Assembly: GCA_002269645.1 (NCBI GenBank) | Contig: NIVC01001895.1 | Span: 122,772-186,771 of the forward strand | From: Macrostomum lignano | Lineage: Eukaryota | Reading direction: 5' to 3' | Length of the DNA: 64,000 bases | Shown: in pieces, positions 1 through 64,000 of the stretch | How positions within the stretch are numbered: the stretch's first letter is position 1 | Layout of the letters: the number at the start of each line of letters is the position of its first letter | Program-made: the position numbers and the translations under genes | Notes under the pieces: model-generated | The model's input: the letters and a program-made list of their open reading frames with translations, nothing else | The model's database searches: none | What the model was told of the DNA's origin: nothing

Positions 1-807
1 GCTATGCGTAAAATCATCTTAGAAAATGGAAACAACTCGACTCATTGATTTTGAGAGCTCATTATATCATTCTGTTACCCATTTTTTACTAGTCATCAAG
101 CTGAGAATGATAATATAGATTCATTTAAACCAATGAGATCACCTGTGCTATTTTTATGATTTATAGGCATGTGTTATACACTGTACATGTGCAATATTGT
201 ACGTAAATTTTTTATTATATAAACATAGAATTAGTATTTTCTATACGAAAAGCTTTATGACTATCAATATAGAGCTATAATAAAAAGTAAGTATATATAA
301 TATCAAAAGATAAACATTGGGTCTCTTGTATTAAAAGCAATTTTTGTGTTGAAAAAGAAAAGCCTTCTACTATCTCCGTAAATGCATTTATAGTCGTTTT
401 CACGACAAACCTCAAAAAACAAACTACACGTACATAATGTATATGAATAGCATTGGGCATAGGCTATAAGACTCATGTATATTTATTAGATTCGCCATGT
501 TTTGTCAGTCGGCCATTACGTAACTGCAAATAAATTTAAAACAACATTCTACAGTACATGTACATACATGAAAAATGTATAAAAGTTTACACATCGATCA
601 GTGCTTTCTCACTGAAATTGCCACCTGCTGCAAGTGTAAAAAAGTAAAACAAAATATAAAGAAAAATATAAAAAATAGAAATTGGTACACAGTATAGGTA
701 AAATTAGTGTAATAAAGGCTAGAAAAAAGTACACACAGTACTCCTCAATTTAAGTTCTGTATAAAAGCGCCTATGTACATGCACATTGTACAGAAGGTTC
801 CAGAGCA

Positions 808-2457
808 TTAAGTCTTGGCCAGCTTCATCGGCCGGGGCACGTGACCGGCTGGCGGCTGTCTCGACTTCGGCCCCATCCGAGCGGGAACCATCGGCTGTGG
901 CGGCGGCCGCGGCTTCGGTGGCGGCGGACGCGGCGGTGGCACCCGTTTCGGCTTCGCCTTGCCTTTCAGCTTGAACCTCAGCTCTGAAGATCGATGGGTT
1001 GATACAGAGGCAGCTGCAGTGGAGATTTCCTGATGCAGTATGACACTCGGTTGAGACTTAATTTATAACCTTTTGCATATTATTGGGGTATTATGAACCA
1101 TTGTTATTGGGGTTGTAGCCAAGTGGTTTGATCGAGTGTCGGACTCACGACTGAAAGGTCGGCGGTTCGATTCTCGACCCATTTGGAACAGTTTTAGCCC
1201 TTGAGCAAGACACTTAACTCAGCATAAATATTGCTCCAGTTCACCCAGCTGTAAAATGGGTGCCAGCATTAGCTGGGGTAATTAAGGGTGTGTGAGGGGA
1301 CCCCCCCCAATCCTCCTTGGACTGAACAGCCGTACGCTGCCTTCAGATGCGCCGCGCAATAGCTGCGACTGAGCTGTCGGTTGCACATCTGCCCGTTAGG
1401 ACAGGTGTAAACAATTATTATTGGGGAAACAGCAGGGTATTATTGGGGTATTGTGAGAAACAGCAGGGTATTATTGGGGGGTATCGAGGGAAACAGCAGG
1501 GTATTATTGGGGTATCGAGGGAAACAGCAGGGTATTATTGGGGGTATCGAGGGAAACAGCAGGGTATTATTGGGGGTATCGAGGGAAACAGCAGGGTATT
1601 ATTGGGGTATCGAGGGAAACAGCAGGGTATTATTGGGGTATCGAGGGAAACAGCAGGGTATTATTGGGGTATCGAGGGAAACAGCAGGGTATTATTGGGG
1701 GTATCGAGGGAAACAGCAGGGTATTATTGGGGGTATCGAGGGAAACAGCAGGGTATTATTGGGGGTATCGAGGGAAACAGCAGGGTATTATTGGGGGTAT
1801 CGAGGGAAACAGCAGGGTATTATTGGGGGTATCGAGGGAAACAGCAGGGTATTATTGGGGGTATCGGGGGGAACAGCAGGGTATTATTGGGGGTATCGAG
1901 GGAAACAGCAGGGTATTATTGGGGGGTATCGAGGGAAACAGCAGGGTATTATTGGGGGGTATCGGGGAGAAACAGCAGGGTATTATTGGGGTATCGAGGG
2001 AAACAGCAGGGTATTATTGGGGGTATCGAGGGAAACAGCAGGGTATTATTGGGGGTATCGGGGGAAACAGCAGGGTATTATTGGGGGTATCGAGGGAAAC
2101 AGCAGGGTATTATTGGGGGGTATCGAGGGAAACAGCAGGGTATTATTGGGGGGTATCGAGGGAAACAGCAGGGTATTATTGGGGGGTATCGTGAGAAATA
2201 GCGGGGTATTATTGGGGTATCGTGAGAAACAGCAGGGTATTATTGGGGGTAACAGGGTGAATTTTTCGAATCGATCTTTATAGCAAGCAAGGCAGAGAAG
2301 AAATGAGTTATTCAGTTAGAAAAAATATTTACAATCGGTACTCACTCGGTTTCGCAGTGACTTTCAGCAATCGCCTATGGCAAGCATCCGACTCTTCAGC
2401 GATGATTGACAGCAGGACAAGGCAGAATAGCGGAAGAAGCTTTAATAGTAGACTCAT
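808..2457 (-). CDS. Small secreted Pro/Lys/Arg-rich cationic peptide precursor (cluster gene 1), 2 coding exons, ~95 aa
   Basis: Exon 2457-2346 (112 nt, donor A|GTGAGT) reads MSLLLKLLPLFCLVLLSIIAEESDA-CHRRLLKVTAKP, a signal peptide followed by Cys. Phase-1 join to acceptor TTCAG|983 gives KLRFKLKGKAKPKRVPPPRPPPPKPRPPPQPMVPARMGPKSRQPPAGHVPRPMKLAKT* (TAA 810-808). GC-rich sequence ends at this stop. Confidence 0.62.
1109..1419 (+). mobile_element. tRNA-derived SINE with CORE-like central domain
   Basis: Pol III A box TAGCCAAGTGG (1116-1126) and B box GGTTCGATTC (1164-1173). Then CCTTGAGCAAGACACTTAAC...CAGTT...CTGTAAAATGGG, resembling the MIR/CORE domain, and an (ATT)n tail. A near-identical 3' part recurs at 29941-30127. 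Confidence 0.8.
1420..2252. repeat. Minisatellite, 31-33 bp unit (TATCGAGGGAAACAGCAGGGTATTATTGGGG), intronic
   Basis: About 26 head-to-tail copies that vary in G-run length; lies in the intron of cluster gene 1. Confidence 0.95.
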
Positions 2458-3096
2458 TGTGCCAATTAGTGATCTTTGATCTAGCTCGATCTTGTTCACA
2501 AGCATAAAATGTAGGAACCTTACTAGATCTGTTTGCTGAAGCAGAAGAAATTTCTCAGCTTAAACCATAGACAGAAAAATTCTACAAAAAAAACTCGGAT
2601 ATTGCGTGCATTTCTACTAGCAAGTAGAGTAGTTAAAATTTACATCTTTTTTAACTTACCGTTGAAAAAAGTAGAAAATTAATCAATATTGCCAAATTGA
2701 CATGAAGCCAATTGCATTAATAAAAACTGACAAAAACCACATATTACAGACTCAAAGTGCCGCATCGGGTACTTTGTACTTTTGTTTACTTTTGCAAGCG
2801 TTACTGGGGTTCGCACACCATTGCTACTTTTGTAGGGAAACTTAATGAAAAAAGCAGTTTACTACTTTGATACTTTAGAATAGGTTATATTCTCAATACA
2901 GTAGTATATCATGCATTTTAACTAACTTCGTCTTCTATCTTATTTGATATAGTAAAAAATTGAAACCTCAGCATTTACTGCCGGTTGGATATCAGAGGGT
3001 AGTGCCAGTCTGCTAGAGTGAGTAATTAACTTTGACAGTCTCTGATGATTGACAGGTCCACAGCACATTGGGTTGCCCCCTGATTGCTCAGCTGCA

Positions 3097-5226
3097 TTAC
3101 GTTACAATGTGGAGACTGTCCTGAGCTGTAAGAGTTATTTTAGGTCAGTGAATAATGCGAAGTTCCAACAAAATGGTTGCCGTGCAGTCAGTGGGGTGTC
3201 AGTGAGGTGTCAGTGCAGTCAGTAGGGTGTCAGTGCAGTCAGTGGGGTGTCAGTGGGGTGTCAGTGCAGTCAGTAGGGTGTCAGTGCAGTCAGTGGGGTG
3301 TCAGTGAAGTCAGTAGGGTGTCAGTGCAGTCAGTGCAGTCAGTGGGGTGTCAGTGCAGTCAGTAGGGTGTCAGTGCAGTCAGTGCAGTCAGTGCAGTCAG
3401 TGAGGTGTCAGTGCAGTCAGTGCAGTCAGTAGGGTGTCAGTGCAGTCAGTGGGGTGTCAGTGCAGTCAGTAGGGTGTCAGTGCGGTCAGTAGGGTGTCAG
3501 TGCGGTCAGCAGCAGAAGCACTCACAGGTTTTAAATGCTTTTGAAGAAGCTTTGTTTGCATCATCACGGGCCTTCGAAGCTGTAATGATTTTATTTTCCG
3601 AGTTTTTACTTTTACGATGCAGTTTAGTATGCAATAAAGACAAACTGTATGCGATAGACTCTAATGAAAAAAAATTTACCATCTTTAAAAGTTTTCATTG
3701 CTTTGCCACTGCCCACATTCTGGAGGTTCTTCGCCTTTTGAGCTGAAATTTTGGTAGGCAAAGGTGAGCTGTGTTACCCGAGCAGTTTGTCAGGTGAGCG
3801 GTGTGTCAGGTGAGTGGTGTGTCAGGTGAGCGGTGTGTCAGGTGAGTGGTGTGTCAGGTGAGTGGTGTGTCAGGTGAGTGGTGTGTCAGGTGAGTGGTGT
3901 GTCAGGTGAGTGGTGTGTCAGGGGATTTGTGTGCCGGTTCTAGTTTTTGAGGAATCAAGTCTTGAAATCGCAAATAGCCCCAGCTGTCTCACTTTTTTTG
4001 AAGGCCTTGGCTTTAGCGGCGTTCTCAGCCAACCGGGCTTTGTGGGCTGCAGGAAAACAAAATTAAGGGTGTCGGTGCAATTAGTGAAGATGTCAGGCGG
4101 ATTAAGTAGGGTGTCGCTAAAACTAGTTAGGATTTTGAACTAGAGTTAGACACGTTTTCTCAAGATATGCAAAAGAAATTACCTTTATTGAAATTTTTCA
4201 TAACTTTATGGCTGCCCAAATTATTTGTACGAGGCACTGAAAAATAAAAATACTGGTTCACTAAGTTTAAAGATAGCTTTGAAATATTGATAGAAGTAGA
4301 ATGATTTTATGGTAGAAAAGCCAGTAGGGAGTGACACCCAGGACGCATTCAAATAACACAGTAATCAGTGGAGTGACACAGGAGTCAATGGAGTGACATA
4401 GTAATCAGTGGAGTGACACATTAATCAGTGGAGTGACACAGGAGTCAGTGGAGTGACACAGGAGTCAATGGAGTGACATAGTAATCAGTGGAGTGACACA
4501 GGAGTCAATGGAGTGACATAGTAATCAGTGGAGTGACACATGAATCAGTGGAGTGACACAGGAGTCAATGGAGTGACATAGTAATCAGTGGAGTGACACA
4601 ATAATCAGTGGAGTGACACAGGAGTCAGTGGAGTGACATAGTAATCAGTGGAGTGACACAACAATCAGTGGAGTGACACAGGAGTCAGTGGAGTGACATA
4701 GTAATCAGTGGAGTGACACATGAATCAGTGGAGTGACACAAGAGTCAGTGGAGTGACACAGGAGTCAATGGAGTGACATAGTAATCAGTGGAGTGACACA
4801 TGAATCAGTGGAGTGACACAGGAGTCAGTGGAGTGACACAGGAGTCAATGGAGTGACATAGTAATCAGTGGAGTGACACATAATCAGTGGAGTGACACAT
4901 GAATCAGTGGAGTGACACAGGAGTCAGTGGAGTGACACAGGAGTCAATGGAGTGACATAGTAATCAGTGGAGTGACACAGGAGCCAGTGGCCGGGGTGAC
5001 ACAGGAGCCAGTGGAGTGACACAAGAGTCAGTAGAGTAACACAGGAGTCAGTGGAGTGACACAAGAGTCTGTGGAGTGACAGAGCAGTGTACTGAACCAG
5101 CAGCAACTTACCTTGCTTAAATCGCTTTAATCCTTTCGGGCAGGCAGACGTCAGAGTGGCATCTTCCATGAGCAGGATGAGCACAACAGTTGACAGTATA
5201 GAGATGCATCCTGTTTTGTGCAACAT
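3097..5226 (-). CDS. Secreted Lys-rich modular peptide precursor (cluster gene 2), 6 exons including four symmetric 54-63 nt exons, ~122 aa
   Basis: Exons 5226-5112 (MLHKTGCISILSTVVLILLMEDATLTSA-CPKGLKRFKQ), 4236-4183 (VPRTNNLGSHKVMKNFNK), 4046-3993 (AHKARLAENAAKAKAFKK), 3742-3680 (TQKAKNLQNVGSGKAMKTFKD), 3579-3526 (ASKARDDANKASSKAFKT), 3125-3097 (SQDSLHIVT*). All introns are GT-AG and phase 1; internal exons are multiples of 3. Confidence 0.7.
3180..3510. repeat. Intronic minisatellite of GTCAGTGCA / GTCAGTGGGGT units
   Basis: Interspersed 9- and 11-bp variant units between the last two exons of gene 2. Confidence 0.9.
3795..3920. repeat. 16-bp tandem repeat CAGGTGAGTGGTGTGT
   Basis: About 8 copies in an intron of gene 2. 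Confidence 0.9.
4360..5085. repeat. 20-bp minisatellite (CAGTGGAGTGACACAGGAGT and variants)
   Basis: About 36 copies in the first coding intron of gene 2. Confidence 0.95.
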
Positions 5227-7287
5227 TTTCGCGAGTCAAATTCAACTATATTGAATTTCAACTGACCTTTCTGGTTTATCAAATTCGGTTTCTTGCGCAA
5301 CAGATCGATAATATTTAAGAGTCGAAAGCGATTTAAAAAGTAATTCCGTACTTTCACCCTGCATATATTGCGAGCATGTGCTTGGACATAAAATAGAATA
5401 CTAATAAATAAAGGTTTGCAGCTTCTGCAGCGGCTATTTGTCTATGTGTGAAAGTACGGCATTCTGAGCTTCTTGTGATGCTGGTGCTTGTCTATGGCTA
5501 GGACCAAAAAAATCGAGCTTCTGGCGATCCTGTTATGTTATTCATCCATGGTCAAAACCTAAAGTGCCATAGACAAAATCATGGTGGAGACTTTCGGTTA
5601 ACAGTAGAAAGACCATGGGGGTGTATTTCAAATACACACATTTTTCTTTTGTCTGGATCTCCGAGAATATTCAACCAATTGCCATCAAAATACAGAACAC
5701 GGGCTAAAATTTTCCGCTCTATTCGACGAAGCAACTCTGAGAATCACGAAAAATCGGCATCGTTGAGATATTCAACGATTCTCCTCGGGGTGTCCGGTGG
5801 CAAAAACCACCAACATTGGCAAATTTTTTCTGTTCACAAAATCTCATCTTGAAACCACGTCGGCTCAGGAAGCTATGCATATTAGTCGTAAAGGCCTTTC
5901 TTCTCAGCATCCCAGGAACCAGGGTCCCCTTCATCACTGTCTGGAGCATCGGCGGCGACCGTCAGGACCTTCAAAAAAAGCATCCGATCGGCATCGCAGA
6001 GACGGCTGCGTTCCCAAAACTGAAATGGAAGAATCCTCTTCTGCATTCAGCGTTCAGTCAGCAGACATAATCGGTGAATGAAATGGACGACGGCGACCCT
6101 CTAGGTTGACCTGTAGACATACAAGCGACCTTCGGGACCTTCAACGGAGTGCCACCTTGCGGCCCCGACTAACTGGCATCCCCAACATCGTGAATTTTCT
6201 GTCAAGGCACCAAACCAGGCATGTCTGCATGTTATACAATGGTCCTGCACCATGTTCAGCATTCAGCTCTATCTGGACGACCTCCGGCACCCTCAACGGA
6301 GTGCCACCACGCGACCCTGACGAGCGAACACCCCCAACATCGTAATCTGTAACTCTCCAATTTAATATGGTGGAAAAGCATTGTATAATATGCAAACATG
6401 CCTGGTTTGGTGCCTTGATAGAAAGAGCAGGATGTTGGCGTTAGCGGTGTCAGCTCATCGGGGCCGCGTGGTGGCACTCCGTTGAAGGTCCCGAAGGTCG
6501 CTTGTATGTCTACAGGTCAACCTAGAGGGTCGCCATCATCCATTTCATTCACCGATTATGTCTGCTAACTGAATGTTGCATGCAGAAAAGGATTCTTCCG
6601 TTTCAGTTTTGGAAACGCAGCCGTCTCTGCGATGCCGATCGGATGCTTTTGTTGAAGGTCGTGACGGTCGCCGCCGATGCTCCAGACGGTGATGAAGGGG
6701 ACCCCACCCTGGTTCCTGGGATGCTGAGAAGAAAAGCCTCTCCGACAGATGGACCCAGATTATTGAGCCAATATGGATTCACCATAAAGGTTTATACAGT
6801 GTAGTGTTGGTTGTCCTTGCCACCAGTGTCTTCGACAAGAATCGTTGAATATCTCGACGATGCTGACGTCGGATGACTTTGAAAGTTAATTCGTTGGAAA
6901 GGGGGGGGGAAATTTTGATCCAAATGGTGGACTTTTACGAAAATCGGTTATTCGGTTTGCGAGCTATGGTGAAATTGATTGTGTGTATTTGTAATACACC
7001 CCCATGGTCTTTCCCCATGGGGAAAATAGCGTGGTCTTTCTACTGTTGGGCTGCGCCCTTCCAGTGTGTATGTACTCGTACTTTTGTTTTCAGTTTTCAT
7101 GCCACCCCGCCCCGTCCCCCGTCTCGCGCCCGGGCCAGGGTTTGTGAGAGGCGTAAGTCTCAACCCTGGCCTAGCCCTTTGCACCCAGCCCCCGGCCCAA
7201 TCTCTGTCCAATCTGGGTGCCGACCCTACCCCCCCCCCTTCCTCGTTGCCCGCCTCACCCTGGGGCTGCTCGTATTGGCTGGCTGGT

Positions 7288-8321
7288 CGCTCGTAGTGGC
7301 GCGAGCGATTTTTGATCACTGGATTGCGCACTTTGGTTGTCCTGAATTTCTAGTCACCGATAAGGGCACCAATTTTGAGTCGGCTTTGATGAAGCAGTTG
7401 TGTCGGTTGCTTGCCGTTAAGAAATGCAGAACGTCCTCCTATCACCCGATGGCTGATGGTCAGGCTGAGAGTTTCAATAAGACGTTGAAGTCAATGATCA
7501 AGTGCAGGATGAGTGAGTCGGTGGGCGAAGGAGACTGGGAGGATCTGATCCACCCGTCTCTCATGGCGTACCGTAGCAGCGTTCACAGAGGCACGGGGTA
7601 CACCCCGTACTACATGCTGTACGCCAGGGAGATGCGGCTTCCAGTGGACATTGGAACCTTGCCTGAGTCCATTCCTGCCAGTGCTCCGGCGTATGTTCAG
7701 TCATTAGGTAATAGTCTGGCTGAGGCTCATTCGCAGGTGCGGACCAACCTGCAGCAGTACCAGAGGAAACAGAAAGTGCTGTACGACTCAAGGGTGCGAG
7801 GCCCGGCCATAGAAGTTGGGGATGCCGTCCTAGAATACTCGCCTGCGCTGCAGGCAGGGGAGGCAGCCAAGTTCCATTGCAATTGGAAGGGGCCGGCGAA
7901 GGTGTTAGAGAAGATATCCGATTTGAATTACCGGGTAAAGCACGCCAATAGGGGAAAGAGCAAAATAGTGCATTATAATAATTTGCGAAAAGTATCCGAG
8001 CGGCCTGAGCAGTTCAGGTTGATGAATAGGCATACGGCAGTGCAGCGCCGGTCGGCGCATCCGCCTGAGCCGGCAGGGTGCAGACAGGAGCCCGCGGGGC
8101 CGGCGACTAAAGAGCCGGAACTTGAGGAGGAGGAGGAGTTTTACTCGTATGTGGTGCCACCAGTTGCCGTTGGGCCTCGGCATGGGATAGTAGGGCCGGG
8201 AACGCCAGTTGCACCATGCGCACCGGTGGCTCCAGCGGCGCCAGCCGTGTCTCCGCGCAGACTGCGCGAGCGTCGGGGTGTGCCCCCAGCGTATTACGGG
8301 AATCCGGTATTGTATCGTTAA
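7288..8321 (+). pseudogene. Retroviral-type integrase C-terminal remnant (pol) with GPY/F motif
   Basis: FGCPEFLVTDKGTNFES (second D), YHPMADGQAESFNKTLK (E) and WKGPAKVLEKISDLNYRV (GPY/F). The N-terminal zinc finger and first catalytic D are removed by the deletion. Confidence 0.88.
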
Positions 8322-8661
8322 TTCGCAGTGGGCTCACAAGGCGGTCGTCATAAATTGATTTTTAATATGCACTTGTATTAATGCCTCCACGCTGTTGTCT
8401 ATGGTAGAAAGCCTAAAATAACCTAAAATGAAAAAAAATGATACAACCCCAAAGCACAAAAAAATTCATAAAATGGAACGCATGAAAAGCACATAAAAAA
8501 ACATTAAATGTATTAAAATTACAAAATATGCTAGGCAAGAAGCGTTCTCAATCGTATTGTAAAGTAAACATGTCATGGGATGGGTCAGGCCAGGGTCACA
8601 GTTGCTAGTCCGCAAGGCATAGGTAGTGATTGGGTTTAAATGTCATCATTGCAGGAGGACC

Positions 8662-9612
8662 ATGTCGTCGCCAACGACACCGACTGATTTGTATGGCGTG
8701 TTAGGCGTGGGTCGGACTGCTAACTCTGCGGAGATTGAGGCAGCGTGTAGTCGTCTGTACTCAAAGCGGCCCCGCGTCTGTCCTGCCGAGGTAGAGTCTC
8801 CGGAGTCTCAGCGAGACGTGATGGCGATGTGCGTTTTATCTGACCCAGTGTTTCGGGAAGTATACGATCGGGTTGGAGAGGCAGCGTGTCAAGGGGTGTT
8901 AAAGTACGCCTACTTTTTCAATCCTCCCCCTGACGTTGAGTTGCCCGAGCAGGTCAGGTTAGCTTTGGCTAGTCTTAAGGGAAGCGCCGCAGGGGAAGCT
9001 CCAGTTCACGCGGAGATCCCAGCCGAGTTATTGGCTCCGGCTGCGCTTGCTGAGTGTAGGCGGCTGAGGGGTGCGCTGCTGGCGCGGTTGAGGGCTGGGG
9101 ATAGTGAAGGAGCTTGCCTGGTGGTTCAGGAGGTGGCGAGGTTTCTTGATGGGGCTGGTGTGAGTGTGCCTGAGCAGTTGTCTAGATTCTTAGCAGTGTC
9201 TGTGTCGTTTCTGTGCAATCAGTATGGGCGGAAGAGAGGTTCTGGTGGTGGTTCCGGGAGGTGTCGGAGGGTCCCGCCTTCGGTGCTGCAGGCGGCGTTT
9301 GAGTGCGTGTTGTTGGCTGTGCGGGGTTTTGAGCTGTGTGAGTTGGGGGGTCCCTTGTTGGGGAGGCTCCGGGGTCTGTCTCTCTTAGTGGATCCTGGCC
9401 TCGCGCGGCGCCCGGAGGAGGGGAGTGACGGGCCGCACCTTTCGCAGACTCCGCTGACGGCCCAGCGCGACTTGGCGACCGAAGAGTTAACGGGTGTCGA
9501 CCCCGAGCAAGTACGACCGGCCGACACGGTCCAGGAGGTCTCCCCCGTGACGACCCGAATCAGCGCAAGGTCAGCTCGGCTAAGCGTCTCGTCGATGCAA
9601 AGGCATACCTAA
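8662..9612 (+). CDS. LTR-element accessory ORF with N-terminal J-domain-like (DnaJ) fold lacking HPD
   Basis: TDLYGVLGVGRTANSAEIEAACSRL...CVLSDPVFREVYDRVGE matches J-domain helices (DxYxxLGV...AYxVLSDPxKRxxYDxxG), with RPR at the HPD position. ATG 8662 is preceded by an acceptor-like CATTGCAG at 8647-8654. Confidence 0.6.
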   Translation: MSSPTTPTDLYGVLGVGRTANSAEIEAACSRLYSKRPRVCPAEVESPESQRDVMAMCVLSDPVFREVYDRVGEAACQGVLKYAYFFNPPPDVELPEQVRLALASLKGSAAGEAPVHAEIPAELLAPAALAECRRLRGALLARLRAGDSEGACLVVQEVARFLDGAGVSVPEQLSRFLAVSVSFLCNQYGRKRGSGGGSGRCRRVPPSVLQAAFECVLLAVRGFELCELGGPLLGRLRGLSLLVDPGLARRPEEGSDGPHLSQTPLTAQRDLATEELTGVDPEQVRPADTVQEVSPVTTRISARSARLSVSSMQRHT

Positions 9613-10337
9613 CGAGGCTGGGCCGGTCGATTCAGCCCGAGGACCTTCGTGGCGTGCGTCGATGTCTAGCGGCTGTAAACTCGCCGTACTGCCTGCGTCT
9701 AGAATGTCCCGTTGTCCGACCACTGCTGCAAGACCGACGGATCGTGTTCGCCCTGGGCCTGAAGGCCAGTGCTGCACCGTGGTGGCCATCGCTGCGAGAC
9801 GATGTACGACGATTTCTAGCGGGTAGCTGGCCGCGTGTCGTGGCGGTCGGCGAAGTCGAGCTCAATTGGGACGCTGAGAGGTCGCAGCGCCAGGACCAGT
9901 TAACGGCGGCGATGGAGCAGTTCTTGCTTGCCAAGGAGTTCGGCCTGCCGGTTTTGTTCCGAGTTGAAGGCGGCGAACCTGCCTGGGCGGTCGCCCTAGG
10001 ATTCCTCCGGCAGCCGGAGTTTCAAGCGATGAGCGTCATGCTGGCCGAGGACCTGGACTTGCCGGAGGCCGTCGAGGCCGCGCTGGTGAGCAAGTGCCAC
10101 GGGGTCTTCTTCGAGGTGTCCGCTCGGTGCCGAGGATCCCCGCGAGCGGTCCAACGGGCTAAGCGTCTCCCGCGGCAGCGCCTGCTAGTGACATCGGCCG
10201 CACCGTTTGGTGGAGACCCCAAGGACCCGACAGCCATCAAGTTCGTGCCGGAAGCCCTAGCGGACAGTGAATGTGATCGCAGGTACTGGACTCGACTGTT
10301 TGCGACCAACTGTAGTAGATTTTTTGGCCGATTGTAG
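9429..10337 (+). CDS. TatD-family TIM-barrel protein with degenerate metal ligands (pseudo-nuclease), inside the LTR element
   Basis: Frame open from 9429. LVDAKAYL (cf. LIDTHCHL), FALGLKA (GxHP), VVAVGEVELN (VVAIGEIGLD), LAKEFGLPVLFR (LAKELxLPVxxH), LPRQRLLVTSAAPF (IPLDRLLxETDAPY), TNCSRFF (TENARRLF). There is no ATG before the domain; it overlaps the J ORF in the -1 frame over 9429-9612. Confidence 0.72.
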   Translation, partial: RAAPFADSADGPARLGDRRVNGCRPRASTTGRHGPGGLPRDDPNQRKVSSAKRLVDAKAYLTRLGRSIQPEDLRGVRRCLAAVNSPYCLRLECPVVRPLLQDRRIVFALGLKASAAPWWPSLRDDVRRFLAGSWPRVVAVGEVELNWDAERSQRQDQLTAAMEQFLLAKEFGLPVLFRVEGGEPAWAVALGFLRQPEFQAMSVMLAEDLDLPEAVEAALVSKCHGVFFEVSARCRGSPRAVQRAKRLPRQRLLVTSAAPFGGDPKDPTAIKFVPEALADSECDRRYWTRLFATNCSRFFGRL

Positions 10338-10577
10338 AGTAGAATTGCGTTCTTAAGCCCGTTTTCAATTTTTGCGTACGCAATAGTTTGTGTCCCGTTT
10401 TCATTTTTTCGTTTTTGTTTTTTGTAATGCCGGCGATATCCACGCGTCGCGTCAAAGTTTTTCTGTTATTTTTCGGCCGTCGTTTTTTGAATTAACTTTT
10501 TTTCAGACTTGCTTGTTCATGCGTTGCTTTTTGCTTGACATCCCCTTTCTCCTCTTCTTTTTCTTGGAGGGGGAGGA

Positions 10578-11286
10578 TGTTGGGCTGCGCCCTTCCAGTG
10601 TGTATGTACTCGTACTTTTGTTTTCAGTTTTCATGCCACCCCGCCACGTCCCCCGTCTCGCGCCCGGGCCAGGGTTTGTGAGAGGCGTAAGTCTCAACCC
10701 TGGCCTAGCCCTTTGCACCCAGCCCCCGGCCCAATCTCTGTCCAATCTGGGTGCCGACCCTACCCCCCCCTTCCTCGTTGCCCGCCTCACCCTGGGGCTG
10801 CTCGTATTGGCTGGCTGGTTGATAAGCCGGCTGGGCCCCAGGGTTTGGCTCGCCCTCTCCAGTCTGCCCCACCCCTTCCCCCTTTTTTGTGTATTATTTA
10901 AATGCTAGCCCTGAGCGGGCTGCGCTCCACGTTGGCTCTCTATTGGTGTCCGCTTCGTTCTTACTGTTTTTGCGTTCAACGGCGTACCTCTGCCTTCGCG
11001 TGCCAATACTGCTTCGGGCCAATAAACGCTTCGTTAGTAACTCGATATATCAAGAGGAGGTGAGCTCGAGCTTTCGTTCTTCTGGGTTGCCGCGTGGGGC
11101 CGGGATCTGCAGGGACCTGGGAACGGTGAACTCTCGCCGATCCCAGGGTGTTCGGTCAGGCGAACTCTCGCCGAACCGAGCGAGACAGGGTAGGAATAGC
11201 CGGGGTGAGGGCTGGGACCGGGGTGTCTCAGGCGGGGAGGGCCCGAACCTTGACCCGTCCAGCGGCCATTAGGCCGAGACACAACA
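10578..11286 (+). repeat. Intact 3' LTR (709 bp)
   Basis: TG...CA termini, preceded by the PPT and followed by TSD CTAC; the first 244 bp are duplicated at 7044-7287. Confidence 0.9.
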
Positions 11287-11950
11287 CTACTGTTAACCGC
11301 ATAGGTTTATTGCTTTAACTACTTTTAAAATTTTAAAATCTGGATTGGAAAGAATGCTAGAGAACTAACTAACTACCTAACTAAAGAGCTTTTTTGATGA
11401 GTTGCCCTTATATAATCCTCAGAGATATTTAACTCTTGTAAGAGGTAAATACTTGAAGACTTGAATTACTTGAGGTAAACACGTATTGTTAAATCACATC
11501 ACCAGAGGTAAACTACTTGCAGTAATATTATAAACAATAATTGAACTCGAAAATAAGAAGAAACAAATTCATTTTAAAGTTTGTAAGTGTTATCTGATTA
11601 TACTCAACTGTGCAGAGTATATTTGTTATACAAAGAAAAAGCCTAAAAAGTTTAAAAAAGTTTTCTATTGCTATGTAAATCTGTGAAAAAAACTTGGCTT
11701 ATGTACACTGCACTGCATGTTTAACAAGGACCACAGATACAAGAAGAGCTATAGATATTCACTCGCAAAAAAGAGGTCGACTACACGGTCCACTCTTTTC
11801 AGTAGATATTAGCGTTTGTGCCTAAAATAAATTGTCTTACCGACTCCAGACTGCCAGGCATAAGCGAGTAAGAGAAAATAGGCTGATAAGACAGTTTGGC
11901 TTTCCCCTTGCCCGGTTGCGGCCGACTCTGACCTCTTTTCCTTACTGCTC

Positions 11951-12300
11951 TCTCATTGGCTGAGCAAGATTGGGCCTGCCGTAGACTGAATTTCGTCCGT
12001 TTATCTTTGACCTCTCTCATTGGCTGAGCCAGATTGGGCCTGCCCTAGACTGAATTTCGTCCGTTTATCTTTGACCTCTCTCATTGGCTGAGCCAGATTG
12101 GGCCTGCCCTAGACTGAATTTCGTCCGTTTATCTTTGACCTCTCTCATTGGCTGAGCCAGATTGGGCCTGCCCTAGACTGAATTTCGTCCGTTTATCTTT
12201 GACCTCTCTCATTGGCTGAGCCAGATTGGGCCTGCCCTAGACTGAATTTCGTCCGTTTATCTTTGACCTCTCTCATTGGCTGAGCCAGATTGGGCCTGCC
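11951..12300. repeat. 64-bp tandem repeat, ~5.5 copies, each containing an AGCCAAT box on the minus strand
   Basis: Copies start at 11951, 12015, 12079, 12143, 12207 and 12271 and are nearly identical. Confidence 0.92.
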
Positions 12301-12764
12301 CGCTGCTGCCCGCTTGAGTCTACATCGAGTTAAATGCTTGCTATTCATTCTTAACCCCATAAGCTTAATCAGGCCGCAAACCCAGAGGAAGGAAAAAAAT
12401 TAGCTGCCACATTATATTTAAAAGACACTGCGCAAACAAACTACTGACAAAGAGTAGACGCTCTACTTTTTTCACAAGTTTATTTGGGATTGATACAAGT
12501 ATATCTAGTAATTCTAGCGTCTGTGATTATGACCAACTGCCTATTTGTATACACAATATTTCTGTAAAATTAATACTGTAACCCGCTTAATACTGTAGGT
12601 TTTTGCGACCAAATAAATATTTGAACTGCAGAAGGTCTGTTTATCTTAGCTGTGCTGTAGTGTACAACAACGTGGCGGTAGAAAGATACTATTCATTATT
12701 TGCTGACAAACTGCTGACGCAGTGGAAAGCAGCGAGTGATGTCAGCTAGGACTCAGTTGATTCT

Positions 12765-15700
12765 CTAAGCGCCAACTGCAAGTTTTTACGGGGAAAATTT
12801 ATTAGGTGAGAACGTGAATTTTCCAGATTTTCAGAACTATTTTTACATTAGGTGTGTCAGGAGTCAGGACTAGTTTCTGAAATGTGTCAGGACTAGTTAC
12901 TCAAACGTGTCAGGACTAGTTTATAAAACGTGTCAGGACTAGTTTCTAAAATGTGTCAGGACTAGTTTCTAAAATGTGTCAGGACTAGTTACTCAAATGT
13001 GTCAGGACTAGTTTATAAAACGTGTCAGGACTAGTTTCTGAAATGTGTCAGGACTAGTTACTCAAATGTGTCAGGACTAGTTTATAAAACGTGTCAGGAC
13101 TAGTTTCTGAAATGTGTCAGGACTAGTTTCTGAAATGTGTCAGGACTAGTTACTCAAACGTGTCAGGACTAGTTTATAAAACGTGTCAGGACTAGTTTAT
13201 AAAACGTGTCAGGACTAGTTTCTGAAATGTGTCAGGACTAGTTACTCAAACGTGTCAGGACTAGTTTATAAAACGTGTCAGGACTAGTTTCTGAAATGTG
13301 TCAGGACTAGTTACTCAAACGTGTCAGGACTAGTTTATAAAACGTGTCAGGACTAGTTTATAAAACGTGTCAGGACTAGTTTCTGAAATGTGTCAGGACT
13401 AGTTTATAAAACGTGTCAGGACTAGTTTATAAAACGTGTCAGGACTAGTTTATAAAACGTGTCAGGACTAGTTTATAAAACGTGTCAGGACTAGTTTATA
13501 AAACTTGTCAGGACTAGTTTCTGAAATGTGTCAGGACTAGTTACTCAAACGTGTCAGGACTAGTTTATAAAACGTGTCAGGACTAGTTTATAAAACGTGT
13601 CAGGACTAGTTTATAAAACGTGTCAGGACTAGTTACTCAAATGTGTCAGGACTAGTTTATAAAACTTGTCAGGACTAGTTTCTGAAATGTGTCAGGACTA
13701 GTTACTCAAATGTGTCAGGACTAGTTTATAAAACGTGTCAGGACTAGTTTCTGAAATGTGTCAGGACTAGTTACTCAAACGTGTCAGGACTAGTTTATAA
13801 AACGTGTCAGGACTAGTTTATAAAACGTGTCAGGACTAGTTACTCAAATGTGTCAGGACTAGTTTATAAAACGTGTCAGGACTAGTTTATAAAACGTGTC
13901 AGGACTAGTTTATAAAACGTGTCAGGACTAGTTTATAAAACGTGTCAGGACTAGTTTATAAAACGTGTCAGGACTAGTTTATAAAACGTGTCAGGACTAG
14001 TTTATAAAACGTGTCAGGACTAGTTTATAAAACGTGTCAGGACTAGTTTATAAAACGTGTCAGGACTAGTTTATAAAACGTGTCAGGACTAGTTACTCAA
14101 ATGTGTCAGGACTAGTTTATAAAACGTGTCAGGACTAGTTTATAAAACGTGTCAGGACTAGTTTATAAAACGTGTCAGGACTAGTTTATAAAACGTGTCA
14201 GGACTAGTTTATAAAACGTGTCAGGACTAGTTTATAAAACGTGTCAGGACTAGTTTATAAAACGTGTCAGGACTAGTTTATAAAACGTGTCAGGACTAGT
14301 TTATAAAACGTGTCAGGACTAGTTTATAAAATGTGTCAACTCGTCACAATTTTCTAATCGAGCCCACTTACCTTTAACGGAGCCAGCAGAAGGAACTGGA
14401 ATTATGATGATGTTTGGGATTAATTAATAAATAAATTGTTGGGATAGGGCTTCGAGTTAAATAAATAATATCTATAATTAAGCATGCATTTCGGAATGCA
14501 GTAAGTCAAAATTCACTTATAAGTCACTCATCTAATTAGTAACTCGTCTCATAAGTCACTCATAAGTCACTCACCCCCAGAGCTGAGAATTTTCGCGTTA
14601 GGAGCCTTTTGGGGTCTCCCTGAGGCCTTTGCCGCGGCTCTTCCAAACTTAGATTTGTGCAGTTTTGTCATCTCGGATTTTTCGACTGAAGAAATAATTA
14701 TGAGCATTAAGGGGCTTTGAGATAGAATCTGAGATAATCTACGAAAATATTTCAAAAAGTGGGTGTCAGACAGATTGGGTGTCAGACAGATTGGGTGTCA
14801 GATAGATTGGGTGTCAGACAGATTGAATGTCAGACAGATTAGGTGTCAGACAGATTGGGTGTCAGATAGATTAGGTGTCAGACAGATTGGGTGTCAGATA
14901 GATTGAATGTCAGACAGATTGGGTGTCAGATAGATTGAATGTCAGACAGATTAGGTGTCAGACAGATTGGGTGTCAGACAGATTGGGTGTCAGACAGATT
15001 GAATGTCAGACAGATTAGGTGTCAGACAGATTGGGTGTCAGATAGATTGGGTGTCAGACAGATTGAGTGTCAGACAGATTGAGTGTCAGACAGATTGGAT
15101 GTCAGACTGATTGGGTATCAGATAGATTGAATGTCAGACTGATTGGGTATCAGATAGATTGGGTATCAGATAGTTTGGGTGTCAGACAGATTGAGTGTCA
15201 GACAGATTGGATGTCAGACTGATTGGGTGTCAGATAGATTGGATGTCAGACAGATTGGGTGTCAGACAGATTGGGTATCAGATAGATTGGATGTCAGACA
15301 GATTGGGTGTCAGACAGATTATATGTCAGAATGTTGGCTCAATGTTGGAAATTTTAGCTCATTGTAATACGTGAAGGATCATAACAGTGAAAACATGAGT
15401 ATAATGATAAAATTGATATACTTACAATTTTTAAATTTTCTAAAAGCCTTGTTACCCTTCAGGACGCTTCTTTTGTAAACTGAAAAAATTGTAAGAGGAT
15501 AATTTTTTTAGTATAACATTGAAAAGAAATTTGAAGGCGCTGTGTACAGTACATTGAGGTGTTTGTGGTGTGTCTCGAAAGACATTGAGGTGTCTGTGGG
15601 GTCTCGGAATATATTGAGGTGTCTCAGAAGACATTAGAGGTTTGTTTGTGGGGTGTCTCGGAAGACATTGAGGTGTCTGTGGTGGGTCTCGGAAGACATT

Positions 15701-16173
15701 GAGGTGTCTGTGGTGGGTCTCGGAAGACATTGAGGTGTCTCAGAAGACATTAGAGGTTTGTTTGTGGGGTGTCTCGGAAGACATTGAGGTGTCTGTGGTG
15801 GGTCTCGGAAGACATTGAGGTGTCTCAGAAGACATTAGAGGTTTGTTTGTGGGGTGTCTCGAAAGACATTGAGGTGTCTGTGGGGGGTCTCGGAAGACAT
15901 TGAGGTGTCTCCTAAGACATTGAGGTGTCTTTGTGGGGTGTCTCAGAAAACATTTTTAGGTGTCTATGTGGGGTGTCTCAGAAAAAATTGAGGTGTCTGT
16001 GTGGGGGGTGTCTCAGAGTATTATTAAAAGGCAAAGCAACGCCACAGGTGAGATAACTTACGATTTTTGACGCCTCTCAGAGCCGCCCTGCAGGTGGAGC
16101 CGTTCTCTGTCCAGCACAGAAGCAGAAACAGGCAAACGAGCAGCAGCAGTTTCGAAAAAACGCACAATGACAT
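12765..16173 (-). CDS. Secreted Lys-rich peptide precursor (cluster gene 3) with two 24-nt micro-exons, ~93 aa
   Basis: Exons 16173-16062 (112 nt, MSLCVFSKLLLLVCLFLLLCWTENGST-CRAALRGVKN), 15479-15456 (LYKRSVLK), 14685-14575 (VEKSEMTKLHKSKFGRAAAKASGRPQKAPNAKILSSG), 14395-14372 (VPSAGSVK), and a tentative last exon 12775-12765 (VGA*). All introns are phase-1 GT-AG. The last exon is the least certain. Confidence 0.65.
12850..14338. repeat. 23-bp minisatellite (CAGGACTAGTTTATAAAACGTGT plus two variant types), ~64 copies
   Basis: Regular 23-bp period; variants TTCTGAAAT and TACTCAAA are interspersed on the left and the array becomes homogeneous on the right. Confidence 0.97.
14760..15330. repeat. 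16-bp minisatellite GTCAGACAGATTGGGT
   Basis: About 35 copies in an intron of gene 3. Confidence 0.95.
15553..16020. repeat. Compound minisatellite built on GACATTGAGGTGTCT(GTGGTGGGTCTCGGAA)
   Basis: Alternating ~31, ~20 and longer units in the first intron of gene 3. Confidence 0.9.
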
Positions 16174-17061
16174 TTTTGGGCTTGAAGCTGCGACCTTAAA
16201 CACTGACTTTCAGCACTTCACTTTTCAACTTGCCATAATCCGTTATTTTTTTCTATATTCAAAATAAATCTTTTTCAAAGGGCTGCGAGTTGGGCCATAG
16301 ACGAAAAAGTAAAACAATTAAGCGTTGAAATCTTGGAAGTGTTCGATGCGCGTCACAAAACATCGGCAAGCAGCGTGCATTTTAATAAAAGTACATCATT
16401 ATATTTTTAACAACAAAACTAACATAGACTGAAATAGTTCAATAAAAGCGGAAATAGCTATTAAAAACTTATAATATTCGAGCACCTTAGTTTGAAAAAA
16501 GACGATATGTATTGAAAAATACTTTGTAAGCCAGGGCAGCTGCTGCAAAAAATGACACAAAAGCGACTGCTTTCCAAAGCCGATATGTATAGAAAATTAC
16601 TACTTCAAGGAGGGAAGCTGCAAAATTTAGAAATAAACAAATATATAAAATACTATAGAACACCGCCTAAGAAGCCGTGCACACGTGTATTAAGACAAAT
16701 ACACCGAAAGTATGTAATTACTATAAAAGTAAATTTTACAGAATAGCACATTTATTGTAAAAGTACGCTCCAAGAAATTTAGCACAATACGGGACATTTT
16801 GTAGAAAAGTACAAAAGTACACTTTCACTAAAAGTACATTTCATAGAAAACTACATTTCTTTGAAAGGTTAAATGTATATAAAAGTACATTTCTTCAAAA
16901 TTAAACCTAACGTAAAAGTACATTTCTTCAAAATTAAACCTAACGTAAAAGTACATTTCGTAAAAAATAGTTTTTTAAAAGTACACTTTTATTAAAAGTA
17001 CATTTCGTTAGTTTTGTAAAAGTACACTTTTAATAAAAGTACATTTCGTAAAAAGTTAAAT

Positions 17062-17634
17062 TTAGCCAGCGCCAGACAGCGCAGCGGGCAGCAGTTTGGC
17101 GCCATTGATTCCGTGAACGGACACTCGACCCGGACGCACCATGAGGCCGTGTTGCTGCTGACAGGTGAAGTATCTCTTGCCGAGGACTCGGCCGTCGTTT
17201 CGACCCAGCGGTTTTCGTAGTTCAACGCCCAGCCAAACACCGTCGGCAAAGTGCACCCGGCCGATGAAGCGGACGGTGCCCATCAGATTGCCGCAGAGCA
17301 CCTGAAAAGATAAATTAGCAATCCATTTTATTTTATTAGCATCTGAGCGATAGATTAGCAATCCATTCTACTCTATTAGGTTAAGAGATATAGATTAGGA
17401 ATCTATTTTATTTTATTATATTCGAGCGATAGATTAGCAATCCATTTTTATTTTATTAGGTTCGGAAAGATAGATTAGCAATCTATTATATTTTATTAGG
17501 TTCGGAGACAGATTAGCAATCCATTCTATTTTATTAGGTTCGGAGACAGATTAGCAATCCAATTACACATTCATGCATTACAATACTGCAGTCACTATAC
17601 CTGTAATCCTTCGCGCAGAACAAGTGTTGCTTGT

Positions 17635-17696
<62 letters not shown>

Positions 17697-20600
17697 AGTG
17701 GCCGTGGCCTCTGCCTGCCTACCGGCGCACCTGTGCAGCCTGGCAGCAGACGCGAACACTCCGTGACCCTGCGGACAGTGGAAGTACCTTCGCCCCTCCA
17801 CGGATCCGTCATTTCTGCCCACCGCGTTGTCCAGCTCCACCCCGTACCAAACTCCCGGGGCGAAGTGGCACTCGCCAACGAACCGGACGGTGCCTCGACG
17901 TTGGCCGGCTACGATCACTCGGTCGCCGAGGGCGAAACTGTGCCGGGTTCGAACCCGGGCCTCCACGCCGCTGACGTCGATTGCGCCGCGATGGACCCGG
18001 GTGAAGCCGGACACGCGGCTCATGGGGACCAGCACCTGGCCGGGTCGGACACGGGGTCGGACACTTAATTCCTGGACTCTTGATTCCTGATAACCAATTC
18101 TCGGACACCATTCCTGAACACTTCATTCCCGGACTCTCCTTTCCTGGACACTTCATTCTTAGACACTCCATCTTTAAACACTTCATTCCCGGACACTTCA
18201 TTCCCGGACACTTCATTCCCGGACACTTCATTCCCGGACGCTTCATTCCTCCAGACATTTAATTCCCGGACAGTGCGGACACTTCATTCCCGGACACTTC
18301 ATTCCCAGAATCTTCATTCCCAGAATCTTCATTCCCAGACTCTCCATTTCTTCGGACGCTTTATTCCTGGAAATTTAATTCCCGGACATTTAATTCCCGG
18401 ACACTTAATTCCCGGACACTTCATTCCTGGACACTTCATTCCTACGGACACTTCATTCCCGGACACTTCATTCCTAGACACTTCATTCCTAGACACTTTA
18501 TCTTCAGACCCTCCATTCCCGGACACTCACCCCCCGGCCAGCCGGACACTGGAAGTATCTGACTCCGGACACGCAACCGTCGTGTCGGCCAGCCTGCGGC
18601 GTCTCGAGTTCAACTCCGGCCCAGACGCCTGGCGCGAATTCCACGGGGCCCCAGTAGCGGAGGGTGCCGGGCCGGGACCCAGCAACCAGGACTCGGTCGC
18701 CCAAGTTGGAAGGCGGCTGATCGGCTTGCTGCTGCGGTCTCTGCTGCGGCTGCCGCTGTGACTGCTGCTGCTGCTTCTGCAGTGCAGCCGCCTGATGTGT
18801 GATCAGAAGCGATAATTAGGATGATTCTTAGGGGATAATTGGGAAGATTCTTAGGTTATAATTAGGAAGATTCTTAGGGAATAATTATGGTGATACTTAG
18901 GGGATAATTAGGGAGATTCTTAGGGGGTAATTAGGAAGATTCTTAGGGGATAATTAAGGGTGATTGCGCCTTAATTTTTGTCCTTATTGTCATTAGGGGA
19001 CAATTAGGAAGATTATTAGGGGATAATTATAGGAAGATTCTTAGGGGATAATTAGGAAGCATCTTAGGGGATAATTAGGAAGCATCTTAGGGATAATTAG
19101 GAAGCATCTTAGGGGACAATTAGGAAGTTTATTAGGGGATAATTATAGAAAGATTCTTAGGGGATAATTAGGAAGCATCTTAGGGGATAATTAGGAAGCA
19201 TCTTAGGGGACAATTAGGAAGATTCTTAGGGGATAATTAGGGAAATTGTAAGGGGATAATTAGAGAGATACTTGGGGGTTATTTAGAGAGATTCTTAAGG
19301 GATAATTAGGGCGATTCTTAGAGAACAGTTAGGAAGATTTTTAGGGGATAATTAGGAATATACTTAGAGGATGATTAGGAATATTATTAGGGGACAATTA
19401 GGAAGATTCTTAGGAAATAATTAGGAAGATTCTTAGGCGATGAGTAGGGAGACTCTTAGAGGATAATTGGGGGTAGAATCTTAGGGGATAACAAGGGGAT
19501 AACTAGGGAGATTCTTAATACATCCAACTAAACGTGCTTCCCAGTGAAAGAAGAGGAGTGAAAGGCAAAGGCAAGGGAAGTCCAACCTCTTCAAACGCTG
19601 ACGAAGCCACCGAAGCGGTTGATGAAGCGGACGACAGCGGAGCTGCAGCCGCGGCAGCCGGCACCGAAGCGGTGGACGAAGCGGACAGCCGAGGCGGTCG
19701 CTCAGGCCGACTGCCAGCCAGTAAAGTGAGCAGTCTCGATCGGATCTCTCGATTCTCAGCCGAAGAGTTCGAGTTGAACAAACCAGAGGTCAGTTGAGGC
19801 AGGCAGTCGACGGGACGCCGGAGCAACTCGTCTGTGGCTGCCAGAGCTGCCTGACCTGCGCTGGAGACCAGCAGGCGGGCGCTGCCTTCGCTCAGGTGTG
19901 CAGCGGCCAGGTGCAGCGGGGTGGCGTCTTCGAACTCGGTGCATCTGATTGTGAAAGATGGCATGAATTGTTAAAGAGTCGGTTCTGAGTTCGAACTCTA
20001 TTATGACCGTTTACTATGAGTATGTTTGTACTTTAGTCTATGACCGGTTTCTATGAGTATGTTTCTACTTTAGTCTATGACCGGTTCTATGAGTATGTTT
20101 GTACTTTAGTCTATGACCGGTTTCTATGAGTATGTTTGTACTTTAGTCTATGACCGGTTTACTATGAGTTTGATTGTACTTAGTCTATGAAAGGTTTCTA
20201 TGAGTTTGTTTGTACTTTAGTCTATGGCTGGTTTTTGAGTTTGTACTTTAGTCTATAGCTGTTTTCTGAGTTTATACTTTAGTCTATGGCTGTTTTCTGA
20301 GTTTGTATTTTAGTCTATGGCTGGTTTTTAAGCTTGTACTTTAGTCTATGGCTGGTGTTTGAGTTTGTACTTTAGTCTATGGCTGGTTTTTAAGCTTGTA
20401 CTTTAGTCTATGGCTGGTTTCTGAGTTTGTAATTTAGTCTATGGCTGGTTTCTGAGTTTGTAATTTAGTCTATGGCTGGTTCTGAGTTTGTACTTTAGTC
20501 TATGGCTGGTTTCTGAGTTTGTACTTTAGTCTATGGCTGGTTTTTTAGTTTGTACTTTAGTCTATGGCTGTTTTCTAAGTTTGTACTTTAGTCTATGGCT

Positions 20601-22181
20601 GGTTTTTAAGCTTGTACTTTAGTCTATGGCTGGTTTTTGAGTTTGTACTTTAGTCTATGGCTGGTTTTTAAGCTTGTACTTTAGTCTATGGCTGGTTTCT
20701 GAGTTTGTAATTTAGTCTATGGCTGGTTTCTGAGTTTGTAATTTAGTCTATGGCTGGTTTCTGAGTTTGTAATTTAGTCTATGGCTGGTTTCTGAGTTTG
20801 TAATTTAGTCTATGGCTGGTTTCTGAGTTTGTAATTTAGTCTATGGCTGGTTTCTGAGATTGTACTTTAGTCTATGGAGGTTGCCAAAGTGACCCCCACT
20901 AACCTAGCCAATGGATCAGCCCCGGCCTCTAGCAGAACTTCCACCGCCTCTTGACAGTTGAACATTGTCGCCAGGTGCAACGGGGTTACGTCTGTCCACC
21001 GACTGCGCGCCTCAGGCTGAGCCCCAGCCAAGAGAAGTCCGCGCATGGCGTTGGCCGCCGCGGAGGGACTCGCCAACGCACCGCATTTTGCCGCAAAATG
21101 AAGCTGAGCAAAGTCGGTCACCTTGATGCGGTGGCAATACAGGAAGTCAGTCTTCCTTTAAGGCGGCCGAACTATTTATAGATTTTGTTGCCAGTGGTGA
21201 TTTCAGTGGGGTGCCAGGGGATTTCAGTGGGGTGTCAGGGGGTTTCAGTGGGGTGTCAGGGGGTTTCAGTGGGGTTTCAGTGGGGTGTCAGGAGGTTTCA
21301 GTGGGGTGTCAGGGGGTTTCAGTGGGGTGTCAGGGGGTTTCAATGGAGTGTCAGGGGGTTTCAATGGAGTGTCAGGGGTTTTAATGGAGTGCCAGGATGT
21401 TTCAGTGGGGTGTTAGGGGATTTCAGTGGGGTGTCAGGAGATTTCAATAGGTGTCAGGGGGTTTCAATGGAGTGCCAGGAGGTTTCAGTGCGGTGTTAGG
21501 GGATTTCAGTGGGGTGTTAGGGCATTTCAGTGGTGTTAGGGGATTTCAGTGGGTGTCAGGTGATTTCAGTGGGGTGTCAGGAGATTTTTTCAGTGGGGTA
21601 TCAGGGGTGATTTCGGTGGGGTGTCAGGGGTTTAAATGGAGTGTCAGGAGGTTTCAGTGGGGTGTCAGGGGTGATTTCGGTGGGGTGTCAGGGGGTTTAA
21701 ATGGAGTGTCAGGAGGTTTCATTGGGGTGTCAGGGGTGATTTCAGTGGGGTGCCAGGGGATTTCAGTGGGGTGTCAGGGGGTTTCAGTGGGTGTCAGGGG
21801 AGTAAGAAAATACACTGGGGTATCAGTTAGAAAAATTGAAATTATGTCAACAAGAAAGCCAGTAAAAGTACACGCTTTTCAACACAGACAAAAGCACTAA
21901 AAAGTAAGATAAACAATATCAAATCATCGACTCACTTGATCACGATCGTTTGGTCCAACGCCTAGCTCAGCCAGACGGTCAACTATCTCAGGCAGCAGCT
22001 GCTGGGCAGGTCGGGTCCATTGGCGAATCAGGGCGAATAGCTGATTAGGAGTTGCCACCTCCAGCTGCTGGGAGCAGCCTGAGCACTGCAGATCGAATAG
22101 CTCCGCTCCAAGAGACTGGCATCTTAAGCAGAGGGGTGCCAGAACACTCTCATAGATTTGGAACTCCTGGGAATGAGGCAT
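17062..22181 (-). CDS. CLIP4: CLIP3/CLIP4-like protein: ankyrin repeats + three CAP-Gly domains, polyQ tract
   Basis: Exons 22181-21936 (LFALIRQWT...GVGPNDRDQ), 21121-20904 (VTDFAQLHFAAKCGA...SRWTDVTPLHLA), 19944-~19587 (CTEFEDATPLHLAA; donor uncertain), 18791-18531 (CAP-Gly GRHDGCVSGVRYF), 18035-17601 (CAP-Gly GRNDGSVEGRRYF + ~22 Q), 17301-17062 (CAP-Gly GRNDGRVLGKRYF). The true start could lie further upstream. Confidence 0.88.
18095..18525. repeat. 15-bp intronic minisatellite CACTTCATTCCCGGA
   Basis: Tandem copies between CAP-Gly exons. Confidence 0.9.
18815..19515. repeat. ~23-bp intronic minisatellite GGGGATAATTAGGAAGATTCTTA
   Basis: About 30 degenerate copies in a CLIP4-like intron. 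Confidence 0.9.
19995..20880. repeat. Intronic minisatellite, ~38-bp units grading into 31-bp units (CTTTAGTCTATGGCTGGTTTCTGAGTTTGTA)
   Basis: Tandem array in CLIP4-like intron 2. Confidence 0.92.
21190..21800. repeat. Degenerate ~20-bp G-rich minisatellite (GGGGTGTCAGGGGTTTCAGT)
   Basis: Fills CLIP4-like intron 1. Confidence 0.88.
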
Positions 22182-23491
22182 GGAATGAAAAAATGATCAT
22201 GAATAATGAAATTATGAGAAAAAATATCACAATCAATTAATCTTTATGAGAATGAAAAATGTAGCAAACATTTATGTAAATATTATCAAAACTAGAATTG
22301 AAATTAAAGCTAGACTTTAATTAAGTAGAATAGTTAAGATAGCTTTTAGCTTTATTATAAATTATAGACCCTGATTTACACATTTATTAGGATTTAGGCC
22401 TATAAATTAACACTTTTTTGTTTATCTATGAATAATATTCAGAATGTAGAATGTTTGCATGAATAAAGTACCTACATAAATAGAGTAACAAATAAAATAA
22501 ATAAATAGTATTTTTTATTGCATAAATATTTATGTACTGACTTATTAGTTAAATAAAAATATTTATAACATCATTATTATGCTGTAAGTATAATCTAGTC
22601 TTAGACATAGCTATAGGCAGAGGCTTAAACATAGCTTATTTAATCAATAAATATTAATATTAATATGAGCTAAATATAATTATTTTCAATAATTTCAGTT
22701 TTATCATTATTCTAATAAATGCCTAAATGGATCCGATACTGCCAAGTGCAAGCAATGGGATTTTGAAAATGAATTCCTACAAGCAGCAACTGAGTAATAC
22801 TAATATGGTGATAGGATAGTTAGGCTGTAGCAGTCAGGAGTAGACATTTCTCTATTTTTTCTCTAGACATTTCTCGACATTTCTCTATTTTTTCGTTTTA
22901 TTTGTCTTCATATTACAAAAATCACTAAACACTAGGCATTGAAGTCAGTAGATTGATTAGAAAACAAACAAAAATCACTATTGTGTCTAAGCAGCTATTC
23001 GTTAAGCCAAAAACTTAAAAAAACCATGCGTACGAAAAAAAATTATTTCATGACTATTAGTTAAAAATAGAAGTAACAACAAAGAAGAATAGTAAAATTA
23101 TTTTTTAAATAAATAAAAAACTAATGTACAGTTTTTTAATAATACTAACATATACGTTGTCTTTTAGCAAATTTTAAGCATTTGTTCTACAGCACATTTG
23201 ATTTACTGCTTTATTTATTTACAAACTTTCTTGCCAAAGTATTGTACTGCAGCTTATATGTAGTATTCGACAACGATAAATTTTATTGTTCCTCTATTCG
23301 TCCGAAAAAGTTCAGTTTTGACAATAATTTAAGAGTATTTGCTATCTGCAAAATCATGGCTTTTATTAACTGTTTTTATTCAAAGCAAAAATTATAACCT
23401 TAACGCTCTACAACTTTTTTGTATTTGAAAACTTTGCCTACTGATAGTAGAAATATAAACATTTTCTTCTATTTTGTGTTGCACTGCTAGA

Positions 23492-23563
23492 TTTCTAGAA
23501 ATTTCTTGAATCAATTAAATGACACACAATTTCGAGAAGTTTCCGTCGGACAGTCTATATAAA
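23492..23563 (+). promoter_or_regulatory. Heat-shock promoter: two HSEs and a TATA box
   Basis: TTCtaGAAatTTCttGAA (23493-23510), TTCgaGAAgtTTC (23531-23543) and TATATAAA (23556-23563), about 115 bp upstream of the sHSP ATG. Confidence 0.88.
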
Positions 23564-23678
23564 CAAGACAGGCTGCTTCTTGAACAGACAAGCTCCTAAA
23601 TCAAGAAAGCGAGAGAAAAACACAAGCAAAAGCAAAGCAAGCAAACCTAACAAACCAGCAGACATTGTACAAGCGACA

Positions 23679-24476
23679 ATGTCGCTCTGGATCTCCCCCA
23701 CGAACGTGTTCACGCCGTTCTCGCACGCGCTGCCGCTTGTGACAGCCATGAGCGAGCTGGACGACTGGCTGACGCCTGAGTACGACCCACTGGCGCATCT
23801 GTGGTGTCACCGAGGTCCGAAGCGACTGCGCCACTGGTCCCGGACTGTCGACCTTCGCGGCTTCTCGCCCAAGGACGTGTCGGTGAAGCGAGAGGACCGA
23901 AAGGTGCGCGTCGTGGCTCGACTCGAGAACGGCGACGACGTGACGGAGGTGAAGCGGACGGTGGACCTGCCGGAGGAGGTGGACGCTGAGAAGCTGAGCA
24001 GCGGCTTCACCCAGGACGGCATGCTGGTTCTGAAGGCGCCGTTCAAGGAGCAGCAGCGGCAGCAGCGGCAGGGTGACTCGGTGTGGGACGAGCTGCGCGT
24101 CCTGCTGCGAGGCGACTTGCAGTCCGGCCAGCTGGTGGAGGCCGACGACGGCACCAAGCGGTTCAAGGCGGAGCTGTCGGTGCGCGAGTTCAAGCCGGAC
24201 GAGATTCGCATCAAGCAGCAGGGCGACCGCGTCCGAGTCGAGGCTGAGCACAAGGACGAGTCGAACGGGCAGCGGATCCACAAGCGGCTGGAGAGAGAGT
24301 TCCAGCTGCCCGCCGGCACCAAGCTGGATCAGGTGGCCAGCAAGCTCAGCCAGGACGGCCGGCTGTGCATCGAGGCGCCGTTCGAGGCTCTGCCAGCCAA
24401 GCAGCCAACGCAGATCAAGGACGTTCCCATGGAGATTGAGAACGCCGATGATCAGAGCAGGGCGATGGGCTGCTAA
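23679..24476 (+). CDS. Small heat-shock protein with two alpha-crystallin domains (flatworm p40/Tsp36 type), intronless, 265 aa
   Basis: Two HSP20 repeats: DLRGFSPKDVSVK...LPEEVDAEKLSSGFTQDGMLVLKAP and SVREFKPDEIRIK...REFQLPAGTKLDQVASKLSQDGRLCIEAP, plus a C-terminal IxI-like motif DVPMEI. ATG at 23679. Confidence 0.93.
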   Translation: MSLWISPTNVFTPFSHALPLVTAMSELDDWLTPEYDPLAHLWCHRGPKRLRHWSRTVDLRGFSPKDVSVKREDRKVRVVARLENGDDVTEVKRTVDLPEEVDAEKLSSGFTQDGMLVLKAPFKEQQRQQRQGDSVWDELRVLLRGDLQSGQLVEADDGTKRFKAELSVREFKPDEIRIKQQGDRVRVEAEHKDESNGQRIHKRLEREFQLPAGTKLDQVASKLSQDGRLCIEAPFEALPAKQPTQIKDVPMEIENADDQSRAMGC

Positions 24477-24944
24477 GAATTGCTCCAAGAATTGTTTTGT
24501 TTGTTTTCAAGATTGGTTAAACTTTTGACACGGTTTCTTGTACATCATTCACTTTCAGGCAGTACTAATTGTTAGCTCTTTAGGCCTGAGTACACTTAAT
24601 GCGGCTTACTCAAGTTAAGCGTACAACTCATTAATTATAGTTTACACGAATTGACATTCGTTTATCTTTTGACTCTTTCATCATTTAAACAATTTTTTGA
24701 ACTTTTTTAACTAGGAAAAAAGTGGTAGCACACATCCTCTTTCTGCATGCTACATGCTGTAATTTTACGTTAGGGAAAACACCATTACAATAGAAAAGGT
24801 GATTGAGCAAAACTTTGTCACATAGAACAAACATAGACATAGTCAAACGATGGAGCAATAGGCTTGTACTTTTACCATAGAATGTGTCGGAAAAGTTTTT
24901 TATCTGAAGGGCCAGATATAGACTTTAGCGCATAGCTTTGGGCC

Positions 24945-25155
24945 GGAGAGAGGAGAGAAAAAAGAGAATGAATAGAGGAGAAAAGAGAAGATAGAAGAGA
25001 GAGGACAGATGAGAGAGAAGAATGGAGAGGAGAGCAGAGAGGGGAGATGAGGAGAAAGTGGAGAGAAGGAGAGAGAGAGAGGAGAGAATAGCAAAAGAGA
25101 TCGAGTTGAGATTAGAGGAGAGGAGAAAATCATAGAGAGTTGAGAAGAGACAAAG
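24945..25155. repeat. GA-rich low-complexity tract
   Basis: Purine-only GAGA/GGAGA sequence on the + strand. Confidence 0.85.
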
Positions 25156-25949
25156 AGCGGGCGGATTGTGCAGTTGTGAGCAGTAGCCATCATAGGAAGA
25201 GACTACTGTTGTGAGCCCCGTCCTCCGGAGCGACGCCTACAGCTGAACCCTGTTGGGAAGCTGCGACCCCCAGGTCCCCAGTTAGAGCTCCCGTCCCGCG
25301 CCCTGGGGAGAAGCAGGAAAAAGGTCAGAAAAGAACTCACGAGCTTCCGTGCAAAACCGATGCAGTTCGCAATTGTGATGGTAGACAAGAAGTTTGTCTG
25401 TCTATGGCGAATCTGACATATTGAACTTAATGTTTCAATCTCTATGGCGAATCTAATATATTGATCTGAATACTTCAGTGTCTTTTTTGGCCATTGTTTA
25501 ACTATGCAACATACTAGACAATCTATCATTTGCTGAGATGCTGATGCTCAAGGAGGAGTTGCTGAGATGCCAAGCGTCAAGTGGGCATGGGCTTTTATGC
25601 GGAGGCTCAAAGGGGAAGTTGAGGATACTCATATCTTAGAGTTTTTGCTTTAAATATCTTTCCTTTACAGAAGCTAACAATATAGTGATCGTCAGGGACT
25701 ACTCAAACATCGGGACGGGAAACTAGGCAAATCATGGCGAAGTTTTTACGAGGCTGGTTAAATCTATGGCCGCGCCAATGCAGCAGTAGCTATTTCAATA
25801 TTTCAATAAATCTTCAATAAATTTTATATTTTAATATACACAGACGGGAAAATGAACAGATGCGAAAAAATATGTAACAGATTTAAGCATTGAATAGTCG
25901 GGAATACTCAGTAGATGTGAACTTGTCTGTTCTGCAATGTCACGCACTT

Positions 25950-26174
25950 CTAAGTTTTTTGTCTTTCTCTCTTGAACGGTGACGGATGATGGAGCCAGCT
26001 TCGATGATCTCCGGACAAGTCCCTTAAAGAATGTGCTTGTTGCTCTTCGTTCGACAGGGCCTTTTTCCATCGCTCTCGCTCAACAGAGTCCTTCGGAAAC
26101 AGATGGACTTTCGTAGCCAATCGTTCGGACTCGTAATTTGACTTGCAGCCAACAACGCTGCCCTTTCTTGGCAT
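25950..26174 (-). mobile_element. THAP-domain N-terminal fragment, probably a DNA transposon remnant (P/Kolobok/Harbinger-type)
   Basis: MPRKGSVVGCKSNY...VHLFPKDSVERERWKKAL matches the THAP start (MPxxCxVxGC...HxFPKD...RxxW). The first Cys is replaced by Gly and the C-terminal C/H residues are absent. Confidence 0.7.
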
Positions 26175-26716
26175 TGATGCCAACAACACAAGCAGAAAAA
26201 TCGAGCTTGTCCTACGCGTCTGCCAGAAACTCTGCTGAAACTGCTATAAAATAATGGTAGATTAAGTCTATGGTTTCAGAATTAAATAATGATCAGCAGT
26301 CACTCGTGACTGTGACCATTATCCAAGTCTGAAACCATAGAAATAATCGCATTATCATATAGACTAGCGTTTACGGTTGATCATTATGTAACGCCATTAA
26401 GCCACGCCATTAAGTAACGCTGCAGTGTCTTCGTGCCATAGATATTGGCTCGGCAGTGAGCAGGGTCAAGGGAGCGCAGCTCCCTTGCGGGGGTGTGGGG
26501 GCAGAGCCCCACTAATCGGACCATAGACAATTTTTTAGAACACAGTTCTCTAAAAGAAAAGCTCGACCATGAAGTCTGTTAGGAAGTTAAGAACTAGAAG
26601 CAAGAAGCGAGAGAAATCGAATTAAAAATGCCTCTTATCAACTGGAAAAATCTACCGGTCGACAGTTTAGACGGCATCTCGTCTACTGAACTAGATTTCT
26701 GAGTGAACTGAGCGCC

Positions 26717-27060
26717 GTGAACCACAGTTCCGATGAAATTCTTGGAGATTTTATCGACTACCTGTCTAAAATCGAGACGGCTGATGAGGCTGCTGCGGTT
26801 TCTAGTGTCGAGCTTCCAGAACTATCTGATTTACCCAGTGCGATGGATGTTGCCGAACTGGAATCACTGCCGAGCACTACACGAGAACACATGTTTCTGT
26901 ATGGCAAAATGTTTGTGGAGTTTTTAAAGAAGCATGGTGCTGTGGATGTGAGCGTGATCAGTGACAGTCGCTTGGCCGAATTTTTAAGGTTCTTTTACTT
27001 CTGTCCAAAAAAATCTGACGGCAGTTGCTATTCGCCAGCTTGCTTGCCAGTTTGCTTTGC
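26717..27060 (+). mobile_element. Crypton-like (DUF3504/KCTD1-type) tyrosine-recombinase N-terminal fragment
   Basis: LPSTTREHMFLYGKMFVEFL...LAEFLRFFYFCPKKSDGSCYSPACL resembles the LxxFYxxxRKxDGxxYSxxSL motif. The similarity ends before any catalytic domain. Confidence 0.55.
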
Positions 27061-29621
27061 TATATCCTCGATCTGTTTCCTGTTAAAGTTCTTGTTGCTT
27101 AAACTAATAAAAACAGTGAATTTCTCGCTCATAATCTATGGCAATTTATCGTGATAAAATGCATTAAAAAATGATAGTCTATATGATAATGCAAGCATCC
27201 CTGCTAGACTGCAGTGGAAATAACGGTATCACAAGCTTCAAATAATAGAAAATAACCATAGACAACAAAGTATCGCTCAATACAAATAAGCCAGCCAGCC
27301 TCGTCAGCTGCTAAAAAACCAGCTTCGTAAAAACTTCGCCATGATTTGCCTAGTTTCCCGTCCCGATGTTTGAGTAGTCCCTGGTGATCTTTCAAGACTT
27401 TTTGCATGCAAAGCTTCTTTGACAAAAAATTTTCTTTCATTGTTGCCTAGGGGGGAGCGAAGATTGCTAGTACCAAGTCTAAGTTGAAGTTCTGTCACGG
27501 GTCTGCCATATAAAACGCTTCCATAGAGAAGCATGGAAGCGTGTTTTAAGCAGTAGCCAGCGACTTGTCAAACAATGAAGTCGATTTTCCATCAGCTGGG
27601 GCTCAGCAGCTCTCCACCGTGGCACAACAATAGTTGTAGTGACTTAAAACAGAAACATTCTGAATAGAAAATGTGAGAAAGCAGGGTTAAAAAGCTTTTG
27701 CCAAACTGAGAGGATGCAGAATCTCAATAGAAGGATTTTTTTCTGAGACGCATAGTTTCAAACTTGGCTTTGTTTTTCTTTGTCATGGCAAAATATTCGC
27801 GTTTTTCTTAAGACAGACAGGTAGGCAATCAATATGCGCAAAGGTTGCCATGACTACGGCGAAGAGTGAAAGTGGGAAATGGTAGGAGTGCTAGGAGTGA
27901 CTGTGAAACACAAATATTCTCTACGTTAAAGAACGTTCTGTGGTAGCTAGAGATATGGCCGCAGATTTTTTTGACCTACATGTATTATCGCTCATAAACT
28001 GCCTATCAGAAAACTCTATTTGACGTCATGCATTTTTACACTCTAAAGTCTAACAAAACTTTAACTTCTGCTCTTCTCATGTGTTAAAGTATCTGAAATA
28101 TTCTGCTTTTAGCCGATGCATTTGTGATATAGAAGGCCACATTTCGTTGTAGAATGGCTGTTTTAGTTTACAGATATGAATCGATTACATGAGCACATCT
28201 CTCCGGCGTGAATAGTAAATGAATAGGAAATGAACACGTAAGGACATCGATGCAGTCGTTTTGGTACCGGAGATGGACTATTGTGTTTGTCAGGATCCGC
28301 AAACATTGTCACCCTTAGTGAAAAAAGAAATCTTGTCGATACCCCCATGCGGCCCCATTTCCTGATGCGAGATAAATAGCGTTTGAAGATGAAGTCAGAA
28401 CTACATGCTGGAAGAAACGGATCAATAATGAAGCCTATAGAATCCGTTTGCTCAAGCTTTTTGCGATTGTTCAGTGGAAGCTTCAGATGATCAGAAAAAA
28501 ATTGCCTCACCGCCGCCGGATATCAATCGCAATGTCACTGATGTCTCATGGACAGCTAAAGCACAAGGATGCCACAATCGAGAATCGTTCAAATTTCGTT
28601 TGAAGTTCAATCACAAGTTTATCAAGCGCTTACACAAGCAAGCAGAAGCTTAGTGTAAGCGCTATCGCTTTCAATTGTATTTTTGTTTACTTTTTTCTCA
28701 ACGAACGTGCGATTTAATATGATAGACACAAAGTTGTAAATATGAACTTGATAAGACAGCTCGATTTCAATTTACCAGTTGTACGAGTAATGCTCTGATA
28801 ACTTTCAAACCAAGATTTGAGGGTGTCCTATAGAAATGGTAGAAGTTTCGGCTCTCGGGATTTAATCACATGCCGACCTCAAACCCATAGAATATCTTAT
28901 TTAAACTACTTTAATTTTGCGGGATGTATTCAGATAAATCCCGGAGCCATACTTGTATGTCTATGGTTGAAGTTGGGGATGGGGGTGTGGGCGCGAAGCC
29001 CCTGCTGGGGGTGTGGGGGCGAATCCCCTACATTCTTACCATAGACAAATTTCATTAAGAAATTTCTCGAGCCACGAAGGAAGAGAAGAGAGAAGCTCGC
29101 TTATTTAGTTACACACAATAATCCTTGCAATATGTCCGGGAAAGTGATCGATTGAATCCCGGAGCGCAAAATAAAATCTACGTCAATAACCTCCCTGAAA
29201 GTGAGCTTTAAAGTGGTTGAAATTGCTTTTTAAAGTTAAACAGTTTCTGAATCAGCTTCTTTTGTTGACAGAGACAACAAAAAAGAATTCAGTATTTTTA
29301 GCCCATAACTTTTGAAGGAATTAACATCTTGAACCTGTAACATATTGCTTTCTATTAAGTGGTGCAGGTTACATTGAATTCTACAAGCTAGGACACTCCT
29401 TGCAGCTCCTTTGTAGCTGTTGGGCGTTAAACTATATTGAAATATATTTGAAACGAAGGGGGCGCAGAGAAGAGATAAAAATAGGGGGGGGGGGGCAGCA
29501 AGAATTAGTGTTTCTATGAGTTAGATTTTCACAGAAATTGACTTTAAATCTCTGTTCTGGTGGGTTCTGTTTTAAACAATCGTCTTTAACTATTGCAAGT
29601 TGTTTTGTTTGATTTTTAGCA

Positions 29622-32600
29622 TCACCCATTAAAAGTGCAGCTAGTCTCATCCGTGTCTGTGCTAGCTCTGGACGGGCTGGGGGTGAAGCCCACGGCGCAA
29701 GAGCACACCCGGTTCCTGGTGCGCTTCTTCCTTTTCCAGAGGACAACGCAGTTGCTTTTGTACCAATCGGACCAGTTGCTCCACGAGTTCCAGCTGCACC
29801 AGCCCATAAACCTGGCATCGGACTGGGAGGCCTCCGTGGACGGCGTGGCGACAGAGCTGGTGATGCAACTGCAGGTCCGATCTCTGGACCTCTGTTGGTT
29901 CACATTGCAGCCTGCAATGTTTAATATTGATGAGGTTGTAACCCTGGAGTCCTTGAGCAAGACACTTAACTCTGCATTGCTTCAGTTCACCCAGCTGTAA
30001 AATGGGTGCCAGCATTAGCTGGGGTAATTGAGGGTGTGTGGCGACTCTCCAGTCCTTGGACTGAACAGCCGTACGCAGCTTTCAGATGCGCCGCGCAATA
30101 GCTGCGGCTGAGCTGTCAGTTGCACATCACAACTTTTTAGCTGGGTCTACTACGTGTAGAATTCGTTCTCAAGCTCACCTGTAGTCCAGGTGCTCCAGCC
30201 CTGCCACGCGCACCAGCCCATGTATCTGGAGTCAGTTTGAGAAGCCTCAGTGGACGGCGTGGCGACGGCAGTGGTGACGCAGCTGCAGCTCCTCACCCTG
30301 GTGCGCTGCTGGTTCGAGTTGCAGCCTGGAGAAAAGTGCATGGTAGCAGTTTGAGCACTTCACTGGTGCTTGATGACTGGCACTATATTCATGAATATTC
30401 ATGAAGCATGAATGCACTTTTTAATTGATACTGGCAAATACTTCAACAAAGCTCGAGTTGCTATGAAAGCAGTTCATCTTCCCTCATGTTCTCTTGAGCC
30501 TCATGAGCTGTTAAAACTGAACTCTGTAGCAAACATGCGAGTCTAAATTCAATGAGCTTTAAAAATGCTTCACAAAAGTTTCATAATTTTTTTGAAAGGA
30601 TGTGCTACAGATGTCCGTTTGAAGCAATATGGAATAATTGACACTTTCTACAAGTCTCAAACAATTGAGAACAATAAAATGGAACCCAGAAAGCAGTTAA
30701 TGTTCTTAAAAGATGGTTTAAGAAGTTCAAACAAGTGTCATTTGTAAAGACCAATACAAGTTCAAAAAATGACAGGTACTTTGAGGACTTCATTCTCAAG
30801 CTAACCTGTAGTCCAAGTGCTCCAGCCCTGCCACTGGCACCAGCCCATGTATCTGGAGTCAGTTTGAGAAGCCTCAGTGGACGGCGTGGCGACGGCGGTG
30901 GTGACGCAGCTGCAGCTCCTCACCCTGGTGCGCTGCTGGTTCGAGTTGCAGCCTGGAGAAATGTTTTTGAGCACTTGTGAGCATTATCTGCATGGTACAT
31001 ACCTAAGAAGTCATCCACACTCGGTGAAACTGAAGTGCCATCGTTTACTTTTTTTAGCCAAAAGCAAGTCTGTTGTGAGCAAAAACTCTAAATAAGGGCC
31101 TCCTGACTCCTGAATCTACATGTAATTTATCGATATTTATACAGTAGACAATGCTTATAATGTGCTTCTTGTCTTGGGCGAGGGCTACCTTTAAGAGCCA
31201 GAGAAAGCCAGCCACTTCAGTCTAGCACTGACAATTATTTGCCAAACTCACTTCAAAGCAAGGAATTTGTCGCTAGGCTCACCTGTAGTCCAGGTGCTCC
31301 AGTCCTGCCACTCGCACCAGCCCATGAACCTGGCGGCAGTCTGAGAAGCCTCAGTTGACGGAGTCGCTACCGGAGCGATGGGGCAGCTGCAGTTCCTCTC
31401 CCTGGTGCGTTGCTGGTTTGAGTTGCAACCTGGAATATTGCGCATGTTTTCAGCGAAGTTCTTTTTTCGGGAGCTCACTACCAAAGTGTTTGGTCACAGA
31501 GAGCTCACTACCAAAGTGTTTGGTCACAGAGAGCTCACTACCAAAGTGTTTGGTCACAGAGAGCTCACTAGCAAAGTGTTTGGTCACAGAGAGCTCACTA
31601 CCGAAGTGTTTGGTCACAGAGAGCTCACTACCAAAGTGTTTGGTCACAGAGAGCTCACTACCAAAGTGTTTGGTCACAGAGAGCTCACTAGCAAAGTGTT
31701 TGGTCACAGAGAGCTCACTACCGAACTGTTTGGTCACAGATGTTCAAAACGGCTCTGAAGCCTCACCTGAGCTCCAGGTCGCCCAGTCCTCCCAGGCGCA
31801 CCAGCCGATGAAGCGCTGCTCGTTCTGCGAGTCGCCTCCGTCGGCTGTGCGGTCCTCGCAGTTGGCCCCGGCGGCAGGAGCCTGCGGACTCGGGCATCGG
31901 CAGCTTCGACCGCGGAGGCGTTGAGCGGCGTGGCAGGCGGCGCTCCAGGAGGTCCACGAGCTCCAGGGACACCAGCCGCCGCTCACTGCGGACCGGAGAT
32001 TCACAGATTGAGCTCAATAATCAAGTCATCAAGCCAAAGAATTGATAATCAAGTCATCAAGCCATATAATCAATAATCAAGTCATCAAGCCAAAGAATTG
32101 ATAATCAAGTCATCAAGCCATAGAATCAATAATCAAGTCATCAAGCCATAGAATCAATAATCAAGTCATCAAGCCATAGAATTAATAATCAAGTCATCAA
32201 GCCATAGAATTAATAATCAAGTCATCAAGCCATAGAATTAATAATCAAGTCATCAAGCCATCGAATCAATAATCAAGTCATCAAGCCATAGAATAAATAA
32301 TCAAGTCATCAAGCCATAGAATCAATAATCAAGTCATCATGCCATAGAATCAATAATCAAGTCATCAAGCCATAGAATCAATAATCAAGTCATCAAGCCA
32401 TAGAATCAATAATCAAGTCATCAAGCCATAGAATCAATAATCAAGTCATCAAGCCATAGAATCAATAATCAAATCATCAAGCCATAGAATCAATAACCAA
32501 GTCATCAAGCCATAGAATCAATAATCAAGTCATCAAGCCATAGAATCAATAATCAAGTCATCAAGCCATAGAATAAATAATCAAGTCATCAAGCCATAGA

Positions 32601-33291
32601 ATAATAATCAAGTCATCAAGCCATCGAATCAATAATCAAGTCATCAAGCCATTGAATCAATAATCAAGTCATCAAGCCATAGAATCAATAATCAAGTCAT
32701 CAAGCCATAGAATCAATAATCAAGTCATCATGCCATAGAATCAATAATCAAGTCATCAAGCCATAGAATCAATAATCAAGTCATCAAGCCATAGAATCAA
32801 TAATCAAGTCATCAAGCCATAGAATCAATAATCAAGTCATCAAGCCATAGAATCAATAATCAAGTCATCAAGCCATAGAATCAATAATCAAGTCATGCAG
32901 CCATGGAGTTTTTCGTAGATTTTGAGAGCTCTTATTCGAGCTCGGACCGCTGCTTACCTCGACGCCTGTTGCTCAGCGCCAGCACCCGACACCCCGACGG
33001 CATCGCGGAGGCGTCGGCCGTGTCACCGAGAAGCCGGCAGTCTCCGGCGGACTCGTCGCGAGGGCACCAGGCGACCCCGACGCAGCTGCGGGACGCGGCC
33101 TCGCACTCGGACGCGCACTCGATGTCCGAGCGGGCGGCCACAAGCGCGGCCGGCTGTCCGGACTCCGCGGCCTTGCCGCTGTCCCAGTGCGCCTGGCCTG
33201 GTGAGTACAGGTACTGATCGGGCTCGCTGCAGGCGCCTGGCGCCGTCAGCTGCAGCAGTAGTGCGGCCGTGGCAACCGTTGCTAGGGTCAT
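29622..33291 (-). CDS. Secreted PAN/apple + thrombospondin type-1 repeat protein, copy A (6 exons, ~427 aa)
   Basis: Exons 33291-32958 (signal peptide + PAN-like SDIECASECEAASRSCVGVAWC...CRLL), 31985-31767, 31429-31283, 30952-30806, 30325-30179 (three 147-nt exons), 29911-29622. All introns are phase 1 GT-AG. WxxWxxW...C...RxRxRxCxC motifs are present. Confidence 0.88.
29941..30127 (+). mobile_element. 5'-truncated copy of the CORE-like SINE
   Basis: Matches ~1199-1389; lies in the last intron of PAN-TSP1 copy A and is absent from the corresponding intron of copy B. Confidence 0.85.
31470..31740. repeat. 30-bp intronic minisatellite, 9 copies
   Basis: GAGCTCACTACCAAAGTGTTTGGTCACAGA; reverse complement of the array at 38010-38820. 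Confidence 0.95.
32015..32900. repeat. 28-bp intronic minisatellite AATCAATAATCAAGTCATCAAGCCATAG, ~31 copies
   Basis: Intron 1 of copy A; reverse complement of 37275-37712. Confidence 0.95.
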
Positions 33292-33629
33292 TGTTAACTC
33301 TTTTCAGTCTAAAAGCTGTTCTCATGTGTTTGCAGAATTTTTCCCGGCTGCATGTGAAATCAGCAGCGTTTAAGTAAAGCGAGGGGAGGTGCTGAATCCT
33401 CTCTAGGCTTGGGTTCCTCCGTCTCCAGCCAGTCAGGAAAGGGATGCTTGGCGAATGGCAAGGATGGCTTGGCTGGGTCGATCATTAAAATCAGAGACTG
33501 CCTGGAATGAAGGAAATAGCCCAAGTTTCCCTGAATCGTGGGAGTAAAGGAGGGCTGCAGTCTTGGCGTAAAATCTTTTGGATTCAACTTTTCTTTTCTT
33601 TGTATGAATGACGGCATGAAATGAGGGAG

Positions 33630-34145
33630 GGAGATGAAGAAGAGAGAAGGGAGATGAGGGAGAGAGGAAGGGAGATGAGGGAGAGAGGGAGGGAGATGAG
33701 GTAGAGAGGAAGGGAGATGAGGGAGAGAGGGAGGGAGATGAGGGAGAGAGGGAGGGAGATGAGGTAGAGAGGAAGGGAGATGAGGGAGAGAGGGAGGGAG
33801 ATGAGGTAGAGAGGAAGGGAGATGAGGGAGAGAGGGAGGGAGATGAGGGAGAGAGGAAGGGAGATGAGGTAGAGAGGAAGGGAGATGAGGGAGAGAGGGA
33901 GGGAGATGAGGGAGAGAGGGAGGGAGATGAGGGAGAGAGGGAGGGAGATGAGGGAGAGAGGGAGGGAGATGAGGGAGAGAGGGAGGGAGATGAGGTAGAG
34001 AGGAAGGGAGATGAGGGAGAGAGGGAGGGAGATGAGGGAGAGAGGGAGGGAGATGAGGGAGAGAGGAAGGGAGATGAGGGAGAGAGGGAGGGAGATGAGG
34101 GAGAGAGGGAGGGAGATGAGGGAGAGAGGAAGGGAGATGAGGGAG
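33630..34145. repeat. 21-bp purine minisatellite GGGAGATGAGGGAGAGAGG(A/G)A
   Basis: About 24 copies. Confidence 0.93.
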
Positions 34146-35273
34146 GTGTTTCAACGTGACGACAATACAACGTGATGTCATTCACGGCATGACTCATTTA
34201 AAATTTTTGTTCTCAATCTAATTTGAGCGATGTCTATCGTGCACGCATCATATCAAGTGAGACCTACGCGTCTCCACTCTGCAGCTTAAGAGAGGTGGAG
34301 AGGCATATGCTGAAAATTTGGATAAGATGGTCTTGAGGTGGCGTCAACTTGTTAGACAGTTTCAAGTTTTGCTCACAGAAAAAACTTCCTTTTCATCCTT
34401 GTTTGCTTTAATTAGCATCAAAAAAAGTTTCGCAACAATTGTGTAGCTCTCAGATGCCTTTGAAATTGTTCGTTTCTAAGAAAACTGTTGAGCCTACTCA
34501 AAATGTCGCCTTCTGCATCTGCCAAAAAGTAATTGTTCAACAGCGAAAAAGAATTGCCTTTTGTCCGCATTGATTCATGACACACATGTGTAAGACGAGT
34601 TGTTTGTCTTGTCTCCTATTTTCGAGTGTCAGCCATCTGATGTTGCTGTCCTCAACCGTCAAGGACACGTACCCAGCGTCAGGTCAACACACAGAATGTC
34701 GCCCTCTGCTTGCCGGACGACATCGAGGCTGTCATTTTGTGCAGTCTGAGGTGACCGCGTTGTGAGGTCGTGAGGACGGCGTTGTTCCGGGCGGTGGTGG
34801 AGACTTGCCTTCAAGATCGGCGACCAAGGCGGCTGAGCGTCGTGCAGAATCGTGCAGTTCTGTAATCACTAACAGACACCGTTTTTTGTTGATTTTGTCT
34901 CCGTTTTAACTGGCAGATGCGTAAAGACAGTTTTGAAATCTTGAAAAGAGACCAAAAAAATTCCTGACAGATGCATACATTAAAAATAAAAAATCAGCAG
35001 AGTTGAATGTATTAGTGTATATTTAAATACGCATACAGCGTACGGAAAATGTGGTAAAACAGCGTGTTCATAAATTATCTGGAGTAAAATAGTAAAGTAC
35101 TCGTCAATACTGATAGGAATAAACTGCCAAGTTTTAATGTGCATTGACTGGATTAAAAATGGTTTCGGGAAAGCTCCATAGCATGCTCGTCCAATATTGG
35201 ACACACTGTTCTCAGTCACTCGCGGGGGCACACCAATACAGTTACAGCCCCCCAAACAGTTCGTGACTAGATC

Positions 35274-36052
35274 CTACTCGGCAGCCTTTTGGATCTCCAT
35301 GGGAACGTCCTTGATCTGCGGCGGCTGCTTGGCTGGCGGAGCCTCGAACGGCGCCTCGATGCACAGCTGGCCGTCCTGACTCAGCTTGCTGGCCACCTGA
35401 TCCAGCTTGGTGCCGGCGGGTAGCTGGAACTCTCTTTCCAGCCGCTTGTGGATCCGCTGCCCGTTCGACTCGTCCTTGTGCTCAGCCTCGACTCAGACGC
35501 GGTCGCCCTGCTGCTGGATGCGAATCTCGTCCAGCTTGAACTCGCGCACCGACAGCTCCGCCTTGAACCGCTTGGTGCCGTCGTCGGCCTCCACCAGCTG
35601 GCCGGACTGCAGGTCGCCTCGCAGCAGGCCGCGCAGCTCGTCCCACACCGAGTCACCCTGCCGCTGCTGCAGCTGCTGCTCCTTGAACGGCGCCTTCAGC
35701 ACCAGCATGCCGTCCTGGGTGAAGCCGCTGCTCAGCTTCTCAGCGTCCACCTCCTCCGGCAGGTCCACCGTCCGCTTCACCTCCGTCACGTCGTCGCCGT
35801 TCTCGAGTCGAGCCACGACGCGCACCTTTCGGTCCTGTCGCTTCACCGACACGTCCTTGGGCGAGAAGCCGCGAAGGTCGACAGTCCGGGACCAGTGGCG
35901 CGGTCGCTTCGGACCTCGGTGACACCACAGGTGCACCAGCGGGTCGTACTCAGGCGTCAGCCAGTCGTCCAGCTCGCTCATGGCTGTCACAAGCGGCAGC
36001 GCGTGCGAGAACAGCGTGAACACGTTCGAGAGCGACAGATCCAGAGCGACAT
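35274..36052 (-). pseudogene. Small HSP pseudogene (duplicate of 23679-24476)
   Basis: Near-identical to copy 1, but has a +2 frameshift after codon 5 (GGATCT-GTCGCTCT-CGAACG vs GGATCT-CCCCCA-CGAACG), a CGA>TGA nonsense at 35495-35493 in the second domain, a different C-terminus (MEIQKAAE*), and a ~150-bp promoter deletion. Confidence 0.85.
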
Positions 36053-36878
36053 TGTCGCTTGTAGAATGTCGGTTTGGTAGGTTTGCAAAGAAGAATTTTA
36101 TCAGTACAACACAAAAAATAGGGAAAAATGTTGACATTTCTACTATCAGTAAGCTAAACGAACTTGTTTGAATTTTTTAATACTGAACTATATTGAACTG
36201 TTCAATGTCTAACGTTCTAGAATACCGTTGAATTGCTTACGACAGATCATAAACACTTTTCTGGAGAAATTGACTTGTAGTTTCGATCCACGTAGGTTGT
36301 TGCCTACTTCTGAAATCACACATCATTGGAAGGATATACAGACAAACCATTTTGGATGCACAAGAATTTCCCACAGGAAGTTTTACCGCCGAGGTTTTCT
36401 TGCAGGGTTTTTACAGTCAAATCCAGTCTATAGACAGTGCTGGACTAGATTAGAACTTGCCTTGACTAGACATAAACTAGACTAGATTACAAATCCGATT
36501 GGAATTGACTTGGCACACCTGCCATATTTCCCACTTGATGATTGGTGGTTGCTATCCAAGAAAACAATGGTCACCCACTTCAATGCAGGACACTTGAATA
36601 CTTGAAATCGTATTAAAGACGCGATGTCACAGTTTCTGAAGTGTCTTGTAGCCAATCAATCAAAAGTCTATCTGTCAAATTTTTCATTTTACAAGCTGGT
36701 GAAAACCCTAACTGTCAGTGGATAAATGACCTCACCTCTCAATCATGGCGGGTAAATAGAGAACTCAATGAATAGAAATTAAGAATTCAAGTTTGCAACC
36801 TCCATTTCCTACTATAAAAAAAGGAAAACCAGATATTTATCTGCAAATCTTATACAATCGGCTAAGTTAGAGTTAGCA

Positions 36879-39800
36879 ATGACCCTAGCAACGGTTGCCA
36901 CGGCCGTACTGCTGCTGCAGCTGACGGCGCCAAGTGCCTGCAGCGAGCCCGATCAGTACCTGTACTCACCAGACCAGGCGCACTGGGACAGCGGCAAAGC
37001 CGCAGAGTCCGGACAGCCGGCCGCGCTGGTGACCGCCCGCTCGGACATCGAATGCGCGTCCGAGTGCGAGGCCGCGTCCCGCAGCTGCGTCGGGGTCGCC
37101 TGGTGCCCTCGCGACGAGTCCGCCGGAGACTGCCGGCTTCTCGGCGACACGGTAGACGCCTCCGCGATGCCGTCCGGGTGTCGGGTGCTGGCGCTGAGCA
37201 ACAGGCGTCGAGGTAAGCAGCGGTCCGAGCTCGAATAAGAGCTCTCAAAATTAACGAAAAACTCTATGGCTGCATGACTTGATTATTGATTCTATGGCTT
37301 GATGACTTGATTATTGATTCTATGGCTTGATGACTTGATTATTGATTCTATGGCTTGATGACTTGATTATTGATTCTATGGCTTGATGACTTGATTATTG
37401 ATTCTATGGCTTGATGACTTGATTATTGATTCTATGGCTTGATGACTTGATTATTGATTCTATGGCTTGAAGACTTGATTATTGATTCTATGGCTTGATG
37501 ACTTGATTATTGATTTTATGGCTTGATGACTTGATTATTGATTCTATGGCTTGATGACTTGATTATTGATTCTATGGCTTGATGACTTGATTATTTTTCT
37601 ATGGCTTTATGACTTGATTATTGATTCTATGGCTTGATGACTTGATTATTGATTCTATGGCTTGATGACTTGATTATTGATTCTATGGCTTGATGACTTG
37701 ATTATTGATTCCATGCCTGGGGAATTGATTATCGAGCTCAATCTGTGAATCTCCGGTCCGCAGTGAGTGGTGGCTGGTGTCCCTGGAGCTCGTGGACCTC
37801 CTGGAGCGCCGCCTGCCACGCCGCTCAACGCCTCCGCGGTCGAAGCTGCCGATGCCCGAGTCCGCAGGCTCCTGCCGCCGGGGCCAACTGCGAGGACCGC
37901 ACAGCCGACGGAGGCGACTCGCAGAACGAGCAGCGCTTCATCGGCTGGTGCGCCTGGGAGGACTGGGCGACCTGGAGCTCAGGTGAGGCTTCAGAGCCGT
38001 TTTGAACATCTGTGACCAAACAGTTCGGTAATGAGCTCTCTGTGACCAAACACTTTGCTAGTGAGCTCTCTGTGACCAAACACTTCAGTAGTGAGCTCTC
38101 TGTGACCAAACACTTTGGTAGTGAGCTCTCTGTGACCAAACACTTCGGTAGTGAGCTCTCTGTGACCAAACACTTTGGTAGTGAGCTCTCTGTGACCAAA
38201 CACTTTGGTAGTGAGCTCTCTGTGACCAAACACTTCCGTAGTGAGCTCTCTGTGACCAAACACTTCCGTAGTGAGCTCTCTGTGACCAAACACTTTGCTA
38301 GTGAGCTCTCTGTGACCAAACACTTTGCTAGTGACCTCTCTGTGACCAAACACTTTGCTAGTGAGCTCTCTGTGACCAAACACTTTGCTAGTGAGCTCTC
38401 TGTGACCAAACACTTTGCTAGTGACCTCTCTGTGACCAAACACTTTGGTAGTGAGCTCTCTGTGACCAAACACTTTGGTAGTGAGCTCTCTGTGACCAAA
38501 CACTTTGGTAGTGAGCTCTCTGTGACCAAACACTTCCGTAGTGAGCTCTCTGTGACCAAACACTTCCGTAGTGAGCTCTCTGTGACCAAACACTTTGCTA
38601 GTGAGCTCTCTGTGACCAAAAACTTTGCTAGTGAGCTCTCTGTGACCAAACACTTCGCTAGTGAGCTCTCTGTGACCAAACACTTCAGTAGTGAGCTCTC
38701 TGTGACCAAACACTTCGCTAGTGAGCTCTCTGTGACCAAACACTTCGCTAGTGAGCTCTCTGTGACCAAACACTTCAGTAGTGAGCTCTCTGTGACCAAA
38801 CACTTTGCTAGTGAGCTCCCGAAAAAAGAACTTCGCTGAAAACTTGCGCAACATTCCAGGTTGCAACTCGAACCAGCAACGCACCAGGGAGAGGAACTGC
38901 AGCTGCCCCATCGCTCCGGTAGCGACTCCGTCAACTGAGGCTTCTCAGACTGCCGCCAGGTTCATGGGCTGGTGCGAGTGGCAGGACTGGAGCACCTGGA
39001 CTACAGGTGAGCTTAGAGACAAATTCATTGCTTTGAAGTGAGTTTGGCAAATATTGTCAGTGCTAAACTGAAGTGGCTGGCTTTCTCTGGCTCTTAAAGG
39101 TAGCCCTCGCCCAAGACAAGAAGCACATTATAAGCATTGTCTACTGTATAAATATCGATAAATTACATGTAGATTCAGGAGTCAGGAGGCCCTTATTTAG
39201 AGTTTTTGCTCACAACAGACTTGCTTTTGGCTAAAAAAAGTAAACGATGGCACTTCAGTTTCACCGAGTGTGGATGACTTCTTAGGTATGTACCATGCAG
39301 ATAATGCTCACCAGTGCTCAAAAACATTTCTCCAGGCTGCAACTCGAACCAGCAGCGCACCAGGGTGAGGAGCTGCAGCTGCGTGACCACTGCCGTCGCC
39401 ACGCCGTCCACTGAGGCTTCTCAAACTGACTCCAGATACATGGGCTGGTGCGCGTGGCAGGGCTGGAGCACCTGGACTACAGGTGAGCTTGAGGATTGTT
39501 TGCGTAAAATGCCACAGTCAATCAGGGTTCGTTGTGTTTTCATTCGAATATCTTTTATTATTCACTGAGACAAGGGTTGAGCAACCTGCTAGAATTTTAC
39601 TAAATTGCTACTGCAGTACAAAGTAACAGAAAATTAAAAATTAAAAACGACTGGGTCTCGAATAAGGCCTTTGGTTTGATTTTGCGTTCGTTTACATTAA
39701 TATGGGGCTTGTATACGAAAATTTCGGTGTTGTGCAATTCATACTCATGAAAGCCAATTTTGAAGGCACAGGGAGTGTACATACCTGCAGCCTGCGACGA

Positions 39801-41110
39801 TTAGAAAGCCAGGGTCGCGCTGCGCACCATGTGTGAAGGTGTGCAGGAGTGCAGTACCTGCGTACAGTATTGCACGCTTTTATGCATGTTCTCAGGAGAA
39901 CTTGCACAGCGCTGGTTGAGATGACGATGACACTAGAGGCGTTGCTCTAGCGTGCCCACAGCTCAATTATGAATATTATTATATTACCTTAGGTAGTTGT
40001 TTAAAAATTTTGAAACAATTGAAATGCCACACATTCCAGGCTGCAACTCGAACCAGCAGCGCACCAGGGTGAGGAGCTGCAGCTGCGTCACCACCGCCGT
40101 CGCCACGCCGTCCACTGAGGCTTCTCAAACTGACACCAGATACATGGGCTGGTGCGCGTGGCAGGGCTGGAGCACCTGGACTACAGGTGAGCTTGAGGAT
40201 TGTGTACCTCTACCACTCTCAGTCAGGGTTTGTTTTGACTTCTTGCAAATTGGCTCAAATCCGTATCTGTTAAAGCTTCTGGATTATAAAATTAATTGTT
40301 TCACGTAGCTCATGTAATGCGATCACTGGACGTTAATATTGTCGCAGTGATGAGTTGAATTTTTCAAATTCTACAGCCAGAAGGTAATGCTGGATTGCAA
40401 ATAGATTTTTCGAGGCCAAGCGACCTGCTTAAATTTTTGTTTAAATTTAGGTTGCAACAAATTGAGGACAAAATTTTGCTAAACCAAGTCAGTGAGATGA
40501 TCAAATGCCACACATTCCAGGCTGCAACTCGAACCAGCGGCGCATCAGGACAAGGAGCTGCAGCTGCGTCACCACTGCCGTCGCTACGCCGTCCACTGAG
40601 GCTTCTGAAACGGACACCAGATACATGGGTTGGTGCCAATGGCAGGACTGGAGCACCTGGACTACAGGTGAGCTTGAGAAGTAATAGAACTAATAGAACT
40701 CAAACATATGGAGCCTCCGATTTTTTTTTGACCATGTGCATTGATAATCCCAGTGTGATAAATCATGATTGCTGTATCGTAGTGTTTTGAGTATCGAGTA
40801 CTCATAATTGTCATTTTAAGGCTGCAACGTGATTCAGCGGCGAACGAGGGGTCGAACCTGCGGCTGCATCACCGGCCCTGTCACTTCGCCGTCTACTGAA
40901 ACTTCTCAAACTAGCACTAGATTCATGGGCTGGTGCCCCTGGGACTCGTGGAGCAGCTGGTCTGGCTGGTACAAAAGCAACTGTGTCATCCTGTGGAAAA
41001 GAAAGAAGCGCACTCGAACCCGAAGCTGTAGCTGCACAGTGAGCTACACGTCAAGTCCGTCCACTTCGAACCTTGAGACCGACGAAACTCGCTGCAATTT
41101 TAAAGGATAG
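36879..41110 (+). CDS. Secreted PAN/apple + TSP1 repeat protein, copy B (7 exons, ~476 aa)
   Basis: Exons 36879-37212, 37764-37982, 38860-39006, 39336-39482, 40040-40186, 40521-40667 (four 147-nt exons), 40821-41110. All introns are phase 1 GT-AG and the frame is open. Confidence 0.9.
37275..37712. repeat. 28-bp intronic minisatellite, ~15 copies
   Basis: ATGACTTGATTATTGATTCTATGGCTTG; paralogous to 32015-32900. Confidence 0.95.
38010..38820. repeat. 30-bp intronic minisatellite, 27 copies
   Basis: TGTGACCAAACACTTTGGTAGTGAGCTCTC; paralogous to 31470-31740. Confidence 0.95.
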
Positions 41111-42048
41111 TCACTATTTTGTACAATGGGTCGAATCATCTTGAACGAAGACAAAGCGAACATCTGATCGACCGGCTTTCAAGGACTTATTGAACACCCT
41201 TTTCCTAAATTTTAGAACTCCTGCTAAAAGTACGTCTCTCTCCCAGAATATTCGCCGTTAATTTGTCGAATTTATTTTATTCAGACCGATAGGTGCAGCC
41301 GTGTCACCGATCTTTCTTTGTGTTACTGACGGCAAATTAACATTAGCTACAACTTTTTTGTTTTACATACAACTTTTAGATTATTAATCTTGAATAATTA
41401 AAACAAAAGCAAGGCATCAATAAATTAAATTTTTAATCGCCTTAAAATCTTTTTTTTCTGAATTATGAACAACAGAAATGACACGCAAACAAACGGTTTT
41501 TAACAAAGCACTTTTCGTCCAACCCCAGTAAAACTATTCAAATAAGATTATGTAGAAGATTATACATGCCTTTCGAGATATTTATAAAAATAGCTCCTGA
41601 AAAAGCTTAATCTCATATAAAACTTAGACAAATAAGTTTTACGGGATATTATATAATAAATCTTACCAAATAAAATATCTAAGAACGCAAATATTGCCCC
41701 GGAAAATATACCTTTTTGCAATAAATTTCGTCGTTTTTGCGTTCAATTTCGGCGCGAGCGCTAGTGTGCAGTCCAAACAACTGAGCCATAGACACTGGGC
41801 AACTTTTGCGTTCAAATTCGGCCTAAAAGGTACATTAGTATTAATATTTTATAAAATAAAATCTCTTAACTATATACCGTATCATCTACACACTTCCAAT
41901 TTCCAAGTTCAACTGGAGAACAACACTTAGCTACCATAGACAACACACAATAAAACAGAGACAAGCATAGAAACTTATAGCGTATTTACTATATTATAAG
42001 TATTGTAGCGTATTTCTATAATATTCTATAACATGCTTAAATATTCGT

Positions 42049-42244
42049 ATTCTAGAAAGTTCTCCAACTAAACAACGCGCGTACACGGTATAAGATAGCG
42101 TACAGTACAATACTTGTATTCTAGAAACTTCGCGTAAACACTCACTTGCTATATTTGGTATTTCGAACTCCCGCGCACCCTTTCTAGAAACTACTTCTAG
42201 AACTTTCCGGATTCCGGAATGTTCTATTAACACGAATATAAATA
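42049..42244 (+). promoter_or_regulatory. Cluster of heat-shock elements followed by a TATA box
   Basis: TTCtaGAAagTTC (42050-62), TTCtaGAAacTTC (42119-31), TTCtaGAA (42182-89), TTCtaGAActTTC (42195-207), TTCcgGAAtgTTC (42212-24) and TATAAATA (42237-44). Confidence 0.75.
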
Positions 42245-43819
42245 TACAGCACCCCAACACGCAATTATTCAACTCTCCTCCTTTTCCACACGGAAAACAA
42301 TCAAAGCAAAACCAAAGTAAACGAACCACCGCGTTTTACGTCTCGATTATTTTCGTGATCCTTACAAACTCCCTGACACTGTTTTAACAAAGTATGCATA
42401 CATCATGAACTTTAACTAAACATTTCGTTCATAAAGTTATCGTCAGCGTAATACCCCATTTAATTGTTGATGGTGACATTATAGTCCTTGTAGTTGTAAT
42501 TAAGCTGTCCTTTTGGACGTTTTCTAACCAAAATTGCACTCCCTTATTTGGACATCAGATCGTTCGATCGTAGCATCGCATTTAGACACATTTAGGCACA
42601 TTAGACATCTCTTATTCGCATAGTGGTGTTTTTTGCCAATAGTCCGGATGGGAAGTCGGCCTTCACCTTACGAGTAGCTGAGTCGGTAGAATCAAAGTAG
42701 ACAACATTTTTTTGGCTTTACTCTTGTGTAACTAACTAGCCAACTCAACTGATTTAGTCTTTTGAAACAGGTTTACGGTATAACAAGCAACATTTCTATT
42801 CTCTCAACTCGATTGACAGTTGCTCTCTGATCTATTGTCATAGCGCATGTGTTTCTTTCTTTCTCTAAGGACAAAATTTTATCTATTTGGATATTACAAT
42901 ATTAATATATATTGTAACATAATAATGTTAATATTAATATTAACAGATGAAGTCAATATGAATCATCTTCTTCAAGTCGTTAGGTAAAATACTTTATCAT
43001 TTGCAGTAAGGTTTATATAAAATTCAAAACTTTATCTGAGATTTCCAGCTAAAATTTATCAAAGTTCCAACTACACTTTACAGCACTTTTCTATAAATTT
43101 TTACAGAACTCGGTGGGTACTACGTACAAGGGTACCATCTAGATATGTGCAGTTCTATCCATGAGCTGAGGAACCAAGTTGATGCAGACGTCGTCCAACT
43201 CAGCAATTCTACTCTTAAGCCTTGACATCTACCCTTAAGCAATTCCCCCGTAAGCATTAACATCTCCGCAATCCCCCGAAGACTTGACATCTCCACAATT
43301 CCCCCCAAGCGCGCGGATACCTATGCAGTCATACGCACAGGCACACACTCACACAGGAGTGTACAGCGCCACTAACTTTATTTTCCGTTAGGCATGTACA
43401 CTTACTTCACTGTGCTTTGGAGGTTGGCCATCAAGGGCGTTAATTCCACGAGCAGAGCCAAGCCGAGATCCCAATTTAGCCCAAATTGATGTGACTGCAC
43501 TTGGAATCGAGTCTGGGCCACTGGTACATGTACATCAGAGCGCCGCGCTAGACCACTAGACCCCAACATATCTATATAGTATCTGCATGTCGATTCTTCA
43601 GGTGACAATCTGAGATACTGTCGCAACAACTTACTGAACTCCCTTGAGCTTTCAATCAAACAAATTTCCAACTGACTACAACTCAGAGTCTAATTTCTAT
43701 GGGTAGAAGCGTCGACGCAGTAAGTAAAGTTTAGAAAGCTACACTTGCATGAATACGCTTTAAAGCTACTGGTAAAATTATTTGAAATTAAAACATTCGT
43801 CACAGCATCCCGGAGCATC

Positions 43820-44858
43820 ATGGGCAGCACAATCTCGCACTTCTATTTCGTTCGTTCAGTCCTGCACTTCATCGGCCACGTTCGTCGCGTGGTGTTCCTC
43901 AGGCCCACCCTGCCGCAGGTAGTCGTATCCGAGCTGGTCTACCAGACCCACCTGGACCGCGATCGCGTCCATCACATGTTTCGCGTGTTCATCTCCTTGG
44001 CCCAGGCGAACGGTCGAGTGACGCCGGAGATTCTATCGGAGAGTCTGCCCGGTTGGTCGACTAATCCGCTGAAGTCCTACCTGAAACGGGCGATTTTCAA
44101 CGGCTCTGAGGCGGTCACGTTTCCCGAGTTGGTGAAACGGGTCGCCCTGTTTTGTCCCGAAAGCCGCTTCAGTCCCGTGGTTAGCGAACTGACCCAGGAG
44201 GAAGATGCCAGCTTCTTTGAGGGTGCCGCTAGTAAGAATGAGAGGTAAGTAGGTGAGTGACAGTGAGATAATGGGTGCAGTTAATTTGTTAGTTTGCGAC
44301 ATGAGTGAGTACATGGGTGATTGTGTATGAATAAGTTTTTGAGTAAGGGAAATGATGAGTGATTGAGTTGTCCTGTAATGAGTGAATGACTATAGGAGCT
44401 ACATGTATTCGTACTTCACAACCATGAGGACCAACCCCCAAGGCGCAGAGTGTTACATGCCTGCATGACAATTACTCCCGTAGAAAGTTGTAAAAAGATG
44501 TGGAATATCCTCACCCAGATTCCAAAGGAAGAGGCTGCTGATGCTGTTTGACCTGGCCAATCAGCGCAGGAACGGGCAAATCTCCTGCTCCGAGTTGGGC
44601 CGCCTAATTCGCTGCCTACTCAAGACTACAATCCCGGACGACACTCCGATGATAATTCCGCAAAAGGTGATCACGGAAATTGCTCAAGTTGTCATTATTA
44701 GTGTACACGAGAGAAACGAGGCCCATTGCTGGGCTGTGTGCCGCTCCAAGCAGCGAGAAGCGCTCCTGGCCGAGGAGGAGGCAATTCAAGGCTCCCATCG
44801 GATGGTCATCACTCGGGAGATGTTTCTGAGCGAGCTGAGTAGACAAGATTTCGCTTAA
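43820..44858 (+). CDS. Divergent calcineurin-B/CHP/NCS-like EF-hand protein, N-myristoylation motif, 2 exons, ~254 aa
   Basis: Exons 43820-44244 (MGSTIS...; donor AG|GTAAGT) and 44519-44858, joined in phase 2 to give RFQRKRLLMLFDLANQRRNGQISCSELGRLIRCL (cf. KLRFAFRIYDxDKDGYISxxEL). The EF loops lack canonical Asp residues. Acceptor TCACAG lies 14 nt before the ATG. Confidence 0.68.
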
Positions 44859-45302
44859 CATACTACTATAGATAAGGCAGATTAATACTTTAGTAGTATC
44901 ATAGTCGAAGCGTCAAATCTGCACTTTTGGTGTTTCATGAACGATTGAAGTTTAAAAATTCTAACTAACTAATCAATCATTTTGACACATTGAAGCCTAT
45001 CATTAACAATTTGCTATCCCCTGTTAAATTAGTACTGTTCTCCCCTGGGAAATGTGCGAATTTGTTCTGTACAGCGCAATCCGCCGTCCGCTGGCAAATA
45101 TGTAATTTTACATTGCACCGACATTCAGCCAACGGGACCGGCGTTGCTGCCGTTCGGATTGCTGTACTGCACTACATTTACGGGTGTACCTCCCGGTTGT
45201 AAAAGTTCTCTCTGTTTTGGAACTCCCGTCCAAGCCGTAAAAGTTTCATGTATTTTAGACTTTATGCAGTACATACAGTAGATGTATGTGGCATGATTCA
45301 AG

Positions 45303-46237
45303 TGAAGTAGACGCCGTTAGCTTCCCAGTTTAGGCCCTTAAGTTCACCTTAAGTCTCGAGCCTCTTCTGTGGGAAGTCTTCTTAGCTCTTAGTAGCGTAG
45401 GTAGTGCTGCCACCAGTTCCTTCAGGTCTCGGCCTTCGGTGAGGTGAGCTTCCCGTCGGAACGAAATAAAGAAGTCAACGAACTCAGCACCGTGTGCAGA
45501 TTTGCAGCTCAACGTGCAGGGCGTCTCGTCAGCAGATCCTGCCGGGCTTGGTGAGTGGATGGGAGGGCTGTGTTAGCCTCTCGTAGGCTCGGGGTTGGCT
45601 TTAGATGGGTCTCAGTCAGGCCAATAGCAGAGAACTCAATGTACGCAGACAGAGAACGGGCGTTCAATCTCAGACAAGGGCTCACACAGGATCTTGGAAG
45701 ACGAAACTCGCACGAAAGACTATGTCTCGGAAAACCAGTTGACGGAAACAAGGGGGAGAGGGGTCCTATTTATAGCAGCGCTCACCAGACCTCGTGACTT
45801 GTTCTATTTTTAGAATTGACGTCACTTGAGGTCTCCGGGCAGAGTGCACCAGGCTGTGACTCAGTATCTATTTTTAGAAAGATGAGTCGACCACTCCTCT
45901 CCTTAGAGAAGGGAAGGGCCTTAGGCACGTGATTCTCCCGGTAAGCAGGACCAGCGCGAGTGCAGTAAACATGTTTACTACACTTTAGGACTCCAAGAAG
46001 CAAGACCTGTCATGTGACTTGCTCAACCAAACAAGGACAGCCCACAGCAGAGGAGCTGAAGGCCGAGAACAATAAAGGCACAGGAAACGAACAGAAGGGA
46101 GAGAAGGGGCAGCAAACAGGCAGCCAAAAGGGAAGCGGGAAGCTGACCAGCGGCAGACAGCAACCCAGGGCAAGAACAAGGGTGAGGGGACTGCTGACAA
46201 AGGGGGACGCCTTACACTAAACTAGCGGCTCACTACA
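45303..46237 (-). mobile_element. Solo LTR (935 bp)
   Basis: TG...CA termini (TGAAGT / ACTACA, imperfect inverted), 4-bp TSD CAAG at 45299-45302 and 46238-46241, internal TATAAATAGG on the minus strand (~45770), no long ORF. Confidence 0.7.
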
Positions 46238-48080
46238 CAAGTAAGAGAGAGTATTACTTATTGGCGCAAAATGTGCAAATGTCGACATTTTCCAAAAGTA
46301 AAACTGTACATATTGACTAATTCACATCTACGCATATGCATTTCACTGTGTGCACGACACGAGCGTAAAGACGACCGTGAACAATTCGATTAATTCAGCA
46401 CCCGTCACTACAGAGACGGTGTATGTACAGTCAAATTATTGTCGCCCCTAGCTATTTGAGTTCATTCAAAGTATACATGTAAATTACCGGGCTGAGGGCA
46501 AAAAGCTAAGGGCGCCTGGGATATAATAAGCTTATCATTCCAGTGGGTAAGCCACGGTTGAATCAACCGGATGGCACTGTTGAGGCCATTGATCGTTGCT
46601 TCTCATCGAAGAATTACCCGTTACATGTACGTGTTGTTCCGTGAAACAACGTTGGGCCAGCGATGGGTCTCGATGGTTGAACTACATGCAAATCGACGCT
46701 CTTAAGGCTCTTATAATAATCGGGAGTCCCAGCTCTTTATATGCATCAGTCTCTCGGCTGCTATTTAATTAGGGTATATTAGGGTATATTTTGATCACCG
46801 AAACAAATACAGTACATTTAGTATCTGTGGGGAGGACTCAGTCTTAGTCTTAGTGGTTCTCCGCTTGTGGAGCTAGTTCTACAAAGCATGCACCGCGTAA
46901 AATTAAATTATCGGGTCGAGTAAAGAAACATACTTTCTTAATTTTATAAAATGTGTTAACAACGTAAAGCGAAAACACTATAAATTTTGCTTATTAAAAG
47001 CCTAGTTTTGTTCTACTGTTGTTCTACTGGTTTCTTGGAATACGCCAAATTTTACACGCGCAGTGGATCAGGTCATGTATAATGTACTGTACTGAGTACT
47101 GGGCGACTGGCCAATGGTTCAATGCCAAGGGGACTTGACAAAACGTAGTTCTTAGACCTTTTTCAGTTTCCTGCAAACTCATTTATTTACTCACTGAACT
47201 TAAAAGTTACCAGGTCCAATTGACTCCTATCTACATGTCATACAACGTCGACAGTCGACATAACATAACTATATTTAGCTCTAACACTAAGAAACATCAG
47301 ATAACTTTATTCGATTTTCGAATTCTGCTGTGCCAAAAAGAACTTAAAGAACTGGGACAAATAAACCATAAAGTTCAACTTAATTTCCTCGTATGTAACT
47401 GTGTAGACCTCGACACATTCATAGATATATTATATTATACAATAATATAGGCCCTAGGGCTAGGGCCTCAGTCGACAGTCTAAGGCTATAGCAGTAAGCA
47501 GTTATGTAGGTACTTATGTAGGCCTATGACTGTGTCTTAGGCCTATGTAGAAGTATTTTTTCATGTAGGCCTAGTTTATGTAGTCTGTAGATATTTGATA
47601 TTTGATAATGATAGGCCTAGGCCTACAGGCTAGGCCCCTACATTTTCATTTTTTGTCATTTTGCAATTTTTTCAACAAATCATTTTTGTCATTTTTGTCA
47701 CAGAAAAATATCTATCTTGCCTTTGTTTTTATTGTAGGCCTATGGTTATGGATTAGGTTGTGGGCAATGTAGGATGATAATTACAAACTATGGCTATCCT
47801 GTAGTTTTGCACGTTAAATTATTTTATGGAATTATTTCGCCCTCTATTCAAGGGTGGTGGGGGGTGGGGGTAATAATTTAACGTGCGAAACTACAGGATA
47901 GCCCAAACTATGTGAAGTGAATGTGAGTTTGCTATACTATATTGCTACATGTATGTTTTTAATTAAATACTTTTTTGTTTTAAAACATGATACTTATAGT
48001 TATAGAAAGTTAAAATACTAATACAAATAAATTAGAAAACAACTTTTAATATACTAAATTATAGGCCCCCTATCCACGGT

Positions 48081-48347
48081 CCCTATTGCAGCCAAGGTCT
48101 GAACTGCGCCGGACGCCCCCCTTTCCCGCGCCAGACATCTACCCGTACTGCGCCAGGGCCAGTCCCCAGGATCAGTGATTTGGTTCAATTAGTCAGTCAA
48201 TGGCTCGCCGCGCGCCGCGTGCCGCCGCCACACGTCACGCCACCGCGCGCCGCCGCCACGCGCCGCGCCGCCGCCGCGTGCCACGCCGCCGCCAGGCCAA
48301 TCCGCGCCGGACGCCGTCCACGAAAATGGCCATTGGCTGCAATAGGG
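48081..48347. mobile_element. MITE with 15-bp TIRs and 8-bp TSD
   Basis: TIR CCCTATTGCAGCCAA / TTGGCTGCAATAGGG, TSD TCCACGGT (48073-80, 48348-55), GC-rich core. Confidence 0.9.
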
Positions 48348-51007
48348 TCCACGGTTCGGATCGTGTAGTAGTGTACACCAGAACAAGAATCCTATCTCAG
48401 CTAAATGTATGCCAGTGTATGCCAAAAACAAAAAAAATTCCCTAATATGTATGCCAAAAATTCCTCCTAAAAAGTCATTTGGTTTTCACGAGTAGAGTTT
48501 TCTAAGAAAGGCTTTCGTACAAAAATTCTTTCAAATATTACAAATATTTTCATTTTAAACAAACTTAAATTAAACCTACCAAAAAAAGAATGCAAAATTT
48601 ACATTCTTAGCAATAATTTACACAAGTTTTATTCATTGTTAATTTTAAAAAAGCTAAAAGTTTATCACTCACTTTCTAGACTATATAAATTTTCCTTCAT
48701 TTTATGTAAAAACTAAAAAGGGTTAATTAAAATTACAATTTTTATACACAGCATGAATTTATTCACCAAAATTGGTATGCCAAAAATTTCTTGAGCTCAA
48801 AGTGGTATGCCAAAGTGGTACGCCAAAATAGCCAAACTTTTCAATGGTACGCCAGAAAATTCCTGTTTACATGTAATAACCTTCCTGAGTATGGCCCCCT
48901 ATCTATTACACAAGGGAAAAAGAATTTAAAACATGAGTTAAAGCAAAAAATGCTAAAGAAATGCTTATCTATTAGGCCTATAGTCTTATATTTTAGGCCT
49001 ATTATAGACTTTTTAGGCTTAGTTAGCCTACAAAGGTTTTGGAAATTCTAGCTATATTAATTTTTTTATTAATAGAGATTGGTGATAAAGGTTACCCTAT
49101 TGAAATAAGTTTCAAAAACCTGCGGACATGCAACACAGGTGCCAAAATTATGTCCTCAAAAGCGCGACGCAATACCAAATTTTGTTGACTAGGGGCAGCG
49201 ACACGCAACACAACACCAATGTCCGTTGACCAAATGACCGGGGGGGACACCACAGCAGCCACATTGCAATTGACAATTCCCATTCTGCCATTCATTCCCA
49301 ACACTGAGACCATAAGGCAAGGGACAAGAGTATTCCTTTCAATTTTGCGAAAAAAGAAATGAAATTTAAAAATAATAAACAGTAAAATAACAAAGGTACA
49401 ACACTTAGAAAAATAGTGCATGCATTGTAACTAACAAATAACATTTCTAAAAATTATATTTGAAGTATTAGTTACTTTATCATCAAAATAAAAAAGAACA
49501 ATTCAAGAACTAGTTATTATCAAACATGTTTGAAACATTTAAATACTGAGAAACAACTGTGAACATATTATAATGAAACATAGTTTGCGAGGTTTTGGCT
49601 ACAGATCCAGGCCGCAAGGTGACACATGATGATGCCAGCCACCAAGTTGCCATACTGTCACGTCGCACAACGCGATGGTTTCCACAGTGTTGTGCCACGT
49701 GACATACCACTTGACACCACTGTTGCGCAACATGACACCAAGAGAATCCAAAAATGCGACAGACAGTCGTCCGCCTTTTGTCAACTTTTCCAATAGGGAA
49801 AGGTTAAAAAGTGATATATTAAGCATAGTAATTTGTTAAGTAAATTAAATTTGTATCAAAAATATTAAGTCTAGTAGAAAAACTTAGTTTTTTTACAAAA
49901 ATGATCATAGCACCTAATAGACAAAATGCATAATAAGAATGTTTAAAGATATGAAAATTTTTAATATTTTTTTTATGTCTTGACTAATTTTTGAAAGGTG
50001 TCTTTACTCATGCTAATAAGATCCATCAAATAGAATAAAAATACTAAAAAAGATTTTATCATTGCACTAGAACCTATAATGTAAGATATAATTATAAGTT
50101 TCAACTTTTTAAAACTTAATTTGCATAATCCTTAATGTCTAACTTATATCTTATTTGCATTTTATTTGTTTATATAATGTACATATGCAAAGTATGAACC
50201 TCTTGAATAATAAGCATATTATTATTTCAAAAACATTTTTAATTTATAGATTAGCCCAATACCAATGCTGCTAAATTAGTAATTGTAATGAAAGTACAAT
50301 GTAAATTATTTAGTTTTAGTAGTATATCTAATCTAAAAGAGTAGCATAAGGGTAGCCAACATAAAATTTTTGCTTTCAAAATTCTTTTGTAAATTTTCAT
50401 ATAACCTAAACATATATTTTTTAAAATTAATTGGTTATACTTTTAAAGACTTAATAATGATTTATATAATGGCAATAGTTATTTTATCATTTACTAGAAT
50501 ATGATAATGAAGTAGAGCAATTGCTCATTACCAGGTCCTATTTATTTATTATGCAAAAATAGCCAAGACTATTCATCTTGACTTTAGTTCCTATCAACCT
50601 ATCCTGTACACCTATTGTACACATAGCTTTATAGCTGACAAAATGCAATCATTTCTACTTTCTCAACCATAAAGTCAAAGGCTATAAATTGCTTCCAATG
50701 ATTCTTTCAAGCCTTGAAGTCATAGTTATTGTGTGGCCATAGTTATGTCTACATTTCTTGCCTAAAAAACCTCCATATCTATCCATCTGTCCAAAGAATC
50801 CATAGCCCAACTCTACCATTAATATTTCTTCAACATCAATTTCAAATCAAGAAGTCATTTTATTCGAGAGTCTAGAGAGTCTGTAAAACAGGATTTAGAT
50901 GTTTAAATGCGAGGATTGTGTAAAAGTAGTATAGTAGGAAAGTAGCATTATTTTAGTCCAGTATGACAAAAAAACAGTTCCAAATTTCATGCCTAAGCTG
51001 TATAGCA

Positions 51008-54000
51008 ATGTCCACTGATCCATTCGGCGTTGACTTTGCCGAACTGACTGGCGCCTACGGCGGTAGCTCGGCTGAACCCGGTGGCACCTCTGCCACCGCC
51101 AGTGCGCCATCGAAACGCCGACGTCTGGACTCTGAGGAAGCTGGCGCCGCGTCAGCAGATTTGAGCAGAGCCGAACGCTTGCTGCAGCAGTTCACCGCAT
51201 CGACTGCTGCTGTCAAGTCGGAGCAGTCGGCTGTCAGTCAGAATGCTGCTGAAGACTCCGCTGCGGTAGGTAGCGAAGATCCAGCAGCCAACGATGATGG
51301 TGAAGAGCAGCCGCAGGTGGTGGTGCACAAAATCCAGACTCAATCGGTCGACTGCACCCACGAAGTGGTGGTTCCGCCTGGCATTGAGTACGACCCGGCT
51401 AAACGGCCCGCGGAGTCAAAAACTCCAGCCAAGACTTATAAATTCAAATTGGACTCATTTCAACGCGAGGCCATCACTTGCATTGAGCTGGGCCAATCTG
51501 TGCTGGTGTCGGCGCATACTTCGGCGGGAAAAACGGTGAGGGGTGTTTTGTTGAAATCTGTAATTTCCTCCTTCTAAAATCTGGAGATTTACTAGAATGC
51601 GGACATTCTCTTATTGAATTCGGGGATTCCCTTCTCCAACCACGGGATTCCTTCTAGAATCTGGGGATTCCCTTCTAGAACCCTGGGATTACCTTCTAGA
51701 ACCCCGGGATTCCCTTCTAGAACCCTGGGATTACCTTCTAGAACCCCGGGATTACCTTCTAGACATCCGCGAATTCCCCTTTAGAACCCGGGAATTCCAT
51801 TCTAGAATCAGGGGATTCCTTTCTAGAACCTCAAGATTCCCTTCTAGAATCCAGGAATTTCCTTCTAGAAACCAAGGATTTCCTTCTAAAACTTAGGAAT
51901 TCCCTTATAGAATCCGGGGATTCCCTTCCAGAACTCAGGGATTCCTTTTTAGAATCCCCTTTTTGGATCCAGGGATTCCCTTCTAGAACCCGGAATTCCT
52001 TTAAATCCGGAGACTCCCTTCAGGAAATCCAGGGATTCCCTTCCAAGAATCCGGGGATGCCCTCCTAGAATTCGGGGATTCCTTTCTAGAATTATGGTAT
52101 TCCCTTCTGAAAATCCAGGGATGCCCTAGAATTCTGAGATTCGCTTCTAAAACCCAGATATTCCCTGATAGAATCTGGGGATTCCCTTCTGGAAATCCAG
52201 GGATGCCATAGAATTCTGGGATTCCTTTCTCTGATCCAGAAATTCTCCAATAGAATCTGAGGTTTCCCGTCTGGAAATCCGGAGATTCCCTTCTGGAATC
52301 CATGGATTTGTCATGATTCATGAAACCCCCCAATAAATTCCCCTCAAAAGGCTCTCTGACACTGAAATCTCCCTGGCACTATTAACCCGATCGCAGGTCG
52401 TGGCCGAATACGCCATAGCGCTCAGCCTTCGCGAGCGCCAGCGCGTGATCTACACCACCCCCATCAAAGCGCTTAGCAACCAGAAGTATCGAGAATTCTT
52501 TGACGAATTTCACGACGTTGGCCTGATGACTGGCGATGTGACTATTAATCCCAACGCTTCATGCCTCATCATGACTACGGAGATTCTGCGCTCCATGCTT
52601 TACAGAGGCTCAGAGGTTATGCGCGAAGTTGGCTGGGTTGTGTTCGACGAGATTCACTACATGCGCGACTCCGAGAGGGGTGTGGTAAGTAGGCTGGGGT
52701 GTTCTTGGCACCTGAGTACCTGAGCAGACAAGGTTTACTCACTCTAGTATCTGAGCAGACAGCTTTACTCACTATGGTACCTGAGCAGACAGGTTTACTC
52801 ACTCTGGTACCTGAGCAGACAGCTTTACTCACTCTAGTACCTGAGCAGACAGCTTTACTCACTCTAGTACCTGAGCAGACAGCTTTACTCACTCTAGTAC
52901 CTGAGCAGACAGCTTTACTCACTCTAGTACCTGAGCAGACAAGGTTTACTCACTCTAGTACCTGAGCAGACAGCTTTACTCACTCTAGTACCTGAGCAGA
53001 CAGCTCTACTCACTCTAGTATCTGAGCAGACAAGGTTTAATCACTCTAGTACCTGAGCAGGCAAGGTTTACCAATGAGTCCCGCTCACTCGAATACCTGA
53101 CGCTGCCATTCTAAGAATCGCTCACCGACCCCCCACTGCGCAGGTGTGGGAGGAGACCATCATTCTGCTCCCAGACGCAGTTCACCACGTGTTTCTATCC
53201 GCCACCATCCCTAACGCTCGCCAATTTGCCGAATGGGTTTGCGCCCTGCACCGTCAGCCGTGTCACGTGGTTTACACTGACTACAGGCCGACCCCGCTGC
53301 AGCACTACATGTTCCCCTGCTGCGGCGATGGCCTCCATCTGGTTGTGGATCAGGAGGGCAATTTTCGTGAAGAGAATTTCGGCCAGGTGATGGCGTCATT
53401 AGCCAAGGCAGGAGGGAATTCCCAGTCCGATATGGCCAATCGCGGTCGTAGGGGCGGATTTAAAAGTGCAGAGACTCACTGCATGACTATAGTTAAGGTG
53501 AGAGTGCTTTGTGTACTTTTAAATATTTCTCAGTACTTTTTACACGCTTTTATTATAAAGTACTTTGTGTACTCTATACTCGAGTGATTTTACAGCTTGT
53601 AAGCGCTTATTATTTGTGTAAATTGTGGAATGTACTTTTATTTCCGCTAACCTACTGGTATTTTTACTATTTGTATATTAATCTTTCACATAGTTTTGCA
53701 TGCATTCCCTGTGATTAACCCAGGTGATCATGGAGCGCAGCCTGGAGCCGGTCATTGTTTTCAGCTTCTCCAAGAAAGAATGCGAGATCTACGCCCTGCA
53801 GATGGCCAAGCTGGATTTTAACACGGCTCAGGAGAAGGCCTTGGTTGAGGAGGTGTTTAATAACGCCACAGGCGGCCTGTCTGAGGAAGATCGCAAGCTG
53901 CCGCAGGTGGAGTCTGTGCTGCCTCTGCTCAGAAAGGGCATCGGCATTCACCACGGCGGCCTGCTGCCTCTGCTCAAGGAGACTATCGAGATTCTGTTTC

Positions 54001-57000
54001 ACGAGGGCCTCATCAAATGCCTGTTTGCCACAGAGACATTCGCTATGGGGCTGAATATGCCGGCTAGGACTGTGCTGTTCACCTCGGCTAGGAAGTTCGA
54101 TGGTGGGTGTTGGATTGATTTGTGTCTGCTGTGTCTGTCTGTATCTACCGGTGTGTAATCCTGTGTCTGTTCTCTGTCTGCCGTGTCTGTTCTATGTCTG
54201 TTCTGTGTGTCTTCTTGTGTCTGTTCCGTGTGTCTTCTTGTGTCTGTCCCGTGTGTCTTCCTGTGTCTGTCCCGTGTGTCTTCTTGTGTCTGTCCCGTGT
54301 GTCTTCCTGTGTCTGTCCCGTGTGTCTTCTTGTGTCTGTCCCGTGTGTCTTCCTGTGTCTGTCCCGTGTGTCTTCCTGTGTCTGTCCCGTGTGTCTTCCT
54401 GTGTCTTCCTGTTTCTGTTCTTTGTCTGTTCTGTGTGCCTTTTTGTGTCTTCTTGTGTCTGTCCCGTGTGTCTTCTTGTGTCTGTCCCGTGTGTCTTCTT
54501 GTGTCTGTCCCGTGTGTCTTCCTGTGTCTGCTCTGTGTGTCTTCCTGTGTCTGTTCTGTGTGTCTGTCTGTTCTGTGTGTCTGTCTGTCTCCTCAATCGC
54601 AGCCATTGCCAGATATCATCTTGGCATTACTCTCCTGTCTGCCAGCTAGCCTACAATCCCACTCTTCTCTCTCCCCGTCAGGCAAGAACTATCGCTGGAT
54701 CAGCAGCGGCGAGTACATCCAGATGTCCGGCCGCGCCGGGCGCCGCGGTCTTGACGATCAGGGCACCGTCATTCTCATGGTGGACGAGACCATGGGCCAC
54801 GCCACGGCCAAGAACATCATCAAGGGCAGCCCGGACCCGCTGAACTCGGCATTCCACCTCACCTACAATATGATTCTGAACCTGCTGAGAGTGGAGGACA
54901 TCAATCCGGAGTACATGCTGGAGCGGAGTTTTCACCAGTTTCAAAACTACGCCAGCATTCCGCAGCTGCTGCAGAGGATTCGCGAACTCCGCTCTGGCAT
55001 CGCAGAGTGTCGAGTTGAGGACGAGGAGGGCGTCGCATCTTATCAGCAGATCCGGCAGCACCTGAAATCCCTCAATGAGCAGATGTGGGCGGTTATTAGG
55101 CAGCCAAAGTACATACTGGCCTTTCTACAGGTATATAAGTATTCTGCTCCAACCATCCTATCCTCTATCAATCTATTCTATCCTATCCATTCTATCCTAT
55201 CCATTCTATCCTATCCATTCTATCCTATCCATTCTATCATATCCATTCTATCCTATCCATTCTATCCTATCCATTCTATCCTATCCATTCTATCCTCTAT
55301 CAATCTATTCTATCCTCCATCTATTCTATCTATCCATTATATCCTCTCAATCCATTCTATCCTATCCATTCTATACAATCCAATCAATCCTATCAATCCA
55401 TTCTATCCTATCCATTCTATCCTCTATCAATCTATTCTATCCTATCCATTCTATCCTCTATCAATCTATTCTATCCTCCATCTATTCTATCTATCCATTA
55501 TATCCTCTCAATCCATTCTATCCTATCCATTCTATCCAATCCAATCAATCCTATCAATCCATTCTATCCTATCCATTCTATCCTATCCATTCTATCCTAT
55601 CCATTCTATCCTATCCATTCTATCCTATCCATTCTATCCTCTATCAGTCTATTCTATCCTCCATCTATTCTATCTATCCATTATATCCTCTCAATCCATT
55701 CTATCCTATCCATTCTATACAATCCAATCAATCCTATCAATCCATTCTATCCTATCCATTCTATCCTCTATCAATCTATTCTATCCTATCCATTCTATCC
55801 TCTATCAATCTATTCTATCCTCCATCTATTCTATCTAACCATTATATCCTCTCAATCCATTCTATCCTATCCATTCTATCCAATCCAATCAATCCATTCT
55901 ATCCTATCCATTCTATCCAATCCAATCAATCCATTCTATCCTATCCATTCTATCCTATCCATTCTATCCTATCCATTCTATTCTCTATCAATCCTCCATC
56001 TATTCTATCTATCCATTGTATCCTATCAATCTATTCTATCCTATCCATTCTATCCAATCCATTCTATCCAATCCATTCTATCCAATCCATTCTATCCTAT
56101 CCATCCTATCAATCTATTCTATCCTATCCATTCTGCTCTATCCATTCTTTCCTATCAATCCATTCTATCCTATCCATTTTATCCTTTCTATCTTATCCAT
56201 TCTGCTCTTTCCATTCTATCCTATCAATCTATTCTATCCTATCCATTTTATCCTATCAATTCTATCCTTCCATTCTATCAATCCATTCTATCCTCATTCT
56301 TTCCTACCCATTCTAATCTTATCCCCATGTTATCCATGTTATCCCCAAATGTTATCCCCACTAATTTACACAGTTCGCTGACAAATTATACTACTCAGCT
56401 ATTCAATTCTAAGTAGCAATCTAAGCGCATATTTCGCAACAAACTTTGCGCAGGAAGGTCGCTTAGTCCAGGTGCGCACTGATCAGCACGACTTCGGCTG
56501 GGGCGTGGTTGTGGGCGTCAGCAAGAAGCAGCACGACAATCGGGTGCTCAATCCTGAGCCCTACTACGTTGTTGACGCGCTGCTGCGCGTGGCGCCAAAC
56601 TCGGCGCGCGAGAAACACGTTTCGCTAATTCGGCCGGCGCCTGAGGGAGAGCCCTGCGATTTTGAGGTATTTTTGGCAAAGTTTTATTTTCAGTAGCAGT
56701 TTTGGGCACCAAAAAATTGCCTTTTTGCTCGCCTGAAGAATCGCCCCTGACTTACCTGTAGAATAACCCCTGACTCACCTGAAGAATCGCCCATGACTCG
56801 CCTAAAGAATCACCCCTGACTCACCTGAAGAATCGCCCCTAACTCACCTGAAGTATCACCCCTGACTCACCTGAAGAATCGCCCCTGACTCACCTAAAGA
56901 ATCGCCCCTGACTCACCTGAAGAATCGCCCCTGACTCACCTGAAGAATCGCCCCTGACTCACCTGAAGAATCGCCCCTGACTCACCTGAAGAATCGTCCC

Positions 57001-59194
57001 TGACTCACCTGAAGAATCGCCCCTGACTCACCTAAAGAATCGCCCCTGACTCACCTGAAGAATCGCCCCTGACTCACCTGAAGAATCGCCCCTCACTCAC
57101 CTGAAGAATCGCCCCTCACTCACCTGAAGAATCGCCCCTGACTCACCTGAAGAATCGCCCCTGACTCACCTGAAGAATCGCCCCTGACTCACCTGAAGAA
57201 TCGCCCCTGACTCACCTAAATAATTGCCCTTGACCCACCTGACTTGACGTCACCAAATTGCCCCTAAATCTAAAAAGTCACCCTCCCCCGCAGGTGGTCC
57301 CCATCAAGCTGGAGCTGCTTTACGGTATCAGCGCAGTCCGCCTTCACGTGCCCACCGACCTCCGACTCGAAGTGAACCGCCGCGCCGTCCTGCAGTCAGT
57401 TGGCGCCGTCTTCCAGCACTTCAAGACCGGCCCGCCTCCGCTGGACCCGTTGAAAGATATGAAAATTCGCGAGGAGAAATTCGCCGATCTGGTTGCTAAG
57501 CGAGACGCCTTCAACGAGCGTTTAGAAAATCACTGGCTAGCAGACAGTGACCGGCTGCCGAAACTGCTGGAGCAGCTGGAGGCCAAGTCGGCTCTGCAGG
57601 CTCAGCTGACTGAGGCTCAGTCTGAGCTGGCCCAGCGCCGGGCCCTGCTGCAGTTGGAGGAGCTGAAGTGTCGCAAACGGGTGCTCAGGCGGCTGGGATT
57701 CGCCACACAGTCGGACATTATCGAGCTGAAAGGTCGAGTAGCCTGCGAGATCGATTCCGCTGATGAGCTGGTGCTCACCGAGTTGCTGTTCAGTGGAGCT
57801 CTTAACGATTTGACTGCTCAGCAGGTGAGACTTATAACAGCATTTTGAGCACCCTTTCGGTACTCTCTGGAGTGTGAGTACACCCTGCACCCTGTTCACC
57901 GCAATTTCATGTGCTCTGTACACCCTTCACTTTGTACTCTGTGAAAAATGTATATTACCAAGCAGTATGTGTAACTGGGTCATGTACACCCTGTGTCATG
58001 TACACCCAATATCATGTGCACCTAAAATCATGTGCACCCAGAATCATGTACACCCAGAATCATGTGCACCTAAAATCATGTGCACCCAGAATCATGTACA
58101 CCCATAATCATGTACACCCAGAATCATGTACACTCAGAATAATGTGCACTCAGAATCATGTGCACCCAGAATCATGTGCACCCAGAATCATGTGCACCCA
58201 GAATCATGTACACCCAGAATCATGTGCACCCAAAATCATGTACACCCAGAATCATGTGCACCCAGAATCATGTACACCCAGAATCATGTGCACCCAAAAT
58301 CATGTACACCCAGAATCATGTGCACCCAGAATCATGTGCACCCAGAATCATGTACACTCAGAATAATGTGCACTCAGAATCATGTGCACCCAGAATCATG
58401 TACACCTAGAATCATGTACACCCAGAATCATGTACACCCAGAATCATGTGCACCCAAAATCATGTACACCCAGAATCATGTGCACCCAGAATCATGTACA
58501 CCCAGAATCATGTGCACCCAAAATCATGTACACCCAGAATCATGTGCACCCAGAATTATGTACACCCAGAATCGTGTACACCCAGAATCATGTACACCCA
58601 GAATCATGTACACCCAGAATCATGTGACCCAGAATCATGTAAACCCAGAATCATGTGCACCCAAAATCATGTACACCCAGAATCATGTACACCCAGAATC
58701 ATGTACACCCAGAATCATGTACACCCAGAATCATGTGCACCCAGAATCATGTGCACCCTACAAACTCCCAACCGCAGGTCGCAGCCCTGCTATCGTGCTT
58801 CATCTTCGAGGAAAAGGCCTCAGAGCTGCCGGACCTGTCAGAGGAGCTGGCCGTGCCGCTGCGAGCTCTGCAGGACACGGCCAGGCGGGTGGCTCGAGTG
58901 TCTACCGAGTGCAAGGTGCCGCTAGACGAGGAGGCCTACTGCGAGTCGTTCAAGCCGCACATGATGGACATTGTGGCCGCCTGGAGTTCCGGCGCTTCGT
59001 TTGCCAAGATCTGCTCAAAAACTGACATATTCGAGGGCTCAATAATTCGATGCATGCGTCGGCTGGAGGAGCTGCTCAGGCAGATGTGCAACGCTGCCAA
59101 AGCCATCGGAAATGCTGAGTTGGAGAATAAATTCGCGGAAGCAATCGTGTCAATTAAAAGGGACATTGTGTTTGCGGCCAGCTTGTATCTCTAA
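51008..59194 (+). CDS. MTREX: Exosome RNA helicase MTR4 (MTREX/SKIV2L2), 8 exons, ~1052 aa
   Basis: Exons 51008-51535, 52397-52684, 53144-53497, 53724-54102, 54682-55130, 56454-56666, 57294-57824, 58778-59194, with consistent phases. Motifs [51 protein letters not shown]/arch GRLV...FGWG, and C-terminal [13 protein letters not shown]. Confidence 0.97.
51620..52300. repeat. Degenerate ~21-bp minisatellite GGGATTCCCTTCTAGAACCCC (MTR4 intron 1)
   Basis: Tandem degenerate copies. Confidence 0.85.
52708..53065. repeat. 30-bp minisatellite CTGAGCAGACAGCTTTACTCACTCTAGTAC (MTR4 intron 2)
   Basis: About 12 copies. Confidence 0.92.
54120..54590. repeat. 23-bp minisatellite GTGTGTCTTCTTGTGTCTGTCCC (MTR4 intron 4)
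   Basis: Tandem copies with degenerate edges. Confidence 0.9.
55150..56345. repeat. 14-bp-based minisatellite CTATCCTATCCATT with higher-order blocks (MTR4 intron 5)
   Basis: About 1.2 kb of nearly G-free repeats. Confidence 0.93.
56725..57245. repeat. 23-bp minisatellite CCCCTGACTCACCTGAAGAATCG (MTR4 intron 6)
   Basis: About 22 copies. Confidence 0.95.
57985..58760. repeat. 16-bp minisatellite CACCCAGAATCATGT(G/A) (MTR4 intron 7)
   Basis: About 48 copies. Confidence 0.95.
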
Positions 59195-59329
59195 GTGCAA
59201 GCTGATATGGACCGCATTATTTCATTAAATATGTTTCTAAGAATAACATTTATCCTATTCCGTTCTCAATGATGTAATACTGCTCATTTCTAAGAATCAC
59301 AGTCACGTCTGTTTCTAAGAATTCGTTCC

Positions 59330-59885
59330 GGTCTCTTTCTAAGAATCACAATCCAACCAATTTCTAAGAATCGGAATCCAACCAATTTCTAAGAATCACA
59401 ATCCAACCAATTTCTAAGAATCGCAATCCAACCATAGAATCGCAATCCAACCAATTTCTAAGAATCGCAATCCAACCATAGAATCGCAATCCAACCAATT
59501 TCTAAGAATCGCAATCCAACCAATTTCTAAGAATCACAATCCAATCCATTTCTAAGAATCACAATCCAACCAATTTCTAAGAATCGGAATCCAACCAATT
59601 TCTAAGAATCGCAATCCAACCAATTTCTAAGAATCGCAATCCAACCAATTTCTAAGAATCGGAATCCAACCAATTTCTAAGAATCACAATCCAACCAATT
59701 TCTAAGAATCGCAATCCAACCAATTTCTAAGAATCGGAATCCAACCAATTTCTAAGAATCACAATCCAACCGATTTCTAAGAATCGCAATCCAACCATAG
59801 AATCGCAATCCAACCAATTTCTACGAATCGCAATCCAACCAATTTCTAAGAATCGCAATCCAATCCATTTCTAAGAATCGCAGTT
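59330..59885. repeat. 25-bp minisatellite AATTTCTAAGAATCGCAATCCAACC downstream of the MTR4 stop
   Basis: About 22 copies with degenerate flanks. Confidence 0.93.
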
Positions 59886-60343
59886 CAAACAGTTTCTTAG
59901 AATTGCAATAATTCAAATACTAAAATTATTTCTAAGAATCAAAATCGATCCCATTTCTAGGAATGAGAACTCAACCCGGTTCTAGGAATGGAAATCCCAC
60001 AGATATTTGTTATCAAACGCGTGCTTCTGTCATAAAAATATGAAATTCTATGTGTAACAATTATTAACTTTAAATTACAATTCAAACCCTTTCTGTTAAT
60101 TATTCGGTAATTCTGTAAGGATGGCTAGGCATTTTAATTTGCTTTGCATTTTTTGGCCCCAACTTGGTGTTGCTGAAAAGAAGTTAAACTAGCATAAATC
60201 TGCCGACAGCGTGTTGTTGACTTTGTGTAGAAATATAAAACAACTGTTATTGTAGACGCCATTATTGGTTATTTAAAAAGGCAGCTGCCGATACAGCGTC
60301 TTATTATGCATCTTTAATAACTTTCAAAATATGCAGCTGTGTA

Positions 60344-61000
60344 CGAGGGGCGTCCGGAAAGTAGTGTTACTATTACTCGGTGTGGACGTATGGAAAGTTG
60401 CACTTGCATGAGTTTGGTGTCATTTGAAAGTGGCAAGTCTCTTCTTTAAAATGATACCAATTGCAAGAGATTTGAATACGTGCTTCAAGAGATATGGATA
60501 ATCAAGTAGAGAAAGGTCGGTCATAGACTGACACAAGCAAAATTACAAGCGAACAACGTTAAAATCACTCATCGGTTGGCAGAGTTGTCTTCTCAACGTA
60601 GTCACCACCAGACATGACGCACTTCTCCCATCGGTCTCGCATCTTGTCGATGGCGTCTGTGTACAGAGTTCTCGGAATCTGGTGCAGCAGGACCCTCCTA
60701 ACCTCGCTCTCCAATTGATCGCGACTGTTATGGACTCAGCACAGCAACTGCAGTCTTAGTTTTCTGAGGCAGCCCCTCTCATTTGCTGCATTGAATTTGG
60801 CCATAGACAGTTTATGCATGCGAGAAAAATCGATAAAAGTTCAAGCTGAATGCTATTTTTAGCCTAAATTTTAGCTTGTGTCAGTCTATGACCGACCTTT
60901 CTTTATTTAATTATCCATATCACTTGAAGCACGTATTCAAATCTCTTGCAATTGGTGTCATTTTAAAGAAGAGACATGCCACTTTCAAATGACACCAAAC
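60344..61000 (-). mobile_element. Mariner (Tc1/mariner) deletion derivative
   Basis: TA|CGAGGGGCGTCCGGAAAGT mariner-type end at 60342-60362, and a ~130-bp inverted repeat (60412-60540 vs 60874-61000). Minus-strand 60717-60565 encodes QLESEVRRVLL...YTDAIDKMRDRWEKCVMSGGDYVEK, a mariner transposase C-terminus. The other outer TIR is missing. Confidence 0.82.
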
Positions 61001-61151
61001 ATTCAAAGTCTTCTCTATGCAAAAAGAGATTAGCAGAATAACAATATGCATAATACAAGTTGCTGACAATGTAGTGCATCTGTGCATTTTACAGCACTGA
61101 AAAGCTTTTTGCAAGAGAGAGTTGAGACGAGATTATAAAGTTGGATAGATA

Positions 61152-64000: not shown

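Follow-up and report, generated by a model that had tools for sequence, protein, structure and literature searches.

A tandem cluster of three genes for putative secreted, highly cationic small proteins in Macrostomum lignano

Three genes on one strand

The cluster lies on contig NIVC01001895.1 of Macrostomum lignano, and the window, i.e., the whole stretch of 64,000 nucleotides that was analysed, agrees with it in sequence. Three minus-strand gene models, here called g1, g2 and g3, were rebuilt from the sequence and start at the ATGs at 2457, 5226 and 16173, where an earlier sequence-only reading had placed them. The tandem cluster is flanked by a CAP-Gly/ankyrin gene on one side and by a PLAT-domain gene on the other. 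An exact look-up of the neighbouring sHSP open reading frame gave no record, and ARAGORN and Rfam, run over the whole window, returned nothing and no intact tRNA. The parts of the three genes are listed here.

2346..2457, minus strand: g1 coding exon 1, 112 nt, MSLLLKLLPLFCLVLLSIIAEESDACHRRLLKVTAKP; GTGAGT donor, phase 1
984..2345, minus strand: g1 intron, phase 1, with a 32-nt minisatellite and a tRNA-like SINE fragment inside
808..983, minus strand: g1 exon 2, 176 nt; Lys-rich, then a Pro/Arg/Lys-rich tail, KLRFKLKGKAKPKRVPPPRPPPPKPRPPPQPMVPARMGPKSRQPPAGHVPRPMKLAKT and stop
5112..5226, minus strand: g2 coding exon 1, 115 nt, MLHKTGCISILSTVVLILLMEDATLTSACPKGLKRFKQ; belongs to PAA62839.1
4236-4183, minus strand: g2 exon 2, 54 nt, phase 1-1
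4046-3993, minus strand: g2 exon 3, 54 nt, phase 1-1
3742-3680, minus strand: g2 exon 4, 63 nt, phase 1-1
3579-3526, minus strand: g2 exon 5, 54 nt, phase 1-1
3125-3097, minus strand: g2 exon 6, terminal exon
16062..16173, minus strand: g3 coding exon 1, 112 nt, MSLCVFSKLLLLVCLFLLLCWTENGSTCRAALRGVKN
15479-15426, minus strand: g3 exon 2, 54 nt, YKRSVLKGNKAFRKFKN
14685-14575, minus strand: g3 exon 3, 111 nt
14395-14372, minus strand: g3 probable exon 4; splice sites kept in both other genomic copies
12775-12765, minus strand: g3 probable exon 5, with the stop codon; splice sites kept in both other genomic copies

The first coding exons measure 112, 115 and 112 nt in g1, g2 and g3, and each of the ten introns is of phase 1, both as had been claimed, and has GT-AG borders; the base at position -3 of each ATG is an A. 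The pre-peptides are 95 aa (g1), 122 aa (g2) and 103 aa (g3, spliced) long. In each gene, exon 1 covers the predicted ER signal peptide, then a short segment of neutral or acidic character, a single Cys and the beginning of the basic region, which follows the pattern C-x-x-x-L-[KRL]-x-[VF]-[KT], and the later exons, all of phase 1, code for low-complexity polycations. A scan of both strands of the 64-kb window for an ATG followed by an uncharged hydrophobic core and, within 80-150 nt, a GTRAG gave five sites, namely g1, g2, g3 and two copies in a retrotransposon LTR, against a mean of 0.75 in shuffled sequence. The three-gene pattern is thus more than chance.

In g1, the minisatellite (32-nt unit, about 26 copies) spans 1424-2251 of the intron and the SINE fragment about 1150-1400, and an AATAAA stands at 487-482. 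The start codon is ambiguous, because a second in-frame ATG upstream at 2505, with no stop in between, would add a charged extension of 16 aa. The terminal exon of g1 is also the last exon of the UniProt model A0A1I8I613 (P0004), a point taken up below.

In g2, an initiator-like TCAGT motif precedes coding exon 1 by 39 nt, introns 1, 3 and 5 are filled with minisatellites, and exons 2+3 and exons 4+5 form an internal duplication (internal repeat z = 11). The six-exon model matches exactly the 122-aa GenBank protein PAA62839.1 (BOX15_Mlig016063g2, hypothetical protein). The GenBank annotation, Mlig_3_7, was made from assembled transcripts alone (PMC5730564), so that the annotation of g2 is transcript-derived. 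The suggestion that the cluster was unannotated holds for g1 and g3, which are absent from the annotation, but not for g2.

The g3 model is uncertain at its 3′ end. Upstream of its coding exon 1 lie a TCAGT motif at 33 nt and an AATATA at 86 nt, and a 16-nt minisatellite lies within the intron between exons 2 and 3. Exons 4 and 5, which flank a minisatellite with 64 copies of a 23-nt unit and are followed by an AATAAA at 12484-12479, probably belong to the gene, judging from the sequence. Alternatively, the exon 3 donor is read through and the frame closes with a TGA that ends near 14567, after which no poly(A) signal was found. The mature part that had been predicted for g3 (66 aa, 16 K/R, 2 acidic) was slightly off, as it comes to 67 aa with 19 K/R and 3 acidic residues in the read-through form and to 76 aa with 20 K/R and 2 acidic residues in the spliced form.

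All three genes are present in three genomic loci, i.e., in the window and in two further copies, L001 and L002, where g1, g2 and g3 all have intact frames and splice sites. Coding exon 1 of g1 is identical in both, and that of g3 is intact in both, with a T27A change in L002 that turns the residues before the Cys into GSA/C (slashes mark the predicted cut). The copies diverge by just 0.7-1.3%, and a comparison for selection therefore lacks power; at this divergence, it did not demonstrate purifying selection, and the exons are no better kept than their flanks. The substitutions in g3 exceed the local background, with 3-4 non-synonymous versus 2-5 synonymous codon differences, and the coding sequence of g1 is 100% identical in all three copies (p = 0.02 against the L002 background).

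These data bear on whether g2 might be the sole real gene, with g1 and g3 being decaying duplicates, non-coding, or not independent of it, e.g., with read-through transcripts of g2 ending alternatively in g1 exon 2 and the apparent first exons being relics. Such a reading would account for the transcript-derived annotation lacking g1 and g3 at all three loci, for their being missing from the protein databases, for the exon conservation that is no higher than in the flanks, and for P0004, which splices g2 exons 1 and 3 to g1 exon 2. It is nevertheless unlikely. The intact frames, starts and splice sites of g1 and g3 in all three copies and the unchanged g1 coding sequence speak against it, and that their signal exons should match that of g2 in length and phase would be very unlikely by chance. 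The TransDecoder default minimum is 100 aa, and g1 (95 aa) and the read-through form of g3 (about 94 aa) would lie below it. P0004, moreover, comes from an older gene-prediction set, and the annotation pipeline of M. lignano dropped transcripts that were called non-coding or that overlapped repeats (PMC5730564).

The same models raise another possibility. P0002 consists of g2 exons 1+3+6, and P0002 and P0004 may be taken as a hint of combinatorial splicing; since the internal exons of about 18 aa are symmetric (phase 1-1) and the three genes share a strand, the products could be diversified by the skipping of exons and by read-through splicing from one gene to the next. The locus would then be a combinatorial factory of varied secreted polycations, paired by disulfides via their N-terminal Cys, and amount to a new flatworm host-defence or adhesive system; this is considered improbable.

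Predicted products and their relationships

Every leader has a hydrophobic core, with Kyte-Doolittle 11-mer means of 3.0-3.6 across the three genes, in keeping with the signal peptides that had been proposed; in g2, the uncharged core is 13-14 residues long and its best 11-mer has a mean of 3.0. Exactly one Cys follows in each protein (C26 in g1, C29 in g2 and C28 in g3), again as claimed. Cleavage was judged by the simple (-3,-1) rule, a rule of thumb, by which all three leaders, with their n/h/c layout, have a compatible site before the Cys. The best site, with small residues at -3 and -1, is directly before the Cys in g1 (SDA/C) and g2 (TSA/C), and ambiguous in g3; the proposed position of the Cys at the mature N-terminus is thus supported for two genes and uncertain for the third.

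The mature parts carry net charges of +21 (g1), +19 (g2) and +18 (g3), and the counts given earlier for g1 (70 aa, 21 K/R, 0 acidic) and g2 (94 aa, 24 K/R, 5 acidic) were obtained again. Taken together, the leaders and the charge support the view that g1-g3 would encode secreted, highly cationic small proteins. By composition, the g1 mature part has 20 Pro in 70 residues (29%), 30% K/R and no D/E, and it contains the PRP-type motifs KPRPPP, PPRPPP and VPRPM; its Lys/Pro/Arg-rich tail is likely extended or polyproline-II-like. For g2, AlphaFold2 predicted two long helices, one per duplicated unit, with block-mean pLDDT values up to about 90 in the helical segments and a pTM of 0.26.

The mean hydrophobicity of the peptides is low and negative, and their maximal 18-residue hydrophobic moments do not differ significantly from shuffled controls (p = 0.90, 0.43 and 0.12). 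This lack of amphipathicity argues against antimicrobial peptides of the classic helical, pore-forming type, for which the high charge and the helices predicted in g2 would speak, and not against other kinds; the classic amphipathic-helix identity was rejected on these grounds.

Small secreted precursors with basic sites near the N-terminus (HRR and KPKR/V in g1, LKR/F in g2, YKR/S in g3) could also be read as precursors of neuropeptides or peptide hormones that are cut at dibasic sites. However, dibasic sites are expected by chance at 25-30% K/R, inspection revealed no repeated units flanked by G-[KR][KR], a single FGR in g3 being the sole candidate, and Pfam and protein searches gave no match to known flatworm neuropeptide families. 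This identity was rejected as very improbable.

Whether the three genes are one family was followed by comparing leaders and mature parts separately. The leaders of g1 and g3 can be aligned, as had been stated, with z = 5.3 against plain shuffles; under a null that preserves the three signal-peptide regions (n, h and c), however, this falls to z = 2.6 and a marginal p = 0.018, and the codons under the aligned residues differ. The g2 leader (p = 0.43 versus g1 and 0.38 versus g3 under the same null) resembles the other two no more than signal peptides resemble one another in general, and when exon 1 and the promoter regions of the three genes were aligned as nucleotides, no convincing homology emerged. 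In the mature parts, g2 and g3 have a faint similarity (p = 0.0035) and have in common 54-nt Lys/Ala-rich exon modules of 18 aa that end in K-x-F-K and are predicted to be helical. The g1 tail, rich in Lys, Pro and Arg, is unrelated to these modules. The mature regions had been described as unrelated, which is correct for the g1 tail but not fully so for g2 and g3, and the idea of a conserved leader with hypervariable cargo is weakly supported, by the g1 and g3 leaders and not by that of g2. The three genes are linked by architecture and position, in addition to the faint g2-g3 similarity. Genes for secreted proteins in general commonly have a phase-1 intron behind the signal-peptide exon, and the shared architecture is for this reason modest evidence of common descent.

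Lineage restriction and the ribosomal name

An exhaustive HMMER search of 1.84 billion representative proteins (E ≤ 0.001) found no relative of g2 outside M. lignano; its sole match was a protein of 65 aa, either an isoform or another model of g2 itself, which could be assigned to no contig. Protein-database searches with g1 and g3 gave zero matches, and a scan of the JGI metagenomes gave nothing. The matches in Pfam (PRIMA1, E = 0.43; Uteroglobin, 0.068; NOP5NT, 3.6) and in the PDB (Sen34, a tape-measure protein, Cas11a) were all insignificant, so that neither resource links the genes to a known structural protein family, an antimicrobial peptide or a toxin. The earlier proposal of a lineage-specific set agrees with these searches, and g1-g3 would be taxonomically restricted orphan genes, to a depth of either the species or the genus. 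Full-text literature held nothing relevant on the gene identifier or on antimicrobial peptides of M. lignano.

One public name would contradict this. UniRef/UniProt automatically calls A0A267EM70, A0A267EPT2, A0A1I8GNM7 and A0A1I8I613 “60S ribosomal protein L29”, and g2 does resemble eL29 in its Lys/Ala-rich composition, though in nothing else. The Pfam family Ribosomal_L29e (PF01779) did not match g2 even at E ≤ 10, none of the PDB matches at E ≤ 10 was an eL29 chain, although eukaryotic ribosomes are abundantly represented there, and the search of the 1.84 billion representatives retrieved no eL29 at E ≤ 0.001. The hydrophobic N-terminal signal peptide of g2 is, in addition, incompatible with a cytosolic ribosomal protein. 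The identity is effectively refuted, and the automatic name is wrong.

Possible roles and comparison with known systems

The best reading of the cluster is a tandem, same-strand, Macrostomum-restricted trio of genes whose secreted polycations would bind polyanions. That all three are real genes of this kind is given a probability of roughly 0.55; for g2 taken by itself the case is strong enough to call it likely, and for g1 and g3 the balance is in favor, with less assurance. The peptides would enter the secretory pathway and lose the leader at or near the Cys, and the mature polycations (net +18 to +21) would act extracellularly through charge-driven binding to polyanionic targets, while the lone, unpaired Cys might let them form disulfide-linked homo- or heterodimers or tether them to a matrix.

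Among the functions that such peptides could serve, host defence, with a gland or a secretory epithelium as its site, is ranked first and is the most likely single function, though tentatively so, followed by adhesive or mucus material and by seminal fluid. As host-defence molecules, g1 would resemble the proline-rich antimicrobial peptides, and g2 and g3 non-amphipathic, Lys-rich polycations.

As a less probable alternative, the three products may be structural or adhesive polycations of gland cells (adhesive organs, cement or shell glands, rhabdites, mucus) that bind to surfaces or to acidic glycans, or that condense the anionic cargo of secretory granules, with the Cys cross-linking them into a matrix. 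There is a charge-based precedent in the same species, since the adhesive protein Mlig-ap1 works via extremely Lys/Arg-rich regions, and adhesion and release in M. lignano depend on charge and can be blocked with heparin or with cationic peptides, e.g., SRKPRRKNRKSRKP (PMC6410801). The K/R/P composition of g1 is similar to these regions, and non-amphipathic peptides would suit a polyanion binder better than a membrane-lytic peptide. On the other hand, g1-g3 are tiny beside the known flatworm adhesives and have no similarity to Mlig-ap1 or Mlig-ap2, and the exhaustive g2 search retrieved no other M. lignano protein.

The genes might also encode fast-evolving seminal-fluid or reproductive proteins of the prostate gland that are under sexual selection. 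At least 76 transcripts of M. lignano are limited to the prostate; among the 65 with a predicted reading frame, 38 have signal peptides and most lack recognisable domains (PMC5977470). The orphan, secreted and fast-changing profile of the cluster fits this class, and so do the g3 substitutions in excess of the local background. Nothing, however, ties the cluster positively to the tail or the prostate: Mlig016063 was absent from the supplements that were searched, including the text of germline/neoblast gene lists, which may be truncated, and none of the peptide strings occurs in the supplementary files of the seminal-fluid screen, where little sequence is given. This role is judged rather improbable.

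If host-defence or adhesive effectors are indeed encoded here, few lineage-specific families of secreted effectors would have been described in M. lignano before them. This flatworm can be made transgenic and is a model species in the study of regeneration, bioadhesion and sexual selection. Being short and easy to synthesise, the three polycations could be used in antimicrobial or polyanion-binding assays, and the locus illustrates how small secreted genes (open reading frames of < 100 aa, repeat-filled introns) are missed by public annotation. On present evidence, this is an ordinary cluster of orphan secreted-peptide genes, of a kind common in invertebrate genomes.

Several known systems share some of its traits. 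In families of the amphibian preprodermaseptin type and of the conotoxin type, a conserved signal exon is combined with a hypervariable mature peptide, and the leader is highly conserved at the nucleotide level. The separate signal exon, the phase-1 intron and the divergent cationic mature parts of g1-g3 recall them, whereas the leader likeness in the cluster is marginal for g1 and g3, not detectable for g2 and carried by different codons. The proline-rich antimicrobial peptides (PR-39, Bac5/Bac7, apidaecin, drosocin, oncocin) have active lengths of 18-45 aa and act on bacteria through uptake and binding to the ribosome or DnaK. Going by composition, g1 resembles them, with Pro above about 25%, Arg/Lys-Pro motifs, no acidic residues and no amphipathic helix; it differs in having more Lys than Arg, 70 aa, an N-terminal Cys and a Lys-rich segment, and it has neither a cathelin nor an insect-type pro-region and no PDB match.

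The KR-regions of Mlig-ap1 are from the same species and are likewise secreted and extremely Lys/Arg-rich, with an electrostatic adhesive mechanism. Mlig-ap1 itself is, however, a giant multidomain protein with lectin, vWD and other domains and KR-regions that total more than 3,600 aa (PMC6410801), whereas the products of g1-g3 are domain-free, measure 95-122 aa and show no homology to it.

Hydra has genus-restricted, tandemly duplicated genes for antimicrobial peptides (arminins, periculins, NDA-1/Hym357-like) (PMC10945409). Their antimicrobial activity has been demonstrated, whereas g1-g3 are known here from sequence; they combine an anionic pro-piece with a cationic part and often have several Cys, in contrast to the short acidic patch, single Cys and lack of an anionic pro-region in g1-g3. 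There is no sequence similarity between the two, and the M. lignano cluster has only three members. The likeness lies in the plan: small precursors with a signal peptide and biased charge that have no homologues outside their lineage, encoded by paralogues that arose by duplication, lie in tandem clusters and diverge fast (PMC10945409).

Gene structures and annotation

The three neighbouring gene models, g1, g2 and g3, were rebuilt straight from the sequence of the minus strand (window positions 808-16173), and the sequence-only reading, which had described a tandem cluster with a common 112-115-nt first coding exon and phase-1 introns, was borne out on both points: the first coding exons of g1, g2 and g3 measure 112, 115 and 112 nt, and each of the ten introns is of the GT-AG type and lies in phase 1. 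Each of the three start codons has an A at -3.

Gene models and their mature parts (residues from the single Cys onward)
2457-2346, 983-808, minus strand: g1, 95 aa; mature part 70 aa, 21 K/R, 0 acidic, 20 Pro
5226-5112, 4236-4183, 4046-3993, 3742-3680, 3579-3526, 3125-3097, minus strand: g2, 122 aa; mature part 94 aa, 24 K/R, 5 acidic
16173-16062, 15479-15426, 14685-14575, probable micro-exons 14395-14372 and 12775-12765, minus strand: g3, 103 aa; mature part 76 aa, 20 K/R, 2 acidic when spliced, or 67 aa, 19 K/R, 3 acidic when read through

In the alternative form of g3 the exon 3 donor is read through to a TGA (~94 aa). There is a slight preference for the spliced form, because an AATAAA lies 280 nt downstream of its stop and the read-through stop has none within 200 nt. 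An in-frame ATG at 2505 precedes that of g1 without an intervening stop, and a transcript starting upstream of it would add a 16-residue charged extension to the g1 leader. A scan of both strands of the 64-kb window for an ATG that leads into an uncharged hydrophobic core and has a GTRAG donor 80-150 nt further downstream returned five sites, as compared with 0.75 in shuffled sequence. Three of the five are g1, g2 and g3, all on the minus strand, in phase 1 and 112-115 nt long, and the remaining pair comes from the two LTRs of one retrotransposon. The three-gene cluster is real and had been well described.

The genes had also looked unannotated, which stands for g1 and g3 but not for g2. The g2 protein matches the hypothetical protein BOX15_Mlig016063g1 [Macrostomum lignano] over its full length with 98% identity, and the cluster mate of the latter, PAA62839.1 (BOX15_Mlig016063g2), is identical to the model at 122/122 residues; its gene lies on NIVC01001895.1, in a retrieved locus that is the exact reverse complement of window positions 1-15226. 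The GenBank Mlig_3_7 annotation was made from assembled transcripts only (StringTie and de novo assembly, followed by TBONE and TransDecoder), with filtering that dropped transcripts judged non-coding and those overlapping repeats (PMC5730564). Since this annotation is purely transcript-derived, the five g2 junctions are transcript-supported. All three genomic copies of the locus lack an annotated gene at the positions of g1 and g3, and neither has a match in the protein databases. TransDecoder has a default minimum of 100 aa, which would exclude both g1 and the read-through g3, so that their absence from the annotation is uninformative; g1 and g3 are probable small-ORF genes that the annotation lacks.

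Two alternative UniProt models, which stem from another gene set, map within 5226-808: A0A1I8GNM7 (65 aa) joins g2 exons 1, 3 and 6, and A0A1I8I613 (114 aa) splices g2 exons 1 and 3 to g1 exon 2. The reading frame survives in both, all exons here being phase 1. These models may be artefacts of gene prediction, or they may reflect genuine exon skipping and read-through between adjacent genes, which is plausible because ~7% of M. lignano transcripts are multi-gene precursors (PMC5730564). The automatic UniProt name "60S ribosomal protein L29", carried by g2 and related models, was rejected, as none of the tests bore it out and the signal peptide contradicts it.

Genomic copies, relatedness and surroundings

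Two further copies of the locus exist in the assembly, L001 on NIVC01001916.1 and L002 on NIVC01000169.1, because M. lignano is a recent polyploid. Both hold g1-g3 in the same order with all start codons, stop codons and splice sites intact. Unique flanking DNA differs by 0.7-1.3% among the three copies, and the exons as a class are no better conserved than these flanks. The three copies show no change in the g1 coding sequence (0/288; p = 0.02 against L002), and the changes in g3 exceed background, its differing codons comprising 3-4 non-synonymous and 2-5 synonymous ones. Taken together, the comparison would fit constraint and its absence alike. It is in this light that g1 and/or g3 could be regarded as something other than independent functional genes, a view to which the unexceptional exon conservation and the g2-g1 fusion model lend themselves, and which we consider doubtful; the intact signals in all copies and the unchanged g1 speak for genes.

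The claim of a conserved leader was overstated. The leaders of g1 and g3 do align (MSL..KLL.L.CL.LL), scoring z = 5.3 under plain shuffling and z = 2.6 (p = 0.018) under a null in which the signal-peptide n, h and c regions are preserved, the codons of the aligned residues being different, but the g2 leader resembles neither more than expected. The mature regions, in turn, had been called unrelated, which is true of the Pro-rich tail of g1 relative to g2 and g3, whereas those of g2 and g3 align (p = 0.0035) and have a module type in common: within g2 a unit of two exons is clearly duplicated (exons 2+3 versus 4+5, z = 11), and g3 exon 2, 54 nt long and phase 1-1, is of the type found in these modules (GNKAFRKFKN versus SHKVMKNFNK, SGKAMKTFKD and SSKAFKT). 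All three genes have the pattern C-x-x-x-L-[KRL]-x-[VF]-[KT] after the Cys. A shared origin by tandem duplication, followed by rapid divergence, is plausible.

Repeats and neighbouring genes
1424-2251, 3198-3509, 3788-3933, 4356-5081, 12863-14338, 14760-15320, 15551-15998: minisatellite arrays of the g1-g3 region
51623-59909: further minisatellite arrays
~7047-11287: LTR retrotransposon inserted between g3 and g2, specific to this copy (missing from L001 and L002); direct repeats 7044-7236 and 10578-10770, 99% identical
23580-24476 (plus)/35493-36137 (minus), 32932-33291 (minus)/36879-37238 (plus), 31471-32904/37263-38818: large inverted duplication
17595-18035, minus strand: CAP-Gly domain exon (E = 5e-27), then a long polyglutamine run, of an ankyrin/CAP-Gly gene upstream of g3
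50963-59194, plus strand: multi-exon Ski2/Mtr4-like DEAD-box helicase gene
Just past position 1: PLAT-domain gene

Most introns of g1-g3 are filled by a minisatellite of their own (periods 14-32 nt, up to 64 copies), and many further arrays are interspersed with the neighbouring genes. On the transcribed strand the units are rich in C and poor in G: the GC skew is positive in stretches with minus-strand genes and negative at 54-60 kb, the location of the plus-strand helicase gene. A CTGAC(AC) core, similar to the branch-point consensus CTRAY, recurs in several unrelated units. The g1 intron also holds, at ~1150-1400, a tRNA-like, SINE-looking segment with the T-loop-like motif GGTTCGATTC on the plus strand, in which ARAGORN and Rfam recognised no tRNA. 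The retrotransposon ORFs encode an integrase C-terminal domain and show weak DnaJ-like (E = 0.0012) and TatD-DNase-like (E = 8e-6) similarity. Both arms of the inverted duplication hold a small heat-shock protein gene with tandem domains (HSP20, E = 2e-24), an ORF that contains Cys and looks secreted (MTLATVATA...), and minisatellites of 30 and 28 nt that match between the arms.

Products and possible functions

The products are cationic, of low complexity and carry a secretory-type leader. As had been proposed, each mature part contains exactly one Cys and is strongly basic (19-24 K/R versus 0-5 acidic residues); the earlier composition counts were exact for g1 and g2, but those for g3 (66 aa, 16 K/R, 2 acidic) agree with neither of its forms. 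The placement of the Cys at the mature N-terminus is likewise supported in g1 and g2, where the (-3,-1) rule predicts the best cleavage directly before it, but g3 gives an equivocal result; its L002 copy has T27A, which yields GSA/C. Directly before the g3 Cys lies an N-glycosylation sequon, N-G-S/T (window 16095-16103, codons 24-26), which the mature peptide would retain only if cleavage took place earlier, after C20 or T22. With g2 as its single input sequence, AlphaFold2 predicted that the N-terminal part is disordered and that each duplicated unit forms a long helix (45-83 and 87-121), with a block-mean pLDDT of up to ~90 in the helical segments and a pTM of only 0.26. The hydrophobic moment of g1, g2 or g3 did not exceed that of shuffled controls, and the peptides are therefore unlike classic amphipathic membrane-lytic helices.

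The suggestion of a lineage-specific family held up. Neither Pfam nor a PDB sequence search gave a significant match, and so no known structural family was recognised; a metagenome scan gave no match, and among 1.84 billion representative proteins g2 found only a shorter model of itself, g1 and g3 being without any database match.

Mechanistically, the peptides would be secreted, with the leader cleaved close to the Cys; the single Cys might permit disulfide pairing, and the mature polycations could bind polyanionic targets through charge. Host defence is tentatively ranked first among the functions, with a probability of roughly 0.3. In composition, g1 resembles proline-rich antimicrobial peptides. 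Adhesive, mucus or granule polycations come second and are somewhat less likely; within the species there is a precedent in the adhesive Mlig-ap1, a secreted Lys/Arg-rich protein that acts by charge, with a documented function of this type (PMC6410801). Seminal-fluid proteins, ranked third, are improbable. Numerous orphan secreted proteins of the species are seminal-fluid candidates limited to the prostate (PMC5977470); peptide strings were not found in the supplements of the seminal-fluid screen, which contain little sequence. Nor was the g2 identifier Mlig016063 found in the supplements of the published M. lignano studies examined for an expression site.

The cluster is a lineage-restricted family of orphan secreted cationic peptides, and such clusters are already known as a kind, the closest parallel being the antimicrobial peptide genes of Hydra, which are genus-restricted, tandemly duplicated and encode charged peptides with signal peptides (PMC10945409).

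Follow-up and report, generated by a model that had tools for sequence, protein, structure and literature searches.

LTR retrotransposons with extra ORFs behind pol are already known, for example in bdelloid rotifers (PMC5408684; PMC6338049), where the elements Juno and Vesta carry a non-env ORF3 with a DEDDy exonuclease and a GDSL esterase (PMC5408684). In Drosophila gypsy, the env gene is expressed from a spliced subgenomic RNA (PMC4276936). J-like proteins that lack the HPD motif have been described in Plasmodium and other organisms (PMC10349383). For the flatworm Macrostomum lignano, 137 Ty3/Mdg4 LTR families with the domain order PR-RT-RH-IN have been reported (PMC12801592), and the families presented here are probably among them. 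The main text of that study does not mention DnaJ, TatD, ORF or splicing, and neither domain is mentioned for its elements.

The element considered here carries, behind pol, a gene (ORF3) with a J-like and a TatD-like part. In agreement with the sequence-only reading from which this work started, no description of such a cargo was found in the literature searched; Outside that search lie Repbase, GyDB and the LTR classification published for M. lignano in 2020, which may describe it.

Structure of the element and its surroundings

The window, a stretch of 64,000 nucleotides of M. lignano DNA, holds an LTR element of the Ty3/Gypsy type at positions 7044-11286, with CTAC on either flank (Table 1). 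The limits first drawn from the shared LTRs, the PPT and the CTAC TSD are borne out by the sequence, and so is the env-like position of the cargo: ORF3 sits between pol and the PPT. Full copies of this family (family A) are about 8.64 kb long and organized as gag-pol-ORF3. In the full copy L024, Pfam matches place gag before a pol ordered PR-RT-RNase H-IN, and only part of IN is retained in the window. The deletion in the window copy removed the splice donor, the PBS (present in full copies), gag, PR, RT and RNase H, and what is left of the 5′ LTR is now linked, across an 8-nt filler, to the distal half of the integrase core.

Table 1. Features of the element in the window (positions in the window)
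Feature	Position	Strand	Remark
5′ TSD CTAC	7040..7043		
5′ LTR, first 244 nt only	7044..7287	+	98.8% identity to 10578-10819
Filler at deletion junction, 8 nt	7288..7295	+	
pol remnant: second half of integrase core, GPY/F-type C-terminal domain, tail	7296..8321	+	Pfam Integrase_p58_C, E 4e-9; colinear with full copies
Predicted splice acceptor CAG, 7 nt 5′ of ORF3 ATG	8652..8654	+	conserved YAG; also in public gene models
ORF3 (558 aa in unbroken copies)	8662..10337	+	frameshift here near 9540-9546
J-like domain without HPD (aa 9-69) and clade-specific extension to ~aa 105	8686..8976	+	
Helical H domain with basic loop	9034..9411	+	common to all eight families; dN/dS 0.17
TatD-fold domain, 5/6 metal ligands substituted; Glu of GE retained (9852-9854)	9573..10337	+	
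PPT	10566..10577	+	
3′ LTR (709 bp, TG...CA) with a predicted splice donor at 11060	10578..11286	+	
3′ TSD CTAC	11287..11290		

Family A is very young. The two LTR ends are identifiable in 13 of 18 copies; each of these 13 has flanks of its own, a TSD of 4 bp and zero to two substitutions between its LTRs. No strict canonical HSE was matched in seven LTR stretches and five more from the families studied, so these elements have no link to the published heat-induced M. lignano families. No Rfam match was obtained.

On its left, the element is adjoined by nested inverted repeats (5500-7040), a possible fold-back or MITE insertion target. Reading of the translations elsewhere in the window points to an exon that encodes a CAP-Gly domain and, after it, poly-Gln (17600-18120, minus strand), to exons of an MTR4/SKIV2L2-type RNA helicase (50950-59200, plus strand), and to two inverted small heat-shock-protein-like genes, 96% identical (23500-24500, plus strand; 35280-36180, minus strand). 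The latter pair flanks an inverted duplication of ~9 kb (30800-39500).

ORF3 is a single fused gene

A DNA search of the same genome gave 19 full-length matches among 20 scored, and the 18 copies other than that of the window were retrieved. In 10 of the 19, a single frame of 558 aa begins at the J start and includes the TatD part, in the order J-like domain, helical H domain, TatD fold; L038 departs from the other unbroken copies at the very end only. The remaining nine, the window copy among them, are broken by single-base indels at varied places. The J and TatD parts are one gene and not the two ORFs of the initial reading: a frameshift of one base within a short homopolymer (~9540-9546) makes the window copy read as two overlapping frames, 8662-9612 and 9429-10337. 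The same break occurs in L022, L033 and the partial copy L082, and no indel is listed at this site in the contigs of four public runs. Several indels, pol included, in copies this young suggest homopolymer sequencing errors; a real sub-lineage carrying the shared frameshift is the alternative. The long stop-free frames that had been pointed out despite the deletion of pol are indeed there, but are uninformative on selection because the family is so young.

ORF3 has no transmembrane segment (maximum 19-aa hydropathy 1.49), from which it follows that it is not an env, and no signal peptide. Pfam finds only DnaJ and TatD in the ORF3 of L024, and no membrane fusion glycoprotein. The single-sequence fold prediction of the whole ORF3 has a pLDDT of 39. 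UniRef holds gene models labelled Macrostomum lignano that are 97-100% identical. In public databases, ORF3 is hidden inside chimeric host models (P0003, P0004, P0006), under the names 'J domain-containing protein' and 'ribonuclease H'.

Splice signals and selection

A YAG lies 0-16 nt before the J start in all eight J-bearing families, and within 2 nt in six of them. The chance of six in eight within 2 nt is 1e-5, or 1e-4 with families B and C merged, and that of all eight within 16 nt is 9e-4. Two further subfamilies have a YAG directly before the ATG, and the predicted acceptor of ORF3 is also the one used in P0003, P0004 and P0006. On the other side, GT(A/G)AG donors are present in the LTRs; in full copies, the predicted donor would serve from the 5′ LTR, and this 5′ donor is gone from the window copy. 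In families B, C, D and E the donor is preceded by an A. At the J start, B and C lack an ATG, which the A of the donor side and the TG of the acceptor side would form together. The start codon of Drosophila gypsy env is likewise formed by a splice junction. No splice joint was seen in the contigs of four runs over a 3.7-kb stretch with ORF3 and one LTR. From these signals, ORF3 is likely made from a spliced, env-like subgenomic mRNA.

Pairwise NG86 estimates on natural copies gave dN/dS values for ORF3 of 0.34 (CI 0.20-0.57), 0.29 and 0.32 in three subfamily pairs (p 1e-4 to 4e-6); the same analysis gave 0.15 for pol, and gag had the lowest ratio, 0.09. These ratios indicate that ORF3 is under purifying selection. 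Divided by part in one pair, the H domain (0.17) and the linker (0.22) are both significant, and J (0.65, CI 0.27-1.9) and TatD (0.47, CI 0.15-1.5) are not significant alone. Between families B and C, values of 0.09 for J and 0.14 for TatD were obtained, at a between-family dS near saturation. Conservation of the cargo across copies, as first supposed, agrees both with the single ORF3 in 10 of 19 copies and with a ratio of ~0.3 between subfamilies, not near 1.

It could still be argued that ORF3 is a neutral passenger, made of captured fragments decaying in place, as HPD and the TatD ligands are lost in the window family, and the gene is lost in family M and truncated in family E. A dN/dS well below 1 (p 1e-4 to 4e-6) largely refutes this explanation, the frames and splice signals are kept across families with pol only 44-54% identical, and the predicted fold is intact, so that a passenger is highly improbable.

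Related families and exchange of ORF3

Protein searches revealed ORF3 in four further families, at an identity of ~31%: B (L071/72), C (L069/70, L073-76), D (L077, 81, 83) and E (L078-80), whose pol, where present, is 51-54% identical to that of the window family; no pol occurs in the 10 kb retrieved around L069, L070 and L081. Further repeated hits, with ~20 copies each, were obtained with the J region of family B. In 18 of 20 J-hit stretches retrieved, pol or a pol remnant lies directly upstream; L172 is ambiguous, and L171 represents a DNAJB-type gene of the host. In families H, I, J, K and L (context in 2-4 copies each), there is an ORF3 of 283-328 aa directly behind pol, without TatD, composed of J, an acidic linker and the same helical domain. 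The core of J and H is common to eight families.

In the trees built on the integrase (22 rows) and on RT (21 rows, L190 dropped), A-E and M form one strongly supported clade (100/99, 99/100), and support for a monophyly of all J-bearing families is weak. As A-E and M are a single clade, TatD was fused once; the fold is a single gain, in one sub-clade. Family M, the sister of A, matches neither J nor H nor TatD. In its copies L178, L179, L183 and L185 (~5800-6500 in element orientation), ~1.2 kb lies behind pol, and the family has its own frame of ~200-250 codons, frameshifted between copies and unrelated to ORF3.

Two outgroup families are without a third gene, and no ORF3-type gene is found in families M, N and O, whose LTRs are 98.7-100% identical. 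Three independent insertions of family E, with LTRs 99.6-99.9% identical, are without J, H and half of TatD. Because M lacks the gene and partially deleted copies still transposed, ORF3 is accessory and not needed in cis. The family E copies L078-L080 and L191 are recent insertions with a near-complete pol and a common deletion that reaches from J across H to the middle of TatD.

The histories of pol and ORF3 differ. In B, D and E, pol is 92-93% identical, whereas identity falls to 57-70% in the TatD parts, where dS is saturated; the TatD of C2 is 95% identical to that of C/E-type copies, but the pol of C2 only 79% to that of E. Since the two identities disagree, ORF3 has been exchanged between backbones. 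L074-L076 represent one insertion in three contigs, with a C/E-like interior and an LTR without similarity to theirs, that is, an LTR replacement. The Logan protein P0005 is 51% identical and shows the same degenerate motifs. None of 46 candidates in the genome matches it closely, which hints at the family in another population or species.

J domain, helical domain and linker

The J fold of the first reading holds, with a homology that is weak in the window family (E 0.001) and strong in its sisters. In the window ORF3, the DnaJ match at aa 9-69 (E 0.0011) is below the Pfam cut-off, and the J region is 38-42% identical to that of family B. DnaJ E-values range from 1e-12 to 5e-18 across the sister families; those of B-E, which keep HPD, are 5e-13 to 5e-17. 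HPD, correctly reported as missing from the window, is present in seven of eight family representatives and missing only in the window family, and some decayed copies have variants of it. By this comparison, the loss is peculiar to the window family. Because HPD is intact in seven of eight, the ancestral ORF3 probably recruited Hsp70 and was not a dead decoy. A J domain is also a non-enzymatic co-chaperone module, so the cargo does not consist of the two enzymes once supposed.

The J and TatD domains originally reported are both real, but the helical domain between them had been overlooked. This H domain, ~110 aa long, is found in all eight J-bearing families, each time with a basic loop (5-8 K/R within 21-27 aa). 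It has no match to a Pfam family, atlas searches yielded nothing usable, and a PDB profile search returned designed helical proteins only. A LEDGF/TFIIS-N bundle was considered and rejected, with no hit to LEDGF or TFIIS-N in Pfam or PDB.

In family J, and in this family only, the linker contains a chromodomain (E 1.4e-12), nearest to Swi6/HP1 and with two of three cage aromatics. At L165:6798-7781 (family J, ~20 copies), this HP1/Swi6-like chromodomain is thus placed between J and H, outside the integrase, in an animal Gypsy element. A reader module next to a helical bundle is the architecture of a LEDGF-like integration tether, in which the H domain would bind integrase and the chromodomain or TatD fold would pick the target. 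However, the H profile reaches a probability of 0.5% against the host LEDGF-type domain (single-sequence template), Pfam and PDB offer no such relative, and no obvious consensus is seen among the 13 TSDs of family A; a tether is very unlikely.

In the diverged linkers of B, C, I, K, L193-L195 and L176, a hydrophobic-S-D-D-E motif forms a conserved island that resembles SUMO-interaction motifs such as those in Daxx and PML. Its search pattern was tuned after viewing the sequences, matches 3-14% of shuffled proteins, and does not recover families H and J or the variants with a W. The motif is gone from the window family. Modelling of a complex of SUMO with the linker gave 0.28, which speaks neither for nor against an interaction.

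TatD-fold domain

The TatD match in the window (Pfam, E 1.3e-5) is below the cut-off, and the whole barrel of the cargo aligns to bacterial TatDs. As 23 of the 30 rows of the fold alignment are bacterial TatDs, the barrel outcome (pLDDT 90, TM 0.75-0.80 to TatDs) is partly by construction; a profile from the cargo rows alone matches 12 PDB TatDs. The structure search places TatD-type hits on the first 14 Foldseek ranks, in line with the fold first assigned.

Of the TatD ligands given in PMC10085689, the window family retains only the Glu of GE, and the substitutions previously listed (HxH>KAY, GxHP>GLKA, H>R, H>A, ETD>VTS(A)A) match the full-barrel alignment. Families B and C also retain the first His (DAHAF, a remnant of D-x-H-x-H), and ligands are replaced in every TatD-bearing family examined. 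On sequence grounds, the domain is a catalytically stripped fold whose nuclease is probably dead. An acidic residue beside the second barrel His is invariant in eight cargo rows, so an altered binding site is possible. The pI of the cargo TatD is 8.9-10.1 in six of seven rows vs. 4.6-5.7 in 23 of 23 bacterial TatDs.

The cargo is of the class II type: the best scores were given by YjjV/YcfH (36 bits), vs. 23-24 bits for the human references compared, TATDN1/3, with bacterial matches that had been picked by the same profile. The host's own TATDN1/TATDN3 exons score lower than bacterial class II TatDs. No relative of the TatD part emerged from protein searches with a word index, a profile search found bacterial TatDs only (8000 candidates scored), and among longer proteins the only match is an M. 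lignano gene model.

These results bear on the proposal of catalytically dead decoys, which would block host TATDN nucleases or Hsp70. Its components of a conserved, selected cargo and a stripped TatD stand: the ligands are replaced in all TatD-bearing families examined, the J of the window family is without HPD, and host TATDN1 and TATDN3, the putative targets, are intact. On the other hand, there is one fused protein in place of two decoys, HPD is intact in seven of eight families, and a literature search found nothing tying TatD to retrotransposon restriction. The dominant-negative copy of a host TATDN is weakened, as bacterial class II TatDs outscore both TATDN1/3 and the host exons. Decoys are therefore unlikely.

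Proposed function of ORF3

The reading preferred here, on a tentative basis, is that of a nuclear Hsp70-recruiting adaptor directed against chromatin silencing and partly decayed in the window family. The LTR donor would splice to the acceptor before ORF3, as errantivirus env is made. The ancestral protein would then bring host Hsp70 to its target via HPD, like the polyomavirus T antigen, with the add-on modules as address labels: the chromodomain would address H3K9-methyl chromatin, the acidic SUMO-interaction-like motif may be a second label, and the basic, metal-less TatD barrel could hold nucleic acid without cutting it. Hsp70 would subsequently loosen the silencing complexes on the element. 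In the window family, without HPD and the SUMO-like motif, the protein may act via the H domain and the TatD fold alone; alternatively, this family may be part-way through losing its chaperone arm.

Another function, possible but rather doubtful, is that of a helper in the life cycle. Such a protein would act as a chaperone when particles assemble or uncoat, as an exporter of genomic RNA in its unspliced form, or, through the dead TatD barrel, as a shield for the 3′ ends of cDNA/RNA. Spliced elements would have to export their unspliced RNA, and the CERV protein of C. elegans Cer1, an exporter of unspliced genomic RNA, offers a parallel. The H loop and the TatD fold are both basic, J domains work on protein assemblies, and the cis dispensability of ORF3 fits complementation in trans. 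Nevertheless, the HP1-like chromodomain and the SUMO-like motif point to chromatin, and M, N and O, despite LTRs 98.7-100% identical, have no such gene.

The adaptor against silencing may be extended to a bolder proposal, more doubtful than the adaptor itself: a whole animal Gypsy clade would encode a modular Hsp70-recruiting anti-silencing protein, built of J and a new helical domain, with swappable address modules exchanged between families, as a retrotransposon counterpart of T antigen by which the heterochromatin of the element would be taken apart. To our knowledge, few transposon-encoded counter-defence proteins have been found in animals. The clade constitutes a natural comparison set, with or without the gene, HPD, the chromodomain or the dead TatD, and with many recent insertions. 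M. lignano is a transgenic, RNAi-tractable model, in which the commandeering of Hsp70 against silencing becomes testable. The clade further brings a new helical domain and a pseudo-enzyme of the TatD type.

Comparison with known systems

With errantivirus env, ORF3 shares its position; like env (PMC4276936), it is predicted here to be expressed from a spliced subgenomic RNA. Unlike env, it is without a signal peptide, a transmembrane segment or similarity to fusion proteins, and is predicted to be intracellular. Compared with class II TatDs (YcfH, YjjV, TATDN2/3), the cargo has the full TIM barrel, the D-x-H-x-H remnant and the catalytic Glu, but both barrel His, the C-terminal Asp and one or both His of HxH are replaced, and the domain is net basic and fused behind a J domain (PMC10085689).

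The T antigen of polyomaviruses likewise contains an HPD-bearing J domain of a genetic parasite, joined to other modules, and recruits Hsc70; it belongs to a DNA virus, and ORF3 has no helicase or origin-binding domain (PMC11720896). The loss of HPD in the window family resembles the type IV J-like proteins (PMC10349383). Among retrotransposons, the bdelloid ORF3s of Juno and Vesta are similar: they are also captured enzyme-fold genes between pol and the 3′ LTR, family-specific and modular, and two modules can be fused in one ORF3 as well (PMC5408684). The bdelloid proteins, however, keep their catalytic residues, as described in that study, whereas the ORF3 of M. lignano is a stripped TatD on a core of J and a helical domain.
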